A DNA stretch of 64,000 bases from an uncultured virus (IMG/VR IMGVR_UViG_3300029787_000013) (lineage: Duplodnaviria > Heunggongvirae > Uroviricota > Caudoviricetes): the IMG/VR virus record IMGVR_UViG_3300029787_000013. One strand, written 5' to 3'. A model generated the notes under the pieces. That model was given only the letters and a program-made list of their open reading frames with translations, was not told the origin of the DNA and made no database searches. A program made the translations under genes and the position numbers. Shown piece by piece: positions 1 to 64,000 of this stretch (position 1 is the first letter of the stretch; every line of letters begins with the position of its first letter).

Positions 1-903
1 CTCTTCTGCTGCATAAAATGCAACATCTTCTTTAAAAACAGCGTCAGTTAATTTACCTTCAAATTTAGATTTTTTAACTAGATAATCCTGTAAAGATTTT
101 TGCACAATAAGTTCAGATGCACGTACATATGGATCATTAAGCTTTTTACCAAAAGTATTTTTTAACCAAGCAACAACTTTATCCCACCATCTTTTAATTC
201 TTCCTATCAGCCCTACATTTTCTTGGGCAGTAAATTCTTCTTTTTTATTAACCTTTGATCCCATTATATGCATAGCAATTACCTTACCTATTGCTTCTCT
301 TTTTAGCATATCCATATCTCCATTATATTGCTTATAATAAAAACTTTCAGGATTAGAAATTTGATCAAAAATTTGATACCCAGCAATTAAATTATACATA
401 GATTTGTATAAAGCAGTATCATTATCACGTAAAAGCTCTACTGTAAGATGGGCAACTTCCTCTGAAAGTTCTTGCGTTGTGGCTTTTCCTTTAATTAATT
501 GTACTATTTTTTGACCTGTACGCACTTTAGCAGCTATAGGTAAAATATTTCCATCTTCATCTTTAAGAGAATCTATTACGTTTAAAGAAAATCCTAAATC
601 ATCTACTAGAAAAGAAGCTAAATTATTAGCTAGAGTTTCTCCCGCAAGATCAAATTCTGCTTCTTTTATAATAGAATCATATTTAGAGGGCTCTCTTAAA
701 GCATCTGTAACAAAAGGTAAAGAAGATTCATATGTAGGATCTGGTAAACTAGTTTTTTCTTTAGTTTTTAGATATACCGCATATGCAACATTGGAAGTAG
801 GTAAAACTAACTTTAATTTATCAAAAAGTAAAGATTGTTTTCCTGCCTCAGTGTATACAGTATGGATTTCTCCTTTTCTATCTCTTATTATTTTACAAGA
901 CAT
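1..903 (-). CDS. Large virion cargo-like protein, N-terminal 301 aa only (runs off the window); zincin-like EExxH motif
   Basis: Not in the ORF track. ATG at 903-901 overlaps the RNAP stop (TAATG) and the frame is open to base 1: MSCKIIRDRKGE...ELSEEVAHLTVE...REAIGKVIA...WWDKVVAWLK. Confidence 0.8.
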   Translation of the reverse strand, partial: MSCKIIRDRKGEIHTVYTEAGKQSLLFDKLKLVLPTSNVAYAVYLKTKEKTSLPDPTYESSLPFVTDALREPSKYDSIIKEAEFDLAGETLANNLASFLVDDLGFSLNVIDSLKDEDGNILPIAAKVRTGQKIVQLIKGKATTQELSEEVAHLTVELLRDNDTALYKSMYNLIAGYQIFDQISNPESFYYKQYNGDMDMLKREAIGKVIAMHIMGSKVNKKEEFTAQENVGLIGRIKRWWDKVVAWLKNTFGKKLNDPYVRASELIVQKSLQDYLVKKSKFEGKLTDAVFKEDVAFYAAEE

Positions 904-3900
904 TATTTTTTAGTTTTACATTTATTCTGCTCTTCTTTAAATGTTTCTTTTAAAGTTGTAAGATCAATTGATTGTATTTCAGTTTCTGCGGTTGGGATCT
1001 CTTTCATAGGGGCCTCTCTTACAACATCTCTTTGAACAGATATTTCATAAATATTTGTAGTCTTAGTAGACTTTATTTTTTTCAAATCTACAATTTTTCC
1101 ATCTTTTATCCTATAAATTCCTTCCATAAGTTTATAGGTCCTTTTAATTTGTGTGGCATTATTTTTAAATAAAGATTCAATTTCTTTTTTATTTAATTTT
1201 AAATTATTAGCATCTTTTGGAGCCTTATTACTATTAAGTACAGGCTGTCTTCCTGCTACTATTAATTCATTTCTAACTCCTTTAGGTTGGTGTAATTCAT
1301 ATACAAATACTTCCATAGTTTTATTATTTTTTTCTACTGTTTGAACTTTAGAAAATCTATAAAAATAATTATGATATAAATCACGACTAAAAATACCTGC
1401 TTGTGAAGAGCCTCGTTTAGATTTTACCAAAAATCTATTACCATAAAATTTATTTCTTATCCATTCTTTTTTACCATCCCATTTAGAAGTATATTTTACA
1501 GGAGTAATTTGAGAATTGTCCCATTGATTATCTAAAAAATCTGAATAAACTTGAGTTAAATTTAATTGATTGTAAATAAGTTTAGTTTTTGCACTTTCAA
1601 ATACCTGTTGAGTAATAGGTAATAATAAAGATCCTGGCAGAGCTTGAAAGAAAGCTTTAGGTGAAAAAGAGGTACCTGATTTTAAAAATGAATATAAGTA
1701 CAGATCTAATACAAGTTCAGGTTCTTTTTCAAATAGTACCTTAGCATCTTTTCCAAATCCTGTTAAATCATCTGTATCATATCTATTAGAAGCTAGCTGT
1801 AATTTATCTACATAATAATCAAAATCTTTATTATTTGTAAATTCTTGTAGCTCAGGAACCAACTCTTCTAATAAAGTATTATTTCTATATTTTTTCTTAG
1901 CTTCTATTATACGTCTAGGTAAACTATTTTCTCCTTGAAATAATTGTTCAATTAATGTATTTAAAGAGGTATCTCCATATTTTCTGTATAATTCAATAGG
2001 ATAGTATTGATTTAATACAGAAGTTTGGAACATAAAAGAAGTAATAAAATCATCAAACTTTTGTAGGTAATTTGTGATCTCTTGCTTTGATCTGCCTTCA
2101 GACATTAAAGAGTATGCTAATTCTACTAAAGTTGTTTCAATTATTCTTACACCATTTTTATTTTTTAAATATTTGAAATCTAAATTTTCTAATAAATTAT
2201 TAGAATTATCAAATAATTTTTTAAGTTTATTTAAAAATGGTTTTTGATCTAATACAACTGGAGGCAATTCTAACGTAGCCTTTGTGTTTTTAGTTGGACC
2301 TGTTAAACCTACTATATTTTTAAAGTAGCCATCCTCTTGTATAATTTTTTCTAAAGCTTGTAAGTAAATCATCTCATACCCATTTTTTAATTTACTAGTG
2401 TCTGGAGATGTAACTGTTTGTATTTTTCTTAAACTTTCTGAAGGTCCTTTATACATTAAAAAATTATCAAGTATTTGAATCTGTACTTGTTTTTGTGTTG
2501 CGCTCATATCTTTTACAGATAAAGCTCTCGTTTCTCTTAAACTTTCAGGTCTTAAACCTATATATTCTCCTGTTCCTCTTCCATATTTAATAATTAAAGA
2601 ATTTGTAATTTCAACATCTGATTTATAAGACTTAGAAAAAGATTTTCTAGACTGAATAGAATGATCTCCTTGAAATCTATGCTTCATATTTATGAAGTCT
2701 AAAATAATTGGCTGAGACATAAAATCAATAACAGTTGATAAAGGTACTAAAGCTTTATTTAAAAACACATGCATTCCTGCACCTTCAATACCTGCATTTA
2801 TATACATTGCAAATGGATTTTTTTCGCCATCCACATAAGCAGTAATATATTTTCTTAAAGAAGAACTAATTTTATTTCCATTCAGATCTAAAACATTTCC
2901 AAAAGGAACTTTTTTAACTTCCATAAGACCATCAAAGTATAATTTAAATGGCACTTCTTGGCCCAAAATATTTGTATAAGGTTGTCCAGTTTGTAAATAC
3001 ATTCCTCCCCTTTGAGATTTAATTAAATTTGTAGCTCCAGTAGCCACAACTCCTGTACCTAATAATGTTGACCACATTTGGTTCGATGACTCAACAAGGC
3101 CTCTTAAACTTAACATGTCAAATAAATTAGCAGTTTTAGGAGAAACTAAACCATTTGTAATTCGCTCATCTTGAATTTGTTCTGCTTGTACTTGCATATC
3201 AAAAGCTCCAACAGGATCCATAAGCTGCTCAAAAGATAGAGGATGTAACAATATATCTGTTTCTAACTTTAATAATAAATTTTCTACAACTTGTTTAGGT
3301 TGTTGCATAAAAGGAGGTAAATCTTCAAATCCTACTCCTATTAATCTATTATCTAGCGCTTCTAAATCAATTTCGTCTTTTTTTCTATTTGCAGCGTTAA
3401 AATCTTTTATAAATTCAATTGCACTTTCTGGACTATTTTTTATTTTAAAAAGCTCAATTGCAGCTGCAATATAATCTTGAGGACTTTTTAATCTTAACTC
3501 TTTAAGTGTATTTACAGACTTAATCATTCCAATACCACTTTTTTCTCCTAACTCTATATGAGGTAATTGTATAGTAATCTCATCACTATCAAAGTCAGCT
3601 CCTGTTTTACCTACAATTTCAGAAGGAACAATCATTTTATTTCCAGCTTGTTTAGGTAAAAATCCTTTTATTTTAAAAACATCTATAGAACTTAAAAACT
3701 CTGTAGGAATACGAGCTCCAATTATTGTTAATACCTCAGAAGGTATTTTAGATAAATCTTGTCCATCTAATATTCCTTTCCAGCTATGTGGAGCAAATAT
3801 TTCTGCAGCACTTGTTGTAGAAAAAGCTTCTCTTCTATAAAAATCTTCTAAAGATTCTCCATTTTCTTGCACTATTTCTTTACTATAAAATTTAAGTGTC

Positions 3901-6900
3901 GTTCCTGCAGGTAATATATTTTCAGTTATAGCAGCATCATAACCTACAACTGATTGAATCATAACCTTTTTACCATAAATCTTTCTCTTAACAACTGAAT
4001 TAGTCATAATAGAGTATAGAAGTGTTTCTAATCTATTTTTTTGATATAATTGGTTAATAAAAGTTATATCTGTTTCAAATAAAGCTTCAACCGATTCAAT
4101 TATATTTTCATCTATATCTCTTTTTGTTAATTCTTCAAGTAAAGTGTTTTTAATTAAAGTTCTTGTACGTTTATTATTTAAAGATTTAAACCCTTCAGAT
4201 GTTTCAATTGCACCTAATTTTGCTGTTAAATTTGCAACTTCTTTTTGTATTAAAGCCTCATGTAATTCATGGTATAGATTAATTCCGTCTTCCCAAGTAG
4301 AATTCTCATTAAGTGGAGTGTTTGCATATTTAGCAGAAACCTCTCCATTATTATAAATATCAGTTGGTATAAAAGTAGTTTTTTGAGTAGGTCTACTTTG
4401 GAGCCCTTCTAAAGAGTCTTTAGGTTTTAATTGTATTCCAAACCATCTTAGATCATATTTAACGATAGCGCTTCTATCTCCATTTAAAGGAACATGCTGT
4501 CTATTTTCATCTAATAAAGGATTAAATACTCCTTTATTATTAGTTGCCGCTCCAATTTTTCTACTTGAAGGGAATACACTATAATCAATTTCCTCTTCAG
4601 TCATTTCTTGATAAATTTGATCCATGACTATTAAAGGAGAACCCACAATTTTATGTAAATGCGGATGTATTGGAAATAATGCAAATTTATCTCCCATTAT
4701 TAATTGTAAATTATCTGTTTCAAAAGGAGCCACAACTTGAGGTTTAATAGGACTTAAAATTCCAACATCTTCTTTCGTTGCTGTGCCTTCTATAACTTTT
4801 CTATAAATTTCCTCTTCAACATCTGTCCAATGATCAGCTAAAATTCGTGCTCTCCTATAAAAATCTATATGTATTAATCCTCCACCATCAAATATTTCCA
4901 TATTTGTAAAAGATTGTTGCATATTACTAATAGAACTATTTGATGCTCCTAAGTAATTTAAAATTCGAGTATATTGCTCTACATATTTAGAAGACTCTAC
5001 TACTTCCGCTCTAACTATACTAGATACTACAGGAGACCAATTTGGATTTTTACTTGCTAAATTAGGATAATTCTCACTCCAATAATTTAAAATATTTTCA
5101 TCTGCTTCTAAAAATCTTTTAGGAGATGAGAACATAGATGTTCTTTTAAATAACTCTTTATATAAACCAGGATGAGCTAAAAAGACTTTTGTTTGCTCGA
5201 TAGAGCTTATTAATTGCATAAAAGTCAACTGTGTTAAAATATGATCTAAAAAAGGAGAAAACTTTGTAGTTCCTAAAGTCCCTTTTAATAATTCAAATTC
5301 AACTATTGCGTCTCTTTTTATAAATGTATTAGCTTTTTGTCTAGCAGGAAGAGTTTCCTTTAATAATTCAAGAGCATCAAAATCTAACCCTATATTTTTT
5401 ATTGTACCATTATCATTATATAATATATTATACTCTACTAATAAATCAAAAGTTTCTTGTTTTTTATCTTTTAAAAATTGTGTAACCTCTTCTTTAAATG
5501 GAGTAAGGACAGAGCTAGTATAAGCATTGGAATCAAGAGATTTAGTTTTATTTTGTATAAATTTATTTGCACCTGCTTTAGTATTAATAAAAGCAGAATG
5601 ATTAAACCATTGAAGTTCTTTTTTATCTTTTAAAGAAGGTATATTATCAACCTCTCCGCTAAAAATTGCATTTGCTGTTTGAATCTCACTTTTTAAAATA
5701 GAAGATAAATAATTAAACATGTATGTTTCAGTAATATTATAAGAAGGGGGCCCTATATAAAGTGCATCTTCACTTTTTTTATTACCTGTTCTTATAATAG
5801 GAAAATGTCCTTTTAATATACTATTAACGTGATTTAATAAAATACTTCCTTCGTTTGCTCTAGAAATTTCTATGTCTTTATTATTTTCTTTATTTGAGTT
5901 TCCTAATAATGAAACTAATTTTATTTCTATTCCTGCAGCTATTCTTTGAAGCCAAACAGATCCCTGCATATTATACTTAGTAAGTAAAGTTTCAGCAACT
6001 GAAGGATCAGAATTTAAATAATCAATAAAAGAAGAAGTAAAATTTTTAACTGTAACACCGTGTCTTTTTTTATTATTAAATCTATTTTGTAAGCTAATAA
6101 CCTGTTTAGTTGTAGTAGCTTCATATTCAATTAATTTTTGTAGCCTACCAAAAGAATCTGTATTATCAAATAAATCAGACATGTCTTTTGTAGTTAAATA
6201 AATTGGCTTTTTTGTTTTTTCATCTATGTCCATAGCAATATCTCCAAAAACCCAATCAATATTAGTATTGAATTCATCTTCAAGAATAGAATTTGTAGAT
6301 AATAGATCTAATAATTCAGATAAATTAGTAAATTCTATGCCTAAATGCTTTAAAATAGCTATATTTTGAGCTGTTTCTCTATCTTCACTTAAAAACCATC
6401 CATTTTTTGTGCCTAAAGGTCTACTAATAGTTCTACCTTCTACTTTTAAAGATAGTTTTTTAGTAAGGTCCATTACTAGTCTTTTATCCGCATTATTAAC
6501 TCCAAAGGCAGTATTTAAACGTTGTCTAAATTTTGCTTTCCATTTTGATTTAATAACAGAATTTATATTATCTTGGTCTGCATTTATTAAAGAACGTCTT
6601 TGTTCTGTATCTACATTTAAAATTTTATATTCTTTCGATGTAGTTTTAAATGAAGTTAAAAAAGACATTAATAATTTCATCTCTTCTCCTGTAAGAGACT
6701 GATCTAAAATAGCAGCATAAGATGAAAATCCTTTACTTTTAGATAATCCTAATCTGTTTAATAACACTTGATATGTAGCATCTGTCTCAGCCAGATCGTC
6801 TATTATAGATAACATTGCTGCAGTTGAATCTAAATTAGATAAATTTTTATATAAAGTATTTAAAACTTGTCCAAAATTAGCTAATTTATTAAGTCCGTAT

Positions 6901-9900
6901 TTAGAAGTTGTATATTTAAAAACTTTTCCTTCTTCTCCTACTGTCCATTCTACAGCAGGAAGAGTAGCTATAATAAGTTTTAACTCAGGAGATATTGTAG
7001 ATGCAGGATCTATTTCATTTGTAGATCTGTAATTGGCAGTATCTTTTGTAACTACTTCTCCAGTATCAGGGTCTTCATTTAATGCATTAATTTCTTCTTG
7101 GAGAGTTTTAGAATTGACATCAAATTTATATCTTCTTAAAAAAGTAGTATTCTTTTCTATAAAAGAATTCCAATCTAATCTAACTGCTTCTGCAGTATTA
7201 TAAATAGTAGCTTTTTCTAATTTATAAGCATTTAATAAAACTTCTTCTTTTTGAGATAATTTATCTTTAGATTCTAAAACATCAATTTTAGATTGTAAAT
7301 TAAAATAAATTTCTTCTAAGTCTCCTCTTACTTTATTATAAGCAGTTTTGCCTTTTAATCCTGGTCTTCCATAAATAGGAGCTAAAAATAATTCTAAAGT
7401 TTTATTCTCTTTACTAAAATTAAAAAATTGAGAAAACTCTAACCCACTACTTATAGCTATATCAAATATTGCAGCTGTCATAGCCTCATTAATATCTTTA
7501 GATGCAGCCGCATCAATTTTAGTTGCGTTTAATGCTGCGCCTTCTTTTATAGTATAAATAGTATAATTATCAATAGTTTCTGAGTACTTACCTGTGTATA
7601 TATTTTCAAATAACGTTTGGTTTTTAGATAAATTATTAAAAAATTTATAAATAAAATCAAATATTTTTTGAATTAAAGATTTTTTAATACGTGATCCAAC
7701 TTTGTAATCTCCTTTTAATAGTGTATACTGTCTAAACTCTTCTGCTAACCACTCATCTGCTTCTTTATCAGTAAAATCTTTTAGTTTTTTAACTTCTCCT
7801 TTATAAGTAGATGCTTTTCCAGTTATGTTTCTTACTTCTACATATAATGCTTCACGTTCTGCTGGAGATAATAATTTACGAGTAATCCCATGAAATGCTT
7901 CATGGTATAAAGTACCTTTAATTGCGTCTGAAGATAATAAAATTTTACCTACTTTAGTAAAGTATCCATAATTTTGTCCGTGTACTAATCCTTGTACTAT
8001 TTCAAGTTTAAAAATAGGAGTCCCATTTTGGTTTTTAGGAACCATAGCTTTAAATTGTTCATACTCTTCAGATAAATCCATCAATTCAAAATCTTCATGT
8101 GGCATAGATACATTAAATGCTTGGCCTCCTTTTTCACCTGAAGAAGCTGAATCTTCAGGATCTATGGTTCTTTCTAAACCACCATCTTGTCCTTTTTGTA
8201 AATCGTTTAAATCTGTTGTTGACGATGTAGTTTCATCTATAACTTCAACATAATCAGTTACTGCATATTTAGCATTTAATTCTTCTTGTAAGAATAGATT
8301 ATTTTCAATAAAATCTTTTACTATATTACTACTATTTTGATCTAATTCGGTTTCACTATTATCTTTATTTATTAAAGCAGCATTTATTATTCTTACAGAT
8401 ATAGTAGAATTATCAAAATTAATACCTGTTATTTCAAAATTGGCTTTCCATGCAGGATTTTCTCCTACAGATTGATGAGTAATTGTTTTAACTTCTCCAG
8501 CTTTGTATCCTGATTCTGTTACTATATCTATAGGTTCTGTTTCATCAACAGCGTCCATATCAGTTTCAGTATCTGTTATTTCTACCTCATTTTTCTTCTT
8601 TACCATAGAATCTTGAATGCTTACTGTAGTTAAATCATCATTAGTAAGTAAATCTTTTACAGTAATATTTTTATTCCAAATAACATATACACTCATAAAT
8701 TGAGGAGTCATTGAGGTATCAACTCCCTGTCCCGATTTATCTTTATGTAAATTTAACTTAAAAGGAATATCCAATAAACTTCTTTCTTGGGACCCACTTA
8801 ATAAATACTCAGTATAATTATTCCATTGTCTAAAGTTAAAAGTTAAATCATCATTAATAATAACTTCTACGTACTCTGTATAAGCAGGATCAGAAGCTGT
8901 TGGTTTTGGATTTTTTGTTTTCCAGGTTTGTAATGCTTTATAGAATTCAGTTTGTTTGCTTTTAGGCAATGCTTTTATTTGGTTCATATTAAACCCTTTT
9001 TTCTTCATTGCTGCGCCTAGTTTCTTTTTCCATTTAGCTAATTCAGATCCTAATTCTTTTTGAGATGTAGTTCTTGCATTAATATCATCTTTTAAAGTAG
9101 GGTTATTTATTTGATAATTTAAAGTAGATAAAAATGCTTGAAGAGCAGTATGAATATCTTTATTAACATCTGTAGGATTTGCTAATTCATTTATATCTAA
9201 TTGATTATCCCCAAAATATAAAGTTTTACCCTCAAGATAAATAGAATACTGTTTAGACGCTCTATTTTTAGAGTGTTTACCAAAATAAATTAATGTTTTT
9301 AAAATTTGTTCTATAGTTTTATTAGCTGTTTCTGGGGCATAGACAGCTTCTCCTTGTTGATTAAGAGTATGTATATATGCAGCGTCTTTAGAATTCACTT
9401 TTGCAGTAGAACTCATAACGTTAGTTAACTGAGTTGCATATAATCTTAATAAATTATAAATATTTTTTTGGTGCGACATAGATAATGTGTCGACAAACAA
9501 AGGAATTAAACGTCCATTTTTTACTACATATGGAGTACCAGCTTTAACTTTATACCGTCTGTTTTCAAAATTAACAACATTATTTTTAGAGTTTATTCCA
9601 ATATTTAATTTAATATCTTTTACTTGATTTTCATTTTGTACAATTGTTTCAGAAGCCCTTGCTCTATGATTAGCATCGCCATTAACCCAAATAGGCATAC
9701 CATTAGATGTTCCCGATATTTTAATATGTCTTGGCCCTGAAACTTCTAATAACCCTTGTCTAAATGTTTTATGTTTTTCAATAGCATCAATAGCATCTTG
9801 AGTTAACTCTCCAACAAAATAAGTTCGACCTTTGTAAGCTATTTCTTTTGCAGTTGTAGCAATTAAATCTTCTTTTGAGTATCTGTATGCTTTTATAGAT

Positions 9901-12900
9901 TCTCCTTTCTTTTTAAACTCTGTAAATACATTAGAACTTGGAACGCTCGCATACATAACTTGGTCTACTCCGTCATTATCTTTTACTGTAATAGCATTTC
10001 CTTTTTTATCAGTGATAATAATTTTTATATCCTCTGAAGTTTCAGATCCTAATTCCCCTTTTATATCTTTTGAATAAGAAAAGCTTTTTGTTTTTTCATT
10101 ATAAAATACTACTTTATCTAAAATCTTTTCTGGAACAGTTTTTCTATTAACAAATGTAAGTCTATAATTATTTTGATTAGCTCCACTTAAAGTTTCTGTA
10201 AATTTATGGAACCTATTAATTGCAGAATAAAATTGTAATTCTTTTTCTAACTTAGAGGTCCATTGAGATGCTGGAGACTCTTCTTTCATTAATCGTAACG
10301 ACTTTTCTTTTTCTAAAGCTAGTTTATGATCTGAAGCAGATTTAGCAAATCCATGCTTAGTAACAGGAGTACCGTAATAATATACATTACTTTCAGGATT
10401 TTTAAACACCTCTTCCATAGATTCTTGTTCTGCCAATTCTCCTTCTTTAGTGTTAGGATCTTCATTATTATTTATCTCTTGTGTTTTTCCATATCGTAAT
10501 TCATTATATGTATTTATAATAAACCCTAAATTTTGAGCTAATGTATTTTGTAGTTGGTGCGCAATTTCAAAATCTCTATTCCTTTGCACAAACGCAGCTT
10601 TGGCTGCACCAATAGCCATTTGTAATTCTGCAGTAACATTTTCTGTAGTTAATTTACCTAAAAGTTTATCTAACTTTGCCATTTCGTCTAGCAGCCTATT
10701 ATATTCTGCTAAAGTTTCTTTTTTAGATCGTAAAGAAATTTCCCCATTTTGTTTTAAATTTAAATGTCTTTTTACTGCTGCTGCAGCATTTTTTAATAGT
10801 GAATATTCGTTTTTAATAGATTCTATTTCTTGATCTATAATACGTATAATCTCTTTAGGCAACTCTTTATCTTGTTGTGCAACTTTTATTAAGTTATTTA
10901 CTACTCTAGAGGCTTCATCTTTTTCTGGGTCAAATTCTAAAATATTTTCCCATATACTTCTCATCACAGGATTATTAGTAAAAGCCTCAGATTGTCTTAA
11001 CTGTTCAATTAATACTTGGTCTCCAACCCATTTTTCCTTCATAAAAGTAAAAATAGTTTCTTGTATTTTCTCAATAGATTTACTTTTACTAAGCTCAGGC
11101 TCTAATTTATAAAAACTATCAAGATCTGCTTTATAAGAATTTAATTTAATTTCTAACTGTTCTACTACAGCTTCTAATTGTTCTATTTGGGAAGGGACTA
11201 CTTGAAAACTACCATCTTTTAATGGTATCCTTTGAGATAAAGTATAAAAAGAAATTTTATCTGTAATTCCTTTTAAAGAGTAATTAACACCGTTTACAGT
11301 AAAATATTCTCGCCCTTTTTTATCTTTTTTTCTAAACGACTCTGGAGTCTGTTTAATATTTTGAAAAGCAGATAATAATTTAACTATTTCATTTAATTCT
11401 TTTTTAGCTTTTTCTAAAGAATGTTTTGTAGTTTCTATACTAGTTTTAATTTCTTCTTCTGTTAACTCTACTATACTTTCAATTGCTTGTATAACAACTT
11501 CATTAGAATCCATAACTTTTATATCTGTAGCTCCTTTTAACATGTTTAATGTGTAAGCAGTATACTCAGTTTTGTGCAGTTCTAATTCTTTAAGTAAAAG
11601 ATCATATTCTTTTTTTGCTTCCTTATTAGTTCGCATTAGATCTTCTAATATAGTTTTCCTTTTTAACTTTTTAATAGTATCATGATCAGGCAATCTAATT
11701 AATACTCTAGCATTTTCATTTTCAATTTGTTCTTGTTTTACAAATACAGTGTATTCTTCAGTTCTAGTATTTATATCATAAGGAGTATTATTTTCTGCTA
11801 ACGCTTGAAGATAAGCCTCTACATCTGTATGTTTTTCAGCCTGTAATATTTCTAAAACTCTTCTATCTATTTTTTCTAAGATGTTATTTTTTCTTGCATA
11901 TTTACGCACTTCTTTAACAGTAATATCTCCTTTATGTTGATAAGTAAAAGTAATAGTTTTACCATTATATCTTTCATAAAGACGTGCTAGTTCTCGATCA
12001 GATAATTTATCAGAAAGATTTTCTAGATCAGCAACTTGTCGCATTAATAAAATCTCAGGTCTAGGAATTAAAGTACCTTTATCAGTCCATGTGACATTTT
12101 CTCTTGCAGCTGAAGAATTTACTTGAACCATTTGATTGTACATATCAATCATACGATGTCTATACGCTCTAATATTTCTTATATCCTTTAATCTTTTAAT
12201 TACATCTTTATGATGGGCAGCATATGCTACAGGATCTCTTTGTTGCCACTCTTCAAGTAATTTTTGTTCATCTTTACTTAAATCTGGATCTAATCCTTCA
12301 TTTAAAGCTTTTGTTAAATAAATTTTTCTATCTAATAAAGCGTCTAATTCTTGATTTAATTTTTCTAATTGTTGTTTTTTATCTGATGGAGTTGTAACAC
12401 TTTCTTCTACACCTTTTGAATTTTTAACTTTTTCAGTCTTATCTATGTCACTAATATTAGGATCACTTTTAATAGATTCAATTTGTTCTTGAAGCGCTTT
12501 AATTTTAGTAGCTAGTTCTAAATAAAGCTCTTCCATATGAGAGGGACTAGTAAACTCTCGTATATTTTGTCTTTTCTTTACTTCTTTAGCTTCAGGCATT
12601 TCTGAAATATTTTCTTTTTGCTTAGAAGTTAATCTCTGCCAAACATTTTTTAATCTGCTCATTAAAGATTGTTGCTCAGCTTTATCTTGTTGTACTTTAT
12701 TTGTTTCTGCTTTTTCTTCAGACTCTATATCTTCTTGTAAGCCAGCTTTGTTGTTGGCTTCAATCATATTCTCTTCTCTTTTATCAAAATGTTTGCTTAT
12801 AGATAAAGCATGAGTCATCATTATTTTTTGATCTTCTCCAAATGTCCCAAACGTCCCATTAATCATTCCCCAATTTTCTTTAATCTGATCAATTTGCTCA

Positions 12901-14768
12901 TGTAAAGCTTCAATAACTTTATCTTTATGAGTTTCTAGTTCTTGATCATTATAATCATTTGTAGCTTCATAACTAAAAGTTTCTCTAAAATCTTCAATAG
13001 ACATTTGTCTTATAGTTTTGTCAATGTCGTCTCTTAAAGATTGTTCTAAACCTACTCTAATTTTAGTCATAGCATGCAGAAAAAGATTATGGTACTCACC
13101 ATTTTTCTTCATTAAAGGACTGTTAATAAGCATTGCTACATCTTCCATTGTAGTAAACTTACCTGCTCTAGATAGCATGTCTACTCCTGCTTTTAAATTA
13201 TCTATTGTAGATCCTCCTTCATTTAATATCTTTACAAGATTATCAATGCTTTGCTCTGTTTCCTTCTTACTTGTATATGAATTATAAGAGCCCCCAATCA
13301 TTCCCCATTTTTGAGTTGCTTTACCATCTTTTCCTGTAACAGATTTTCTCCCTGGTAACCCCATAGCTGCCAATAAAAATCCAATTCCAATCTCTTTTTG
13401 TCCTTCAGCAGATCCATATGCTTCTCCAAAAGCAGTATCAGTATTTGCTATTAACTCTTCCACCATACCTAAATATGTAGGATCTTTTTTAGATAAATAA
13501 AAATTTTCAGCAGCTTCGTGTCCCGCAATATCTAATAGTTTTTGCCCTCCTTCTTCTACAAATCCTTCATATAAAGGAGTTCTAAGTACAGACCATGTAT
13601 TTCTTAGTATAGCTTCTTTTCTACCAATAGCAGTCATTAAATTTATATACTTAGTACCTGTAGCAGTTAACTCTTCGCCAACTTGTCCAAATACACTTTT
13701 AGATGCATTAAATCCTCTACCAAATATTTTAGGAAATAATAAGTAATTACCAAATCCTACTAAAGCAACGTTACCAGCCCACACAGCATTACCACTCATA
13801 GTAGCCATATTTACTAGATTAGCCATTTGCTCTTTATTAGGCTCTTGCCCAAAATGACTTTCTTTATGAAGATTAACTAAGTTTTCTAAAGTCCTGTCAT
13901 AATGATGCCTAGATTCTACGCCTGCTTCATACATTGCACCTGTACCTAATTGTCTTAATGTTAATAGTCCTCCTCTTAGTTGGTCTTTTTTAGATAGTAA
14001 TTGAGTTGCATTTTGTATTTGCCCAACAGTTGATTTAGTATCTTTATACGGAACACGCCCTTTATTGATAAAAAGGCTTTTGGCTTTATTCACATATGTT
14101 CCTTCTCCCATTCCTCGTACTAAACTTTCTGTTAATACCGCACCAACTATAAATGATAGCCCTTGTGTAAAATCATTCATCCAAAAATTAGCAGCTCCTT
14201 TTCCAAAGGCAGCTTTAAAGAATCCATATTCTTGTTCGTCTTTTGTATAATAGTGTGGAAGTTTATTATCCATCCAATCATTAACTCCATCTAAAGAGCG
14301 TTGAAATGAATTATCCCAAAAAGCTTTATTTGCATTAGTCTCTGGATTACCATCTACTAAACCGTGTAGAAAAGCACCTCCTCCATATAATAAACCTACA
14401 GTTGATCCTGCTACATTAGTACCTACTCTAGTTACTAGTTTAGGTAACATGTAAGCAGCTTTCTCACTAAAACTTTGGTTTTGAGCTCGTAGATCGTCAG
14501 GATCATCAGTAATAAAAGAAAAAGGTTGGCTTATATAATCTGTGTATGCACTACGATCAACATTATATAATACATGTCCACTTGTACGGCCCCATCTAAA
14601 TCCTCCTCCAGGGCCCATGTCAGGTGAGGGTCCAGATATATTAGAAGTGTCTAAAGATTCTAATGGACGTGTTGTATCTATAGTACTTTTACTTCCTGGT
14701 CCCCCAGGTGTAACTAAATCTCCTTGAATTATTCTCCCTCCTTGTTGATATTTTCTTTTTTTTGGCAT
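903..14768 (-). CDS. Giant virion-packaged DNA-dependent RNA polymerase (two-DPBB, phi14:2 gp66-like) fused to a zincin protease domain and an N-terminal cargo region
   Basis: 4621 aa. Catalytic loop GADFDSDE (3582-3596), preceded by GARIPT; lysine motifs GDKFALFP and SSRKIG; HEAFH...EWLAEEF zincin (7890-7904); located after the tail/cargo genes as in crAss-like phages. Confidence 0.9.
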   Translation of the reverse strand: MPKKRKYQQGGRIIQGDLVTPGGPGSKSTIDTTRPLESLDTSNISGPSPDMGPGGGFRWGRTSGHVLYNVDRSAYTDYISQPFSFITDDPDDLRAQNQSFSEKAAYMLPKLVTRVGTNVAGSTVGLLYGGGAFLHGLVDGNPETNANKAFWDNSFQRSLDGVNDWMDNKLPHYYTKDEQEYGFFKAAFGKGAANFWMNDFTQGLSFIVGAVLTESLVRGMGEGTYVNKAKSLFINKGRVPYKDTKSTVGQIQNATQLLSKKDQLRGGLLTLRQLGTGAMYEAGVESRHHYDRTLENLVNLHKESHFGQEPNKEQMANLVNMATMSGNAVWAGNVALVGFGNYLLFPKIFGRGFNASKSVFGQVGEELTATGTKYINLMTAIGRKEAILRNTWSVLRTPLYEGFVEEGGQKLLDIAGHEAAENFYLSKKDPTYLGMVEELIANTDTAFGEAYGSAEGQKEIGIGFLLAAMGLPGRKSVTGKDGKATQKWGMIGGSYNSYTSKKETEQSIDNLVKILNEGGSTIDNLKAGVDMLSRAGKFTTMEDVAMLINSPLMKKNGEYHNLFLHAMTKIRVGLEQSLRDDIDKTIRQMSIEDFRETFSYEATNDYNDQELETHKDKVIEALHEQIDQIKENWGMINGTFGTFGEDQKIMMTHALSISKHFDKREENMIEANNKAGLQEDIESEEKAETNKVQQDKAEQQSLMSRLKNVWQRLTSKQKENISEMPEAKEVKKRQNIREFTSPSHMEELYLELATKIKALQEQIESIKSDPNISDIDKTEKVKNSKGVEESVTTPSDKKQQLEKLNQELDALLDRKIYLTKALNEGLDPDLSKDEQKLLEEWQQRDPVAYAAHHKDVIKRLKDIRNIRAYRHRMIDMYNQMVQVNSSAARENVTWTDKGTLIPRPEILLMRQVADLENLSDKLSDRELARLYERYNGKTITFTYQHKGDITVKEVRKYARKNNILEKIDRRVLEILQAEKHTDVEAYLQALAENNTPYDINTRTEEYTVFVKQEQIENENARVLIRLPDHDTIKKLKRKTILEDLMRTNKEAKKEYDLLLKELELHKTEYTAYTLNMLKGATDIKVMDSNEVVIQAIESIVELTEEEIKTSIETTKHSLEKAKKELNEIVKLLSAFQNIKQTPESFRKKDKKGREYFTVNGVNYSLKGITDKISFYTLSQRIPLKDGSFQVVPSQIEQLEAVVEQLEIKLNSYKADLDSFYKLEPELSKSKSIEKIQETIFTFMKEKWVGDQVLIEQLRQSEAFTNNPVMRSIWENILEFDPEKDEASRVVNNLIKVAQQDKELPKEIIRIIDQEIESIKNEYSLLKNAAAAVKRHLNLKQNGEISLRSKKETLAEYNRLLDEMAKLDKLLGKLTTENVTAELQMAIGAAKAAFVQRNRDFEIAHQLQNTLAQNLGFIINTYNELRYGKTQEINNNEDPNTKEGELAEQESMEEVFKNPESNVYYYGTPVTKHGFAKSASDHKLALEKEKSLRLMKEESPASQWTSKLEKELQFYSAINRFHKFTETLSGANQNNYRLTFVNRKTVPEKILDKVVFYNEKTKSFSYSKDIKGELGSETSEDIKIIITDKKGNAITVKDNDGVDQVMYASVPSSNVFTEFKKKGESIKAYRYSKEDLIATTAKEIAYKGRTYFVGELTQDAIDAIEKHKTFRQGLLEVSGPRHIKISGTSNGMPIWVNGDANHRARASETIVQNENQVKDIKLNIGINSKNNVVNFENRRYKVKAGTPYVVKNGRLIPLFVDTLSMSHQKNIYNLLRLYATQLTNVMSSTAKVNSKDAAYIHTLNQQGEAVYAPETANKTIEQILKTLIYFGKHSKNRASKQYSIYLEGKTLYFGDNQLDINELANPTDVNKDIHTALQAFLSTLNYQINNPTLKDDINARTTSQKELGSELAKWKKKLGAAMKKKGFNMNQIKALPKSKQTEFYKALQTWKTKNPKPTASDPAYTEYVEVIINDDLTFNFRQWNNYTEYLLSGSQERSLLDIPFKLNLHKDKSGQGVDTSMTPQFMSVYVIWNKNITVKDLLTNDDLTTVSIQDSMVKKKNEVEITDTETDMDAVDETEPIDIVTESGYKAGEVKTITHQSVGENPAWKANFEITGINFDNSTISVRIINAALINKDNSETELDQNSSNIVKDFIENNLFLQEELNAKYAVTDYVEVIDETTSSTTDLNDLQKGQDGGLERTIDPEDSASSGEKGGQAFNVSMPHEDFELMDLSEEYEQFKAMVPKNQNGTPIFKLEIVQGLVHGQNYGYFTKVGKILLSSDAIKGTLYHEAFHGITRKLLSPAEREALYVEVRNITGKASTYKGEVKKLKDFTDKEADEWLAEEFRQYTLLKGDYKVGSRIKKSLIQKIFDFIYKFFNNLSKNQTLFENIYTGKYSETIDNYTIYTIKEGAALNATKIDAAASKDINEAMTAAIFDIAISSGLEFSQFFNFSKENKTLELFLAPIYGRPGLKGKTAYNKVRGDLEEIYFNLQSKIDVLESKDKLSQKEEVLLNAYKLEKATIYNTAEAVRLDWNSFIEKNTTFLRRYKFDVNSKTLQEEINALNEDPDTGEVVTKDTANYRSTNEIDPASTISPELKLIIATLPAVEWTVGEEGKVFKYTTSKYGLNKLANFGQVLNTLYKNLSNLDSTAAMLSIIDDLAETDATYQVLLNRLGLSKSKGFSSYAAILDQSLTGEEMKLLMSFLTSFKTTSKEYKILNVDTEQRRSLINADQDNINSVIKSKWKAKFRQRLNTAFGVNNADKRLVMDLTKKLSLKVEGRTISRPLGTKNGWFLSEDRETAQNIAILKHLGIEFTNLSELLDLLSTNSILEDEFNTNIDWVFGDIAMDIDEKTKKPIYLTTKDMSDLFDNTDSFGRLQKLIEYEATTTKQVISLQNRFNNKKRHGVTVKNFTSSFIDYLNSDPSVAETLLTKYNMQGSVWLQRIAAGIEIKLVSLLGNSNKENNKDIEISRANEGSILLNHVNSILKGHFPIIRTGNKKSEDALYIGPPSYNITETYMFNYLSSILKSEIQTANAIFSGEVDNIPSLKDKKELQWFNHSAFINTKAGANKFIQNKTKSLDSNAYTSSVLTPFKEEVTQFLKDKKQETFDLLVEYNILYNDNGTIKNIGLDFDALELLKETLPARQKANTFIKRDAIVEFELLKGTLGTTKFSPFLDHILTQLTFMQLISSIEQTKVFLAHPGLYKELFKRTSMFSSPKRFLEADENILNYWSENYPNLASKNPNWSPVVSSIVRAEVVESSKYVEQYTRILNYLGASNSSISNMQQSFTNMEIFDGGGLIHIDFYRRARILADHWTDVEEEIYRKVIEGTATKEDVGILSPIKPQVVAPFETDNLQLIMGDKFALFPIHPHLHKIVGSPLIVMDQIYQEMTEEEIDYSVFPSSRKIGAATNNKGVFNPLLDENRQHVPLNGDRSAIVKYDLRWFGIQLKPKDSLEGLQSRPTQKTTFIPTDIYNNGEVSAKYANTPLNENSTWEDGINLYHELHEALIQKEVANLTAKLGAIETSEGFKSLNNKRTRTLIKNTLLEELTKRDIDENIIESVEALFETDITFINQLYQKNRLETLLYSIMTNSVVKRKIYGKKVMIQSVVGYDAAITENILPAGTTLKFYSKEIVQENGESLEDFYRREAFSTTSAAEIFAPHSWKGILDGQDLSKIPSEVLTIIGARIPTEFLSSIDVFKIKGFLPKQAGNKMIVPSEIVGKTGADFDSDEITIQLPHIELGEKSGIGMIKSVNTLKELRLKSPQDYIAAAIELFKIKNSPESAIEFIKDFNAANRKKDEIDLEALDNRLIGVGFEDLPPFMQQPKQVVENLLLKLETDILLHPLSFEQLMDPVGAFDMQVQAEQIQDERITNGLVSPKTANLFDMLSLRGLVESSNQMWSTLLGTGVVATGATNLIKSQRGGMYLQTGQPYTNILGQEVPFKLYFDGLMEVKKVPFGNVLDLNGNKISSSLRKYITAYVDGEKNPFAMYINAGIEGAGMHVFLNKALVPLSTVIDFMSQPIILDFINMKHRFQGDHSIQSRKSFSKSYKSDVEITNSLIIKYGRGTGEYIGLRPESLRETRALSVKDMSATQKQVQIQILDNFLMYKGPSESLRKIQTVTSPDTSKLKNGYEMIYLQALEKIIQEDGYFKNIVGLTGPTKNTKATLELPPVVLDQKPFLNKLKKLFDNSNNLLENLDFKYLKNKNGVRIIETTLVELAYSLMSEGRSKQEITNYLQKFDDFITSFMFQTSVLNQYYPIELYRKYGDTSLNTLIEQLFQGENSLPRRIIEAKKKYRNNTLLEELVPELQEFTNNKDFDYYVDKLQLASNRYDTDDLTGFGKDAKVLFEKEPELVLDLYLYSFLKSGTSFSPKAFFQALPGSLLLPITQQVFESAKTKLIYNQLNLTQVYSDFLDNQWDNSQITPVKYTSKWDGKKEWIRNKFYGNRFLVKSKRGSSQAGIFSRDLYHNYFYRFSKVQTVEKNNKTMEVFVYELHQPKGVRNELIVAGRQPVLNSNKAPKDANNLKLNKKEIESLFKNNATQIKRTYKLMEGIYRIKDGKIVDLKKIKSTKTTNIYEISVQRDVVREAPMKEIPTAETEIQSIDLTTLKETFKEEQNKCKTKK

Positions 14769-14774
14769 AGCATT

Positions 14775-17177
14775 TTAATATGTCATTGGTTGTCGCATCC
14801 AAGACTTGCCTTTGGCACCCTCTTTAGCTCTATTTAGTTCTGCTGTATACTGTGAATGAGTAATTTGTCCAGTATTATATTGTTGATCAAGCTCTGCTTT
14901 TTTAGCTTGAAAATCCATATCCCAATATTGGTCATCATACATAACCATCATAGTCATCTGTCTTGCTTGACTTTGAATTTGCACATCTGTTGCACTAGGA
15001 TTTGATTCCCTAAGCTGCTTTTCAAAGTTTTGATATATTTGAGGATATGCAGCATTAAATTGATTTACAATCCATTGCTGTGCTGCTAATATAGCAGTAG
15101 CATCATCCATTGGAATTTCATCCCCTTCTTGTGTTGTACTTACACCTTCTCTTTTATATCCTTCTGCTATAGCTTGCACTACAACTTCAGGAGTAACCTT
15201 TTCAATAGCTCCTTGCGTTTTCCACATTTGTATAATTCGTTGTGCATTATTTTCAACATTAAATACTTTCATACCTATTGTACGCGCAATTACTTCTTCT
15301 ATAGTATTAACTTCTGCACCTTCAGGATTATTTGCTTTAGATCGTACTATAACAGTTTTACCCCCTATATTTAATTCTAATGCATTGTCAATTCCTAATT
15401 GTATGTCTCCTGTAATAAACGAACTAAATTCTATTGGTATTTTTTCTGTTTTATATTTAGAGTCTAAATCAAGAGTGTTTACCCATCCTTCTTGATCCAT
15501 ATCTCCATATCCTATTAATCTAAAATCTGTAACATTAAATTGTTTTAAAACGCCATTTGCAGAAGTAACATCTGCTCCATCACTAGACCCATACTTCATT
15601 CCTTCAAAAGTAATTCCTTTATCCTCTCCTACAATTTGATCAAAATCATCTCCACCCATATTTTTTCTATACTCAAGAAGCCCTAGAGCATTGTTTATAG
15701 CCTGTTTATAATAAGGATCATCTGCTGAATAATTAGTATTTAATTTTTTATTTACCCAATCTACATCTGTTAAGATTCTTAAAAGTTTTTCTTCGTCATT
15801 TAAACCTATTCCCCAGTCAGTATCTCGAACATTATTATACTCACCTAATAAATTTTCTGTAACAACATCATATGCTCCTTTACCTAAGAATACATATTTA
15901 AAAACTTTATTTGCTACTTTTAATTTTTTACCAAAAGTAAAATTATATAGTCCTTGCGCTACTTGAGCTCCTCCCCACGCTGTCCCAGCAGTACTAAGTG
16001 CGTCTACTCCTTGCTCTACTATACCAGGATTTAAATTTCCAAAAGCGTCACCAAATATATCACTTTCTGTTTGTACAGTTAAATAATCTACTAGTCCCAT
16101 TAAAGGTGAAAATTCTGGATGATCTCCTGTTCCATACTTTAAAAGTAAATACTCATTAATTTCCTCTTCATTTTTTCCTTGTGCTCTTAAAGCTGCTCTA
16201 TCACTAGATTTTAATACTTCAATAGATTCCTGAAGGGCTCTTGGATCTTGCGGAGTATTAGGATTAAAGTCCCAATATACATCATCTAAATGGTCCATAT
16301 AACCTGGATTACTAGAATCTAGATCTCTACTAACATTTCCTTTATCTAAATGTTTACCTGCCCAGAATCCTTCTAAGCCTTTTACATTATTTTGATTTAA
16401 AGTTTTTACATTGTTTACAGTATTCTGTGATTTTTTAGTATGTATATATTGATTTGTAAGAGCTCTGAATTGATCATATACATGCGTTATTGCTGATGTA
16501 TGTTTTTCATCTTCATCAGGCATGTCTTTAAAAGGACCCAGCGCAGTTAAATATCTATATTGTTGTTTACCTACTCTATTATCATCAGATAAATACACTT
16601 GTGTAAGCATCCAAGCAATGTCATCTGCTTTAGCTGCACTTATACCTGTCCAATCTGCAGAGATAGTTTTAAGCATAGCTCTTTGCTCTTTGCCGTAATC
16701 TTCCATAATTTCAGCCTGGGGCTGATATACATTTTCTACCCATTCTCCTGTTTTCTCATCTTGATAATAAGAAACTCCTGAATTATAACTTTCTTTCCCC
16801 CAATCTAAAACAGTTTCGCTTGTACTATTTTCTTGCATCCATTGTAATTCACCTTGACGATTATTGTAAGATTGTTGTGCAAGAATAAGACCTCTATCAG
16901 TTTTAAAAATATTTTCAGAACTGCCTATAGCTGCAGTAGCCATTTCAAATCTTCCTGTTTCTATAACATTTCCAAGTTCTGTGTCGATTTTAGCAGCAAC
17001 ATTATCTTTTATTGATATATCTCCAGGTCTGGTTTGAACAGAGGCCATCATTTGTTGTAATAGATCTGTTCTATCTCTATTTTGATCATACCTCTGCCTA
17101 AGCATTAGTGCTATTTCTTTATTTCCTGTAGAATTATAAACACTTACAGGGTCTTTATAAACATTTTGTAATGCCAT
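14775..17177 (-). CDS. Putative ejected cargo (internal virion) protein
   Basis: 800 aa, helical, central Gly/Ala-rich hydrophobic patch; sits between the muzzle and RNAP in crAss-like synteny. Confidence 0.6.
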   Translation of the reverse strand: MALQNVYKDPVSVYNSTGNKEIALMLRQRYDQNRDRTDLLQQMMASVQTRPGDISIKDNVAAKIDTELGNVIETGRFEMATAAIGSSENIFKTDRGLILAQQSYNNRQGELQWMQENSTSETVLDWGKESYNSGVSYYQDEKTGEWVENVYQPQAEIMEDYGKEQRAMLKTISADWTGISAAKADDIAWMLTQVYLSDDNRVGKQQYRYLTALGPFKDMPDEDEKHTSAITHVYDQFRALTNQYIHTKKSQNTVNNVKTLNQNNVKGLEGFWAGKHLDKGNVSRDLDSSNPGYMDHLDDVYWDFNPNTPQDPRALQESIEVLKSSDRAALRAQGKNEEEINEYLLLKYGTGDHPEFSPLMGLVDYLTVQTESDIFGDAFGNLNPGIVEQGVDALSTAGTAWGGAQVAQGLYNFTFGKKLKVANKVFKYVFLGKGAYDVVTENLLGEYNNVRDTDWGIGLNDEEKLLRILTDVDWVNKKLNTNYSADDPYYKQAINNALGLLEYRKNMGGDDFDQIVGEDKGITFEGMKYGSSDGADVTSANGVLKQFNVTDFRLIGYGDMDQEGWVNTLDLDSKYKTEKIPIEFSSFITGDIQLGIDNALELNIGGKTVIVRSKANNPEGAEVNTIEEVIARTIGMKVFNVENNAQRIIQMWKTQGAIEKVTPEVVVQAIAEGYKREGVSTTQEGDEIPMDDATAILAAQQWIVNQFNAAYPQIYQNFEKQLRESNPSATDVQIQSQARQMTMMVMYDDQYWDMDFQAKKAELDQQYNTGQITHSQYTAELNRAKEGAKGKSWMRQPMTY

Positions 17178-17182
17178 ATTAT

Positions 17183-20100
17183 TTAGCTATAAGTTCCATA
17201 TTGTTGTTGTCTGTTTCCTAATAACCATTTAAATCTATTTTGCCTTTGCTCTAAATGTTGTTGGTACGCTAGTTGTCCTTCTTCAGTTATTTGTCCATCT
17301 ACAACAAAGTTAGGGTTTGCTTTAAAAAATCTATTAGCTTCCATTATTCCTGTTTCTCCTGCAATAGCATCTGCTATTCTACTATCTGTCATAAATTTCA
17401 TTGCATCTCCTGTAAATGTACCCATATTTTTTCCAAATTGTTCTAATGCTGCAACTTTATTTTCAAACACAGTTCTATCTTCTGCTTTATTTAATCTTTC
17501 TGCTTCTAATATATCTCTAGCGTTTTGATTTGCTACCTCCATATTAGCTGCAGTTTCTGTATTTTGTATTTGTCTATTTACATTTCTTTCTTCTGCTCTA
17601 ATTGTATTTTCTTGCTCTCTGCTTCTATTTTGATTAGCCATCATCATAGCTATTTTAGCAGGTCCTGCAGCAGTATTTTCTATAAACTGATTAACAGTAT
17701 TCATGTCTCTTCTATTTGCAGTAATTTGATTATTATAATCAGCATAATTTAATTTTGATCCTGGTCGTAAAGATGGCGTTACATAATTAGGTTTATCTTG
17801 CATACCTTTAATAACCGCAGGAAATTGTGATAAAGCTCCTATTACAGGCAACATCCAAGATAAATTTCTAGGTTTATTATATCCCACAAAGTTTGTATTT
17901 CCAGGTTGATCTGGATTATCAATTGGGTTTGTCCCCCATTGATACTCATCATTAGGATCTGCATCTATTGTATCTACTAAATTAGGATTATATTGATTTA
18001 TATCAGGATCATACTCTCCTGGTAATACATCTGGATTCCACGGCTCATCTGCTGGTGGTGGAGGGGGATTTTCTGTTTGTAGCTGTGATGTTCTAAGCGT
18101 TTGTTCTCCAAATTTACCATCTTCTCTAATAGGATTATTAGGATATTTTGCATTATATTGTACTTGGTAATCTTCTATCCATCCCCTTTGTGTTCCATGC
18201 GCTGCAAAATCTTCATAACTACCATAATCAGAATTTGCTAAAACTTCTGGATCTGCATTATCATACCAGTTTTTCATATAAGCATCTACTCCTGTACTTG
18301 CAACTTGTTGATGGAAATGATCATCTCCATATAACTCTAATTCAGTACCATTCTCTAAAGTATATTTTTTCTTTTTTTGTACAGCTGCAATACTACCATA
18401 CACACCAGGATCATAATATGTTTCAGAAGATACATCTGTAGTTGGTATTTGCGTATAATCTATTGTGCCTTCAGTTTGATATAAAGTAGGATTAACTTTA
18501 CCTCCTGCTTTCTTAAAAAGCTTTGCTAAATGTAATTTTTTATTTCCTATATTAAATCTTTCATAATTTTGAATGTTTCCAAACTGATCTTTATATCCGT
18601 GTTCTTTCATTTTTTCATTTAATAAGTTCATATTATAAGTTCCATCAGAGCCTATAATTTCAGGATACAAGTCTGTCATATAATTATAAACTTGAAATTC
18701 ATTATCTGTTCTTAATGAACTATCTCCTCCAGGACCTGTGTGGCTAGAAGACATAATGGTATCAGTTGTATTATATCCCATTTGATTTAAAAGTCTTAAT
18801 GCTTGTTTGTTTTTTACTCCCCAATTTTGAGCATATTTTTTAGATGCATCTTTTATATCTACAAAACCTGTCTCTTGATATTTTGTAGGACTAACGGCCC
18901 CACCTGTACGATTAAAAATATCACTATTTTTAGGCTGATCATGTATTAAGGTTCCTTGATATAACTGCTCTAATACTTCATTCCATTCTATATTAGGATA
19001 TTCAGTTTTTAAAGAATCAGAATATTCAGTCCATGTCATTTGTTTTCCATCACGTTTAAGAAAAGCATTAGGATCTTGTGAGGACATTTCATTAAATAGC
19101 TTTTTTGCTTCAGTTCTTTTTCTTGCGTTTTCTAAAATTGCAGAATTTGAAAAATTTTCAGCGCCTTCTATTGTTTGATTTGGATCAAACCCTCCTTCAT
19201 TAAGTTCATCTATTATAGCTTCTAATTCGTCTTTCTCTGCGTATTCTTCATAAATTTTTATACCAGCTTTTGCCCCATAGTATAATACTAATGTTCCTAC
19301 TGCCTGTTTAACGGTCCATTTACCTGCTGCTTTTATTCCTCCTGGAGTCCAATTTTTTGGATTAGCGTATTTAGTCTTACTTATTATTTTAGACACACCA
19401 AACTTATCTTTAAACCATTTAAATCTTCCTTTTTTAGGAGTTTCTTTAGGAATATCGTCTACAACTTTAGTAGCATCAGATACCTCATCTACTCCTTTAG
19501 ATGCATCTCCAAGGTCATCTGCCAATCCCCATGATTTCCACTCAGTTTTAGTAATACTCTTACCTCCATAATGCATTTTATTTAGATTTACATTTGCTTT
19601 TTCTATATCTGCAATTTGTTCTGAGAATTGTAAACCAGCTTTGGAATTAGGATTTACATTATTTAATTTTGTTTTTAAAAGTTTTATTTTTTCCTCATTC
19701 TTAGTAATCATCAACCTTGCATCTAGTACTGCGTCTGCTCCTTTACCTATCCATTTTGCACTTGTTCCATATGTCCCTATAATAGGAATAGCAGCAGCTC
19801 CAGATAGAGCTGCATACCCCATCATTTCTTTAAATTTAGTTCCTCCGAGGCCTACTTCGTCTCTTAACTCTTTATCAAAAATAGTTTTTAAATTAAATTT
19901 TGATAATCCTTGAACTCCATAATAAGCAGAATTAACAAGATCTGCAACAAACCCAAATGGTTCAGTTGCTCCTGCAACATCTAATGCTAAATGTAGTTTT
20001 TTACTAAGTTTAGATTCTTTATTATAAGAAAAATGATCCTCTTCAAGAGGTATTGTATTCAGAATCGTCATTTGCTCTACTACATCTTCATTAAAAGGAG

Positions 20101-20893
20101 AGTCTATCTTAAACTCTGGGAACTCTGTAGTTAATCTTATTCCTTCTTCTCTTTGTTGTTGAAGCAGAGTAAGAGCAGCTGTATTTGATCTAACTAATCT
20201 TGAGCTTCCCATCTCATCACTTACTGTAGTAAAACCTGTACTTCCTGCCCCCTGCGACATAATAAATAATTCATCATCAGATCTATCAGCTAGAGTCATA
20301 TAGTCTAACATAAGTTTCCATTTAGCTGTTCCAGGTAAATTTTTTCCATATATATTATTAACACTAGGCATTTCTGGTTCACCTGTAATAGTTGGTTGAG
20401 TATAATACATAGTATTTTCTTCTCCTGTACCCTGCTGCGGATCAGTTACTACGCCCTCTTCCTGATATTTAACTACGCCCCCTAACCATTTCTTATGCAT
20501 AGGTAAAATTCCACCTCTTTTAGCTATTTTTCCACCTGATCTTCCTGCAACTTTTTCTTGAAATCTTGCTAAAGCATTTATGTCTTCTTGTGATCCGCCG
20601 CTTTTAGCTATTTCAACGCTGGCATCAGCAACAGTTTTTTTATTTGAATCGTAATTTTTTGTTCCATCCATATTAATATATGTGGAAAATATATAAGGAG
20701 TTGATTTTCCATCTGAAGTGTTTACAGTCATTTCTGTTTCTCCGTCTTCAACTTCAGACGCAGAATCTCTCATAATACCACCAGAAGAATGTAAATTACC
20801 GTGGTATCTAGTTAACCCAGGCATTACTTGTTGAGCATATCCTCCTTTAAGAGGCATCATTCCTTTAGTTTTATATAGATTCTTTTTATGCAT
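17183..20893 (-). CDS. Cargo (internal virion) protein with PT-TG-like hydrophobic hairpin and peptidoglycan-binding-like motif
   Basis: 1236 aa; N-terminal HGNLHSSGGI...EVEDGE motif; ALDVAG...ADLVNSAYY...AALSGAAAIPIIG; YQ...IREDGKFGEQT; C-terminal coiled coil. Confidence 0.65.
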   Translation of the reverse strand: MHKKNLYKTKGMMPLKGGYAQQVMPGLTRYHGNLHSSGGIMRDSASEVEDGETEMTVNTSDGKSTPYIFSTYINMDGTKNYDSNKKTVADASVEIAKSGGSQEDINALARFQEKVAGRSGGKIAKRGGILPMHKKWLGGVVKYQEEGVVTDPQQGTGEENTMYYTQPTITGEPEMPSVNNIYGKNLPGTAKWKLMLDYMTLADRSDDELFIMSQGAGSTGFTTVSDEMGSSRLVRSNTAALTLLQQQREEGIRLTTEFPEFKIDSPFNEDVVEQMTILNTIPLEEDHFSYNKESKLSKKLHLALDVAGATEPFGFVADLVNSAYYGVQGLSKFNLKTIFDKELRDEVGLGGTKFKEMMGYAALSGAAAIPIIGTYGTSAKWIGKGADAVLDARLMITKNEEKIKLLKTKLNNVNPNSKAGLQFSEQIADIEKANVNLNKMHYGGKSITKTEWKSWGLADDLGDASKGVDEVSDATKVVDDIPKETPKKGRFKWFKDKFGVSKIISKTKYANPKNWTPGGIKAAGKWTVKQAVGTLVLYYGAKAGIKIYEEYAEKDELEAIIDELNEGGFDPNQTIEGAENFSNSAILENARKRTEAKKLFNEMSSQDPNAFLKRDGKQMTWTEYSDSLKTEYPNIEWNEVLEQLYQGTLIHDQPKNSDIFNRTGGAVSPTKYQETGFVDIKDASKKYAQNWGVKNKQALRLLNQMGYNTTDTIMSSSHTGPGGDSSLRTDNEFQVYNYMTDLYPEIIGSDGTYNMNLLNEKMKEHGYKDQFGNIQNYERFNIGNKKLHLAKLFKKAGGKVNPTLYQTEGTIDYTQIPTTDVSSETYYDPGVYGSIAAVQKKKKYTLENGTELELYGDDHFHQQVASTGVDAYMKNWYDNADPEVLANSDYGSYEDFAAHGTQRGWIEDYQVQYNAKYPNNPIREDGKFGEQTLRTSQLQTENPPPPPADEPWNPDVLPGEYDPDINQYNPNLVDTIDADPNDEYQWGTNPIDNPDQPGNTNFVGYNKPRNLSWMLPVIGALSQFPAVIKGMQDKPNYVTPSLRPGSKLNYADYNNQITANRRDMNTVNQFIENTAAGPAKIAMMMANQNRSREQENTIRAEERNVNRQIQNTETAANMEVANQNARDILEAERLNKAEDRTVFENKVAALEQFGKNMGTFTGDAMKFMTDSRIADAIAGETGIMEANRFFKANPNFVVDGQITEEGQLAYQQHLEQRQNRFKWLLGNRQQQYGTYS

Positions 20894-21998
20894 AATTATA
20901 TGGTGTTCCCCCTAATTTTAAATATCCTTGTCTGTTTGCGCCTGAATCTGCTATTGATCGTCCTGTGTCTTGGCCTGTATATGTTCTTCCTAGTATTCCT
21001 GATTTACTTGCATTTAAATAAGCATTTCTTTGATTTTTAACTGCTGACTTATATGCTTTTTTTCTTTTTCTTTCTTCCCTTCTTGCTCTTCTTCTTCTTC
21101 CTAAAGCACTTAGTCCTCCAACTAAAGCGCCTATTCCTGCTGCTGCCCATCCTAATCCAGGTACTGCTAAAGCTGGGGCTAAACTACCAATTACAGAAGC
21201 TACACCTGCCCCTCTACCTGCAGACCCTAAAAGTGTTCCACCTACTTCGCCTGGTTTTAAAGTAGTAGCATCATCATCATCTGAAAAGTTTCTCCATGCA
21301 TCTCCTATGAAAGAAGCTGCACTTCCTGCCATTGCAGTATTAGCAGGATTAAATTCTGTAGGCATTAAAAGAGATCCTCCAGAAGTTGTAGTTGGATTAC
21401 TTACTAGATTCATATCTGTATTTATACCTGTAACCTCCGTTGTGCCAATATTACTAGAAAGATCCTGCCCATATCCCGTTACTCCAAAATCAGCAGAAGA
21501 AGGATCAATATTAATATCTGCAAAATCTGGTAAAGTTTGATCTATACCAGGGGATGCTCCTACAGTTTCTGTCATAAGATTTCCATAATTTTCTCCTGGC
21601 TGCATAGATAAATTCAAATTTGTAGTACTAGTAGGAAGACTAAATCCTTCCTTCCAATTAGGAGCTATATTAAGTTTTCTTTGGCCGAGATTAAGCGCTT
21701 GATTAAAAAAGCTACCAGTTCGACTAGCCTGCTCTTCTTGGTTAGATAATAACTCTTGTTCATAATTAAAATCTTCCATATCATTTAAATGCTCAGTCGC
21801 CAAATCTAATTGTTCATTTGCACTGTTTTGTATAGTTTCTGCTCCTTGAGAATAGACTACAGATTCCGAGGGATGAAATCCTTGAGGCATTACATTTGTT
21901 CCATAAGGAGTGGGACCTAAAATCCCCGCGGTATTATATTTTTTTATACCTCTTTTTATACCTCCTTTATTATATAAGTTTTTTATATTTGTATACAT
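20886..21998 (-). CDS. Cargo/pilot-like protein with a Gly/Ala-rich membrane-inserting segment and basic tail
   Basis: 370 aa; GAGVASVIGSLAPALAVPGLGWAAAGIGALVGGLSALG followed by RRRRARREERKRKK; directly after the muzzle gene. Confidence 0.6.
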   Translation of the reverse strand: MYTNIKNLYNKGGIKRGIKKYNTAGILGPTPYGTNVMPQGFHPSESVVYSQGAETIQNSANEQLDLATEHLNDMEDFNYEQELLSNQEEQASRTGSFFNQALNLGQRKLNIAPNWKEGFSLPTSTTNLNLSMQPGENYGNLMTETVGASPGIDQTLPDFADINIDPSSADFGVTGYGQDLSSNIGTTEVTGINTDMNLVSNPTTTSGGSLLMPTEFNPANTAMAGSAASFIGDAWRNFSDDDDATTLKPGEVGGTLLGSAGRGAGVASVIGSLAPALAVPGLGWAAAGIGALVGGLSALGRRRRARREERKRKKAYKSAVKNQRNAYLNASKSGILGRTYTGQDTGRSIADSGANRQGYLKLGGTPYNYA

Positions 21999-21999
21999 T

Positions 22000-24900
22000 T
22001 TATCTAAAATATTTGCGCAAACCAGCTTCAGTGGAATACAAAGTTACTAAATTATTTGATATATTACTATTTTTTAACGAAATTCCTAAGAATTTATCTA
22101 CAAATTTTTTCTGAGTTACTTCATCTTTATTAACATCTATATATTCTAAGTTAATAGATTTATTCATTCCTTCAATATTAAACATGTTAATAAGTTCATT
22201 TTCTAATCCAGTACCATCATCATTTAAATTAGCCATATCTCTAAATTGATTTATTTTCCAATTGTTACCTGTACGGCGTATATTTGTTAAATATATTAAA
22301 TCTGTTTCTTCTGATATTTGATGAGTATTATAAACATAAAAACTAGTAAATCCAGGATCATGAAGATTAGCTGTTTGATTATTTTCAGTATGTGTAGAAA
22401 CATCTACAGTATATCCTATATTTGCAAATGTTTTATTTTCATTTTTACTTTCAGAATGGATAAATTCAAATATAGATTCATATATAGTTTGTTGAGTATT
22501 AAATACATTTGATGTATTATTTTCAGTCTCTGCCCATGATGTTTGATTTGAAAATAAATCATATTCAAATCGTCCAAAATCTCCATTATTATGAGTATAT
22601 AATTTATCGTCATGTGAAGTACCTGACATTAAAGTATCTCCAGATAAAATATATACAGAAGGAATATAATCATGAAATGATACCCAAATTTGTAATTCAG
22701 GATAATATGAAACAGTCCATCCAGTTCTTTTAACTAATTTTGCATTAAACTCTTGGCCAAACATTAAACAACAATGGTTTAATTCTGGATCATACTGAAC
22801 GCTAGGATTTGATTCTAATTGATCAGCATCTAATTCAAAAGCACTTACACTACATTCTTCTGCAATAGGAGTTTTAAAACAAATTTTGTTTGGACTAGTA
22901 GCTATAGCGTTAGCTTGATCTCCTAAAAACATTAGATTACAAAACTCTCCAAGAAATCCATCTCCTCCATCCAAAGTCTCACCTATATTACCTGGTATAC
23001 CAAAGAAAAATATACTATCAGTAAAAGCATCATCACTTTGAAGATCAAAAGGCAATTGTACCTCGCTTTGAATTGCTGCAGAAGCAGTATCTGGAGTAAA
23101 ACATGGAAACATCATATCTGGAAGGTTTGGCTCTCGCGTATAAGTACCATTAGTTGGATCGTAAGTTAAAGACCACCCAAAACCATCTTTTTGATTAAGC
23201 ATATAATCAAATAACTTTGTAGGACGTATTTCTTTTTTAGTTAATAAAATACGTTTTAATTTAGGATCCCATGTAGATGTAAATCCAAAATTACTAAAAG
23301 GATTATCTAAATTAAAAGTTCCAAATGTTTGTGGGCCTGAAAAATTCCATCCAGGATATTCTTCAAATCCAAAAGGTATATTTTGTTTAAACCAATGTTC
23401 TAATCCTGCGCTACTTACTTCACTTAATTCATTACCTAATAAAAATACTTTTCTGTCATTGTAATTAATAAAAAAGTATCCATATCTAGTAGTAATTCCT
23501 GCAAATTGAGATTGAGTGCCTCCATATCCATAATAAGTCTGTATTACTTCTTCTGGATCTTTTTCAAATATATCTCCTGATCCTACAAAAGCTTCTGCAC
23601 CATCTGCTAATTCTAAAGTTTCTTTACCTCTTGTTGCATAAAGTGTGTCTTCCATATGCATATAAAGAACATTATTTACACCTGCTAAAGAAATTAAATC
23701 TCCTTTATTTTTAGGAAGATCTTTAAACTGCAAAGCTAAAAATAATCTATAATTATCTATTTTACTTGTACCATCAGCTTTAACACTTCTAATAATTCTT
23801 GTAGGAAAAGAATCAGGATCAGAAAAACTAATAGGTAATGGAATAGTAGTTTTTAATGTATTTAATTTAGAATAATCTTCATTATATCTAATATGCCCTG
23901 TATCATCATTTGGATTATAAGTTAAATCTAGCCCTGTAGGCAACTCTACAAGTTTTTGTGCTGGAGTTTTAGGAAAATATACATCTGCTTGGTTAGATTT
24001 ATTTCCACTGTGTCTAAAATTAATATTATCAGTTGATTCAACAATAGTAGAATATAAAGTAGATATATCATGCATAGGATTATAGTCAGCAGGTTTAAAT
24101 TCTGGTTTTCCAGTAGTACTTATTAAAGTAAACATAGATCTATGAGTTGTTCTAAATCCATATCTACATAGAAAAGTATCTCCTCCAAAAATCCCTCCAG
24201 GATAAGCACCTCTAGTTCCTTCTTCACTATTTAAATTTTGAAACTCTTCTCCTATAACTTCATACCCTGTCCACACTAATTCATTAACATCTAGATTTTT
24301 ATATAAATCTAATTTAAATGCATGTAAATTTGCTTGCCATAAAGCTGCACGTTGTCCTACTACGTCAGTACCTGGCGAGCCAGTAAAGTCATCTCCAGAC
24401 CATTTCATTCTTGAGAAATCGTCTCCTCCACTATTTTCATCACTCCAATCTTCATTCTCTCCACATGAAAATCCGCTCCACAGTGTATTATATGTGGTGT
24501 CACTATTAATTCCTCCTTGACCATATTGATTATTTCCATCATATATAGGTCTAAATCCTCTTTTATTAGATGTTTGAAAAGCCATACAAGACTCTCCTCT
24601 TATATTATAAATATCATACCCAAACCCAATATCACTAGCTCCTTTATAAATAGAATCTCCTCTTAAATATGTTTTAGCATTTTCTTTAATAGGTATATGT
24701 AATATTCCACCATGTTTATTATTTAGAGGATAACTTAACATACCAGGTGCTTCAGCCAGTGTTCCCCCTAAAACCCCCATTGATGTAGATGTAGGACTAG
24801 CAAATTCATAATCAATATGTGCAGAAGTACGCACATCTTGAGTTGCACAAAGAATATTATCCCAAGGAGTACCTGTCTCGTCCATGTTTTCATCGTATTG

Positions 24901-27900
24901 TATTTTTGGATATTGTATTCCTGTTATAGTATCGCCAGCATAAGTTATTTCATTAAGCTTTGGTTTATCTTTACCCCAAAAAGAATTTGCCATCCACATA
25001 TACTCCTTTTTAAAATGTGTGCTATGCGCTAAACTATGTTTTCTATTTAACATATAGAAATCATGAAAATTAATTCCTTCCCAAAGACATTGATCACTGA
25101 ACACTTCATTTGTACAATTGCCAAACATAGTACCAGGAAAAAAAGAAGCTTGATCTCTAACAAAACCTTCTGAAACCCAAAGAGATTGTAATTCTAAATT
25201 GTCTTGAGCAGCAATTATATCTTGAGCATCTTCAGTATCTGCAAAAGCAGAATCTTGACATGCTCCTAATTCTAATCTATTTAACTGTCTCATAGGAACA
25301 GCTAAACTTTGTCCTAATATTCTTCTATTATGATGTTCTCTTTTAGCATAATAAATTCTAAATCCTTGAACTTTATCTTTGATTTCTTCAGGTATATGTA
25401 TATTATCTAAATGAAATCCTAAAATACGCATATCATAACTAGTATATGTTCCAGAAAACGGAGTCCAACCAGCATCTAATGTGTCATAATCTGCATCACC
25501 TGCGTCTACAGGAATTTTCCAACGACATGTACCAGAAAATTGAGTTGCAGCTTCTCTATCTCCAATATCTCCTCCAAATCCTGCAGTTGTCGTATTAAGA
25601 TTATAATAGTCTTGCCCCTCTAATATACCTCCTCCAGCACATCCACAATTAGGATGTAGTCCATCTATCCCAAGTTCTATACCGTCGAAAACCTGACCAG
25701 CTTGTGAGACCCAAGCCACATTGTCAGGGACTCCACAAGGATTAAGCCCATCGTCTTCCCATATATCAGCAGGATTACATCCGCAATCACTAAAATTAGG
25801 TCCAATCTCTACTTTTATACCTTCACCAAAATTAGTAGTATCAGAAACTTTTCCATAAAACCATGCATCACAATTAGTTCCTATGTCTACTCCATTACCA
25901 TCTGTTCCTTGATCAGGAAGTATATTTCCTGAAGGTCCTCCTCCTGATACTTCACAATATATACAAGCTCCCTCTGGAGGAGTTGGTCCATTCCAAACAG
26001 GTGCTGTTGCATAATCTTGTCCTCCATCAGCTAGTATAATTGTTTTTTGTGTATCATCTCCAGGTTGAGGTAACGCAGACTCACCAGTAAGTTGATCGGT
26101 AAAATTTGCCCATTGCTGTTGGTTCCAAGTTCCTGGATACATTCCTGTCCATGTAGCTGTTTGTTCTACTTCTGGCATTTCGTTTACAAGATCAGACACA
26201 TTAGTCATAATAGTTTCTCCTACATTAAAACCAGTTGCAAACATTCCAAACTCGGAACTTTCATTTGAAGGAAAATGATGATGCCTTACATTTTGTCCTC
26301 TAAGAGTAGTATTAGTATCTCCATTAATATCCCATATATCATAATTATCTGTAGAAGGATAAAATTCGTTAGTGTTTTGCCAATAGTTCATACCGTTAGA
26401 TCCATCTGCATCACTAAACTCATAAAAATGAAAAACACGTCCTTGGCCACCAGATAAATTATATAAAGATTTATCAGTTAAATCTTTAGGCATATATTGC
26501 CATGTAGAATCATAAGTAGCATTTCCTACACCACAATCATTTCCTTCTCCATACCCGTCTAATTGTGTTGGCTCATGGTCCCCTAAAATTTTATCAAGTT
26601 CTGAAACAAGTATATTTGCATCGTCTTCTTTTCCTCCTTCGTTTAAAAGTTTGTCTAAAGCTTCTCTACCAGGAATATGGTATGCATAAGACATTGTCCC
26701 ATCGTTCATTATAAATGCTATATAAAACGCATATACCTCATCTCTCATATAACCTTTTTTCATAACGTTATATAAAGAACTTCTATATCCTCTTTGTATT
26801 CCATAAAAAGTAGGATCAAAAACAGGATTATCAGTACCTTCTAAAAAAGGTTTAGTTTGTAAAGAGTACCCAAAATTTAAATTATCTGAACTTGTTTCTA
26901 AAGGATCAAAAAATGGAATAGTTTCTGTTGTTGCTTGTAATCTAATACTATTAGCATATTTTTGAAATCCTAAATCTTTGCTTCCTGTTAAATTGCCTAA
27001 ATATAATACATTGTCTAATTGATTTATTGTTTTAGCAGTATCATAGGAAACAGTATCTATCATTATATCTGTTATAGTTCCTGAAGAACTAGATTCTAAT
27101 CCTGTATAAGTTATATAATCAATAGTAGAATTAAATTTAATAGCTTTATCTCTTAATTGAAAAGCTTCTTCAGTTCCATTAACTGTTCTAATTATTACAG
27201 GTCTAAGAAAATCATAATCTGTATTAATATTAGTAATTTTCCAAGATATAGATTTTCCTGTTTGTACACCAGCATTAGCACCATCGTATCTTTCAATAGG
27301 TCTTACTTCTTCTAATTCCTCTGTTATATAAACAGGATTTGATACAGTTAAATAATTTGTACGTGTTAAATTTGTATCTGCATATGCTAACGCTAATTGA
27401 TAAACACCTGTAACTAATCCTCCTCCAGAATTAATAGTTTTAAAATCAATATGTGGTACAGGGCCTGAAGATGGAAATAAATTTAGTCTACCAATATAAT
27501 CTTTATTTTTACTAAATTCATTATTAGTACTATTCCATAAAAGTTTACCATATATATGATTAGCATAATAATGAAAATCATTAGGATCATTAACAGAATT
27601 AAGAGTTACATCTGAATCTGGATCTGTAACTATTGTATAATTTGCAGTATCTAATTGACGAGTAACATTTAAAGATCTAGGAGGATTAAAGTCATCTGTC
27701 CAATATATAACTAATTCTCCTGAAGAATTAATTTTATACGTACCCTGAATAGGGTGTTCTACATTAAAATTTAAATCTGCATTAATTGTATAAGATAAAT
27801 TTGTATTAGAAACGTCTGCTCCTGTTGCTCCATCGCCTGTTATAGCTGCATCATTTGCTGAAAACGAATTTGTACCATTTGCTTGTAAACTTACCCAGGA

Positions 27901-28419
27901 TAAATAATTAAAGTCTCCTTGTGTTTGTAATGTTTTTCCTGCATTTGTAGTTCTAAAAATTAATTGTAATTTACCATCATTGTTTAGTAAATAAATAGCA
28001 TGATCTTGGCCAACCCCTTCTTCCCACCTATCGTCTGATATAGTAGTTTGCTTTTTAGTTGTAAATAATACAACTCTATTAAAAGAAATTTCTATTTTAC
28101 CAATAATACGTTCAGCACTTCTTTGTGCACTAATAGCAGTATCATCTGAAAAATCAGTCCATTGAGGCGCGTTTTCAGTTGCTACTCCCTCAGTTGCAAT
28201 ATCAAACCCTGTTGCCGCCCAACCATCTGGACCTTCAGTACCTGGGTTATAATTTAAATTTAATTTATGGTCTTCCTCATTAAAGGTAAATCCTTTTTCA
28301 TTAGATATACCTCCTTTAATAGGATTCATAACAACATTTTTAGCATGTCGCCATGACCCTTCTATTTGATCTACAGGAGCAGTATCTTTATTTAAACCTT
28401 TAATATATCTATTTGCCAT
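22000..28419 (-). CDS. Tail muzzle / stabilisation protein (P22 gp10-like, crAss type)
   Basis: 2139 aa; N-terminal KGLNKD, LVIYWTDDFNPPRSLN, KKGYMRDEVYAFYI, GGDTFLCRY, WTVSY...WVSFHDYIP; synteny after the ring proteins. Confidence 0.8.
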   Translation of the reverse strand: MANRYIKGLNKDTAPVDQIEGSWRHAKNVVMNPIKGGISNEKGFTFNEEDHKLNLNYNPGTEGPDGWAATGFDIATEGVATENAPQWTDFSDDTAISAQRSAERIIGKIEISFNRVVLFTTKKQTTISDDRWEEGVGQDHAIYLLNNDGKLQLIFRTTNAGKTLQTQGDFNYLSWVSLQANGTNSFSANDAAITGDGATGADVSNTNLSYTINADLNFNVEHPIQGTYKINSSGELVIYWTDDFNPPRSLNVTRQLDTANYTIVTDPDSDVTLNSVNDPNDFHYYANHIYGKLLWNSTNNEFSKNKDYIGRLNLFPSSGPVPHIDFKTINSGGGLVTGVYQLALAYADTNLTRTNYLTVSNPVYITEELEEVRPIERYDGANAGVQTGKSISWKITNINTDYDFLRPVIIRTVNGTEEAFQLRDKAIKFNSTIDYITYTGLESSSSGTITDIMIDTVSYDTAKTINQLDNVLYLGNLTGSKDLGFQKYANSIRLQATTETIPFFDPLETSSDNLNFGYSLQTKPFLEGTDNPVFDPTFYGIQRGYRSSLYNVMKKGYMRDEVYAFYIAFIMNDGTMSYAYHIPGREALDKLLNEGGKEDDANILVSELDKILGDHEPTQLDGYGEGNDCGVGNATYDSTWQYMPKDLTDKSLYNLSGGQGRVFHFYEFSDADGSNGMNYWQNTNEFYPSTDNYDIWDINGDTNTTLRGQNVRHHHFPSNESSEFGMFATGFNVGETIMTNVSDLVNEMPEVEQTATWTGMYPGTWNQQQWANFTDQLTGESALPQPGDDTQKTIILADGGQDYATAPVWNGPTPPEGACIYCEVSGGGPSGNILPDQGTDGNGVDIGTNCDAWFYGKVSDTTNFGEGIKVEIGPNFSDCGCNPADIWEDDGLNPCGVPDNVAWVSQAGQVFDGIELGIDGLHPNCGCAGGGILEGQDYYNLNTTTAGFGGDIGDREAATQFSGTCRWKIPVDAGDADYDTLDAGWTPFSGTYTSYDMRILGFHLDNIHIPEEIKDKVQGFRIYYAKREHHNRRILGQSLAVPMRQLNRLELGACQDSAFADTEDAQDIIAAQDNLELQSLWVSEGFVRDQASFFPGTMFGNCTNEVFSDQCLWEGINFHDFYMLNRKHSLAHSTHFKKEYMWMANSFWGKDKPKLNEITYAGDTITGIQYPKIQYDENMDETGTPWDNILCATQDVRTSAHIDYEFASPTSTSMGVLGGTLAEAPGMLSYPLNNKHGGILHIPIKENAKTYLRGDSIYKGASDIGFGYDIYNIRGESCMAFQTSNKRGFRPIYDGNNQYGQGGINSDTTYNTLWSGFSCGENEDWSDENSGGDDFSRMKWSGDDFTGSPGTDVVGQRAALWQANLHAFKLDLYKNLDVNELVWTGYEVIGEEFQNLNSEEGTRGAYPGGIFGGDTFLCRYGFRTTHRSMFTLISTTGKPEFKPADYNPMHDISTLYSTIVESTDNINFRHSGNKSNQADVYFPKTPAQKLVELPTGLDLTYNPNDDTGHIRYNEDYSKLNTLKTTIPLPISFSDPDSFPTRIIRSVKADGTSKIDNYRLFLALQFKDLPKNKGDLISLAGVNNVLYMHMEDTLYATRGKETLELADGAEAFVGSGDIFEKDPEEVIQTYYGYGGTQSQFAGITTRYGYFFINYNDRKVFLLGNELSEVSSAGLEHWFKQNIPFGFEEYPGWNFSGPQTFGTFNLDNPFSNFGFTSTWDPKLKRILLTKKEIRPTKLFDYMLNQKDGFGWSLTYDPTNGTYTREPNLPDMMFPCFTPDTASAAIQSEVQLPFDLQSDDAFTDSIFFFGIPGNIGETLDGGDGFLGEFCNLMFLGDQANAIATSPNKICFKTPIAEECSVSAFELDADQLESNPSVQYDPELNHCCLMFGQEFNAKLVKRTGWTVSYYPELQIWVSFHDYIPSVYILSGDTLMSGTSHDDKLYTHNNGDFGRFEYDLFSNQTSWAETENNTSNVFNTQQTIYESIFEFIHSESKNENKTFANIGYTVDVSTHTENNQTANLHDPGFTSFYVYNTHQISEETDLIYLTNIRRTGNNWKINQFRDMANLNDDGTGLENELINMFNIEGMNKSINLEYIDVNKDEVTQKKFVDKFLGISLKNSNISNNLVTLYSTEAGLRKYFR

Positions 28420-29282
28420 TATCCTCTATATAAATTTTCTCTTTTATTTAATTGCTCAAAATTATCTTGATGTCTATTAATATTAGGTATCATTCTTACC
28501 CATTGATTCATAAAAGATTCATACCTATCAATATCTGGGTAGTTTGCAGAATTTCTAGCTTGTGTGCAATATATTCTCCATTTCTGATCTGCAAAATTAT
28601 AATCTATTCTATTAGTAGGTTTATCGTATCCTCCTAATAACATTTGCTTAAATACATACCAAAACATAGCTTCTCTATAACTTACATCGTCTGGTACCAT
28701 AGGATAACAGTCTTCATCTAAAGGAAAAGCTTTATAGCTTACACATATATTTCCTGTTTTAAAAGATGTTTTAATATATCCATTTTCTATTATATACCAA
28801 TCTTGTAAAAAATTTTCAGAGCAATCTTCACAATCTTCCGACTTCATAAATGTTGTAGTTCCATATGGAATAGGATTCATTGCGTCTTCATCTTTAAAAT
28901 ACATATTTTCTAAAACTATCATTCTGGACCCTAAATCTCTTAATTGAGAATAAAGATTTTGATCAGGATTAGAAGCTAAAGTTTCTTGTATATCAGTCAT
29001 CTTAGTAGATATTTCACTAATTTCATTAGAAATATCTGCAGATACTGATGTGTTAGTAGCTACCTGATTCATTAAATAAAAATCATCTGGTAAACATACT
29101 TTATAATTAGAAACTTCTAAAACACAATTTTTAGTTTCTAATTGAGGAGTTGCTCCAATATGTTCTAAAGCCTCTCCTATCCATTCTATAGCATCGTCAA
29201 TCCAATTGCCATCAGTAGGTTTTAGATCTCTCATGATCTTGTTTAAAATAACTTTACTTGATATGTTTTTATATATAGCCAT
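28419..29282 (-). CDS. Tail ring / tubular protein (crAss-like)
   Basis: 287 aa; DAIEWIGEALEHIG, YIKTSFKTGNICVSYKAFPLDEDCYPMVPD; immediately upstream of the muzzle. Confidence 0.7.
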   Translation of the reverse strand: MAIYKNISSKVILNKIMRDLKPTDGNWIDDAIEWIGEALEHIGATPQLETKNCVLEVSNYKVCLPDDFYLMNQVATNTSVSADISNEISEISTKMTDIQETLASNPDQNLYSQLRDLGSRMIVLENMYFKDEDAMNPIPYGTTTFMKSEDCEDCSENFLQDWYIIENGYIKTSFKTGNICVSYKAFPLDEDCYPMVPDDVSYREAMFWYVFKQMLLGGYDKPTNRIDYNFADQKWRIYCTQARNSANYPDIDRYESFMNQWVRMIPNINRHQDNFEQLNKRENLYRG

Positions 29283-29293
29283 AGTTTTTAATT

Positions 29294-29704
29294 TTAATCA
29301 AATAATGTTGGCATGTGTTGTTTTATCCATTCCATAACTTCAGGATTACGTTCTGAACGTGTCTGATCTTGTATATTTCTCATTCTATTGAACTCACTAA
29401 GTTTACTGTCTCTCTTAGGTTTATTAACAACTCTACGCAATCCTTTTGAAAGAACTTGTTTTTTTATAGATCCATCAGGATTGTATTTAGTTTTTAATTT
29501 TCCTTCAGGACCTTTTGTTTTAATTTTTCGTTCGTTCCCATCACTATCTGTAACAACCATTGCTTTTCCTTGTCCCATGTCAGTACCTATATCATCCCAT
29601 TTTTGTCGTCTTTGGAATATACTTTTTATTTGCTCGATAAGATTCATTTGATTCTCATCTGGTAAAAAGCCTGTTTCTTGATATTTTCTTTTTTTACGTG
29701 CCAT
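29294..29704 (-). CDS. Hypothetical basic protein with N-terminal KRKYQETG motif
   Basis: 136 aa, overlapping start/stop coupling with neighbours. Confidence 0.6.
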   Translation of the reverse strand: MARKKRKYQETGFLPDENQMNLIEQIKSIFQRRQKWDDIGTDMGQGKAMVVTDSDGNERKIKTKGPEGKLKTKYNPDGSIKKQVLSKGLRRVVNKPKRDSKLSEFNRMRNIQDQTRSERNPEVMEWIKQHMPTLFD

Positions 29705-30185
29705 AATTATTGTGTTTTTTAAATTTTAAATATGCTAAATCATCTTTTTTTAAAAGAGCAGTTAGCTTTTCTTTGTTACCTTTTAATCCTCTAGTTGGAA
29801 CAAATTTATATACCGATTTATTAGGTATTTTACAACTTGATTTATTCCAATAGTATCTACAATATTCAGAATCTGTATAATAAACATACCATTTTTGACC
29901 TTTACCTGTTGTATGGTTATATAATTTTATTCCTTTTTCGTTTAATTCTTTTTTATATTTATTACTTTCTCCCCAGTCTATTGCAGGCTTAGAATTATTT
30001 CTATTTATTCTAAGAATGCTTATATATGATAAACTATTTCCCATATTAAATTTGCCTCCCTCTAAAATATATTCAATAATCATCATGTTAAAATCACTAC
30101 AAATATTTTTAAACGTAGTTTTATCTATTTCTATGTTAGAAGTAGAATCAAAGTATTCATAAATATTTGTAATATTATAATTCAT
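29694..30185 (-). CDS. HU/IHF-like protein of the crAss tail module
   Basis: 163 aa; helix-helix then GGKFNMGNSLSYISILR...IDWGES; located between ring genes. Confidence 0.5.
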   Translation of the reverse strand: MNYNITNIYEYFDSTSNIEIDKTTFKNICSDFNMMIIEYILEGGKFNMGNSLSYISILRINRNNSKPAIDWGESNKYKKELNEKGIKLYNHTTGKGQKWYVYYTDSEYCRYYWNKSSCKIPNKSVYKFVPTRGLKGNKEKLTALLKKDDLAYLKFKKHNNYGT

Positions 30186-30889
30186 TATTCTTGTCTAGTT
30201 TGTGGTTGAGATTGCGCTGTATTACCTACTTCTTGTACTCTATCTGCCCCAAGATCATTTAATGTTCCTAATAATAACTGTAACTCTCCTTGAGCTAAAC
30301 CTGCAGTTATTGCCTGTAACATATCAGCAGGAATAGGAAATTTTGAGTCGTCATTATAACAAAGACCATCTGTACAATCAAATGCAGCCAAATCTCTAGG
30401 ATCTTCAAATATTCCTCTTACATTTATTTTACCAATATTATCAGGGTTTAATATATACATATAATCTTCAATCATAAATGCTTTTTTATTTTTTCCTGTA
30501 TATTTTGCATAAGATGCTAATTTAGCCATATAAGGCTCTATAAGCTGTATACTGGTCATACCATCTACTGCCCCTACAAAAGTAATAGCTTCTTTAAAGT
30601 TAAGCCTAACTGTTCTAGGTATTGGCATTATAGTTTTAGCAACTACACATCCTGTTTGAAATCCACTGCAGCATCTACTAGAATCAACCTGCACTAAATC
30701 TAAACAGTGTAAATCTTGTTCTAAATGCCTTGTTATTTTTCCATTTCTAGCATAGTCTCGTCTAATAAACATTGCTCTGTAATGCAAAATATTAAATTTA
30801 ATTTGATCTAAAGAGATCATTTCATCATGATTAGATCTTCCCGCTCTAACTAAATTTAAAATATTGTATGCTATTTCATTAAAAGTCAT
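30185..30889 (-). CDS. Tail ring / tubular protein (crAss-like)
   Basis: 234 aa; MTFNEIAYNI start, INVRGIFEDP, FPIPADM. Confidence 0.65.
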   Translation of the reverse strand: MTFNEIAYNILNLVRAGRSNHDEMISLDQIKFNILHYRAMFIRRDYARNGKITRHLEQDLHCLDLVQVDSSRCCSGFQTGCVVAKTIMPIPRTVRLNFKEAITFVGAVDGMTSIQLIEPYMAKLASYAKYTGKNKKAFMIEDYMYILNPDNIGKINVRGIFEDPRDLAAFDCTDGLCYNDDSKFPIPADMLQAITAGLAQGELQLLLGTLNDLGADRVQEVGNTAQSQPQTRQE

Positions 30890-30893
30890 ATTC

Positions 30894-32027
30894 TTATTTT
30901 ATATTGGTTTGTAAATATCCTTCATACCCACGTTCTTTATTCCATATATGTGCTTGGCCTGTTCTTTTGGCTGCGTATCCCATCATCTTGTGCCATTCGT
31001 CGTTTCCACAAATAGAAGGAATAAATCTTACTTTAATCCCTCTATACTCATTAATCATTTCTTTATGTAAATGTCCACAATGAACTTCTCTATGAGTAGT
31101 TCTAGCAAACATTTCTGGCTGCTCTGTAGCCATTATTAATGGCATTTGTGCAGGTTTTTCTTTATCTCCATGTGTAAACATAATCATGTTTGTTCCATAT
31201 TCATAATACTTTCTAGCGTCATAATTATTATCTACAACTACACGATCATCATTTAAAAAGAATGCTCTTAAAAATTCACCTGCATAAAACATTCTTTCAT
31301 AATCATGATTTCCTTGTATTACAACTAAATCTACTGGCGCAGTTCTTGCTAAATAACATACTGCTCTTACCATTAAATTACAGTATCCTACAAAAGTTTC
31401 TTGCCATGCAGCAGAGTCTTGTTGAGGAGTACCTTTAGTTGTAGCTCTAGAAAATCCTTCTGAATTCATACCATCATTTCCTATTGGTAATAAAATTCTT
31501 TCTATTTTTAATCCTGTTGCTTTATCCATCAAATCTTTTATCACATCCATATATAAATCTTCTGCTTCATCTAATGTTTGTCCGTCCATTTTTCCATAAT
31601 GAATATCAGGTAATGATACTTCATATACTACAGGATCATCAACAGCTTTATATTCTTTTTCAACTTTAGGACTAAAAGTTTCAAGTAACTCAATTATTTG
31701 AGTTTTTGTTTCTTTCATTATATTGTCCTCTCCTTTTACTACAACAGAGAATCTATTTTCTCCACTTACGTTTTGCCAAAATTTCACAGAGCTCACCGTT
31801 TCTTCTGCGATTCCATTTGTTTGTAAAAACTGTTTGAACCCTGAAAGTTCTTGTGTATTTACATTATCCAAATCAAACTCGTTTCCTTTTGCTTCTATTC
31901 TTGCTTCTTTTAAAGCATTTCTACAAGCCTCGACACTACAATCTAGTCGTTCAGAAAGACGTTCAGCTCCCTCTTTAAGGTAACCAGGCTTGTCTCTCAA
32001 AAAAGCCTTGATCTGATCTTTAATCAT
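30894..32027 (-). CDS. Calcineurin-like metallophosphoesterase with N-terminal HTH-like segment
   Basis: Ordered motifs DIHYG, GND, GNHD, THGD, GHLH. Confidence 0.85.
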   Translation of the reverse strand: MIKDQIKAFLRDKPGYLKEGAERLSERLDCSVEACRNALKEARIEAKGNEFDLDNVNTQELSGFKQFLQTNGIAEETVSSVKFWQNVSGENRFSVVVKGEDNIMKETKTQIIELLETFSPKVEKEYKAVDDPVVYEVSLPDIHYGKMDGQTLDEAEDLYMDVIKDLMDKATGLKIERILLPIGNDGMNSEGFSRATTKGTPQQDSAAWQETFVGYCNLMVRAVCYLARTAPVDLVVIQGNHDYERMFYAGEFLRAFFLNDDRVVVDNNYDARKYYEYGTNMIMFTHGDKEKPAQMPLIMATEQPEMFARTTHREVHCGHLHKEMINEYRGIKVRFIPSICGNDEWHKMMGYAAKRTGQAHIWNKERGYEGYLQTNIK

Positions 32028-32042
32028 TTTTTATTTATTTAG

Positions 32043-32435
32043 TTATTTTTTTAGTTTTTCTACCGACCTTCCTCCAAAATAAGCTCCAATTATTGTGATA
32101 AGAGTTAATTGTAAAAGATCAGTCCACTTCTCTTCTACCACAAAATTGATAGCCCCAGCATCGATAAAAATTAAAATCATTGTACACACTAATACAAAAA
32201 TGAGCGTCATTGGACGTACATTTTTAGAAAGCCATGAATCTGATTTCATATCAGCGTCCCATCTAGTGCTTACTTGTTTTTCCATTTCCATTTGATAATT
32301 AGCCATAAGTTCTTTCATTTTTCTTTTGGCTTCTAATTTTTCTTCTTTAGAAGTGCTTAAATTATCAAGGACCCCACCAACAGAGTCTATTAATTTTTCA
32401 GTACTTCCACCAAATATTGTTTTTAATATTTTCAT
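32043..32435 (-). CDS. Holin (GTA-type 3TM-holin-like)
   Basis: DSWLSKNVRP followed by two hydrophobic helices and GAYFGGRSVEK. Confidence 0.8.
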   Translation of the reverse strand: MKILKTIFGGSTEKLIDSVGGVLDNLSTSKEEKLEAKRKMKELMANYQMEMEKQVSTRWDADMKSDSWLSKNVRPMTLIFVLVCTMILIFIDAGAINFVVEEKWTDLLQLTLITIIGAYFGGRSVEKLKK

Positions 32436-32854
32436 TTTTTATATTTTCTTTGGTTTTTAATTGGATCCAAGTTTTTAACATTACATAATACATCAACTTC
32501 ACCACCAGTTCCTGCACAAGTTGCATACACTCTAAACTTATATGGAAGTTTAAATTCTAATTTAGAAGGATGGGACGCAGGGACCCATTCCCTATTTGCA
32601 GCATCATATTCTGGTAAAAACTTATTATATTGTATCCCTGCATATAATTTTTGACTCTTATATATATAATAAGTATTTGTCCTTCTGTTTCTATTTGCAT
32701 CTTTTGAAGTTAAATATTCTTTAATGTATATAGTTATAGTAGCATTACTATTACAGTACAAAAAAAGATCTTCAATCTTGCAGTGTTTTCCTATATAAAG
32801 CACTGCAGTAGGATTACTTGTTGTTGATAAATTATATGTTTGTGTATAATCCAT
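32432..32854 (-). CDS. Hypothetical beta-rich protein
   Basis: 140 aa, translationally coupled in the operon. Confidence 0.55.
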   Translation of the reverse strand: MDYTQTYNLSTTSNPTAVLYIGKHCKIEDLFLYCNSNATITIYIKEYLTSKDANRNRRTNTYYIYKSQKLYAGIQYNKFLPEYDAANREWVPASHPSKLEFKLPYKFRVYATCAGTGGEVDVLCNVKNLDPIKNQRKYKK

Positions 32855-33339
32855 TATTTATTAACGTCATCAAAATCTACATAAGTTATTGTTACTTCTT
32901 CTCCACATTCTAATGCTTCTGCAATAGGTGGGTATACTCTTTTATATGCATTAGTAGAACTGCCTATAAACCCATCTTTTTTGACTTGGTTGTTTGTTTG
33001 CGTGTCCCCCACAAGTAAACACCCACTCGTGTGTTCATCAGTATTACCACAATGAATAAGGATATACTTAAAGTTAGGAACATTAATAACATGCAAAGTA
33101 CCTTTATGAATATCAGCAAAACGCTTAGTATAATTTTTGTGGATTCTACCAATCGTTCTAAGAATGACTTTGTATGTGCCCGCAGGTATTCTAGTTTCAT
33201 GCATGACTTTTTTGTTTTCACTGTCTCTATATTCATCTTCTAATGTATAAGCTAAAAATTTTCTTTTGTTTGTGACATCAAATAATAGACCCGATGTACT
33301 ATCGGCCTCACTTGAAAATCTAATTACTTCTAATTTCAT
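32854..33339 (-). CDS. DUF5675-family protein (L,D-transpeptidase-like, candidate endolysin)
   Basis: YTLED, IPAGTY, ILIHCGNTDEHTSGCLLVG His/Cys motif; close to the holin. Confidence 0.75.
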   Translation of the reverse strand: MKLEVIRFSSEADSTSGLLFDVTNKRKFLAYTLEDEYRDSENKKVMHETRIPAGTYKVILRTIGRIHKNYTKRFADIHKGTLHVINVPNFKYILIHCGNTDEHTSGCLLVGDTQTNNQVKKDGFIGSSTNAYKRVYPPIAEALECGEEVTITYVDFDDVNK

Positions 33340-33381
33340 TTATTTTTTTATTGTTTTTAAATATATTTATTATTCTTGATA

Positions 33382-33756
33382 TTATTCAAATTGTTTTAAC
33401 ATAATTTGATCAATAGCATTTTGAACATCACCTTTACTTGCTTCTAATTGAAACATTATATTTGGATCAAATTGTTTTTCAACATTTCCGTTATTGAAAA
33501 CGATCAAAGTAGGTATAGCTGATATATTGTATTTTGTTTGTATATCTATATACTTACCTATATCTACTCTGTATACTTCACATTCATCTAACTTAGGCAA
33601 CCATGCGCATTCATTAGTAGCATTCCAACCTGCCCAAAATTCCACTACCACAATACCTCTACTTATTTCTTTTTTAAAATTATCTGTAGTTAACATGTCT
33701 TGAGCCCCGCACAACGAGGTTACTAAAATCATTATGAGGGCTATATATTTTTTCAT
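33382..33756 (-). CDS. Exported thioredoxin-fold protein lacking CxxC
   Basis: Signal peptide MKKYIALIMILVTSLCGA|Q; VVVEFWAGWN in place of WCxxC; YNISAIPTLIVFNNG cis-Pro loop. Confidence 0.75.
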   Translation of the reverse strand: MKKYIALIMILVTSLCGAQDMLTTDNFKKEISRGIVVVEFWAGWNATNECAWLPKLDECEVYRVDIGKYIDIQTKYNISAIPTLIVFNNGNVEKQFDPNIMFQLEASKGDVQNAIDQIMLKQFE

Positions 33757-34097
33757 TTTCTAAGTTCTTTAAGTTCTTCTTTAAGTTCTTCCACTTCTTT
33801 TATAACATTATCAATCTTATCTCTTGCCATTTGATCTTTCATGTTAAACTCCATTCTTGTTGGAGGCCAAGTTTGTGAAGCGGCAGGGTCTCCCATATCT
33901 ATGACATAAGTACCTGTTCCTGGTTTAGGTTTTTCTAAAGCTTCTGCAACTTTAATTTCAAGTTCCATAAACTTACCATTTATATTTGATAACATTCCAT
34001 AATATCCTGCTACAGCTGCTGCGATTCCAGCTGCTATCCAAATAAGAGTTTTTATGCTTATATTAAATTTGCTATTTTCTGATAGTTCTTTTGCCAT
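33753..34097 (-). CDS. Single-pass membrane protein with C-terminal coiled coil
   Basis: TLIWIAAGIAAAVAGYYGML transmembrane segment; IKEVEELKEELKELRK. Confidence 0.65.
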   Translation of the reverse strand: MAKELSENSKFNISIKTLIWIAAGIAAAVAGYYGMLSNINGKFMELEIKVAEALEKPKPGTGTYVIDMGDPAASQTWPPTRMEFNMKDQMARDKIDNVIKEVEELKEELKELRK

Positions 34098-34101
34098 TTT
34101 A

Positions 34102-34422
34102 TTAATTTGTTACTTCGTTCATAATTACATCTGCTACATAGTCTGTATGACCATTAGCATACACTAGTCTAAAGGTATCATCATATACAAAAGGTTCTCC
34201 TTCAAATACATCTAAAGTGTAACCTGATGCAATTTCTATATTTTTTAATATATAATATGTATCCCCACCCGCATTTTGCAAATATAGATTTACTGCTATT
34301 GCTGTAGTATCAGTATTACATATTAAAAGTCTAAATACTTTTTTAGTTTTTCCATCATCAGTATTAACACTTAATATCTGTCCTACTGTTGTTGCGTTTA
34401 CATTTAAATATTTAAAAGTCAT
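34102..34422 (-). CDS. Small beta-sandwich phage structural-like protein
   Basis: 106 aa; LLICNTDTTAIAVNLYL...IEIASGYTLD pattern. Confidence 0.5.
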   Translation of the reverse strand: MTFKYLNVNATTVGQILSVNTDDGKTKKVFRLLICNTDTTAIAVNLYLQNAGGDTYYILKNIEIASGYTLDVFEGEPFVYDDTFRLVYANGHTDYVADVIMNEVTN

Positions 34423-34424
34423 AT

Positions 34425-34721
34425 TTATGCTATTGATATTATTCCTCTATTATTCCACAAAGTTCCAGTTGCTAAACCTTTACTTGACGTTGGTATAGCA
34501 CTACCAATAGCGCTAGCAGCTAACATCTCGTTACTAGCTATATATCTTCTAAGTTCATCTACATCTTCTCTTAGTAGTTGTATTTGATATAATAAAACAT
34601 CTATCTCATCAAGACCTGCGTAGTCTAAATGTTTATTGTTATCAAACTTAGTTTTCATAGAAGCTAAATCGCTACCTGTTTTATTATGTATATCTCCTGA
34701 TTTTCTTGCTGCTAATGCCAT
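34425..34721 (-). CDS. Hypothetical fibre-like protein (coiled coil plus PTSSKGLATGTLWNNRG motif)
   Basis: 98 aa; the C-terminal motif is typical of phage fibre domains. Confidence 0.5.
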   Translation of the reverse strand: MALAARKSGDIHNKTGSDLASMKTKFDNNKHLDYAGLDEIDVLLYQIQLLREDVDELRRYIASNEMLAASAIGSAIPTSSKGLATGTLWNNRGIISIA

Positions 34722-34731
34722 AATATTAATT

Positions 34732-35592
34732 TTAAACTGTTGCTATTGTTACGTAACCACCGTGTATTTCATCTGCTGAGCCATCTGATGTTACTCTTAC
34801 TAATATATAATTTGTTGTATCGCTAGTAACTTCAGTTCCTAAAGTTTTTTCTGTGCCAATGCTAGTTGATCCAGTCGCTACATCTGTTATTGTTTTACTA
34901 TTTATATCCCCTTCGTATACATAAAAGTCTTGACCCGTGTCGCTACCATATATTCTAACGTGTGTGGCTTTATACCCTGTTGGTATATGTAAATAAGCAA
35001 AAGCATCATTACTACTAAATGAATGCATAAATAAATAATTACTACCTATATCGTTATCATTTATCATTAAAGGTCTACCAACATCATTAGCTACAAAATC
35101 TTTAGGTAATATTTTTATTCTAGTAGCTGAACCATGCCAACCAACTGTAGTTGCAGATGGTATATCACTAGTCAAAGCAACTGTACCAGTAGTATTTGGT
35201 AATGTTATTGTTTTGTTTGAACTAGTTGTATCTGCTGCTGTTAAAGTAGTATTATATGCATCATCTGTAGATCCTTCAAATATAATTCCTGCTCCTGTAT
35301 TATCCACAAAACTTAATCCGTCACTATTTATTTTTGCTAAAAATGCAGAATCATCTTTAAATACTACATCTCCCCCATCTGCATTTAAATAAATATCATT
35401 ACCTGCATCTAACGTTATATTTCCTGTTACACCACTTGTTGATTGTAACGTTAAAGCCCCTGTACTTTGAACAGCTTTAGTCCCAGTTAAAGATCCTGAT
35501 AAATTTTCCTGTAATACAACAGGACCACCAGTAGTAATACTACCTATAGATTTAATTTCACCAGTTCTCTTATGTTGGCCTAACCATTTCAT
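34732..35592 (-). CDS. Putative tail/head fibre protein
   Basis: 286 aa, Gly/Ser/Thr-rich; ITLDAGNDIYLNADGGDV, KTITLPNTTGTVALTSDIP. Confidence 0.6.
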   Translation of the reverse strand: MKWLGQHKRTGEIKSIGSITTGGPVVLQENLSGSLTGTKAVQSTGALTLQSTSGVTGNITLDAGNDIYLNADGGDVVFKDDSAFLAKINSDGLSFVDNTGAGIIFEGSTDDAYNTTLTAADTTSSNKTITLPNTTGTVALTSDIPSATTVGWHGSATRIKILPKDFVANDVGRPLMINDNDIGSNYLFMHSFSSNDAFAYLHIPTGYKATHVRIYGSDTGQDFYVYEGDINSKTITDVATGSTSIGTEKTLGTEVTSDTTNYILVRVTSDGSADEIHGGYVTIATV

Positions 35593-35826
35593 TTATTTAC
35601 ACTTATCACATTTTTTATTACCCGCAAATTTTTCTACACCACTAATACCAAAACATCCTAATACAACCCATACAAATGAATCATATACGAATTCATTAAT
35701 TACTAGATCAGAACCAGTTGCACCAGTTACTAGATCTATGATCATAACTATGACCATTATTAAGAATGCTATAAAGCCAACCACAGCTTTTTCATTCCAA
35801 TCGTTACTATCTTTAAATATATTCAT
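35593..35826 (-). CDS. Small two-TM membrane protein (holin/antiholin-like)
   Basis: 77 aa; AVVGFIAFLIMVIVMIIDLV and FVWVVLGCFGISGVEKF. Confidence 0.65.
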   Translation of the reverse strand: MNIFKDSNDWNEKAVVGFIAFLIMVIVMIIDLVTGATGSDLVINEFVYDSFVWVVLGCFGISGVEKFAGNKKCDKCK

Positions 35827-35836
35827 ATAATTTATT

Positions 35837-36190
35837 TTAAATTTGTTCTATTGGTGGTTCTAATAAAAATCCTCCCATTTGTTTTTTCTTTCCTCCTTTT
35901 TTATACATCATTTTATTTCCTCCTTTTTTATATAATTTACCTCCTTTTTTTCTCATTGTTTGAGGAACATAGTCTAAAACTTTAGGGTCTTTCTTTACTC
36001 CTGAAGTTTTATTTCTATCTGGATATTTCTTTTTATCATCATATACATTTTCATCAGGATCTTCATTTATATCTCTTGTAGTATATTTTTTTTCTACTCC
36101 GTCTTTACCTGCCCAGTAAAAATATCTTACACCTGCATCTCTTGCAGATCTGTAGGCTTTCTCGAAAGAGGTTAATTTTTTCTTTGTCAT
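35837..36190 (-). CDS. Small basic protein with tandem KKGG repeats
   Basis: 117 aa; SFEKAYRSARDAG..FYWAGK; MRKKGG KLYKKGG NKMMYKKGG KKKQMGG. Confidence 0.65.
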   Translation of the reverse strand: MTKKKLTSFEKAYRSARDAGVRYFYWAGKDGVEKKYTTRDINEDPDENVYDDKKKYPDRNKTSGVKKDPKVLDYVPQTMRKKGGKLYKKGGNKMMYKKGGKKKQMGGFLLEPPIEQI

Positions 36191-36202
36191 AACATTTTAA
36201 TT

Positions 36203-36949
36203 TTAATCTAATTTATATTTTACTTTTCCATTTTGAATATATAATCCATCAGGTTGCCTTATAGCTTGTCCTAATAAATTATACATTGTATTATTATTTT
36301 TAGATTGTTCTATAATTTCAGGAATATTTGAATTACAAGGCATTCCTGTATCACAATCTATATACTCTGTAGATATAACATCTACATATTCTATTATAGT
36401 ATCTGTAGTAAAAAACTCTATATATTCTGTTTCTATCTCTACTATTGTATCAAATACAAATACATCTACATACTCTATTACATCTATAAACATAGTGTCC
36501 AAAGCTCCTTCCATCCATAATGTATCTGTAACAAATATTTCTTCAAATATAGTTTCATATTCAATTTCTATTATAGTATCAAAAAGTATTTGTGTAATAT
36601 ATTCTGTGTTGTATATAGTATCTATTTGAAGAACTGTCTCATATATATAAACAGGTATATCCACATATACAGTATCACAAAGTGGTGGAGGTGGTATACA
36701 ATCTAAAGGTAAGGTTGGTGTTACATCATCCCCCTCATCGCTGGCATCTACACAATCGATCCACCCATCGTTAATCCAAGATGTTTGAACACATCCTAAT
36801 GGAGCATATTGTGTCCAGTTTTCTGGATCATCTCCACAGTAATAACCTTCTGCTTCAGCACATTGTAAGCATAGTTGCTGAAAATCGTACCCTTGTCCAT
36901 AAGTAAACGAACCTATAAACAATACTAATATATATATAATTCTTTTCAT
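36203..36949 (-). CDS. Exported protein: LDL-receptor class A-like head, DT-repeat stalk, T9SS-type C-terminal sorting signal
   Basis: Signal peptide ...SFTYG|Q; GCVQTSWINDGWIDCVDASDE; seven D-T-[VILM] motifs; YNLLGQ...GLYIQNGKVKY at the C terminus. Confidence 0.7.
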   Translation of the reverse strand: MKRIIYILVLFIGSFTYGQGYDFQQLCLQCAEAEGYYCGDDPENWTQYAPLGCVQTSWINDGWIDCVDASDEGDDVTPTLPLDCIPPPPLCDTVYVDIPVYIYETVLQIDTIYNTEYITQILFDTIIEIEYETIFEEIFVTDTLWMEGALDTMFIDVIEYVDVFVFDTIVEIETEYIEFFTTDTIIEYVDVISTEYIDCDTGMPCNSNIPEIIEQSKNNNTMYNLLGQAIRQPDGLYIQNGKVKYKLD

Positions 36950-36952
36950 ATT

Positions 36953-38014
36953 TTAAAATATTAAATAGTTAAATCCAAACTTACAGTCATAAACAGTTTT
37001 ACCCCAATACTTCATATGAGTACCTTCTACAAATAAACCTAAATGTTTTGTAAGGCGCCATCCTAATACTAAACCAGCATCCCATTCTATTGAACTATCA
37101 GTATATTCATAACTGTAATCATCTAATCCGTAGTGATATGGCATTATATTTCCCCATGCGTGAATCCAAAAAGTTGGTGTATATTTATAATAAGCTAAAC
37201 CTATTACAGCACTAATTTCTTTTTGTAAACCTAATTTATTTAATTCTTGCTCATTAAATCTTGCAACTGCATCACCAAACCACCAATTATAAAATTCATC
37301 ATTTGATGTAGCAATCAATATAGAATCACCGCTACTAACGTCATACCAGTTTTGATCTACATAAAAGCCTTGTACCCATTGTTCTGAAGCATAACCAAAA
37401 TCTTCTGCCAAATCTTGAAATGTAGATTCTCCAGGTACCCAGAAATCTTCAATAGGATTTATTCCATATGCAGGATGAACGCGAAATACTGTTCCCACAG
37501 TAAAGTCCCAATTTCCTGAATTAAGTCTAAATCTTGTATCAAAGGATGTATATTTTAAATTTACTCTCTGGTTATCTGTATATTGAATTTTGGTCACACA
37601 TTTAGATCCCAAGTATCTAAGCCAGAAATTTTGATCAGTAAATTTTTCACCGCGATTACGTATAAACGAATAATTAAATAAATACTCCCAACCAACAGAA
37701 TTACCAATAGTAACATTGTCTGCAATATTGTCTTCAGTTCCGTAATACCACGTTTTAACTTTGTATTCATAATCAAATCTTGCTATTTTTCGTAGGCCTA
37801 CTGTTATATTAAAATCATAAGGATTGACCCACGTTACGTCCTCATAACCTTTATCGATTGCTATATAATCCTCGCTTTCTGTCATTGATGTTCCCATAGA
37901 CATCGATGAATAAAAAGTAGAATATTTAAAAAAGTCTTCTATTTGTGCACAGCATTTCTTTGGCGTAGCACATGATGTTAATAAGATTGCTAATAATATT
38001 AATATTTTTTTCAT
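36953..38014 (-). CDS. Putative outer-membrane beta-barrel protein
   Basis: Signal peptide with lipobox-like LTSC; alternating aromatic amphipathic strands (WEYLFNYSF, WDFTVGTVFR, WDAGLVLGW); ends FGFNYLIF (beta-signal). Confidence 0.7.
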   Translation of the reverse strand: MKKILILLAILLTSCATPKKCCAQIEDFFKYSTFYSSMSMGTSMTESEDYIAIDKGYEDVTWVNPYDFNITVGLRKIARFDYEYKVKTWYYGTEDNIADNVTIGNSVGWEYLFNYSFIRNRGEKFTDQNFWLRYLGSKCVTKIQYTDNQRVNLKYTSFDTRFRLNSGNWDFTVGTVFRVHPAYGINPIEDFWVPGESTFQDLAEDFGYASEQWVQGFYVDQNWYDVSSGDSILIATSNDEFYNWWFGDAVARFNEQELNKLGLQKEISAVIGLAYYKYTPTFWIHAWGNIMPYHYGLDDYSYEYTDSSIEWDAGLVLGWRLTKHLGLFVEGTHMKYWGKTVYDCKFGFNYLIF

Positions 38015-38883
38015 TATGTTATATTGTATTTTTGTTTTAGTCTTCTTTCTATTTCTTTTATTTCTTTATCTGGTAAAGCTATAGAATACATTAATATTTC
38101 ATAAATATCACCGTCCCAGGACCCACCCCCTAGTAGTATTTCACACCCAGTATTATTAGCATCTAATGCATAATCTTGATCTTTAGTATTTCCATTAGTT
38201 ATACCATCACTAGTATCGCCGTTTGCATACATGTAAGCACTTGAACTTCCAGCGCATCTAATTGTCCAAAGTTCAACATTTGTTGTAGCTTGTCTACTAC
38301 TACTTTGATTAACATCACCAGTTTTATCACTCGCATTCCCCATAAATATGTGATAGTTATTAGCTTTAACTCCTATGGTCATTGGATCATCTGTATTATC
38401 ACTTATATCATGTCCTTGTATCTGAAGTAAGTGCTCTTGTCCTGGGGTAGCACTATCATTTTTTGCTACCCAAAATATAGTGATAGCTTGTCCATTTAAA
38501 CGTGAGTCAGATAATTTATTTGTCGCTACATTTCCACTAGATTTATTTGCAAAAAGTGTATCATTAGCACCATCAAATCTTGCAAAAACATGACCATTTT
38601 GTCCACCTGATATAAGAGCAGGTTGTTTTGACGCATCACTTTGTCTTAAACTTGTTCCTGTACATAAAGTAGAAGACCTACCAAATCTATCATTAAAAGC
38701 TTTATTATCAACAACTGCTATTGTATCAATATTAGGATTTGCTTTTGTTCCAGAAGTATCACTGTACACAGTTCTAAGATCTGTAAAGTCTATCCATAAT
38801 ACAGGACCCTCCTTTATAGAACTATATTTCTTTTTTCTAAATTTAGTAGAACTACTAGTATTTGATGATCTTAAACTTAACAT
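38014..38883 (-). CDS. LamG/concanavalin-A-like lectin-fold structural protein
   Basis: LWIDFTD, ARFDGANDTL, WDGDIYEILMY...LPDKEIKEIERRLKQKY. Confidence 0.7.
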   Translation of the reverse strand: MLSLRSSNTSSSTKFRKKKYSSIKEGPVLWIDFTDLRTVYSDTSGTKANPNIDTIAVVDNKAFNDRFGRSSTLCTGTSLRQSDASKQPALISGGQNGHVFARFDGANDTLFANKSSGNVATNKLSDSRLNGQAITIFWVAKNDSATPGQEHLLQIQGHDISDNTDDPMTIGVKANNYHIFMGNASDKTGDVNQSSSRQATTNVELWTIRCAGSSSAYMYANGDTSDGITNGNTKDQDYALDANNTGCEILLGGGSWDGDIYEILMYSIALPDKEIKEIERRLKQKYNIT

Positions 38884-39191
38884 TACGATACAGTTGTATC
38901 AGTAGTTGCAAAATATGCTATGCATGCCCCACTTGCAAGATCTATCACTGTAAAATTACCATATATAGTTAATCCTTCAGGAAAAGTTTCACTTGCTGTT
39001 GAGTTTCCACTCCAATTACTTGCAGTCAATGTATTAAATATTGTATTTTCTAAAAACGTAATTGCGTTCCACCCACTTGCTGCAGTGTGTGTAGCCCCAT
39101 CATTTATAAAAAATGCTCCGTGAGAGCCGTTACTTTTATCAATTAAAGTTGTAAGTCGAGATAAAAGTTTTTCTTGTCCAGTTCTTGACAT
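38883..39191 (-). CDS. Small beta-rich phage structural-like protein
   Basis: 102 aa; FPEGLTIYGNFTVIDLASGACIAY. Confidence 0.55.
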   Translation of the reverse strand: MSRTGQEKLLSRLTTLIDKSNGSHGAFFINDGATHTAASGWNAITFLENTIFNTLTASNWSGNSTASETFPEGLTIYGNFTVIDLASGACIAYFATTDTTVS

Positions 39192-39196
39192 AATTA

Positions 39197-39607
39197 TTAT
39201 TTTATTAAAGTTTGTATTCCTGTTAATTGAGCTGCATTAATATCTTTAGGTAGCATATTTTCATAAATTGATATTAAGTTAACCTCTGTAGTATCTTTCA
39301 TAACCTCTTCTAATTCAGCTAATTGTTTTTTACGAGCATCTACTAGTTTTTTATTATCTTTTTCTAATTTTTCTATTCCTTTCATATCTTTTTTTTGTTC
39401 TAACTCTCCTACTTTTCTAGAAAGCTCTACAAATTCTGGAGATGGAGTAGCAGCTTTTTCAAGATCTTCTAATTCATCTTTTAAAATTTTAATATTTTTA
39501 GAAACTCGTAGTGCAAATTTTAAACCTGATAAGTTTTGAACTGCATGTAAGCCTTGTAATAAAGTAACTAGTTCTTTATTAGTAAATGTTGTTTTTTCTT
39601 GTTGCAT
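39197..39607 (-). CDS. Helical hypothetical protein, possible fibre chaperone
   Basis: 136 aa, charged coiled coil, directly after the fibre gene. Confidence 0.5.
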   Translation of the reverse strand: MQQEKTTFTNKELVTLLQGLHAVQNLSGLKFALRVSKNIKILKDELEDLEKAATPSPEFVELSRKVGELEQKKDMKGIEKLEKDNKKLVDARKKQLAELEEVMKDTTEVNLISIYENMLPKDINAAQLTGIQTLIK

Positions 39608-39640
39608 TGTATTTAATTTTAAGTTATTATTATTTAGTTA

Positions 39641-40900
39641 TTATAAGTAAAATGGAACCCAATAATCAGTTCCACCTATAGCAATTCTGAACATTCCTTT
39701 TAATGTCCATGTTGCACTATGAGGAGCTGCTACTGTAGATCCACTAGTGTCTCCATCTGGTTCTGTATCTATATTTGCTCCTTTTGACGTTCCTGTTCCA
39801 GCTGGTTCTAAACGAATAAATGGTTCATCACTATCAAGCTGATCTATTCTTAATGCTTCTTTTCCTGCACCATCTTTTGACCATACATGTAATGAACAAT
39901 CTGGATCTCTATCTGTTGTACCATTAGTGATACAAACTTTATTATTTTTTATTTTTAAAGGAGTAGCAGTTGTACTAGAAGATGCATTTTGAATAAATTG
40001 AATATCTTGAATAGTACTACTTCCTGTACCTGTTGATATAATTACTTTCCCACTATTAGATCCTGCATGTGCTGTATCTCCACCTTCTAAATATAAATCT
40101 CCTCCAGTCCCAGTTGTAGAGGCTCCTCCTTGAACATACAATTTATCTGCAGCTCCTGTAGTACTTTTTGGTTTAACGTATCTATCTGATCCTGCTGTAA
40201 ATTCAACATTAGAGTTTATAGCAGGTATACTAGTTACTGATAATCCTATACTTCCTGCACCATTAGTAATTGCTATAGATCCATCTCCACTTGTTAATGA
40301 AGCCCAAACAGGAGCGTCACTTGAAGATCCTATTAATAACTGCCCATTAGTTGCAGCAGCTAATTGTCCCATAGATGTTGTAGTAGGAGCATAAAATAAT
40401 GAGTATTGTGTAAATGCAGAAGAAGAAGAATCAATACCTGTACCACCTTTTGAAGTAGGTAATGTTCCTGAAACATTAGATGTAAGACTGCAATAAGCTG
40501 TTGCAGTTGATCCTGTACCCCCATTTGAAGTTGGAAGAGTGCCTGTTACTTTCTTTGTTAAATCAATACTACCATATAATTGTGAATTAGTAAGAGTTCC
40601 AGATATATCAGAAAAACTTATTGTTCCTAAATCTACACTTACATCTGCAGAACCTCCACCGCCTGATACTGTTATTTTTGTACTTCCTGCTACTATCTTA
40701 CTAAGAGTATAGACATTTTTACTTGATACTGCACTTATTAAAGAAACCGCTCCTGTAGTAGAGCCATAATTTGTAATATTAGGAAATAGATCTGCAACTG
40801 CTAGTTTTTGATTTACACTATTGGTACTATTAGCAGTTAATAAAAAATCTGCAGATACTACTGCTGTTTTAGCTAAAGTTGATAATTGACTTATTCTCAT
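39641..40900 (-). CDS. Tail fibre protein
   Basis: 419 aa, Ser/Thr/Gly-rich; MRISQL start; two V[TS]GTLPTS[NK]GGTG repeats; ends YWVPFYL. Confidence 0.7.
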   Translation of the reverse strand: MRISQLSTLAKTAVVSADFLLTANSTNSVNQKLAVADLFPNITNYGSTTGAVSLISAVSSKNVYTLSKIVAGSTKITVSGGGGSADVSVDLGTISFSDISGTLTNSQLYGSIDLTKKVTGTLPTSNGGTGSTATAYCSLTSNVSGTLPTSKGGTGIDSSSSAFTQYSLFYAPTTTSMGQLAAATNGQLLIGSSSDAPVWASLTSGDGSIAITNGAGSIGLSVTSIPAINSNVEFTAGSDRYVKPKSTTGAADKLYVQGGASTTGTGGDLYLEGGDTAHAGSNSGKVIISTGTGSSTIQDIQFIQNASSSTTATPLKIKNNKVCITNGTTDRDPDCSLHVWSKDGAGKEALRIDQLDSDEPFIRLEPAGTGTSKGANIDTEPDGDTSGSTVAAPHSATWTLKGMFRIAIGGTDYWVPFYL

Positions 40901-40910
40901 AATTATATTT

Positions 40911-43061
40911 TTAAGTTATTCGACTAGATTTATTAATTTCAGGACGAAGTTTATCTAAATTCTCTAACTCAATTGTTGAAGAAGTAACAGCTCTACCTTT
41001 AGTAGTTGAATCTAATGATCCGCTATATATAACTGCTTTTGGATCTTCCAGTTCGAATATAGATTTTTTTCTCTTATTTTCCAAACGTTTTATTATATTT
41101 TCTTTTTTTCCTCTAAAACTTTTTATTTTAAGAGGCTCCCAATCATTTCGTCCTAAAAATGATCCAGGCTCTGTTTTTCCATTTGAGGACTGATCTTTTA
41201 ATTCCCAGAATTTACCGTTATGTAAAGTTATGGCAGGGTATGCATAATCTAATTCTCCAGTACAACATCTACCGTAAGATTCAACTCTTCCAGATTGTCC
41301 CCCATTCCATGGCATTCCTCCTGCCTGTGCTGCTTGATATTCTTCTGTACTTTGCAGCCAATTATCATTAACAGCAAATAAATCAGTAAGATTTACTATA
41401 CCGTCCCCATTAGTATCTCCTTCAAGTGTGCCCCAACCTTCATAAATTGGATCAGCTTCATCTATAAAGATATTAATAGTAGTACTATTAAATATACTAC
41501 CATTACTTCCACTTGGTGTTCCAATTTGACTTGTTGGTAATATTCCTTCTATAGGATTAACCATACTTGTAGCTGATCCTACTTCTGTAACTAAAGCATT
41601 TCCTAAAGTTGTAAAATTAGTAGTAGCACTACATCCTTCATAATTTGCTAAATTTATTAAAGTAGTTCCTACTGTTGTATATATTAATTCCGAAGCGGCG
41701 TTTAGAAAAGCAGAATCTCTACCTAAAAGAAAATAAACTCCTCCCCCAGCTCCCACGCCTCCAGGAAGATCCATTACGTCATTGAATTGAGCAAATGGAG
41801 GATATTCTGCCGCCATTGGACTATAGTCAGGAGACGATGCATCCGTATATCTTTGAATCTCTATATAACTCTGAAACTCTCCACCAACTTGTCCAGCAGT
41901 AGCCTGTGTATATATACCAAAAACTGGTTCTTCTTCAGGATAAAACTTCTCATATAAATAATCTAATACATGTGCTTTCATTACTTCAGAAGCGCATCCT
42001 TTCATACCACCAACCCAATTATTATACAATTGATTATATTTGTTTACCAAAGATGCTTTACTATATGGAGGCACTTGTTCTCCAGCAGATCTGTTCTTTG
42101 TGTGTTTTACAAAAAACCTTTTTATTGGATATGTGTAACCTTCTGTTACATTTACTCCTTTTAAATAATGCCATCCAGGTGCTAGATCGGTTCTATTTGG
42201 AAGTAGTTTATTCATTAATTTGCCGTCTCCCCAACACCACATACATTTCATAGCTTCAGCAGGATTATCTAATTCTATTTTACCTCTAGTATTATTTTTA
42301 ACTGGAGTTATTTTTGAAGTAAATTGTGGAAATGTTGTAGGTATTGTCTCATAGTACTCAGTAGGCTCAACAGTTATTTCGTGTATTCTAAATTTTGCAT
42401 AACTATTATCAGGAGTTGGACTTGTATCTCTAATTCCAAGATATTGAACTACATCTGATGATACAACTATATTTGTTGTAATAGTTACTTTATTTCCATT
42501 TGTAGAAAATTCATCAGCTCCTAAACTTCCATAAGCTGTGTGTCCTGCAGCAGTCATTGCAGCAGCAACTTTAGATGCAAAATTAGCCTCATCTAGTGCA
42601 GCTATTGTTCCTTCAGGATATTTTTTATTTCCATTTCTTAACCCTATCCAAAATTCTGCTTTATGCCCACTTCCAGGATCTCCTAATGTTTCTAATGTAA
42701 TTGATATTGTATAATTATCTGTTGCTGAAGTATTATTTAAAAGTACAGCTGGAGCAATCCAAACAGTTTCATCTTTAGTAGCTCCTCCAATTTCTTTTTC
42801 TGATCCTCTTATAAATACTTTAGAGTTTGAGGATTCTAAAAAATATTTATTATTTTCTTGTTTAACATGCCACCCGATTCCAGTAGCATTAGTTTGTTGC
42901 ACATAATGACAATCTTCCAAAAACCCAGTAGTTTTTAAAGGAGACATCTCTTTATTTATATAAGAGCTCCATACAAAAATTCCTGTTTCAAATGTATGTA
43001 TATAACAAGGACATGCATTATGAACAGTTGTTAATCTAGGATTAAAGTTAATTTGCTTCAT
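40911..43061 (-). CDS. Structural (tail hub/fibre-associated) protein with dockerin/EF-hand-like and CBM5/12-like motifs
   Basis: 716 aa; GDTNGDGIVNLTDLFAVNDNW; ITLHNGKFWELK...EPG...W. Confidence 0.5.
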   Translation of the reverse strand: MKQINFNPRLTTVHNACPCYIHTFETGIFVWSSYINKEMSPLKTTGFLEDCHYVQQTNATGIGWHVKQENNKYFLESSNSKVFIRGSEKEIGGATKDETVWIAPAVLLNNTSATDNYTISITLETLGDPGSGHKAEFWIGLRNGNKKYPEGTIAALDEANFASKVAAAMTAAGHTAYGSLGADEFSTNGNKVTITTNIVVSSDVVQYLGIRDTSPTPDNSYAKFRIHEITVEPTEYYETIPTTFPQFTSKITPVKNNTRGKIELDNPAEAMKCMWCWGDGKLMNKLLPNRTDLAPGWHYLKGVNVTEGYTYPIKRFFVKHTKNRSAGEQVPPYSKASLVNKYNQLYNNWVGGMKGCASEVMKAHVLDYLYEKFYPEEEPVFGIYTQATAGQVGGEFQSYIEIQRYTDASSPDYSPMAAEYPPFAQFNDVMDLPGGVGAGGGVYFLLGRDSAFLNAASELIYTTVGTTLINLANYEGCSATTNFTTLGNALVTEVGSATSMVNPIEGILPTSQIGTPSGSNGSIFNSTTINIFIDEADPIYEGWGTLEGDTNGDGIVNLTDLFAVNDNWLQSTEEYQAAQAGGMPWNGGQSGRVESYGRCCTGELDYAYPAITLHNGKFWELKDQSSNGKTEPGSFLGRNDWEPLKIKSFRGKKENIIKRLENKRKKSIFELEDPKAVIYSGSLDSTTKGRAVTSSTIELENLDKLRPEINKSSRIT

Positions 43062-43064
43062 GGG

Positions 43065-43643
43065 TTAACTACAATTACAATCACATGAACTAGTTGCACT
43101 GCTACATAAAGTTTTTGCTTGCATATACGATTGATACGCGCCTTCAAAATCTAATTCTCCAGCTTTAATTTTAGCAGCTTGGACTAACATATATATTTTA
43201 TAAATTTCTTCTAAATCTTTATCGCAACATTTTTTACTTTTACAATTATCACAAGATTTATTTAAATAAGTAGTCATTTTACTTGCTATGCAGCAATCTA
43301 CATCACAAGTTAAAGCTATACCTATTATTGGATTATCCAATGCATCACCAGCATTTCCTTCTACATCAAAATTGAATTTCCATATTCCATTTATAGATGT
43401 AACATTATATGTATTTGCAGTACCTACAAAAGTAGCACCTGCATATAATTCAGAAACTGCTGCTAAATTCCAATTATTTAAATTAGCTGCATCGCCTATA
43501 TTTAAAGGATTAACTAAAGGTGTAGAAAAATCATTTTGATAAACTACAAATTTATCATTTCCCCAAGTAGTAGCGCCAGTACCTTTAATATCTAAAGCTA
43601 TATAATGACAAGGTGTATTAGTTGAAATTTCTACGTAAGGCAT
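43065..43643 (-). CDS. Cys-rich crAss-like structural protein (tail hub-like)
   Basis: 192 aa; CDVDCC, CDNC...CC, ends CDCNCS; follows the capsid operon terminator. Confidence 0.5.
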   Translation of the reverse strand: MPYVEISTNTPCHYIALDIKGTGATTWGNDKFVVYQNDFSTPLVNPLNIGDAANLNNWNLAAVSELYAGATFVGTANTYNVTSINGIWKFNFDVEGNAGDALDNPIIGIALTCDVDCCIASKMTTYLNKSCDNCKSKKCCDKDLEEIYKIYMLVQAAKIKAGELDFEGAYQSYMQAKTLCSSATSSCDCNCS

Positions 43644-43665
43644 TGTGTATAAGTTTTAAAAGGTT

Positions 43666-43708
43666 AAAAAAATAAAGTCAAGGGGGATTGCTCCCCCTTT
43701 AACTTTAT
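43666..43708 (-). terminator. Rho-independent terminator
   Basis: AUAAAGUUAAAGGGGGA-GCAA-UCCCCCUUGACUUUAU hairpin (GNRA loop) followed by a U-tract. Confidence 0.85.
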
Positions 43709-43722
43709 AAATAAAATAGAGA

Positions 43723-44790
43723 TTAAGCTCCTCCTACAGCTCTTTCATACAGAACTACTGTAGCACCAGCTGAAGTACCACTTGCTGCAGCAGCACCTAA
43801 GCCACCACCAGCAAATTGTTCATTCAACGCACCACCACCATCTGTCCATCCACTAGGGATATAGATTTCTATAGTTAGTGAGTCATTACCAGGATGATTT
43901 GCGAAATTCATTCCCGCTCTAGCACCACTATGTTCAAGTACAATTTCCATCACATCATATGTTTCTGTTAAAGAAGCATATCTTTCTGTCATAGGTAAAT
44001 GTAACTTATTATGGTTTCCTCCTCTATAACCTTCAGATAATTTTTCAGCTGACACTGCTTGCCATCCATTACCTGTACCAACTGTTGGAGTAGCTCTTCC
44101 AACTATAGTATCAGTTCCAGCGAAGTTTATTGCTGTATAAGTAGAAGAAGATCCAGTACCACCTAAATCAATTACTTCAAATGTAGTCCACTTATCTTTT
44201 GCAGTAAGTGTTATATCTGCAGTTGAAATTGATGCACTAACAGGACAATTCTCATCCGCATTAATTGCATCTACTATTGCTTGACAATTATCAGCAGCAG
44301 TAGTAACTGTTGCTGTGTGTTCAAAAGAATACAGTTTACCTGTATAATTATAATCATCAAAACTAGGATTAATGAATTCTTCATACACAGCCGCTGCAGG
44401 CTTTGCGATAATTTTAATACCAAATGTATCACCTACTACTTGCGTATCAAATGTTGCACCAGCGCCACCTATTGTAGCAGCAACCGTTGCATTATAATGA
44501 TGAATTTTCCAAGATACAACATCTCTTCTGTTAATAATTGGAGAGCAGTAAGGCATATTGCCATCTCCTCTACTTTGAGTAATTTGAAACTCTTTTGGGG
44601 TAATCGCCCCAGACGCAACAACCACATCACCAGTAGCATGAAGTCTATCATTTTCAACATTTGCTCCTGATCCATTTAAAGACCATATACCTACAGCTCC
44701 TGCTGTAGTTGCGGATGCAAATAGTGCTGAAGTGTCAAAAGCCCATCCTGTTGCGTTTGCTTGGTTGTCTACAAAAACTAATTTTGCCAT
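43723..44790 (-). CDS. Auxiliary capsid / decoration protein
   Basis: 355 aa, Ala/Gly/Thr-rich; last gene of the capsid block, before a strong terminator; crAss synteny. Confidence 0.55.
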   Translation of the reverse strand: MAKLVFVDNQANATGWAFDTSALFASATTAGAVGIWSLNGSGANVENDRLHATGDVVVASGAITPKEFQITQSRGDGNMPYCSPIINRRDVVSWKIHHYNATVAATIGGAGATFDTQVVGDTFGIKIIAKPAAAVYEEFINPSFDDYNYTGKLYSFEHTATVTTAADNCQAIVDAINADENCPVSASISTADITLTAKDKWTTFEVIDLGGTGSSSTYTAINFAGTDTIVGRATPTVGTGNGWQAVSAEKLSEGYRGGNHNKLHLPMTERYASLTETYDVMEIVLEHSGARAGMNFANHPGNDSLTIEIYIPSGWTDGGGALNEQFAGGGLGAAAASGTSAGATVVLYERAVGGA

Positions 44791-44819
44791 TTTTATAAAT
44801 TTTAAATATTAATATTAAT

Positions 44820-45740
44820 TTAATCAGACTTCACTGTTTCCGCCTGATGCGACTTATATCTAGGATCACTAATGCTTTCCAATAATAAATCTACTGCCAT
44901 ATTCACAATTTCTTGATGAGTATGGTTCGCCAATTGACAATCCTGATCTGCAGAAATGTCATCTGGTGTTCTAATGTACCTGATATGTACAGTATCTACA
45001 AAAAATGTACTATCGGTATATATTTCTATTTGAGGCACGCTCAAAGTAATGTCGTTATCTTCTTCATCTGTATATGTTCCAGAAAATCCAGACATAGAAT
45101 AAATAGGAGATGTTAATTTAGTAGTATTAAAAGGATCTTTTAACACTGTAAATATATCATCGTTTTGTACAAATTTACAAAGAGTAGTATGAGCTGTTTT
45201 TAATGTAGATAAAGGTTCTTCAACCTCTACTCTAGGCACTACTGAACCAACTCCTATTTCATTACTTTCAAGTAATGCTTGAAGAATTGTACTATTATTT
45301 GTATCATCTGTTTCTTCATCAGGTCCCCATTGCCAATAATCTTCTTCTTCTACATTTAACTTTACTTTACATCCTACATATTTTAAGCTTGCACGAACAT
45401 TAACTAAAAACATATATGGTAAAGAATTGTTTGGTGCATCCTGAATATCATTAGGTAATAAACAAATAACATCTCTAAAATGATTTTCTCCTATTTGTTG
45501 CGAATAATTTATATTTATATTTGCATCTACAAGTAAAGGAGCAAGATCATCAATTCTTTTTTGAGATTCCTCAAATCCACGACCATACTTATTTGCGCGT
45601 CCATATCTTTGCTTAATAAAAGTTTCTTGAGCCATATTTAAAGCTCTGTAAACTTCATTAGGTAATAGGGTATCAGCTTGGAAAGAATTAATCTTATCCA
45701 AAAGCATATTTACCCTAATTAACATTTCTGCGCCTGTCAT
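44820..45740 (-). CDS. Head-tail ring protein (crAss capsid-module conserved gene)
   Basis: GFEESQKRIDDLAPLL, HIRYIRTP, CQLANHTHQEIVNMAV. Confidence 0.7.
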   Translation of the reverse strand: MTGAEMLIRVNMLLDKINSFQADTLLPNEVYRALNMAQETFIKQRYGRANKYGRGFEESQKRIDDLAPLLVDANININYSQQIGENHFRDVICLLPNDIQDAPNNSLPYMFLVNVRASLKYVGCKVKLNVEEEDYWQWGPDEETDDTNNSTILQALLESNEIGVGSVVPRVEVEEPLSTLKTAHTTLCKFVQNDDIFTVLKDPFNTTKLTSPIYSMSGFSGTYTDEEDNDITLSVPQIEIYTDSTFFVDTVHIRYIRTPDDISADQDCQLANHTHQEIVNMAVDLLLESISDPRYKSHQAETVKSD

Positions 45741-45741
45741 A

Positions 45742-46542
45742 TTATATACTCGCTTCTTTTAATTTTGCTCTTAAAATAGTTAAAGTTCCTGAGTTCTTTT
45801 TATTACGAAGATATACTATTGTATCTTCTGTAGTCTCACCAAGTACTTCATCTATATAAATTACTTGGTTTCCTATTTTTCTTAAAACTCCTCCTTCAAC
45901 CATTTCATCAATTTCAGCTTTCATTTCTAAATTTTTATCTAATGCTAATTTAAGAAATTTAGCTGGTTCTTTATCTTTGAGATCATAAAGATTATTTTCT
46001 TTTTGTTCTCTAGTTAATTTAGATGGATTTATTTTAGATAATAATCTAAGTAACATATCCATTTTCTTTTCATCAGATGAAGCTTTAATAAATTCTTTAT
46101 CTGCTTCTTTTCTAATTTTAACTTTTTTATTTGCTTCTCTTATGTTTTTATTTTCATCAACAAAATAAAAGCGTTGTTTTGCTTTAAGTTCTTCTTTGCT
46201 ATCCCCTACATAAGGATGTTTTAAAGCAAATCTATATTTTAAATAATGATCAATGTTATAAGGCGTCCCATCTTCATCTTTTCCTATTTCTAATTCAACT
46301 CCTTCAAAAGGAACTTTAATTTGCATTTGAGCCCAAAAAACTTTTTCTTGTTTTGGCCAATCTACATGATCAGGACCAACATCTAAAATGCCAATCATTA
46401 TTTTTTTTGCTTCTTCGCCTTCTACACCTTTTAAAGGTTGACGATTAACATATACGCTACTTACTTTTGAGATTGCGCTAGCTCTAACTTCTTTAGGAAG
46501 ATGTCCCATGACTTCTACCCTACGTAACATTACTTTTTTCAT
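45742..46542 (-). CDS. Conserved crAss-like protein downstream of the MCP
   Basis: 266 aa; PYNIDHYLKYRFALKHPYV; synteny. Confidence 0.6.
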   Translation of the reverse strand: MKKVMLRRVEVMGHLPKEVRASAISKVSSVYVNRQPLKGVEGEEAKKIMIGILDVGPDHVDWPKQEKVFWAQMQIKVPFEGVELEIGKDEDGTPYNIDHYLKYRFALKHPYVGDSKEELKAKQRFYFVDENKNIREANKKVKIRKEADKEFIKASSDEKKMDMLLRLLSKINPSKLTREQKENNLYDLKDKEPAKFLKLALDKNLEMKAEIDEMVEGGVLRKIGNQVIYIDEVLGETTEDTIVYLRNKKNSGTLTILRAKLKEASI

Positions 46543-46566
46543 ATTTTAGTTCTTTTACAGTTTAAG

Positions 46567-46678
46567 AATAACAATTTTTGTTATTTAATTAGTTTAATCT
46601 AGTCCCGCAAAGTCAAAGGGTAAAAACCCCCTGACTTCTTGGAAACTAAATAAATAGACTACGATGCAACTCATAGTC
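46567..46678 (-). terminator. Tandem stem-loops downstream of the MCP (terminator/processing site)
   Basis: GACUAUGA/UCGUAGUC stem then UAUUUAUUU (46657-46678); long stem 46600-46648; AT inverted repeat 46567-46585. Confidence 0.6.
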
Positions 46679-46695
46679 GGGTCATGACACTCTTC

Positions 46696-48120
46696 TTATG
46701 AAGCTACACACTCCATGTCAAGAGAAGTATCAAATCTTCGAAGCACTATACCTGCTGTTTTAAGCATGTGTACAGAAGCCCCATCAATATCAGACGCTCT
46801 AGATCCATTACCATCGAATCCTCTAGGCACAACTGATCCAGCTACACACCATCTTAGCATCTCACGTCCTTTTTTGTTGATCATTTGAACATTGTTCTGA
46901 CCATCATAGTTTGAATTGTCAACAAAGACCATTCTGTAAGATTCTAAAGAATATCCTGTAGCAGGATGTTTAGCTCTAGCTTGAGCAACTGGTCCATGAT
47001 CAAACATAGGAACTTTAACTACATTTACTTTATAACCATCAATATGATCATAAGAAGTAAAGTAACCAGTCATTCCTAAAGATCGTCCTGATCCAGTAAT
47101 AAATTTACTATCAGCAGTTACTTTCCAATTACCTGTTGCAAATCCACCAGTGTAATTTTTTAAAGCAGAATCAAATTCTCTAGCACCACCAATACCTGTA
47201 TAAAGTGTAATTACTTTATCAGCAGCATCAGTCATACCATAAAACATATCGCCAATAGTATTTAATAATTTACCTTCAGTTAAAGTAGAATAAGAATCTT
47301 TATTGATAATTTGTTGAAGTAAGCCTGGTCCATTAATAATTGGTTGTCCATTCTCATCTTGCATAGTTGTTTGACCTTTATCATCATAAGTCTTTTCACC
47401 ATACCAATATAATAATTCGCATTCTTCTTTAAATCTAAGCATGTGTCTGTACTCTTCATAGTCCATCCAAAGCTTAGTTTGTTTTCCACCTTTAGTTGGA
47501 AGATTAAATTCAGCAACATAATCTTTTGCATTACCTGCAAAGTGGTATGATTTTCTAACCGTACCAATTTTGTTACGAACTAATCCTGGAGCTGTCCAAT
47601 TAGAAGCATTACCTCTAGAGAAGTCTAACCCAACGTTAGCATACATCATTCCCCATAAAGCTCCTGCAGTAATATCTGCAGCTGCTATTTGGCTAGTTGT
47701 TGATGGATTAACTTGTCTCACAGTGTACTGCCATCCATTAGATACCTGTACAGGTTCAGCCATAATTCTAACTTGTGCCCCTGATTCAGAGATTAAGTTA
47801 TATGGGAACACAAACCATTTGTCTGGGAATGTCAATTTAAAAGGCATTCCTCCAGAGTCTGGAGTTGCGTCTGCTGCGGCAACTAATGGCCTAACATTAA
47901 TTTCATGTGTTTTTACTCGATATTCATACTCCCATCTATCAATAGATTTAGTATTGCCGACACCTTCTGTCAGCATTGTTAATGGAAATTTACGATCTTC
48001 TTTACCAGCCAAATGTGTAATAATTGGTGAAAGCTCAGTAGGTTTTTCCATTAGTGCTGCAGAAAGACTGTTACTATCAGTCATTTGCGCGTCGTTATAA
48101 AACGTTTTTACTACTTGCAT
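46696..48120 (-). CDS. Major capsid protein (HK97 fold, crAss-like)
   Basis: 474 aa; position after the scaffold-like gene; GPGLLQQI, LYTGIGGAREF, GHPxxSY-like ATGYSLESY; strong downstream stem-loops. Confidence 0.85.
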   Translation of the reverse strand: MQVVKTFYNDAQMTDSNSLSAALMEKPTELSPIITHLAGKEDRKFPLTMLTEGVGNTKSIDRWEYEYRVKTHEINVRPLVAAADATPDSGGMPFKLTFPDKWFVFPYNLISESGAQVRIMAEPVQVSNGWQYTVRQVNPSTTSQIAAADITAGALWGMMYANVGLDFSRGNASNWTAPGLVRNKIGTVRKSYHFAGNAKDYVAEFNLPTKGGKQTKLWMDYEEYRHMLRFKEECELLYWYGEKTYDDKGQTTMQDENGQPIINGPGLLQQIINKDSYSTLTEGKLLNTIGDMFYGMTDAADKVITLYTGIGGAREFDSALKNYTGGFATGNWKVTADSKFITGSGRSLGMTGYFTSYDHIDGYKVNVVKVPMFDHGPVAQARAKHPATGYSLESYRMVFVDNSNYDGQNNVQMINKKGREMLRWCVAGSVVPRGFDGNGSRASDIDGASVHMLKTAGIVLRRFDTSLDMECVAS

Positions 48121-48173
48121 TTTTTAATAATTATTTAATGAAGGACCCTTTACCTTCTAATCCAGGGTTTTTA

Positions 48174-49322
48174 CTAGATGACCGATAGATCAAGATCTTC
48201 AATATCAAATCCAGTATTTCTTCTACTAGAACGCTTAGCACTTTTAGTTCTAGATTCATTTGTTGTGATTCTAGATCTTAAATCTTTAGCTTTACTAGTT
48301 TTAACTTTATTTTTAATCACATCGTCTAGTTTAAATCCTTTAAACATAAGATAGTCAATAGCTAACTTAGTTTGTATACTAGATTCAGTGTGATCTATAT
48401 CTCTTTTAGTAGTTCCATCTCCACGCACTGGAGTTGTTAAATACTTAAAAAATTTATTTTTTTCATTCTGTGGAATTACAATCCCAGAAAATTCTTTTGA
48501 GGTATCAATTGTTTCATACACATCATCCCAAAACTTTTTTTGTTGTTGTCGTTGCTGTTGGTGCTCCTGCTTTTGCTGTTGCACTAATTTAGCTCTTTCA
48601 ACTTTTTGAGAATTCACTAAAGCTTTTTGTGCCAACTGTGCTTTTGACATAAGCTTTCCTCCATCCTCATAATCTTCTATCAACTCATTAACAAATCCTT
48701 CATCATGACCCTTCTCTTTAAAATATTTAGATACTAACATTTTTTGTGTTGCAGTATCTTTATCAGATAATTTAATTCTAGCAAAGTCTAATTTAGGATC
48801 ATAGGCCTGCATAAAATTTTGAGACTGTCCTCCAGCAATAACATATTCTAAATGTTCTTTAACTAGTGGGAATTCCTCAAATAGCTCTTTCATATGTTCT
48901 TGAGCTATTTTATCTCCTACATCTTTAGTTAGTTTTGTTAGTCCATCTACATTATCATCATACGTATCGTCTCCTAAATCAAATCCTAAATTTGACATTA
49001 CTTCTGAAACTACTGTAGAGTCTCCTTCAACACCTCCTTCAATATTTCCTTCAATATTTTCTTGTGGCTGGCTTTCAACCTTTGTTTCTTTTTCTTCTAC
49101 TAAATGAGCCTCTGGTACTGTTTCTTCTTCTTTTTTCTCAGCATCTTCATCTAACGTATCAGCTGCTTCTTTAACATCACCTACTGGCGCTGCTTCAATT
49201 TCATTTGTTACAGGCTCTTCAGCTACTACCTCTTCGCTGGCTCCTGGTTTGATTCCTTCATCAATCATATCATCGAATGATAAGTCATCAAAGTTTAATT
49301 TATCGTCTGTTGCATCTATCAT
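48174..49322 (-). CDS. Acidic scaffold-like protein upstream of the MCP
   Basis: 382 aa; very acidic N terminus, Gln-rich coiled coil; crAss synteny. Confidence 0.65.
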   Translation of the reverse strand: MIDATDDKLNFDDLSFDDMIDEGIKPGASEEVVAEEPVTNEIEAAPVGDVKEAADTLDEDAEKKEEETVPEAHLVEEKETKVESQPQENIEGNIEGGVEGDSTVVSEVMSNLGFDLGDDTYDDNVDGLTKLTKDVGDKIAQEHMKELFEEFPLVKEHLEYVIAGGQSQNFMQAYDPKLDFARIKLSDKDTATQKMLVSKYFKEKGHDEGFVNELIEDYEDGGKLMSKAQLAQKALVNSQKVERAKLVQQQKQEHQQQRQQQKKFWDDVYETIDTSKEFSGIVIPQNEKNKFFKYLTTPVRGDGTTKRDIDHTESSIQTKLAIDYLMFKGFKLDDVIKNKVKTSKAKDLRSRITTNESRTKSAKRSSRRNTGFDIEDLDLSVI

Positions 49323-49344
49323 AATTATTTATTTATTTTATTTA

Positions 49345-49420
49345 CAAATTTAATGTTTTAATATCAATATTTTTAATCTTATTATTATATATATATTTAC
49401 TTTATTATATAACACTTATT
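49345..49420 (-). promoter_or_regulatory. Putative late promoter for scaffold/MCP
   Basis: Bacteroidota -7 box TAAATTTG (49345-49352) plus upstream AATAAGTGTTATA (49408-49420), shared with the portal upstream region. Confidence 0.6.
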
Positions 49421-49427
49421 TTTTAAA

Positions 49428-52400
49428 TTAATCGTATAAAAACTTCCAATATTCATCAAAATGTCCTTTTTTATCTTCTTCTAAAAATTGTGTCCAATTT
49501 GCATCGGTTTGCTCTTTAGTTACTTTTTTAACTTCTTCACTAAGTATTTTTTCTTTATCCCCTTTATGATGATACTTATTATAAAATTCTACAGGTGTTA
49601 TATCACCTTGTAAATATCCTGTTAAATCAGCATTCCCATGAGCATAGTCTAATAATAATAATATATCTAATTGTGATTTAGTTAACTTTCTAGGATCCAT
49701 ATGCTCTTGTAACTCTACAAACCAATAAGGATTAAATTGAGTACCTGGTTTTGCGTTACGATCTATAAATCCAATCTCTTCTGCTTGCTTCATAAAATTA
49801 CTTCCTATATAACCTTTAACTCTATTAATAGTTGTTTGTAAAGGACTGTGTTTCCATTCTTTCTTTTCTTCATCCCATACAGGAGGCATATGTTTAAACA
49901 TATATAAAGATAAGGCAGGATTTTTTTGAGTAGTTTTATTTGAATATCCTGTAGGGTTATATTCTAAAGTTCCATTTTTATTTTTAACAGGATTATAATG
50001 TGATTCTCTTCTTGCTGTAAAATCAAATAAAGTTACTAATCTTTCAATAGCATCTTCTTGAGATACGTCTCCCCTTCTGTCACCTACAACTTTATTTATT
50101 AAAGCTTCTAAAAGATCTTTATCTTCCATATCAGTAAAAATTGAGTTTCCTGAAAGTCTAACTGAGTTTTCATTTGTACTATATGGATTTTTTACTTCTC
50201 CTCCAACTTGATAAGATTTAATTTTTTGATGTGAAGTATTGTATTTAGGCATATGTACCCATCCTCCTTCTTGTTTTTTTGCAGGTCCAGTTGGGCCATA
50301 AGCTCTTATAAATTTATCAGTTTTATAGTTTTCATTTGCTAACCATTCTGCCTCTTCTGCTGTATCAGTAATTATATATTCTCCACTTTGTAATGCATAT
50401 TGTATTGCTTGGTCTATATCATTTATAAACGTTAATTTGTCTTCTCCCGTATCTACAACTGTTGGAATAACTAAGTGTTTACCCTCTATTTCTACAGAAG
50501 TCATATAATGAGTCATTAATGTTCCTTTTGTCGGATGAGGAATTTCTCTACCTACATTTAAAGAAGGATTTAAAATTCTTTGTACAAAATTTTTATTGGA
50601 ATTTAAATTTAACCAATAATCTCTTTTTTCTGCAGCGCTTGCATTTTCACCTGGTTTTTCTAAACTAGTTATATTTTCTGTCTCTGTTTCTTTTTCTTTT
50701 ATTACCCCTTCTGTTTGAAACTCTACTGCTCCTCCTGTTTTTGCACGTTGAGTAACATTTTCATTTTGCATATCTGTACCACTATCTGTAAACTCATTAA
50801 AATATATTTCAAGATTCTCATAAACCCTATCTTTTAAATTATTTATATTTTTTTTCTTCTCTTCTATCAGTTTAAGTTCTGCATCTTTTTTGAAAGTTAT
50901 ATTTTTTTCTATCCATTGAGGTTGAAAATGAACATTAAAATCTGTTAAAAATTGTAATGCGTTATCATATTGTTTTTTATTATAAGAAGAGTCTCTACCA
51001 GCAGATTGATAAGCTTTAACTATAGTCTGAGCATTTTGTACAGATTGGATTTGAAATTTTTTTCTTTTTCTACCCGTCTCTTTATTCCAAGTATCTATAA
51101 ATTCAAAAGCCTCGCTATAATCTGTATGATCATTTAAATCTTTATTTATACTACGGACTTGAGTCATTAAATCCGCGCTCATAAACGTTTCTTCTTTGGT
51201 ATTAAAAACATCAAGTTTTGAAGTGTGAAATTTAAGTGTCTCTAAATTCTTAATTAAATCATAATATCCAAAATGCTCTAAATGCTGTACATACTCATCT
51301 GAACTAGCATCAGTTGTTGGTGTAAATAATGAAGTCATCATTGTATTAAATTCATCTGGTCCAAATTCATTGTCATAATGATTCCAAATATTTGTTTCTA
51401 AAAGCTGGTCTTCTAACTCAGCTCTAGCTGAACTAATTTCTGGAACCTCTCCTGAATGGTGTCCCGACATTATATCTTCTCCAAAAAAATCTATAAGAAA
51501 ATTTTTATATTTTCCTTCTTTTAATTCTCCCTTATTTGTACCATCCCATTCCTCATCTAATTTTGTAATATATAATTCTGGATATTCATCGATCCATAAA
51601 GGACTTTTCTTAGTATTATAAATATGGCCTACCTCATGAGTTATTACTTGGTCCCAGTCATAATCAGAATTATAATAATCATTTCCTAGTGTTCCTCTTT
51701 TAGAAGGTTGCATAGTAATCATCCAAGGATATTTTAATACTTCTGGNNNNNNNNNNAGGCATATTTATTATCATTTCTCCTTTAAGTAAAGCGTTAAGAT
51801 TATTATCTCCCATCGACTTCTCCCACAGGTTTATAATGTTTTGACTGTCTTTTGATAACCTAAGTTTAAATAATTGAAGTTCTCCATTATCGTCATAATT
51901 ATTAGGGTCTTCTACAAAATCTGCTAGCCATTGCTGTTGCTCCTCACGTGTAAAATTTACACCTAAGTCTTTTCCCATTGGAGCTAATTGCATATCTGTA
52001 AAAATAGCTACAGCGTTTTTAGGAAAAGAAGAGCCCAGATAAGGATGCTTACCCACAGACCTATTATTACGTAATCCTCCTTCATCATTATCAACTAATG
52101 GCCAAACTAATCCAAAATCAGGCCCTTGATTAACATTCTCTATCATCTCGGTAATTCTTGTAGTTGCTTCTTCATCTGATAGCTCTCTACCTGTTTTACG
52201 TTTATAATCTTTTTTATATCTCTTTTTAAATGTTTTACTATTTAATTTTTTTAAAAGCTTTTGTTTTTGTTTAGTTATATCCATTTTTAAAAGCTCAGCA
52301 GCATCTGCATACACATCAGAATGATAGGTTACCTCTTCTGGATCCTTGCCAGACATCTCTAATAGATCAATTCTTTTTTCACTAAGTTCTAAAGAATCTC

Positions 52401-55203
52401 CAAATCTTTCTTTAGTTAATCTATTTAATTCTTTAACACTAAGCTCTCCATCTAAAAATTTTTGTACAGTATATACATCTAAATTTTTCAAATTTAAAAA
52501 AGTATTTACTAGCCCATCATATATATCCCATCGTCTATCTATCCTTGTTCTAGGTCCCTCGGTACCTTCTATTCCTTCCAAATCAATTACTTGTTCAGTT
52601 TCAATTTTTGCTCCCCCTTCTTGAAATTGTCTTACTTTAGGAGCGTTTTCTTCTTTGTTACGTACTCTAGGAATAATTTTTTTACTAAATGCCCAGTTAC
52701 CATTTTCATCTTTTTCAACATATCTTTTATCATAAAATTCTATTTGGCTTCCGCCTCCTTTTTTTATTAATTTATTAATTTGAGTATTTTGAAAATTATA
52801 TTTATCGTAATAAGATATATAATAACCATGCTCATCTTTTGCTAAAGATACTTTAAAGTTAGAATATGGATCATATCCCCTAGGTCCTATAGCTGATTCT
52901 GGCCAATGGGGGTTAGCATTTCCTATATAACTCCACTCCACATTTTCTGTAGGGTTTTCTGTAAATCCTAATCTTTTAAAAGGATCTATAAACTTATCGC
53001 CATATTTATAATAATTATTAGGATTCCACCTGCCGTCCTTATCTTGTTGAGCACTGTTTTTTAATTCTTTATAATTTTCTGGCCTTTGATAATCTGCAGA
53101 ATATACATTACCTTTATCATCATAAAAACTGTTAGTCTGTTTTAATAACAAATCCCAATCAAAAACATCTGATGAATAATATTTAACATAGTTTTCAGTT
53201 TCAATAGCTGGTCTATAATCTGATTCTCTAAAATACTTATTTTCTACTTCTAATCCTAAAGCCATTCTATAAGCCTCTTCATCTATATTTATATCTCCAT
53301 CAGCATCTAGATAAGGTTCTGACTCTCCAATACTTCCTTTTCGGGTCCTTGTTATATCTGGATTTCTACTATCTGGTACTTGTATATTACCTTCTTCATC
53401 ATCAAAAAGTAACTCATTAATAAGTCCAGAAGTCATATTAGGATAACTTCCTGGCCTAACCATTTTATATATATATTCATTAAGCCCTATATCTGAAATA
53501 TTTTTTATATGGTTTTTAATATTTTTAAATCCTTTTACAAGATTTTTTAAAGAAAGAGCTGGCATTTTTTCAGTTCCGTCCATGTCTACATTTTGTTGAT
53601 CTTCTCTTCCCCCTTCTTGAAATTTAACAACACCTCCCGTTTGAGCTCGCATAGATCTGTTAGGATCAGTAGTATCATCCATAATTTCATCGTTTTGTAC
53701 AAACGTATTCATCATTTCTAAAATTACTTCATCTTCATAATCTCTAGATAATACCTTATTAAACTTTTGAAATTTTTCTGGGTTATTACGCATGTGTTCT
53801 AAATGCTCTTCTGTAAATTGAAAATCAGGATCATTAAAATCATACATGTCCTCTGTACTCAATTCATATCTTGTTGATTCAATATCAGATTTAACTTCAG
53901 TAGGACGTTCATCATGATTATTTTTTACTGCTGACTCTTTTCTTTTACTTGCTATGTTTCTTTCGTAATCAGACATAACAGACTTAACACCATACGCATT
54001 AGGATCTGGAATATATGTATCTGTTTTTGGATCATATACATAACCTTTCCAGTTTTCATTTGGTGATCCCTTCATAGGATTCTCCTCTTTCGCTTTATAA
54101 TAATCCGTTGCGCCTGTCCCATGTGTTATTTCATTAACAATTATAGCATCAAGGGGCATACCCATTTCTTCAGATTGTGCAACATTATATTGTGCTGTAT
54201 GTGTATCCGCTTTATAACTACCTGTAGTCATTGAATAGTCCTCGGTTTGACCAATATAACTATCCCCATATTCTCCTTTACCTATAGAATTTAAAAAAGC
54301 TTGAGGATCTGTTTCGTAAAAATCTATGGTATTTAACATTTCAAGTTTTTCTGCCTTAATAGCCTCATAATTTTCTTCGCCATGTTGTGCTATTACTCTT
54401 TCTTTAAATTTAGAAGATTCAAAATAATTAGTAAAATATGCTTTAGCTTTATCTCTTTCTATATTTCCTCCTGGAGTTTCATTTCTATACTCTTCATATT
54501 TTTCCCACTCTTTATCTTTTAAGGCTTGTACTTTTTCTGGCCATACAGCAAGTTCTTTAAGTTCTGATTCTTCTTCTAATTTTATTCTTTGTTTCCACTC
54601 TTTTCTTGTTTCATCTCCTTTATAATCTGCTCCATATTTCTTTTTTCTATATTTTTTCTTTATATCTGCTTCTGTTACACCTTCATATTTAGTATAATAT
54701 TCATTTTGTTCTACGTGTTCATAATCCTGCAGACTACCTCCAGTTCCCCCATAAGGAGACCAAATCTGCGCAGTTTCAATTTCTTCTTCTCTAGTCTTTG
54801 GATGATAAGGTATACGAGTGCCTGTGGGTTCTAGGTTTCCTTCAGTCTGATATTTAGTTGCACCTCCTTGTCGATAGGATGAAGCAGTTTCAATAACTGT
54901 ACCAGGATCATCTCCCATATTTAAATTTTGAATTCCAGGGGGAACAGATTGATAACTCCTAACTAGGTTTCCCTCTTTATTGAATTTTTTTATATCGATA
55001 GGATAATTCATTCCTACAGTATTAAAACTACCTGAAGAACTTGGAAATACCATTGAAGTTCCTTGGGGCTGATTTCTCAACCCCGCAGTTCTTTCATCAG
55101 CTGTAGTAGCGACACGTACATTTTCTTGAGGCGCGTTAAGCATCTCACTAAAATTTTGTCTTGTACTAATAGCTTGTTTTAATAGATCTATTAGTGATGC
55201 CAT
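49428..55203 (-). CDS. Large modular protein (~1,900 aa, split by an assembly gap): DUF192-like, two zincin-like, unknown and lysozyme/SLT-like domains
   Basis: The two track ORFs meet at N-gap 51747-51756; the downstream ORF frame is open up to the gap (PEVLKYPW-M); motifs NEITH, HEVGH, RRESHYNP..ALSLYMF. Confidence 0.6.
51747..51756. other. Assembly gap (10 N)
   Basis: Run of n. Confidence 0.99.
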
Positions 55204-55212
55204 ATATTACTA

Positions 55213-55578
55213 TTACCCTTTCTTAAATATTGCGTATTCACAAATTACAGTTTCATCAATTGCTATAAGCTCTACTCCTACATCTATTAAACATGGTATC
55301 CATGCAAATTCTCCTGTAGCTATTTGTGCATAAGCTGTATTATCTACAAGTCTAATGTTTACGGGTTTACTATTTGTACTACTTATATTTTTTACATAAA
55401 GATAGTAAGCACCTGCAGATGCAGCTGCTAATACTGTTCCAGTACCTGTATGTATTACAGATACTTTACCTACTTCTGTAGGTTCTGTAGTTGTTAATGA
55501 ATCTGTTGCTGTTATACTAATAGCATCAGATTGTGCATCTGCGCTTGTTAATGTAAAGGTCGGTGTTAATGTTGCCAT
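55213..55578 (-). CDS. Small structural-like protein, paralog 2
   Basis: MATLTPTFTLTSAD...YLYVKN...GEFAWIP. Confidence 0.65.
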   Translation of the reverse strand: MATLTPTFTLTSADAQSDAISITATDSLTTTEPTEVGKVSVIHTGTGTVLAAASAGAYYLYVKNISSTNSKPVNIRLVDNTAYAQIATGEFAWIPCLIDVGVELIAIDETVICEYAIFKKG

Positions 55579-55604
55579 ATTATTATTATTTTATTTTATT
55601 ATTA

Positions 55605-55976
55605 TTATGCTGTTGCTTCAAATATCATTAATTCTAATACAGGACTTCCACTGTCTGAATTTGCAAATAATTCTACAGTTCCATCCCAGTTAAAAAACAT
55701 AAATTCTCCTGGTCCTAGTTCCATCCAATCTGCCGTACTAGAATTATCAGGGCCTAATGTCATAACAATTGAGGTATCTGTATTTTTTACGAATACATAA
55801 CATTTATTATAAGCAGTTCCAATAATTGATACTCCATTACTACCACCTGTTGGAACAGCAATTCTTTTTCTGATTACATCTCCAGCTACAGATAAAGAAT
55901 CTGTTACGGATAAACTTAAAGTATCTGCTCCTGAATCTGCACTCGTTAGTGTTAAAGTTGGTGTTAAAGTTGCCAT
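55605..55976 (-). CDS. Small structural-like protein, paralog 1
   Basis: MATLTPTLTLTSAD...YVFVKN...GEFMFF. Confidence 0.65.
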   Translation of the reverse strand: MATLTPTLTLTSADSGADTLSLSVTDSLSVAGDVIRKRIAVPTGGSNGVSIIGTAYNKCYVFVKNTDTSIVMTLGPDNSSTADWMELGPGEFMFFNWDGTVELFANSDSGSPVLELMIFEATA

Positions 55977-55983
55977 ATTTTAA

Positions 55984-58293
55984 TTATTTTTTAGTGTTAT
56001 TATTTTTTTTACTGTCGGTTTTAGCCTTCTTTACTTGAGCTTTGGCTTTCATTTTCTCAGTTCCTTCTTTTGCTATATTACTTCTACGAGTCTCAGATAA
56101 TTTTTCTCTTTCAACTTCAGCAGATTTATCTGTAGAATCTTTTGTTAAAGCAGCTTTTTCTCCATCTGTATTAGCTTTAATTTGTGCTACTGTTATTGCT
56201 GTTTCAGCCTGAAGTTCTGCTATATCTACTTTATTATCTCTTTCTGCTTCATTTTCTTCAGCTACAGCTTCTTGTTGAGCCTGCTGTGCTTCCATTTGAG
56301 CTTGTTGCATTTGTTGTTCAGCTTCTCTTTGTTGTTCAGCTAATTTTTGCATTTGCTGTTCTGCGTTTTTAATTTTATCTTTTAATTGTGTAAAAGATGT
56401 AGCTTCCATCATTTCCATAATAGCAGATGCAGGAACTCCATTTTGAATCATAGACTGTCCTAAAGCTCTAGCCTGATTAATTTTATCTTGTTCTTCTCCA
56501 GAATTACTTACAAAAATTCCATATTCAGATTCTGCATGTTGCATAGCGTCTATATCTAAATAATCTGATGTCCCATCAGGCATTATATACATTGTACTTT
56601 TTCCTGTTACCCATGCTTCTTTAGAATAATCCAGTAAAGCCTGAAGATCTCTTTGTTCTAATCTTCCAAATTTTCTAAACATATCTTCAGTAATATGAGA
56701 AGATTGTACAATCGCTTGCTGTGAAGTGGCTTTACCTTCATAAGTTCCAACCTGTCCTTGTCTTTGCCTATTTACTCCAGAAAGCTTTTCCCACTCTTCC
56801 ATAATAGAACTAAGAAGAACAATATACTGCTCAATTGTTTTGATAGACATATCTAACACAGATTGATGTTGAGGCGATAAAGTTACGCCTTCCTTATTGT
56901 AATCTACCCAGGCAATACCAGTGCCTTCAACATAATACATAAATTTATCCATATCCCATTTTTTAGGGATCATGTTGATGTCAAATTGAGCTATAATATC
57001 CTTAGATCTAGCAATTGCAAGTTCTAATCTATATTTATATATATTATAATTTAATTGGTAAGGAATACCCAGTGAGACCAAAGAGATATTAGCAGAGTTA
57101 ATGTCTGAGTACCTACGACCATTAACTGGTAATTTACATTTGGAGGGATTGTCTAATGAACCCCTTTGGTTAATCACTGGGGAGATATTAATAAAAATGT
57201 CTCCATCTAATCTTGTTCCTTGCCATACTTCATTTACCCATAGCCAGGTAAGTTTTGCTCCCTGCTCCTTCATTTCAGCAGGTAATTTAAAATTTTCAGG
57301 CACTTCCATTTCTTCAACTGTGCCTACATTAGGATCTACATACTGTAAAAATCCTAATCTTCTTCTAGATTTCCAATATACAGTAACTGCTTCTATCATT
57401 CTACTTCTCCACGGATCTTTGTCTGGAGTAGAACTTTTATGCATTAGCCAAGAATCTACACTGTTTTGAGTTGGATTTTCTAATTGATCTACATGAGCAT
57501 CTGTTAAATAATCATGATAATGATCAATAATTGTAGATGCATGTGAAAATTTTCTTATAACTGCCCAATCTCCATCTTCTACAAATTCAAGATCTGGATC
57601 TAAGTCATAATCTATATCTAGAGGGTTTAAAATATCATAGAAAGGTTCTCCATTTCTAACTCCTCTTTCTGTATATACTTCCCCAGAAACTAAAAAATGA
57701 AACCATGCCTTTTGTAATTTATCATGAATTTCTTGTTCTTGCATAATATAATTTATAGCATGTTGTCCTATAATTGCACGATTATCTTTATATGTTCTTT
57801 CAAAAAGCTCTGCCATATGCTCAGGAAGCTCTACTTCTTGTGAAGGAACTCCTGTTTGTTGTCCCTGAGAATTCATTTGATTAATGAATTGTTGATGTAA
57901 ATTCATTAAAAGCATTTGATTTTTTGCTTTCATTTTTTCAGTTACTACATCAGCATTATTAACTGCAACTGAGTAATGAAAAGGTCTTTTAGTTTTTTCC
58001 CCTAAAAGTAAATCAATAATTGGTTTGATTATGGGATAATTTCTTAATTTTGATGGAAAGTTTTTACGAGTTTTTCCATAAGGTTTTAATACATAATTAT
58101 AATCCTCATCTGAAATTTCTCCATTATAAAAATCATATAATTTTTGTAGCTCATCTCTTCTAGAAGAATATCCTCCATGATTCCCTCCTAAATTAGATAA
58201 ATTTATAAAAGCCGCTACACAATCTTCTCTCCACTTTTTGGTTTTTTTAGAAGAAGGAAGCTTTTGTCTTGGTATATCTTGGTATGTACTCAT
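55984..58293 (-). CDS. Portal protein
   Basis: 769 aa directly after terL; LRNYPIIKPIIDLLLGE, WVNEVWQGTR, LSGVNRQRQG; C-terminal coiled coil. Confidence 0.88.
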   Translation of the reverse strand: MSTYQDIPRQKLPSSKKTKKWREDCVAAFINLSNLGGNHGGYSSRRDELQKLYDFYNGEISDEDYNYVLKPYGKTRKNFPSKLRNYPIIKPIIDLLLGEKTKRPFHYSVAVNNADVVTEKMKAKNQMLLMNLHQQFINQMNSQGQQTGVPSQEVELPEHMAELFERTYKDNRAIIGQHAINYIMQEQEIHDKLQKAWFHFLVSGEVYTERGVRNGEPFYDILNPLDIDYDLDPDLEFVEDGDWAVIRKFSHASTIIDHYHDYLTDAHVDQLENPTQNSVDSWLMHKSSTPDKDPWRSRMIEAVTVYWKSRRRLGFLQYVDPNVGTVEEMEVPENFKLPAEMKEQGAKLTWLWVNEVWQGTRLDGDIFINISPVINQRGSLDNPSKCKLPVNGRRYSDINSANISLVSLGIPYQLNYNIYKYRLELAIARSKDIIAQFDINMIPKKWDMDKFMYYVEGTGIAWVDYNKEGVTLSPQHQSVLDMSIKTIEQYIVLLSSIMEEWEKLSGVNRQRQGQVGTYEGKATSQQAIVQSSHITEDMFRKFGRLEQRDLQALLDYSKEAWVTGKSTMYIMPDGTSDYLDIDAMQHAESEYGIFVSNSGEEQDKINQARALGQSMIQNGVPASAIMEMMEATSFTQLKDKIKNAEQQMQKLAEQQREAEQQMQQAQMEAQQAQQEAVAEENEAERDNKVDIAELQAETAITVAQIKANTDGEKAALTKDSTDKSAEVEREKLSETRRSNIAKEGTEKMKAKAQVKKAKTDSKKNNNTKK

Positions 58294-58297
58294 CCTA

Positions 58298-58374
58298 CAA
58301 AAATAATCAAAAATATTAAATATATTAGTATACTAATATTTATTATATATATTATTATAACTATAACACTTATT
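58298..58374 (-). promoter_or_regulatory. Putative late promoter for the portal gene
   Basis: -7 box TATTTTTG (58298-58305), palindrome 58322-58339, AATAAGTGTTATA (58362-58374). Confidence 0.6.
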
Positions 58375-60363
58375 AAACATAATTTTTATCAAACCAACTA
58401 TCTGTAGCGCGATCTTCCAGTACCTCTTTAATTTCTGCATTATATAATTCTCTTGTATGATACATTCCAATCATAAATGCCATTACGCGGTCAAAGTTAC
58501 CTTTATGATTAAATTTAATTAATTCTTGAATTAAAGCTGGATCATAAATTTTATGTAAATTTAATAAACTTTCTCCGTTTTCATCAGTCCCTCTCGGAGA
58601 TATTAGCCAGTCTCTGATATATATTTCCCCTTGTCTTTTTCTGGCTTCTGTCATATGCATTCCATATTGTCTTTTAACTGTTCTAGATCTTAATTCTCTT
58701 TTATCTAACATTTCAAATTCTTCTTGCAGTCTATGCATCTTTCTATGTCTTTTTGCATACGCTATTATTTCTCCACGATCATTCTCAAATCCTATTTTAC
58801 ATCCATAATAATCTGCTAACATAAATAAGTTTCTATTGTACTCATCAGATGTATCTGGACGACCTACATAACTTGCTACAATTATATCGTCAGGCCTAGA
58901 AATATTATTAGGTCTTTTTATTACATATGCTGCTCCTAAAGACATAGAATCTGCAGATTGATTTTGCCCATAAGGGTCATGGCATAATACATATAAATTC
59001 ATAGGAACTTGTCCTTTTTCATTTTTATAAGGACTCTCATAAATAGTCACACACCCAGAATTGTTATCCCCTTTTCTATGCGGGAATCTTAAAATTGGCG
59101 TACCGTTTGGTAAAGGCCTAAATTTAACTTGATTATCCTTACTATAATAAAATTGTCCGTGGGTGCCCATAGAGTGGAGGCCGTGTGATTTTATTTTATT
59201 ATATTGTGCTTGTAAAGATGCTATATCAAATAAATTTGCTGTTACTTGAAGAGTTGCTTCTTGTGGAGAAAAAGGATGCTCAGCCATGTATTGATCTAAA
59301 GCTTTAGAGTCAGCGGCCATTTTCTTTTTTTCTCTCATTCCTTTTTCATACTCAATAGCTTCTTGCCGTATAGAGTTTCCTTCATCATCAATAAAACCTT
59401 CTAAATTCTGTTGTATAGGAATAAAATATCCACATTGACTACCCATAGCACCTTCATCCCAAACATTTTCATATGACATACAATCATAAGCTTCTGGATT
59501 ATAAAATATTTCCTCCATTGCTTCAAAATCTGCTCCTTCAGTACCGCCCGTACCAAATNNNNNNNNNNTGCCACCATTAATCCTAGTGTTTTAGATCCTT
59601 GACGCATTGTTGGCATTGCTACTTCCCATGCTTTTAATAATCCTGGAAAAGATCCTGCTTCTTCAAAAAATATTAACTCCCCTGCTTTACCCCTTACTTT
59701 ATCTGGATTATCTTTAAGTGAAACTCCTATAATTTGAGATTTCATTCCCATTTCAATTTCAACTCCATTTACCTTTTTCTTATACCCAGACATTTTAAGC
59801 ATTTCTCTATCTCTTAATCTTGGTTGAGTCCAAGCAGTATGGTCATCTATAAAAGATAGAAACTCCCACGCTTTAGATAAAAGGCCATCTCCAATTAGAT
59901 ATTCTTTCTGACTAGCAAATACAAAATTCTTAGAATTACGTACAAAAAAATAATTTCTTGCTAGCATTGCACCAGCTTTATAAGAGTATCCTTTACGTCG
60001 TGCTTTTAACACAATCATATGTTTGTTTGTTTTTCTAGCACTATCAATCTCATTAAAATACTTCCAGTCCCCATCATAAAATGCAGGAAAAGTTCTTTCT
60101 CTTCTAGATTGAATTGTACCATCTGGAAGTTCTTCATCTACTGCCCTATCTATTGGGCAATAATTTAAATAAAAATAGTGAAAGCCTGTTATTGAGAATT
60201 CATCAGGTTTACCTTTATCTATTGTAAAGCCGTATAAACATTTTTTCTTTTCTTCGTCCCAGTAATCATAGTAATCTTTAGTACCAGGTAAAGCATTTGT
60301 ATAATGTCCATATTTTTGAAAATATAATGCGGGGCGCCTAACTCGATTTGTGTTTTGAAGCAT
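58373..60363 (-). CDS. terL: Terminase large subunit (split by an assembly gap)
   Basis: Walker A LKARRKGYS, Walker B LIFFEEAG, coupling motif FGTGG right after the gap; RNase H domain HDPY...GFEND...NFDRVMA. Confidence 0.92.
59559..59568. other. Assembly gap (10 N)
   Basis: Run of n inside terL. Confidence 0.99.
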
Positions 60364-60637
60364 CTTTTTTTAAATTTGTAAGTTCAGCACATTTTTCATA
60401 ATCTTCATTACCTTCAAAGTATTCAACTAGCATATCAATTATATCTGCCGATCTTCCATCTTCTAAATGAGGATCAAAAGGTAATGCAACTTCTTGCACA
60501 CCTCCTAATTCTAAATCAGTTAATAAATCATCTAAAGTTTTTCTTTTAGTTATAATAAAATAAGCATTTGTCATTGCTTTATCATACATATCTAAATCTT
60601 CCAAGAATTCCATTTTACTTTTTTTTACCGCCATCAT
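60338..60637 (-). CDS. Hypothetical protein with UVR-like C-terminal motif (true start probably ~60613)
   Basis: YFEGNEDYEKCAEL. Confidence 0.55.
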   Translation of the reverse strand: MMAVKKSKMEFLEDLDMYDKAMTNAYFIITKRKTLDDLLTDLELGGVQEVALPFDPHLEDGRSADIIDMLVEYFEGNEDYEKCAELTNLKKDASKHKSS

Positions 60638-60989
60638 ATTCTACGGCATATCCTTCTTTAACTAAAAGATCATTTATACAAACTTGTGTTAATGTATCTT
60701 TTCCTGATAATTTATTAATATGTAATTTCCCAAGAACTCTACCATATTTGCCAAATTCTTGTGATTCTAATTCAAAACAATTAGCAGCTCCGTCTAAAAG
60801 ATCTACTAACCTATCTTTAGCAGCTAATCCTAATTTTTTTTCTACTTTGTTTCTAGTTCTAGACTCTGGCGCATCAATACCAGATAATCTTATCCGTTTA
60901 TTTATTTTTACATCAAAGCCTAGATCTATTTCAGCGTCAATGGTGTCTCCATCAACTACTCTTGTGCATTTCGCGTTATAAGTATACAT
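60615..60989 (-). CDS. Thermonuclease (SNase-like) family nuclease
   Basis: RVVDGDTI, RIRLSGIDAPE, GKYGRVLG. Confidence 0.9.
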   Translation of the reverse strand: MYTYNAKCTRVVDGDTIDAEIDLGFDVKINKRIRLSGIDAPESRTRNKVEKKLGLAAKDRLVDLLDGAANCFELESQEFGKYGRVLGKLHINKLSGKDTLTQVCINDLLVKEGYAVEYDGGKKK

Positions 60990-60996
60990 ATATACA

Positions 60997-61152
60997 TTAA
61001 TTAGATATTCCGTAATTTAAAAGTACTAATTTAAACTTTTTATCAGAAATATCATAAGAAAATTCAAAAATTGTTAAAATACTTAATCTTAACGTAATTT
61101 CAAATCTATCTACTTGCTTGCTGGGTGTCCAGCCATTAAAAAATTTTATCAT
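60997..61152 (-). CDS. Small hypothetical protein (51 aa)
   Basis: Below the track cutoff; MIKFFNGWTPSKQVDRFEITLRL... fills the intergenic gap. Confidence 0.55.
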   Translation of the reverse strand: MIKFFNGWTPSKQVDRFEITLRLSILTIFEFSYDISDKKFKLVLLNYGISN

Positions 61153-61168
61153 TGTTTTTTGTTTTTAA

Positions 61169-61687
61169 TTATTGACTATATTTATTAACTTCAACCCCAC
61201 CCCGTGTAGGATTGTTTGCTTGTTCCTCTTTTTTAACTATATCCTCTAATCTAGATAATCCATCAACTACTTTACCCATTTTCTCAAGATTATTAACTAG
61301 ATCTTTAGCATGAAATATTGGTCTCCCATTATCATCTACTAATGTTAGATCTACAGTCCTAAAATAGGCCTCTAATTTTTTTACAGATTCTCTTGCAGCT
61401 TTTAATAATTTAACTGCAGATGTTTCTATTAATTCATTATATTTGTCGCATGCAATTTTTAATTTATTTGACGGATTCCATTTTTTGGTTCCAAATAAAC
61501 TGTTCTTTACTTCTTCATGTCGTTTATCCCATTCGTAAACTGCATAAGCTGATCTATGATCGCACATAAAATATACATACCCAAGTTCTTTTGTATTAAG
61601 ATCTTTGAATTCTTTAATTAATAAAGAATACGCGCTTGGAACTGGTACTTTATTCTTCAGTATTATTAGATCGTCTTGTAGACTCAT
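61169..61687 (-). CDS. Conserved crAss-like helical protein (candidate terminase small subunit)
   Basis: 172 aa; YVYFMCDHRS, VDLTLVDDNGRPIF, RGG at the C terminus; adjacent to the HU-like gene upstream of terL. Confidence 0.5.
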   Translation of the reverse strand: MSLQDDLIILKNKVPVPSAYSLLIKEFKDLNTKELGYVYFMCDHRSAYAVYEWDKRHEEVKNSLFGTKKWNPSNKLKIACDKYNELIETSAVKLLKAARESVKKLEAYFRTVDLTLVDDNGRPIFHAKDLVNNLEKMGKVVDGLSRLEDIVKKEEQANNPTRGGVEVNKYSQ

Positions 61688-61892
61688 TTTTTAGTTTATT
61701 TATATGTTTTACTCTATTTTTATTTACTGTAAATTTTCCAAAATAAGGTAATTTAACTGTAGAGAAACTTCCATGTCTCATTACTAAAGTTGTATATTTA
61801 AATTGTGAATTTACAATTGTTTCAATTTCTTTTAAAGAAAGATTATACTTATTAGCTAAAAAATATATTATTTCTTTTTTATTTCTGGCCAT
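61650..61892 (-). CDS. HU/IHF-like DNA-binding protein
   Basis: EIIYFLANKYNLSLKEIETIV...VKLPYFGKFTV. Confidence 0.75.
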   Translation of the reverse strand: MARNKKEIIYFLANKYNLSLKEIETIVNSQFKYTTLVMRHGSFSTVKLPYFGKFTVNKNRVKHINKLKNESTRRSNNTEE

Positions 61893-62119
61893 CTTGCTGG
61901 TTTATCTGGGCACTCTGTAGTACTCCATTTAGCTTTAACTGCAATATTGCATCCACATAATCCACATGAATCATTATGTGTTCCTTCTACTCTATGTTCA
62001 CAAGACTGGCATGCTTTTAATCTTTCTTCGTATTGCTCAGTAGTTACATTAGGTGCGCCCGATGCAATATATTTAGTTGCCTCTTTTGCAAATTGTAATG
62101 TTAATTTAAAAATATTCAT
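61868..62119 (-). CDS. Small Zn-binding-like protein
   Basis: RLKACQSC...CGLCGC...KAKW...CP. Confidence 0.65.
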   Translation of the reverse strand: MNIFKLTLQFAKEATKYIASGAPNVTTEQYEERLKACQSCEHRVEGTHNDSCGLCGCNIAVKAKWSTTECPDKPARWPEIKKK

Positions 62120-62243
62120 CTGTTATTAATTTACTATGTACGTATTTTCCTTTTTTATCTGTTATAATTTCTACGGCTCCTCCATGAATCTCGTAAACAT
62201 ATAAAAGTAAAGTTTTATTTGCTACCAGTCCAAACCACTTCAA
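62106..62243 (-). CDS. Possible small protein (45 aa, TTG start)
   Basis: Open frame MKWFGLVANKTLLLYVYEIHGG... bridges two genes with overlapping ends. Confidence 0.35.
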   Translation of the reverse strand: MKWFGLVANKTLLLYVYEIHGGAVEIITDKKGKYVHSKLITDEYF

Positions 62244-62538
62244 CTGTAATGCTATCGGGTCTTTTGAGGATTCTGTGTAAAACATAATTATTATTTTTTA
62301 AAGTTATAGCTCCTTTATCTTTGAAGCGTTTTACATAATTATTCAATTTGTTTGGATCATCTATTTTTAATTTTTTTGCCACTTTAACTTTATTATCATA
62401 AGAACATAAATTTTCACTTTTATTAATATCCATTAAAGCTGATAATATAGATAATTCTTTAGCTGTTAAATTAAACATACTGTTCCAAAACTGTAAGTAT
62501 TTATAATTACTATTTATTTCTAATTTAATTTTTTTCAT
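62215..62538 (-). CDS. Winged-helix-like DNA-binding protein
   Basis: LTAKELSILSAL...KVAKKLKI..NKLNNYVKRFKDKGAI. Confidence 0.6.
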   Translation of the reverse strand: MKKIKLEINSNYKYLQFWNSMFNLTAKELSILSALMDINKSENLCSYDNKVKVAKKLKIDDPNKLNNYVKRFKDKGAITLKNNNYVLHRILKRPDSITVEVVWTGSK

Positions 62539-62701
62539 TTTCTATTTCTATTTGCAATACATAATAATCTTTGCTAACAAACATTGTTAATCTAGAATCA
62601 CAATTACTAATCTTTTTAAAATTTTTTAATTTCTTTTCAAAATCTATACTAGTTTTTATCCAATCTTCAAATTTTTTTATCCTATAATTAGTTTTTAACA
62701 T
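62525..62701 (-). CDS. Small hypothetical protein (58 aa)
   Basis: Below the track cutoff; MLKTNYRIKKFEDW...; overlaps both neighbours. Confidence 0.5.
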   Translation of the reverse strand: MLKTNYRIKKFEDWIKTSIDFEKKLKNFKKISNCDSRLTMFVSKDYYVLQIEIENEKN

Positions 62702-62933
62702 CTTTTATTTCTATACTTGCTTTACTACCATCAAAAGTAATCTTACAGGTTTTAGATTGTAAATTAAATTGCTCTATATATTTACCCATATTTTCTCTAG
62801 ATGATAAAAACGATAAAAATACAGCTAATTCTTTAGCTGTCCTATATAAATGCTCTTCTTTTTCAGTTAGAGTTTTATTTTTATCTTGCAATTTAGTATA
62901 ATCCTCTAAGCTAATAGTAACTGTACCTTTCAT
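62688..62933 (-). CDS. Hypothetical protein
   Basis: 81 aa; MKGTVTISLEDYTKL plus coiled coil. Confidence 0.6.
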   Translation of the reverse strand: MKGTVTISLEDYTKLQDKNKTLTEKEEHLYRTAKELAVFLSFLSSRENMGKYIEQFNLQSKTCKITFDGSKASIEIKDVKN

Positions 62934-63116
62934 CTATTTTACAGGTTCTTCTTTTGCTAAATATGTATAGTATACACGATCAGAGATCTTTTTACTATTT
63001 GTATTATATAAAACAGATCCATCTTTAGCTATTCCATATATATCTTCTCCATACATATCTTTAAAGAAATCCTGTTTCCATTGTACCATTTCTGATATTA
63101 AGTAAATCTTTTCCAT
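62934..63116 (-). CDS. Hypothetical protein
   Basis: 60 aa, tightly packed in the operon. Confidence 0.55.
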   Translation of the reverse strand: MEKIYLISEMVQWKQDFFKDMYGEDIYGIAKDGSVLYNTNSKKISDRVYYTYLAKEEPVK

Positions 63117-63118
63117 AA

Positions 63119-63406
63119 TTATTGTTTAAATATACCCATACAGAAATGTTCAGGAATCATTATATATGATACATCCTCTATATTTATAATATTACCTGTA
63201 GTTGTTGGATTAACCATAGCAAGATCTCCAACCTTAGCTTGTTTACACTCAGGTCCTATAGCTAGTATTTCAGAAATGTTAGATTGTAATTTAGCAGACA
63301 TATTTTCTGGTAAGATAATACCACTTTCAGTCTCCTCTACTCTAGGATCAGCAATTAACACCCAATCCCTTGTTGGAGTAAAGTCTTTTAAAGTTTGTTT
63401 TGACAT
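63119..63406 (-). CDS. groES: GroES-like co-chaperonin
   Basis: PTRDWVLI, TESGIILP mobile loop, ILAIGP, KVGD. Confidence 0.88.
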   Translation of the reverse strand: MSKQTLKDFTPTRDWVLIADPRVEETESGIILPENMSAKLQSNISEILAIGPECKQAKVGDLAMVNPTTTGNIINIEDVSYIMIPEHFCMGIFKQ

Positions 63407-63430
63407 AGTCTAGTTTATTTTAGTTATAAG

Positions 63431-63464
63431 CAAATATATAACAAAATTTTTTATATCAAAACAA
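63431..63464 (-). promoter_or_regulatory. Bacteroidota sigma-A-type promoter heading the late region
   Basis: -7 TATATTTG (63431-63438); TTTG at 63457-63460. Confidence 0.6.
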
Positions 63465-63489
63465 AAAATAAAATATTTTTTTTAAATAA

Positions 63490-63728
63490 TTGAGAATTGG
63501 ATACACCTCCCCCCTTGGAAATTAGTTTAATTTTGAATTTCTACTTACCGTTTTTAGCCTGCGTGGGTACATTTCTGTCAGCCTATAGTATTACTCCCAC
63601 CTAAGTTTTATATCAAAACAATTTTTGGAATTATTGGGGACAACCGTGACTAATTAGATTAGTTCGTAAACCCAACTTCTGACCCTATAACTACCTTTTG
63701 GCCCTCTAGGGTGATCTAAGATTCCAGT
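63490..63728 (-). ncRNA. Candidate structured non-coding RNA or regulatory element
   Basis: No ORF of 60 aa or more; GC-richer than flanks; several nested stems; promoter-like TTG-N20-TAATATTG at 63730-63760. Confidence 0.35.
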
Positions 63729-63888
63729 GCAATATTACATAATACCTATGACAAATGCAAGGATTATAATAAAAATATATAAATAATTTGAAATATCTAT
63801 TTTCATATTGCAATATACAACTCTAATGTTAAACTAATATTACAACAGTATTACAAAATTATTAAAAAAATTTTTTAGGCGTGGCCTA

Positions 63889-63896
63889 TATTTTTG
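63889..63896 (+). promoter_or_regulatory. Possible divergent promoter -7 box
   Basis: TATTTTTG on the plus strand; an A-rich leader and ATG at 63995 suggest a plus-strand gene starts at the window edge. Confidence 0.35.
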
Positions 63897-64000
63897 AGCG
63901 TGTGAAGGTATTAAATAACTCACCCCACTTCTTTTCCAAGGTTCAAATGCCCCGTTGGGTATAAGAATTAAAGTATTAATTTAAAAAATTGCAAATGAAA

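What the first reader, a model, noticed from the sequence alone, without database searches (positions are those of the whole stretch)
33382..38014. Phage-encoded host-envelope module: beta-barrel OMP, T9SS-type cargo, exported CxxC-less thioredoxin and membrane anchors, beside the lysis genes
Seen: three genes carry N-terminal signal peptides, each followed by Gln (CCA|Q, YG|Q, CGA|Q), and two membrane proteins (35593, 33753) are interspersed. All lie between the fibre genes and DUF5675/holin. Established: Gln after the SPI cleavage site is typical of Bacteroidota exported proteins; OM barrels need BAM; CTD proteins need T9SS. Inference: the phage builds a complex spanning inner membrane, periplasm, outer membrane and surface late in infection. 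It could be a spanin-independent OM-lysis device, a superinfection-exclusion or receptor-masking system, or an aggregation/anti-grazing factor. I know of no described system like this.
Basis: partly seen in the sequence, partly recalled or inferred. Interest (0 to 1): 0.82.

Follow-up and report, generated by a model that had tools for sequence, protein, structure and literature searches.

The report
Phage outer-membrane barrel lysis cassette
Uncultured marine phages of Bacteroidota carry a portable gene set for an outer-membrane barrel, an inner-membrane anchor, a disabled thioredoxin and an exported rod-like protein, built into their cell-bursting genes; it is probably an undescribed way of breaking the bacterial outer membrane.

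Summary
The window is a marine crAss-like phage. Three genes (36953-38014, 36203-36949, 33382-33756) have signal peptides followed by a conserved Gln, and two (35593-35826, 33753-34097) are membrane proteins. The 353-aa protein models as a 12-strand outer-membrane barrel (VIA Z 15.2). The 124-aa protein is a thioredoxin fold with no CxxC in 44 of 44 homologues. The "T9SS cargo" label failed: 0 of 35 homologues match the CTD profile. That protein is instead an LDL-receptor-A-like module, a variable acidic beta-repeat and a 40-residue C-terminal motif.

New here: barrel, anchor and thioredoxin-like genes travel together in 96 viral loci wherever flank exists, down to 30-45% barrel identity. A complete 67-kb phage with no other detectable similarity shares the cassette at up to 80% identity. 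An endolysin candidate of one of three kinds lies within 1.8 kb in 41 of 45 close loci. In remote lineages the genes overlap endolysin and holin in one operon. No lipoprotein o-spanin candidate was found.

Best reading (0.45): a trans-envelope device for the outer-membrane step of lysis. Function is inferred from context only. No cultured phage carries it, and I found no description of it.

The parts
36953..38014 (-). g353: exported 12-strand outer-membrane beta-barrel of a family with no Pfam model. In this variant the leader carries a lipobox-like LLTSC and an extra ATPKKCCA before the invariant Gln24. A roughly 75-residue helix-containing insertion lies at residues 187-261.
   Evidence: AF2 model; Foldseek; VIA Z 15.2 to EstA, 14.9 KdgM, 14.4 Tsx and NalP, 13.2 LpxR; alignments A1 and A2; 0 of 40 members match any Pfam OMP family; 523 homologues and 243 clusters at 50% identity.
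36203..36949 (-). g248: exported protein made of a leader + Gln, an LDL-receptor class A-like Cys-rich module (residues about 22-77), a Pro linker, a variable-length acidic (D/E)-T-(I/V) beta-repeat (residues about 91-198), a Cys pair, and a conserved roughly 40-residue C-terminal motif (..YNxxGQAIxxxxGLYIxNGKxKYK).
   Evidence: Alignments; 29 of 35 sub-threshold PF00057 hits and 0 of 35 T9SS CTD hits; AF2 gives the N-domain pLDDT 84-90, the repeat about 25 and the C-terminus about 75; LA modules at Z 2.0-3.1 with 26-37% identity.
35593..35826 (-). g77: small protein with two transmembrane spans and a basic C-terminus (class-II-holin-like topology). It is present in 18 of the 48 close loci and g77-like genes in 10 of the 48 remote loci.
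   Evidence: Hydropathy; alignment; HMM hits in remote loci; the L016 analogue weakly matches holin phrog_9987 at 0.0017.
33753..34097 (-). g114: type II inner-membrane anchor. It has a cytoplasmic N-terminus, one TM span at about 16-36, then a coiled coil, a near-invariant PKPGTGTYxIDMGDPAAxxTWPPTRMEFNMKDQMAR block and a C-terminal coiled coil. Its stop overlaps the g124 start by 4 nt.
   Evidence: It belongs to phrog_20984 (29 of 30 members, best 1.4e-8) and matches Rz-like spanin phrog_739 only weakly (12 of 30, best 0.011).
33382..33756 (-). g124: exported thioredoxin-fold protein without the CxxC active site, so presumably redox-inactive and acting by binding.
   Evidence: PF00085 at 1.5e-9; TIGR01068 at 1.1e-10 but below its cut-off; alignment of 44 homologues; PDB profile search.
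32854..33339 (-). DUF5675 protein: endolysin candidate (C82-like peptidase fold according to a 2026 preprint). It carries an H..TSGC motif.
   Evidence: PF18925 at 9.8e-25; phrog_1501; passages of bioRxiv 10.64898/2026.04.11.717860. It lies within 1.8 kb of the cassette in 31 of the 45 close loci.
32043..32435 (-). Holin.
   Evidence: phrog_3427 at 6.4e-29; PF11351 at 1.7e-5.
34102..36190 (-). Lineage-specific inserts within the cassette, not part of the conserved module. They are basic K/G-rich g117 (35837-36190), fibre-like g286 (34732-35592), g98 (34425-34721) and g106 (34102-34422). g77 (35593-35826) lies among them.
   Evidence: They are absent from most loci, where barrel, g248, g114 and Trx are contiguous or nearly so. 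A stretch of g286 DNA resembles Pelagibacter phage tail-fibre genes.

Best explanation
The genes form a horizontally mobile, late-expressed envelope module of phages that infect Bacteroidota, and the module serves the last step of lysis: breaching the outer membrane (OM).

Proposed working. All parts are exported by the host Sec pathway. The barrel g353 is inserted into the OM by BAM. g114 stays anchored in the inner membrane with its coiled coil in the periplasm. The redox-dead thioredoxin-fold protein g124, and the protein carrying the C-terminal motif (g248), sit between them as adaptors or spacers. Once holin and endolysin have removed the peptidoglycan, the tethered assembly destabilises the OM. 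It would thus act like a spanin, with a beta-barrel in place of the lipoprotein o-spanin.

Shown: export signals, folds, co-conservation, mobility, and position inside lysis cassettes.
Inferred: physical contacts, timing, and the act of OM disruption itself.
For: (1) Topology fits a span from inner to outer membrane. There is an OM barrel, a type II inner-membrane anchor with coiled coil, and two Sec-exported soluble proteins.

(2) Strict co-occurrence. Among 45 close loci with a complete barrel ORF, g248 is present in all. g114 and Trx are present and adjacent wherever the contig continues. In 48 loci found with barrels only 30-45% identical to the window's, 40 have both g114-like and Trx-like genes. 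The other 8 end at most 816 bp after the barrel or lack a complete barrel ORF.

(3) Mobility as a unit. G004 is a 67-kb phage record rated 100% complete. It shares the barrel (80%), g248 (71%), g114 (69%), Trx (46%) and DUF5675 (65%) with the window. Beyond these it gives only four weak hits (24-40% identity, holin 27%) and none to capsid, portal or ring proteins. The crAss-type relative G002 shares the backbone but has a less similar barrel (74%). Other carriers have P22-like or HK97-type portals.

(4) Lysis context persists when the endolysin type changes. An endolysin candidate lies within 1.8 kb in 41 of 45 close loci: DUF5675 in 31, a 202-aa phrog_33083 endolysin in 9, and Peptidase_M15_3 in 1. 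In L064-type phages the genes run as overlapping ORFs in the order 2TM, barrel, g114-like, Trx-like, C-motif protein, M15 endolysin, phrog_3427 holin.

(5) No classical o-spanin candidate. The only lipobox ORF in the window is the barrel itself, and no credible one exists in the complete genomes G002 and G004.

(6) About 15% of phages are reported to lack spanins (abstract of bioRxiv 10.1101/515445), so alternative OM-disruption systems are expected.
Against: No experiment and no expression data exist; function rests on gene context alone.

There is no significant homology to any spanin. Rz-like phrog_739 is matched by only 12 of 30 members, best E 0.011, over the TM and coiled-coil part.

Beta-barrels are not known to fuse or rupture membranes.

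The cassette also neighbours tail-fibre genes, and in the window's lineage fibre-like genes are inserted within it.

Small lipoproteins do occur inside or beside the cassette in some lineages. Examples are L024:6778-6963 and the 183-201-aa ORFs after the barrel in L098-L105. A conventional OM partner may therefore exist there.

In the remote set, holin or endolysin was detected near the barrel in only 27 of 48 loci. This figure is limited by flank length and by the use of only three endolysin queries.

The barrel model has modest confidence (pLDDT 60.6).
Confidence: 0.45

Rival explanations
1. The barrel itself is the effector. It would be an OM lipid-hydrolysing enzyme or a gated pore, like the 12-strand enzymes LpxR and OMPLA. 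g114, Trx and g248 would act as regulators or activators rather than as a mechanical tether. OM breaching would then be enzymatic or osmotic.
For: LpxR (Z 13.2) and OMPLA (Z 10.6, 12% identity) are among the structural matches. The mature barrel is unusually conserved: 63-83% identity among the 120 listed homologues. Polar residues are near-invariant even in homologues of 30-45% identity, including R75, K76, R79, E94, E110, R119, R133, K142, R161, R178, H180, S268, H285 and E330. OMPLA activity is induced by envelope perturbation (abstract of PMC5043575). Recalled, not from a call: colicin lysis proteins act through OMPLA.
Against: No catalytic constellation could be placed. The best structural matches are autotransporter domains and porins, not enzymes, and Z values within about 2 are effectively ties. 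Conserved charged residues are also typical of barrel lumens.
Confidence: 0.15
2. The module controls lysis timing. It would be a periplasm- or OM-sensing relay to the holin, in the manner of antiholin or lysis-inhibition systems, and would not itself break the OM.
For: It is embedded with holin genes and includes a second, holin-like 2-TM protein, g77. A precedent in speculation exists: a marine phage-encoded CsgGF OM pore was proposed to trigger lysis (passages of PMC9004378).
Against: Four to five conserved parts, including a BAM-dependent barrel, is heavy machinery for a timer. g77 is missing from most loci (found in 18 of 48 and 10 of 48), whereas the barrel-anchor-Trx triad is constant.
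Confidence: 0.12
3. The module remodels the cell surface for superinfection exclusion, receptor masking or aggregation. This covers the reader's other options.
For: Phage-encoded OM proteins with such roles are known (lambda Lom and Bor, T5 Llp; recalled, not from a call). g248 has a ligand-binding LA-like module and a stalk of variable length, and its counterparts in other lineages swap the N-terminal domain while keeping the C-terminal motif. That pattern is typical of surface-exposed, diversifying proteins.
Against: The genes are co-oriented with endolysin and holin and in some lineages overlap them translationally. This points to expression at the end of infection, when exclusion is of little use. 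The barrel and anchor are more conserved than the virion proteins, which is not the pattern expected of arms-race surface proteins.
Confidence: 0.12
4. g248 is a T9SS substrate with a shortened C-terminal signal, and the barrel is its PorP/SprF-like outer-membrane partner.
For: The C-terminal motif (YNxxGQxI...GLYI..GK.K) resembles the last strands of type A CTDs (a recalled resemblance). The motif is kept while N-terminal domains are swapped, which is how a sorting signal behaves. Hosts are Bacteroidota by the Q-rule (abstract of PMC5837995).
Against: 0 of 35 homologues match Por_Secre_tail at E<=10. NCBIfam gives no hit, type A or B, for the window protein at E<=1. 0 of 5 phage records match TIGR04183. 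The conserved C-terminal block is only about 40 residues and models as one helix plus short strands, whereas CTDs are seven-strand Ig-like sandwiches whose architecture is essential (abstract of PMC11285876). 0 of 40 barrel homologues match PorP_SprF or any other Pfam family.
Confidence: 0.06
5. The proteins are virion or assembly components, as their location in the structural gene block might suggest.
For: They lie between crAss ring, muzzle and fibre genes.
Against: Cleavable Sec leaders and a BAM-type barrel are incompatible with cytoplasmic virion assembly. The cassette also occurs in phages with unrelated virion modules.
Confidence: 0.02

Closest known systems
Two-component spanins (lambda Rz/Rz1 type)
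   Same: They are encoded in the lysis cassette. One subunit is a type II inner-membrane protein with a periplasmic coiled coil, like g114. A second subunit is anchored in the outer membrane. Together they are needed, or here inferred to be needed, after holin and endolysin.
   Different: The OM subunit here is a 353-aa 12-strand beta-barrel, not a small proline-rich lipoprotein. Two further exported proteins (a Trx fold and the C-motif protein) are constant partners. g114 has no cysteines. There is no significant sequence relation (phrog_739 best E 0.011). The gene next to the anchor is the Trx-like gene, not an embedded lipoprotein gene.
Disruptin (phiKT gp28 cationic peptide) as the known non-spanin OM-disruption route
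   Same: It shows that phages lacking spanins use other means to breach the OM (abstract of bioRxiv 10.1101/515445).
   Different: It is a single small cationic peptide, not a multi-protein exported assembly.
Phage-encoded curli pore CsgGF of marine phage Melnitz
   Same: It is a marine phage-encoded outer-membrane beta-barrel with a periplasmic partner, and was proposed to influence lysis (passages of PMC9004378).
   Different: CsgG is a nonameric lipoprotein secretion channel of a known family. The barrel here is monomer-sized with 12 strands, belongs to no known family, and comes with an inner-membrane anchor and a Trx-fold protein.
12-strand OM barrels: autotransporter beta-domains (EstA, NalP), KdgM/NanC porins, Tsx, LpxR, OMPLA
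   Same: Fold class and size. VIA Z 15.2-10.6 over 163-215 aligned residues.
   Different: Sequence identity is 7-12%. There is no passenger domain. A roughly 75-residue helical insertion is present. No Pfam family is matched.
Thioredoxin / periplasmic Trx-fold proteins (TlpA, DsbA class)
   Same: Trx fold above the Pfam threshold, and Sec-exported.
   Different: There is no CxxC in any of 44 homologues, so the protein is not an oxidoreductase. The nearest analogy is the structural use of thioredoxin by phages (T7, f1; recalled).
T9SS cargo with C-terminal domain plus PorP/SprF-type partner
   Same: Bacteroidota context, a conserved C-terminal motif on proteins with swapped N-terminal domains, and an adjacent OM barrel gene.
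   Different: The profile and fold criteria of the CTD are not met. The barrel matches no PorP/SprF model.

Membership tests
Outer-membrane beta-barrel (BAM substrate class) | N-terminal Sec signal peptide | tested here: met
   A variable hydrophobic leader is followed by invariant Gln24 in 33 sequences. The same pattern holds in homologues of 30-45% identity. No SignalP run was available.
Outer-membrane beta-barrel (BAM substrate class) | C-terminal beta-signal ending in an aromatic residue | tested here: met
   ...KFGFNYLIF: F346, G347, F348, N349, Y350 and L351 are invariant and F353 is at least 90% conserved in A1.
Outer-membrane beta-barrel (BAM substrate class) | Closed antiparallel barrel resembling solved OM barrels | tested here: met
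   AF2 gives 12 strands of 10-16 residues, with mean pLDDT 60.6. All Foldseek rows shown are OM barrels, with 102 hits at E<=0.001. VIA gives Z 15.2 (EstA, rmsd 3.8, 193 aligned), 14.9 (KdgM) and 14.4 (Tsx, NalP).
Any described OMP family (Pfam OMP_b-brl, PorP_SprF, OmpA_membrane, etc.) | Profile match | tested here: not met
   0 of 40 family members match any OMP family at E<=10. NCBIfam gives none. HMMER filters drop many hits above E of about 0.1.
Thioredoxin (PF00085) | Profile match above the gathering score | tested here: met
   38.2 bits against a cut-off of 23.5, E 1.5e-9. The profile search finds 156 PDB thioredoxin-family sequences at E<=0.001.
Thioredoxin (PF00085) | CxxC redox active site | tested here: not met
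   WCGPC is replaced by WA[GSDE]WN in 43 of 44 unique homologues. The 44th (L016) reads NSEWN, also without a Cys pair. The motif is aligned to WCGHC of TXNDC5.
T9SS type A C-terminal domain (TIGR04183 / PF18962) | Profile match | tested here: not met
   The window protein has no hit at E<=1 in NCBIfam. 0 of 35 homologues match in Pfam at E<=10. 0 of 5 related phage records match, six frames (that search had no positive control above its cut-off).
T9SS type A C-terminal domain (TIGR04183 / PF18962) | Compact seven-strand Ig-like beta-sandwich (abstract of PMC11285876) | tested here: not met
   The conserved block after the last Cys pair is about 43 residues. It models as helix 209-219 plus short strands at 222-224, 235-239 and 242-246. 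The fold search of this part was weak and is in itself inconclusive.
T9SS type A C-terminal domain (TIGR04183 / PF18962) | Host possesses a T9SS and secretion depends on it | not testable with these tools
   The host is unknown and no whole genome is held.
T9SS type B C-terminal domain (TIGR04131) | Profile match | tested here: not met
   NCBIfam gives no hit for the window protein at E<=1. Homologues were not scanned against NCBIfam.
LDL-receptor class A module (PF00057) | Six-Cys frame with the acidic D-x-S-D-E calcium-binding cluster | tested here: met
   C27, C30, C38, C53, C66 and C84 are invariant, as are D61, W63, D65, D68, D71 and E72 (..NDGWxDCxDxSDE).
LDL-receptor class A module (PF00057) | Profile match above the gathering score | tested here: not met
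   16.5 bits against a cut-off of 24.1 for the window protein. 29 of 35 homologues match only below threshold, best E 4.2e-4.
LDL-receptor class A module (PF00057) | Fold resembles solved LA modules | tested here: inconclusive
   By their titles, 9 of 23 VIA rows are LDL-receptor-family repeats, with 26-37% identity over 35-42 residues. Z is only 2.0-3.1, as expected for so small a domain.
Two-component spanin | i-spanin: type II inner-membrane protein with periplasmic coiled coil, encoded in the lysis cassette | tested here: met
   g114 has one N-terminal TM span and heptad-like C-terminal sequence. It lies in lysis cassettes.
Two-component spanin | o-spanin: small OM lipoprotein (lipobox Cys) whose gene is adjacent to, overlapping or embedded in the i-spanin gene | tested here: not met
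   No lipobox ORF of 25 aa or more exists in the window other than the barrel itself, and none credible in G002 or G004 (my own regex, not a curated tool). The gene overlapping g114 encodes the Trx-fold protein.
Two-component spanin | Sequence relation to known Rz-like families | tested here: inconclusive
   phrog_739 (Rz-like spanin) is matched by 12 of 30 members at E<=1, best 0.011, over the TM and coiled-coil region. The family's real PHROG is phrog_20984, of unknown function (29 of 30, best 1.4e-8).
Crassvirales (phage backbone of the window) | crAss capsid, ring and muzzle protein families | tested here: met
   Crass_capsid 1.6e-79, CrAss_Ring_1 1.7e-56, CrAss_Ring_2 7e-35, crAss_MUZ 1.1e-40. 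The capsid protein is at most about 31% identical to GenBank crAss phages.

The most novel reading that the evidence does not exclude
The module is a third class of phage outer-membrane-breaching system and is specific to phages of Bacteroidota. In the boldest reading, the phage-made 12-strand barrel also serves as a port or anchor, working in trans like an autotransporter beta-domain, for exported proteins that share a roughly 40-residue C-terminal motif. Those proteins are the acidic, calcium-binding g248 rod, or other heads in other lineages. The phage would then install its own small protein-export and tethering pathway across the host envelope in order to burst it.
Probability: 0.2. Interest if true: 0.92.

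Novelty: categorically new. Interest (0 to 1): 0.8.

Why it matters
How phages without recognisable spanins get through the outer membrane is an open question in phage lysis, and lysis in Bacteroidota phages is largely uncharted. This work defines a testable candidate: a portable gene set with clear parts (OM barrel, inner-membrane anchor, dead thioredoxin, C-motif protein). It is found in several hundred sequence clusters of uncultured marine phages and across unrelated phage backbones.

If it breaks the outer membrane, it adds a new mechanism class built on a virus-encoded BAM substrate. It would also give annotators a marker for lysis cassettes in Bacteroidota phages, and offer new tools for permeabilising Bacteroidota envelopes.

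Even if the function proves different, three things are unusual. These are a phage-only OM barrel family with no Pfam model, a conserved CxxC-less periplasmic thioredoxin partner, and an LDL-receptor-A-like module in a phage.

Tried and rejected
Complex prediction of g114 (residues 37-114) with g124 (residues 20-124): no verdict (score 0.02 against a mark of 0.32). It counts neither for nor against binding.

The only holders of half or more of the sampled words are X1 (possibly the source sample) and X2, both labelled marine metagenome.

Searches of cultured and GenBank phages found no match. By tblastn, the barrel (window g353, P0139, P0121, P0142) and g114 were all negative. blastn of window 33000-38500 hit only stretches of 88-119 nt (2% of the query) in 3 Pelagibacter phage tail-fibre records.

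Bacterial genomes: two pattern-based scans of 185,579 species genomes found no relative of the barrel. Sensitivity is limited to a few peptide patterns.

ESM Atlas: all 30 nearest clusters of the barrel, and 29 of 30 for g248, are unnamed viral clusters. The nearest named clusters are OMP families at 0.93 with few shared features, which are leads only.

DUF5675 against PDB by sequence: nothing significant.

hhalign of the g248 family against the L064 182-aa protein aligned only the 23-column C-terminal motif (E 0.049, probability 1%). The link between the two protein types therefore rests on that motif and on gene position. My regex found the motif in 16 of 48 remote loci, but in only 4 of 47 close g248 ORFs because the pattern was too strict for them.

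Earlier findings of this scan: none for this genome.

Literature searches: 'DUF5675'; 'spanin' + 'crAss-like'; 'spanin' + Flavobacterium + phage + outer membrane; phage-encoded + outer membrane + beta-barrel + lysis + spanin. I saw only search listings and abstracts, plus passages of five papers. None describes this module. Subscription journals are not covered.

Considered and dropped: the two small proteins at 55213-55976 as Trx paralogues. A BLAST hit next to the Trx gene of G002 suggested this, but their sequences are unrelated to thioredoxin. Also dropped: the 59-aa Cys-rich ORF upstream of the cassette in the non-crAss lineage as a holin, because it has no hydrophobic span.

Full report
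**What the window is.** All substantial ORFs lie on the - strand, and GC is 27-36%. Pfam identifies a crAss-type capsid protein (46696-48120, 1.6e-79), ring proteins 1, 2 and 3/4, and the muzzle protein. The capsid protein is at most about 31% identical to any GenBank phage. The related records are phages of Bacteroides and Flavobacterium or gut crAss phages. The window is therefore a deep-branching crAss-like phage. Apart from the possible source sample, the only run holding more than half of the sampled words is labelled marine metagenome.

**The observation.** The finding's interval holds nine - strand genes.
- *Exported proteins.* g353, g248 and g124 begin with a basic, then hydrophobic, leader followed by Gln. 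In family alignments the leaders vary freely. The Gln is invariant in g353 (33 sequences), invariant in g124 (28 sequences) and at least 90% conserved in g248 (35 sequences). This is the Bacteroidetes Q-rule for signal peptidase I substrates (abstracts of PMC5837995 and PMC10653852). P. gingivalis phages are already reported to encode such proteins (passages of PMC10367356).
- *Specificity of the signal.* A crude six-frame regex found no other credible 'leader + Gln' ORF in the window or in two complete relatives. This is my own pattern, not SignalP. It missed some true members, for example the G004 Trx-like gene.
- *Membrane proteins.* g77 has two hydrophobic spans and a basic tail. g114 has one span after a 16-residue polar N-terminus, followed by coiled-coil-like sequence.

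**The parts.**
- *g353.* It models as 12 long antiparallel strands with a helical insertion at 187-261 (mean pLDDT 60.6, pTM 0.58). Every Foldseek PDB row shown is an outer-membrane barrel. An independent all-against-representatives search puts 12-strand barrels on top: EstA Z 15.2, KdgM 14.9, Tsx and NalP 14.4, NanC 14.1, LpxR 13.2. The C-terminus ...FGFNYLIF is conserved. No Pfam or NCBIfam family is matched by the protein or by any of 40 relatives.
- *g124.* It is a thioredoxin fold above the Pfam threshold. None of 44 unique homologues has CxxC; the site reads WA[GSDE]WN in 43 and NSEWN in the L016 copy.
- *g248.* It is not a recognisable T9SS substrate. It consists of the following elements:
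  - An LDL-receptor class A-like module with six invariant Cys and NDGWxDCxDxSDE. AF2 gives this domain pLDDT 84-90. LA repeats are its best structural matches, at 26-37% identity but low Z. Pfam matches stay below threshold in 29 of 35 homologues.
  - A proline linker.
  - An acidic (D/E)-T-(I/V) repeat whose length varies between homologues in blocks of about 22 residues. It could not be modelled.
  - A Cys pair.
  - A conserved 40-residue C-terminal motif.
- *DUF5675* (32854-33339). It carries an H...TSGC motif. A 2026 preprint groups it structurally with C82 peptidases as a lysin candidate (passages only).
- *The holin* (32043-32435) matches phrog_3427 at 6.4e-29.

**The module is real and mobile.**
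- *Close set.* A search with g353 returned 48 IMG/VR loci. In 45 of them a complete barrel ORF could be called. In these, g248 always follows the barrel. g114 (113-116 aa) and the Trx-like gene are adjacent to each other and present wherever the contig continues. In L016 the anchor is a diverged 92-aa form. The fibre-like and basic genes that interrupt the cassette in the window (g117, g286, g98, g106) are absent from most loci.
- *Transfer between backbones.* Carriers have different backbones: crAss-type, one with a P22-like portal and phrog_6681 terminase, and one with an HK97-type portal. The complete 67-kb genome G004 shares with the window the barrel (80%), g248 (71%), g114 (69%), Trx (46%) and DUF5675 (65%). 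Beyond these it gives four weak hits (24-40%) and none to capsid, portal or ring proteins. The crAss-type relative G002 shares the backbone, but its barrel is only 74% identical. This is the signature of a cassette exchanged as a unit.
- *Remote set.* An exhaustive HMMER search found 243 clusters at 50% identity. They include full-length barrels only 30-45% identical to the window's, on contigs of viral size. Loci fetched with three of these (48 loci) again show barrel, g114-like and Trx-like genes together in 40. The remaining 8 end within 816 bp of the barrel or lack a complete barrel ORF. In at least 16 of these loci the gene after Trx encodes an exported protein of 169-182 aa. Its N-terminal domain is different, but its C-terminal motif is the same (YYDILGRxV...GFYI...). 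Profile comparison supports only the motif itself.
- *Host range.* Leaders in these remote lineages also end in Gln, so the module appears confined to phages of Bacteroidota.

**Link to lysis.**
- In 41 of the 45 close loci an endolysin candidate lies within 1.8 kb of the cassette. It is of three unrelated kinds: DUF5675 in 31, a 202-aa phrog_33083 endolysin in 9, and Peptidase_M15_3 in 1.
- Of the four exceptions, three have less than 2.3 kb of downstream flank. The fourth, L015, has 10 kb upstream with no hit.
- In L016 the order is barrel, g248, 2TM, anchor, Trx, M15 endolysin, holin.
- In the L064 type, seven tightly packed ORFs, several overlapping at stop and start, run 2TM, barrel, anchor, Trx, C-motif protein, M15 endolysin, holin.
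- Neither the window nor the complete genomes G002 and G004 has a credible small lipoprotein that could be an o-spanin.

**Explanation.** The anatomy is an OM anchor, an inner-membrane anchor with a periplasmic coiled coil, and two periplasmic or exported proteins, all built into the holin-endolysin unit. The best fit is a device for the third step of Gram-negative lysis, working like a spanin but built differently (confidence 0.45). It is not a member of the spanin family: the lipoprotein subunit is missing and sequence relation is at noise level.

Rivals:
- The barrel acts as an enzyme or pore (0.15).
- The module is a lysis-timing relay (0.12).
- The module remodels the surface or excludes other phages (0.12).
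- The T9SS cargo reading (0.06).
- The proteins are virion parts (0.02).

Points against my reading:
- Function rests on context alone.
- Barrels are not known to rupture membranes.
- Fibre genes are also neighbours.
- Small lipoproteins occur within the cassette in a few lineages.
- In the remote set a holin or endolysin was detected near only 27 of 48 barrels with my three queries.

**Novelty.** No GenBank phage record contains the barrel (four queries) or g114. Two pattern scans of bacterial genomes found nothing. Four literature searches, read as listings, abstracts and passages, found no description. The nearest ideas in print are spanins, the phiKT disruptin and the speculative lysis role of a phage CsgGF pore. 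I rate the module categorically new in composition. Its function remains to be shown.

Noticed in passing
window 36953-38014 (N-terminus of g353); also G004 and P0003, P0006: This variant of the barrel has an inserted L[LI][TI]SC-ATPKKCCA between the hydrophobic core and the invariant Gln. LTSC is lipobox-like, so some variants may be lipidated (signal peptidase II) rather than cut before Gln. Most homologues lack the insert.
   Followed up: partly
L007:13717-14238 and 13 further loci: A PAP2-superfamily (lipid phosphatase-like) ORF (PF01569, 4.7e-8) lies about 1 kb from the cassette in the non-crAss lineage. tblastn finds relatives in 14 of 96 loci and none in the window. It is a second envelope-lipid-directed gene near the lysis genes.
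   Followed up: partly
L024:6778-6963 (identical in L006): A 61-aa ORF with a classical lipobox (LAAGC) and a Pro-rich mature part lies between the barrel and g248. It is o-spanin-like and was seen in only 2 of the 48 close loci.
   Followed up: partly
window 903-14768: A giant 4621-aa ORF with no Pfam hit lies downstream of the muzzle and two further large ORFs. Its position suggests a crAss virion-packaged giant protein; this is recalled and was not tested.
   Followed up: no
window 35837-36190 (g117); L013, L023, L033 and others upstream of the cassette: Small, very basic K/G/R-rich proteins recur around the cassette in several lineages (window g117 has pI 9.8, and others begin 'MAFKMxGFxPFTK'). 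Their function is unknown.
   Followed up: no
L007:126-7826, L005:83-5758: Giant ORFs of 1900-2566 aa upstream of the fibre genes in the non-crAss carrier lineage contain an AAA_33 / Zeta-toxin-like kinase domain (PF13671 at 1.9e-9, PF06414 at 1.5e-5).
   Followed up: no
window 38014-38883: The 289-aa protein directly upstream of the barrel is a concanavalin/LamG-like putative fibre or receptor-binding part (PF13385 at 1.1e-4, below its cut-off; phrog_10356 at 4e-8). It is conserved only in the crAss-type relatives.
   Followed up: no
L024:8610-8984: A staphylococcal-nuclease-like gene (PF00565 at 8.8e-11) is inserted between the Trx-like gene and g77 in one lineage.
   Followed up: no
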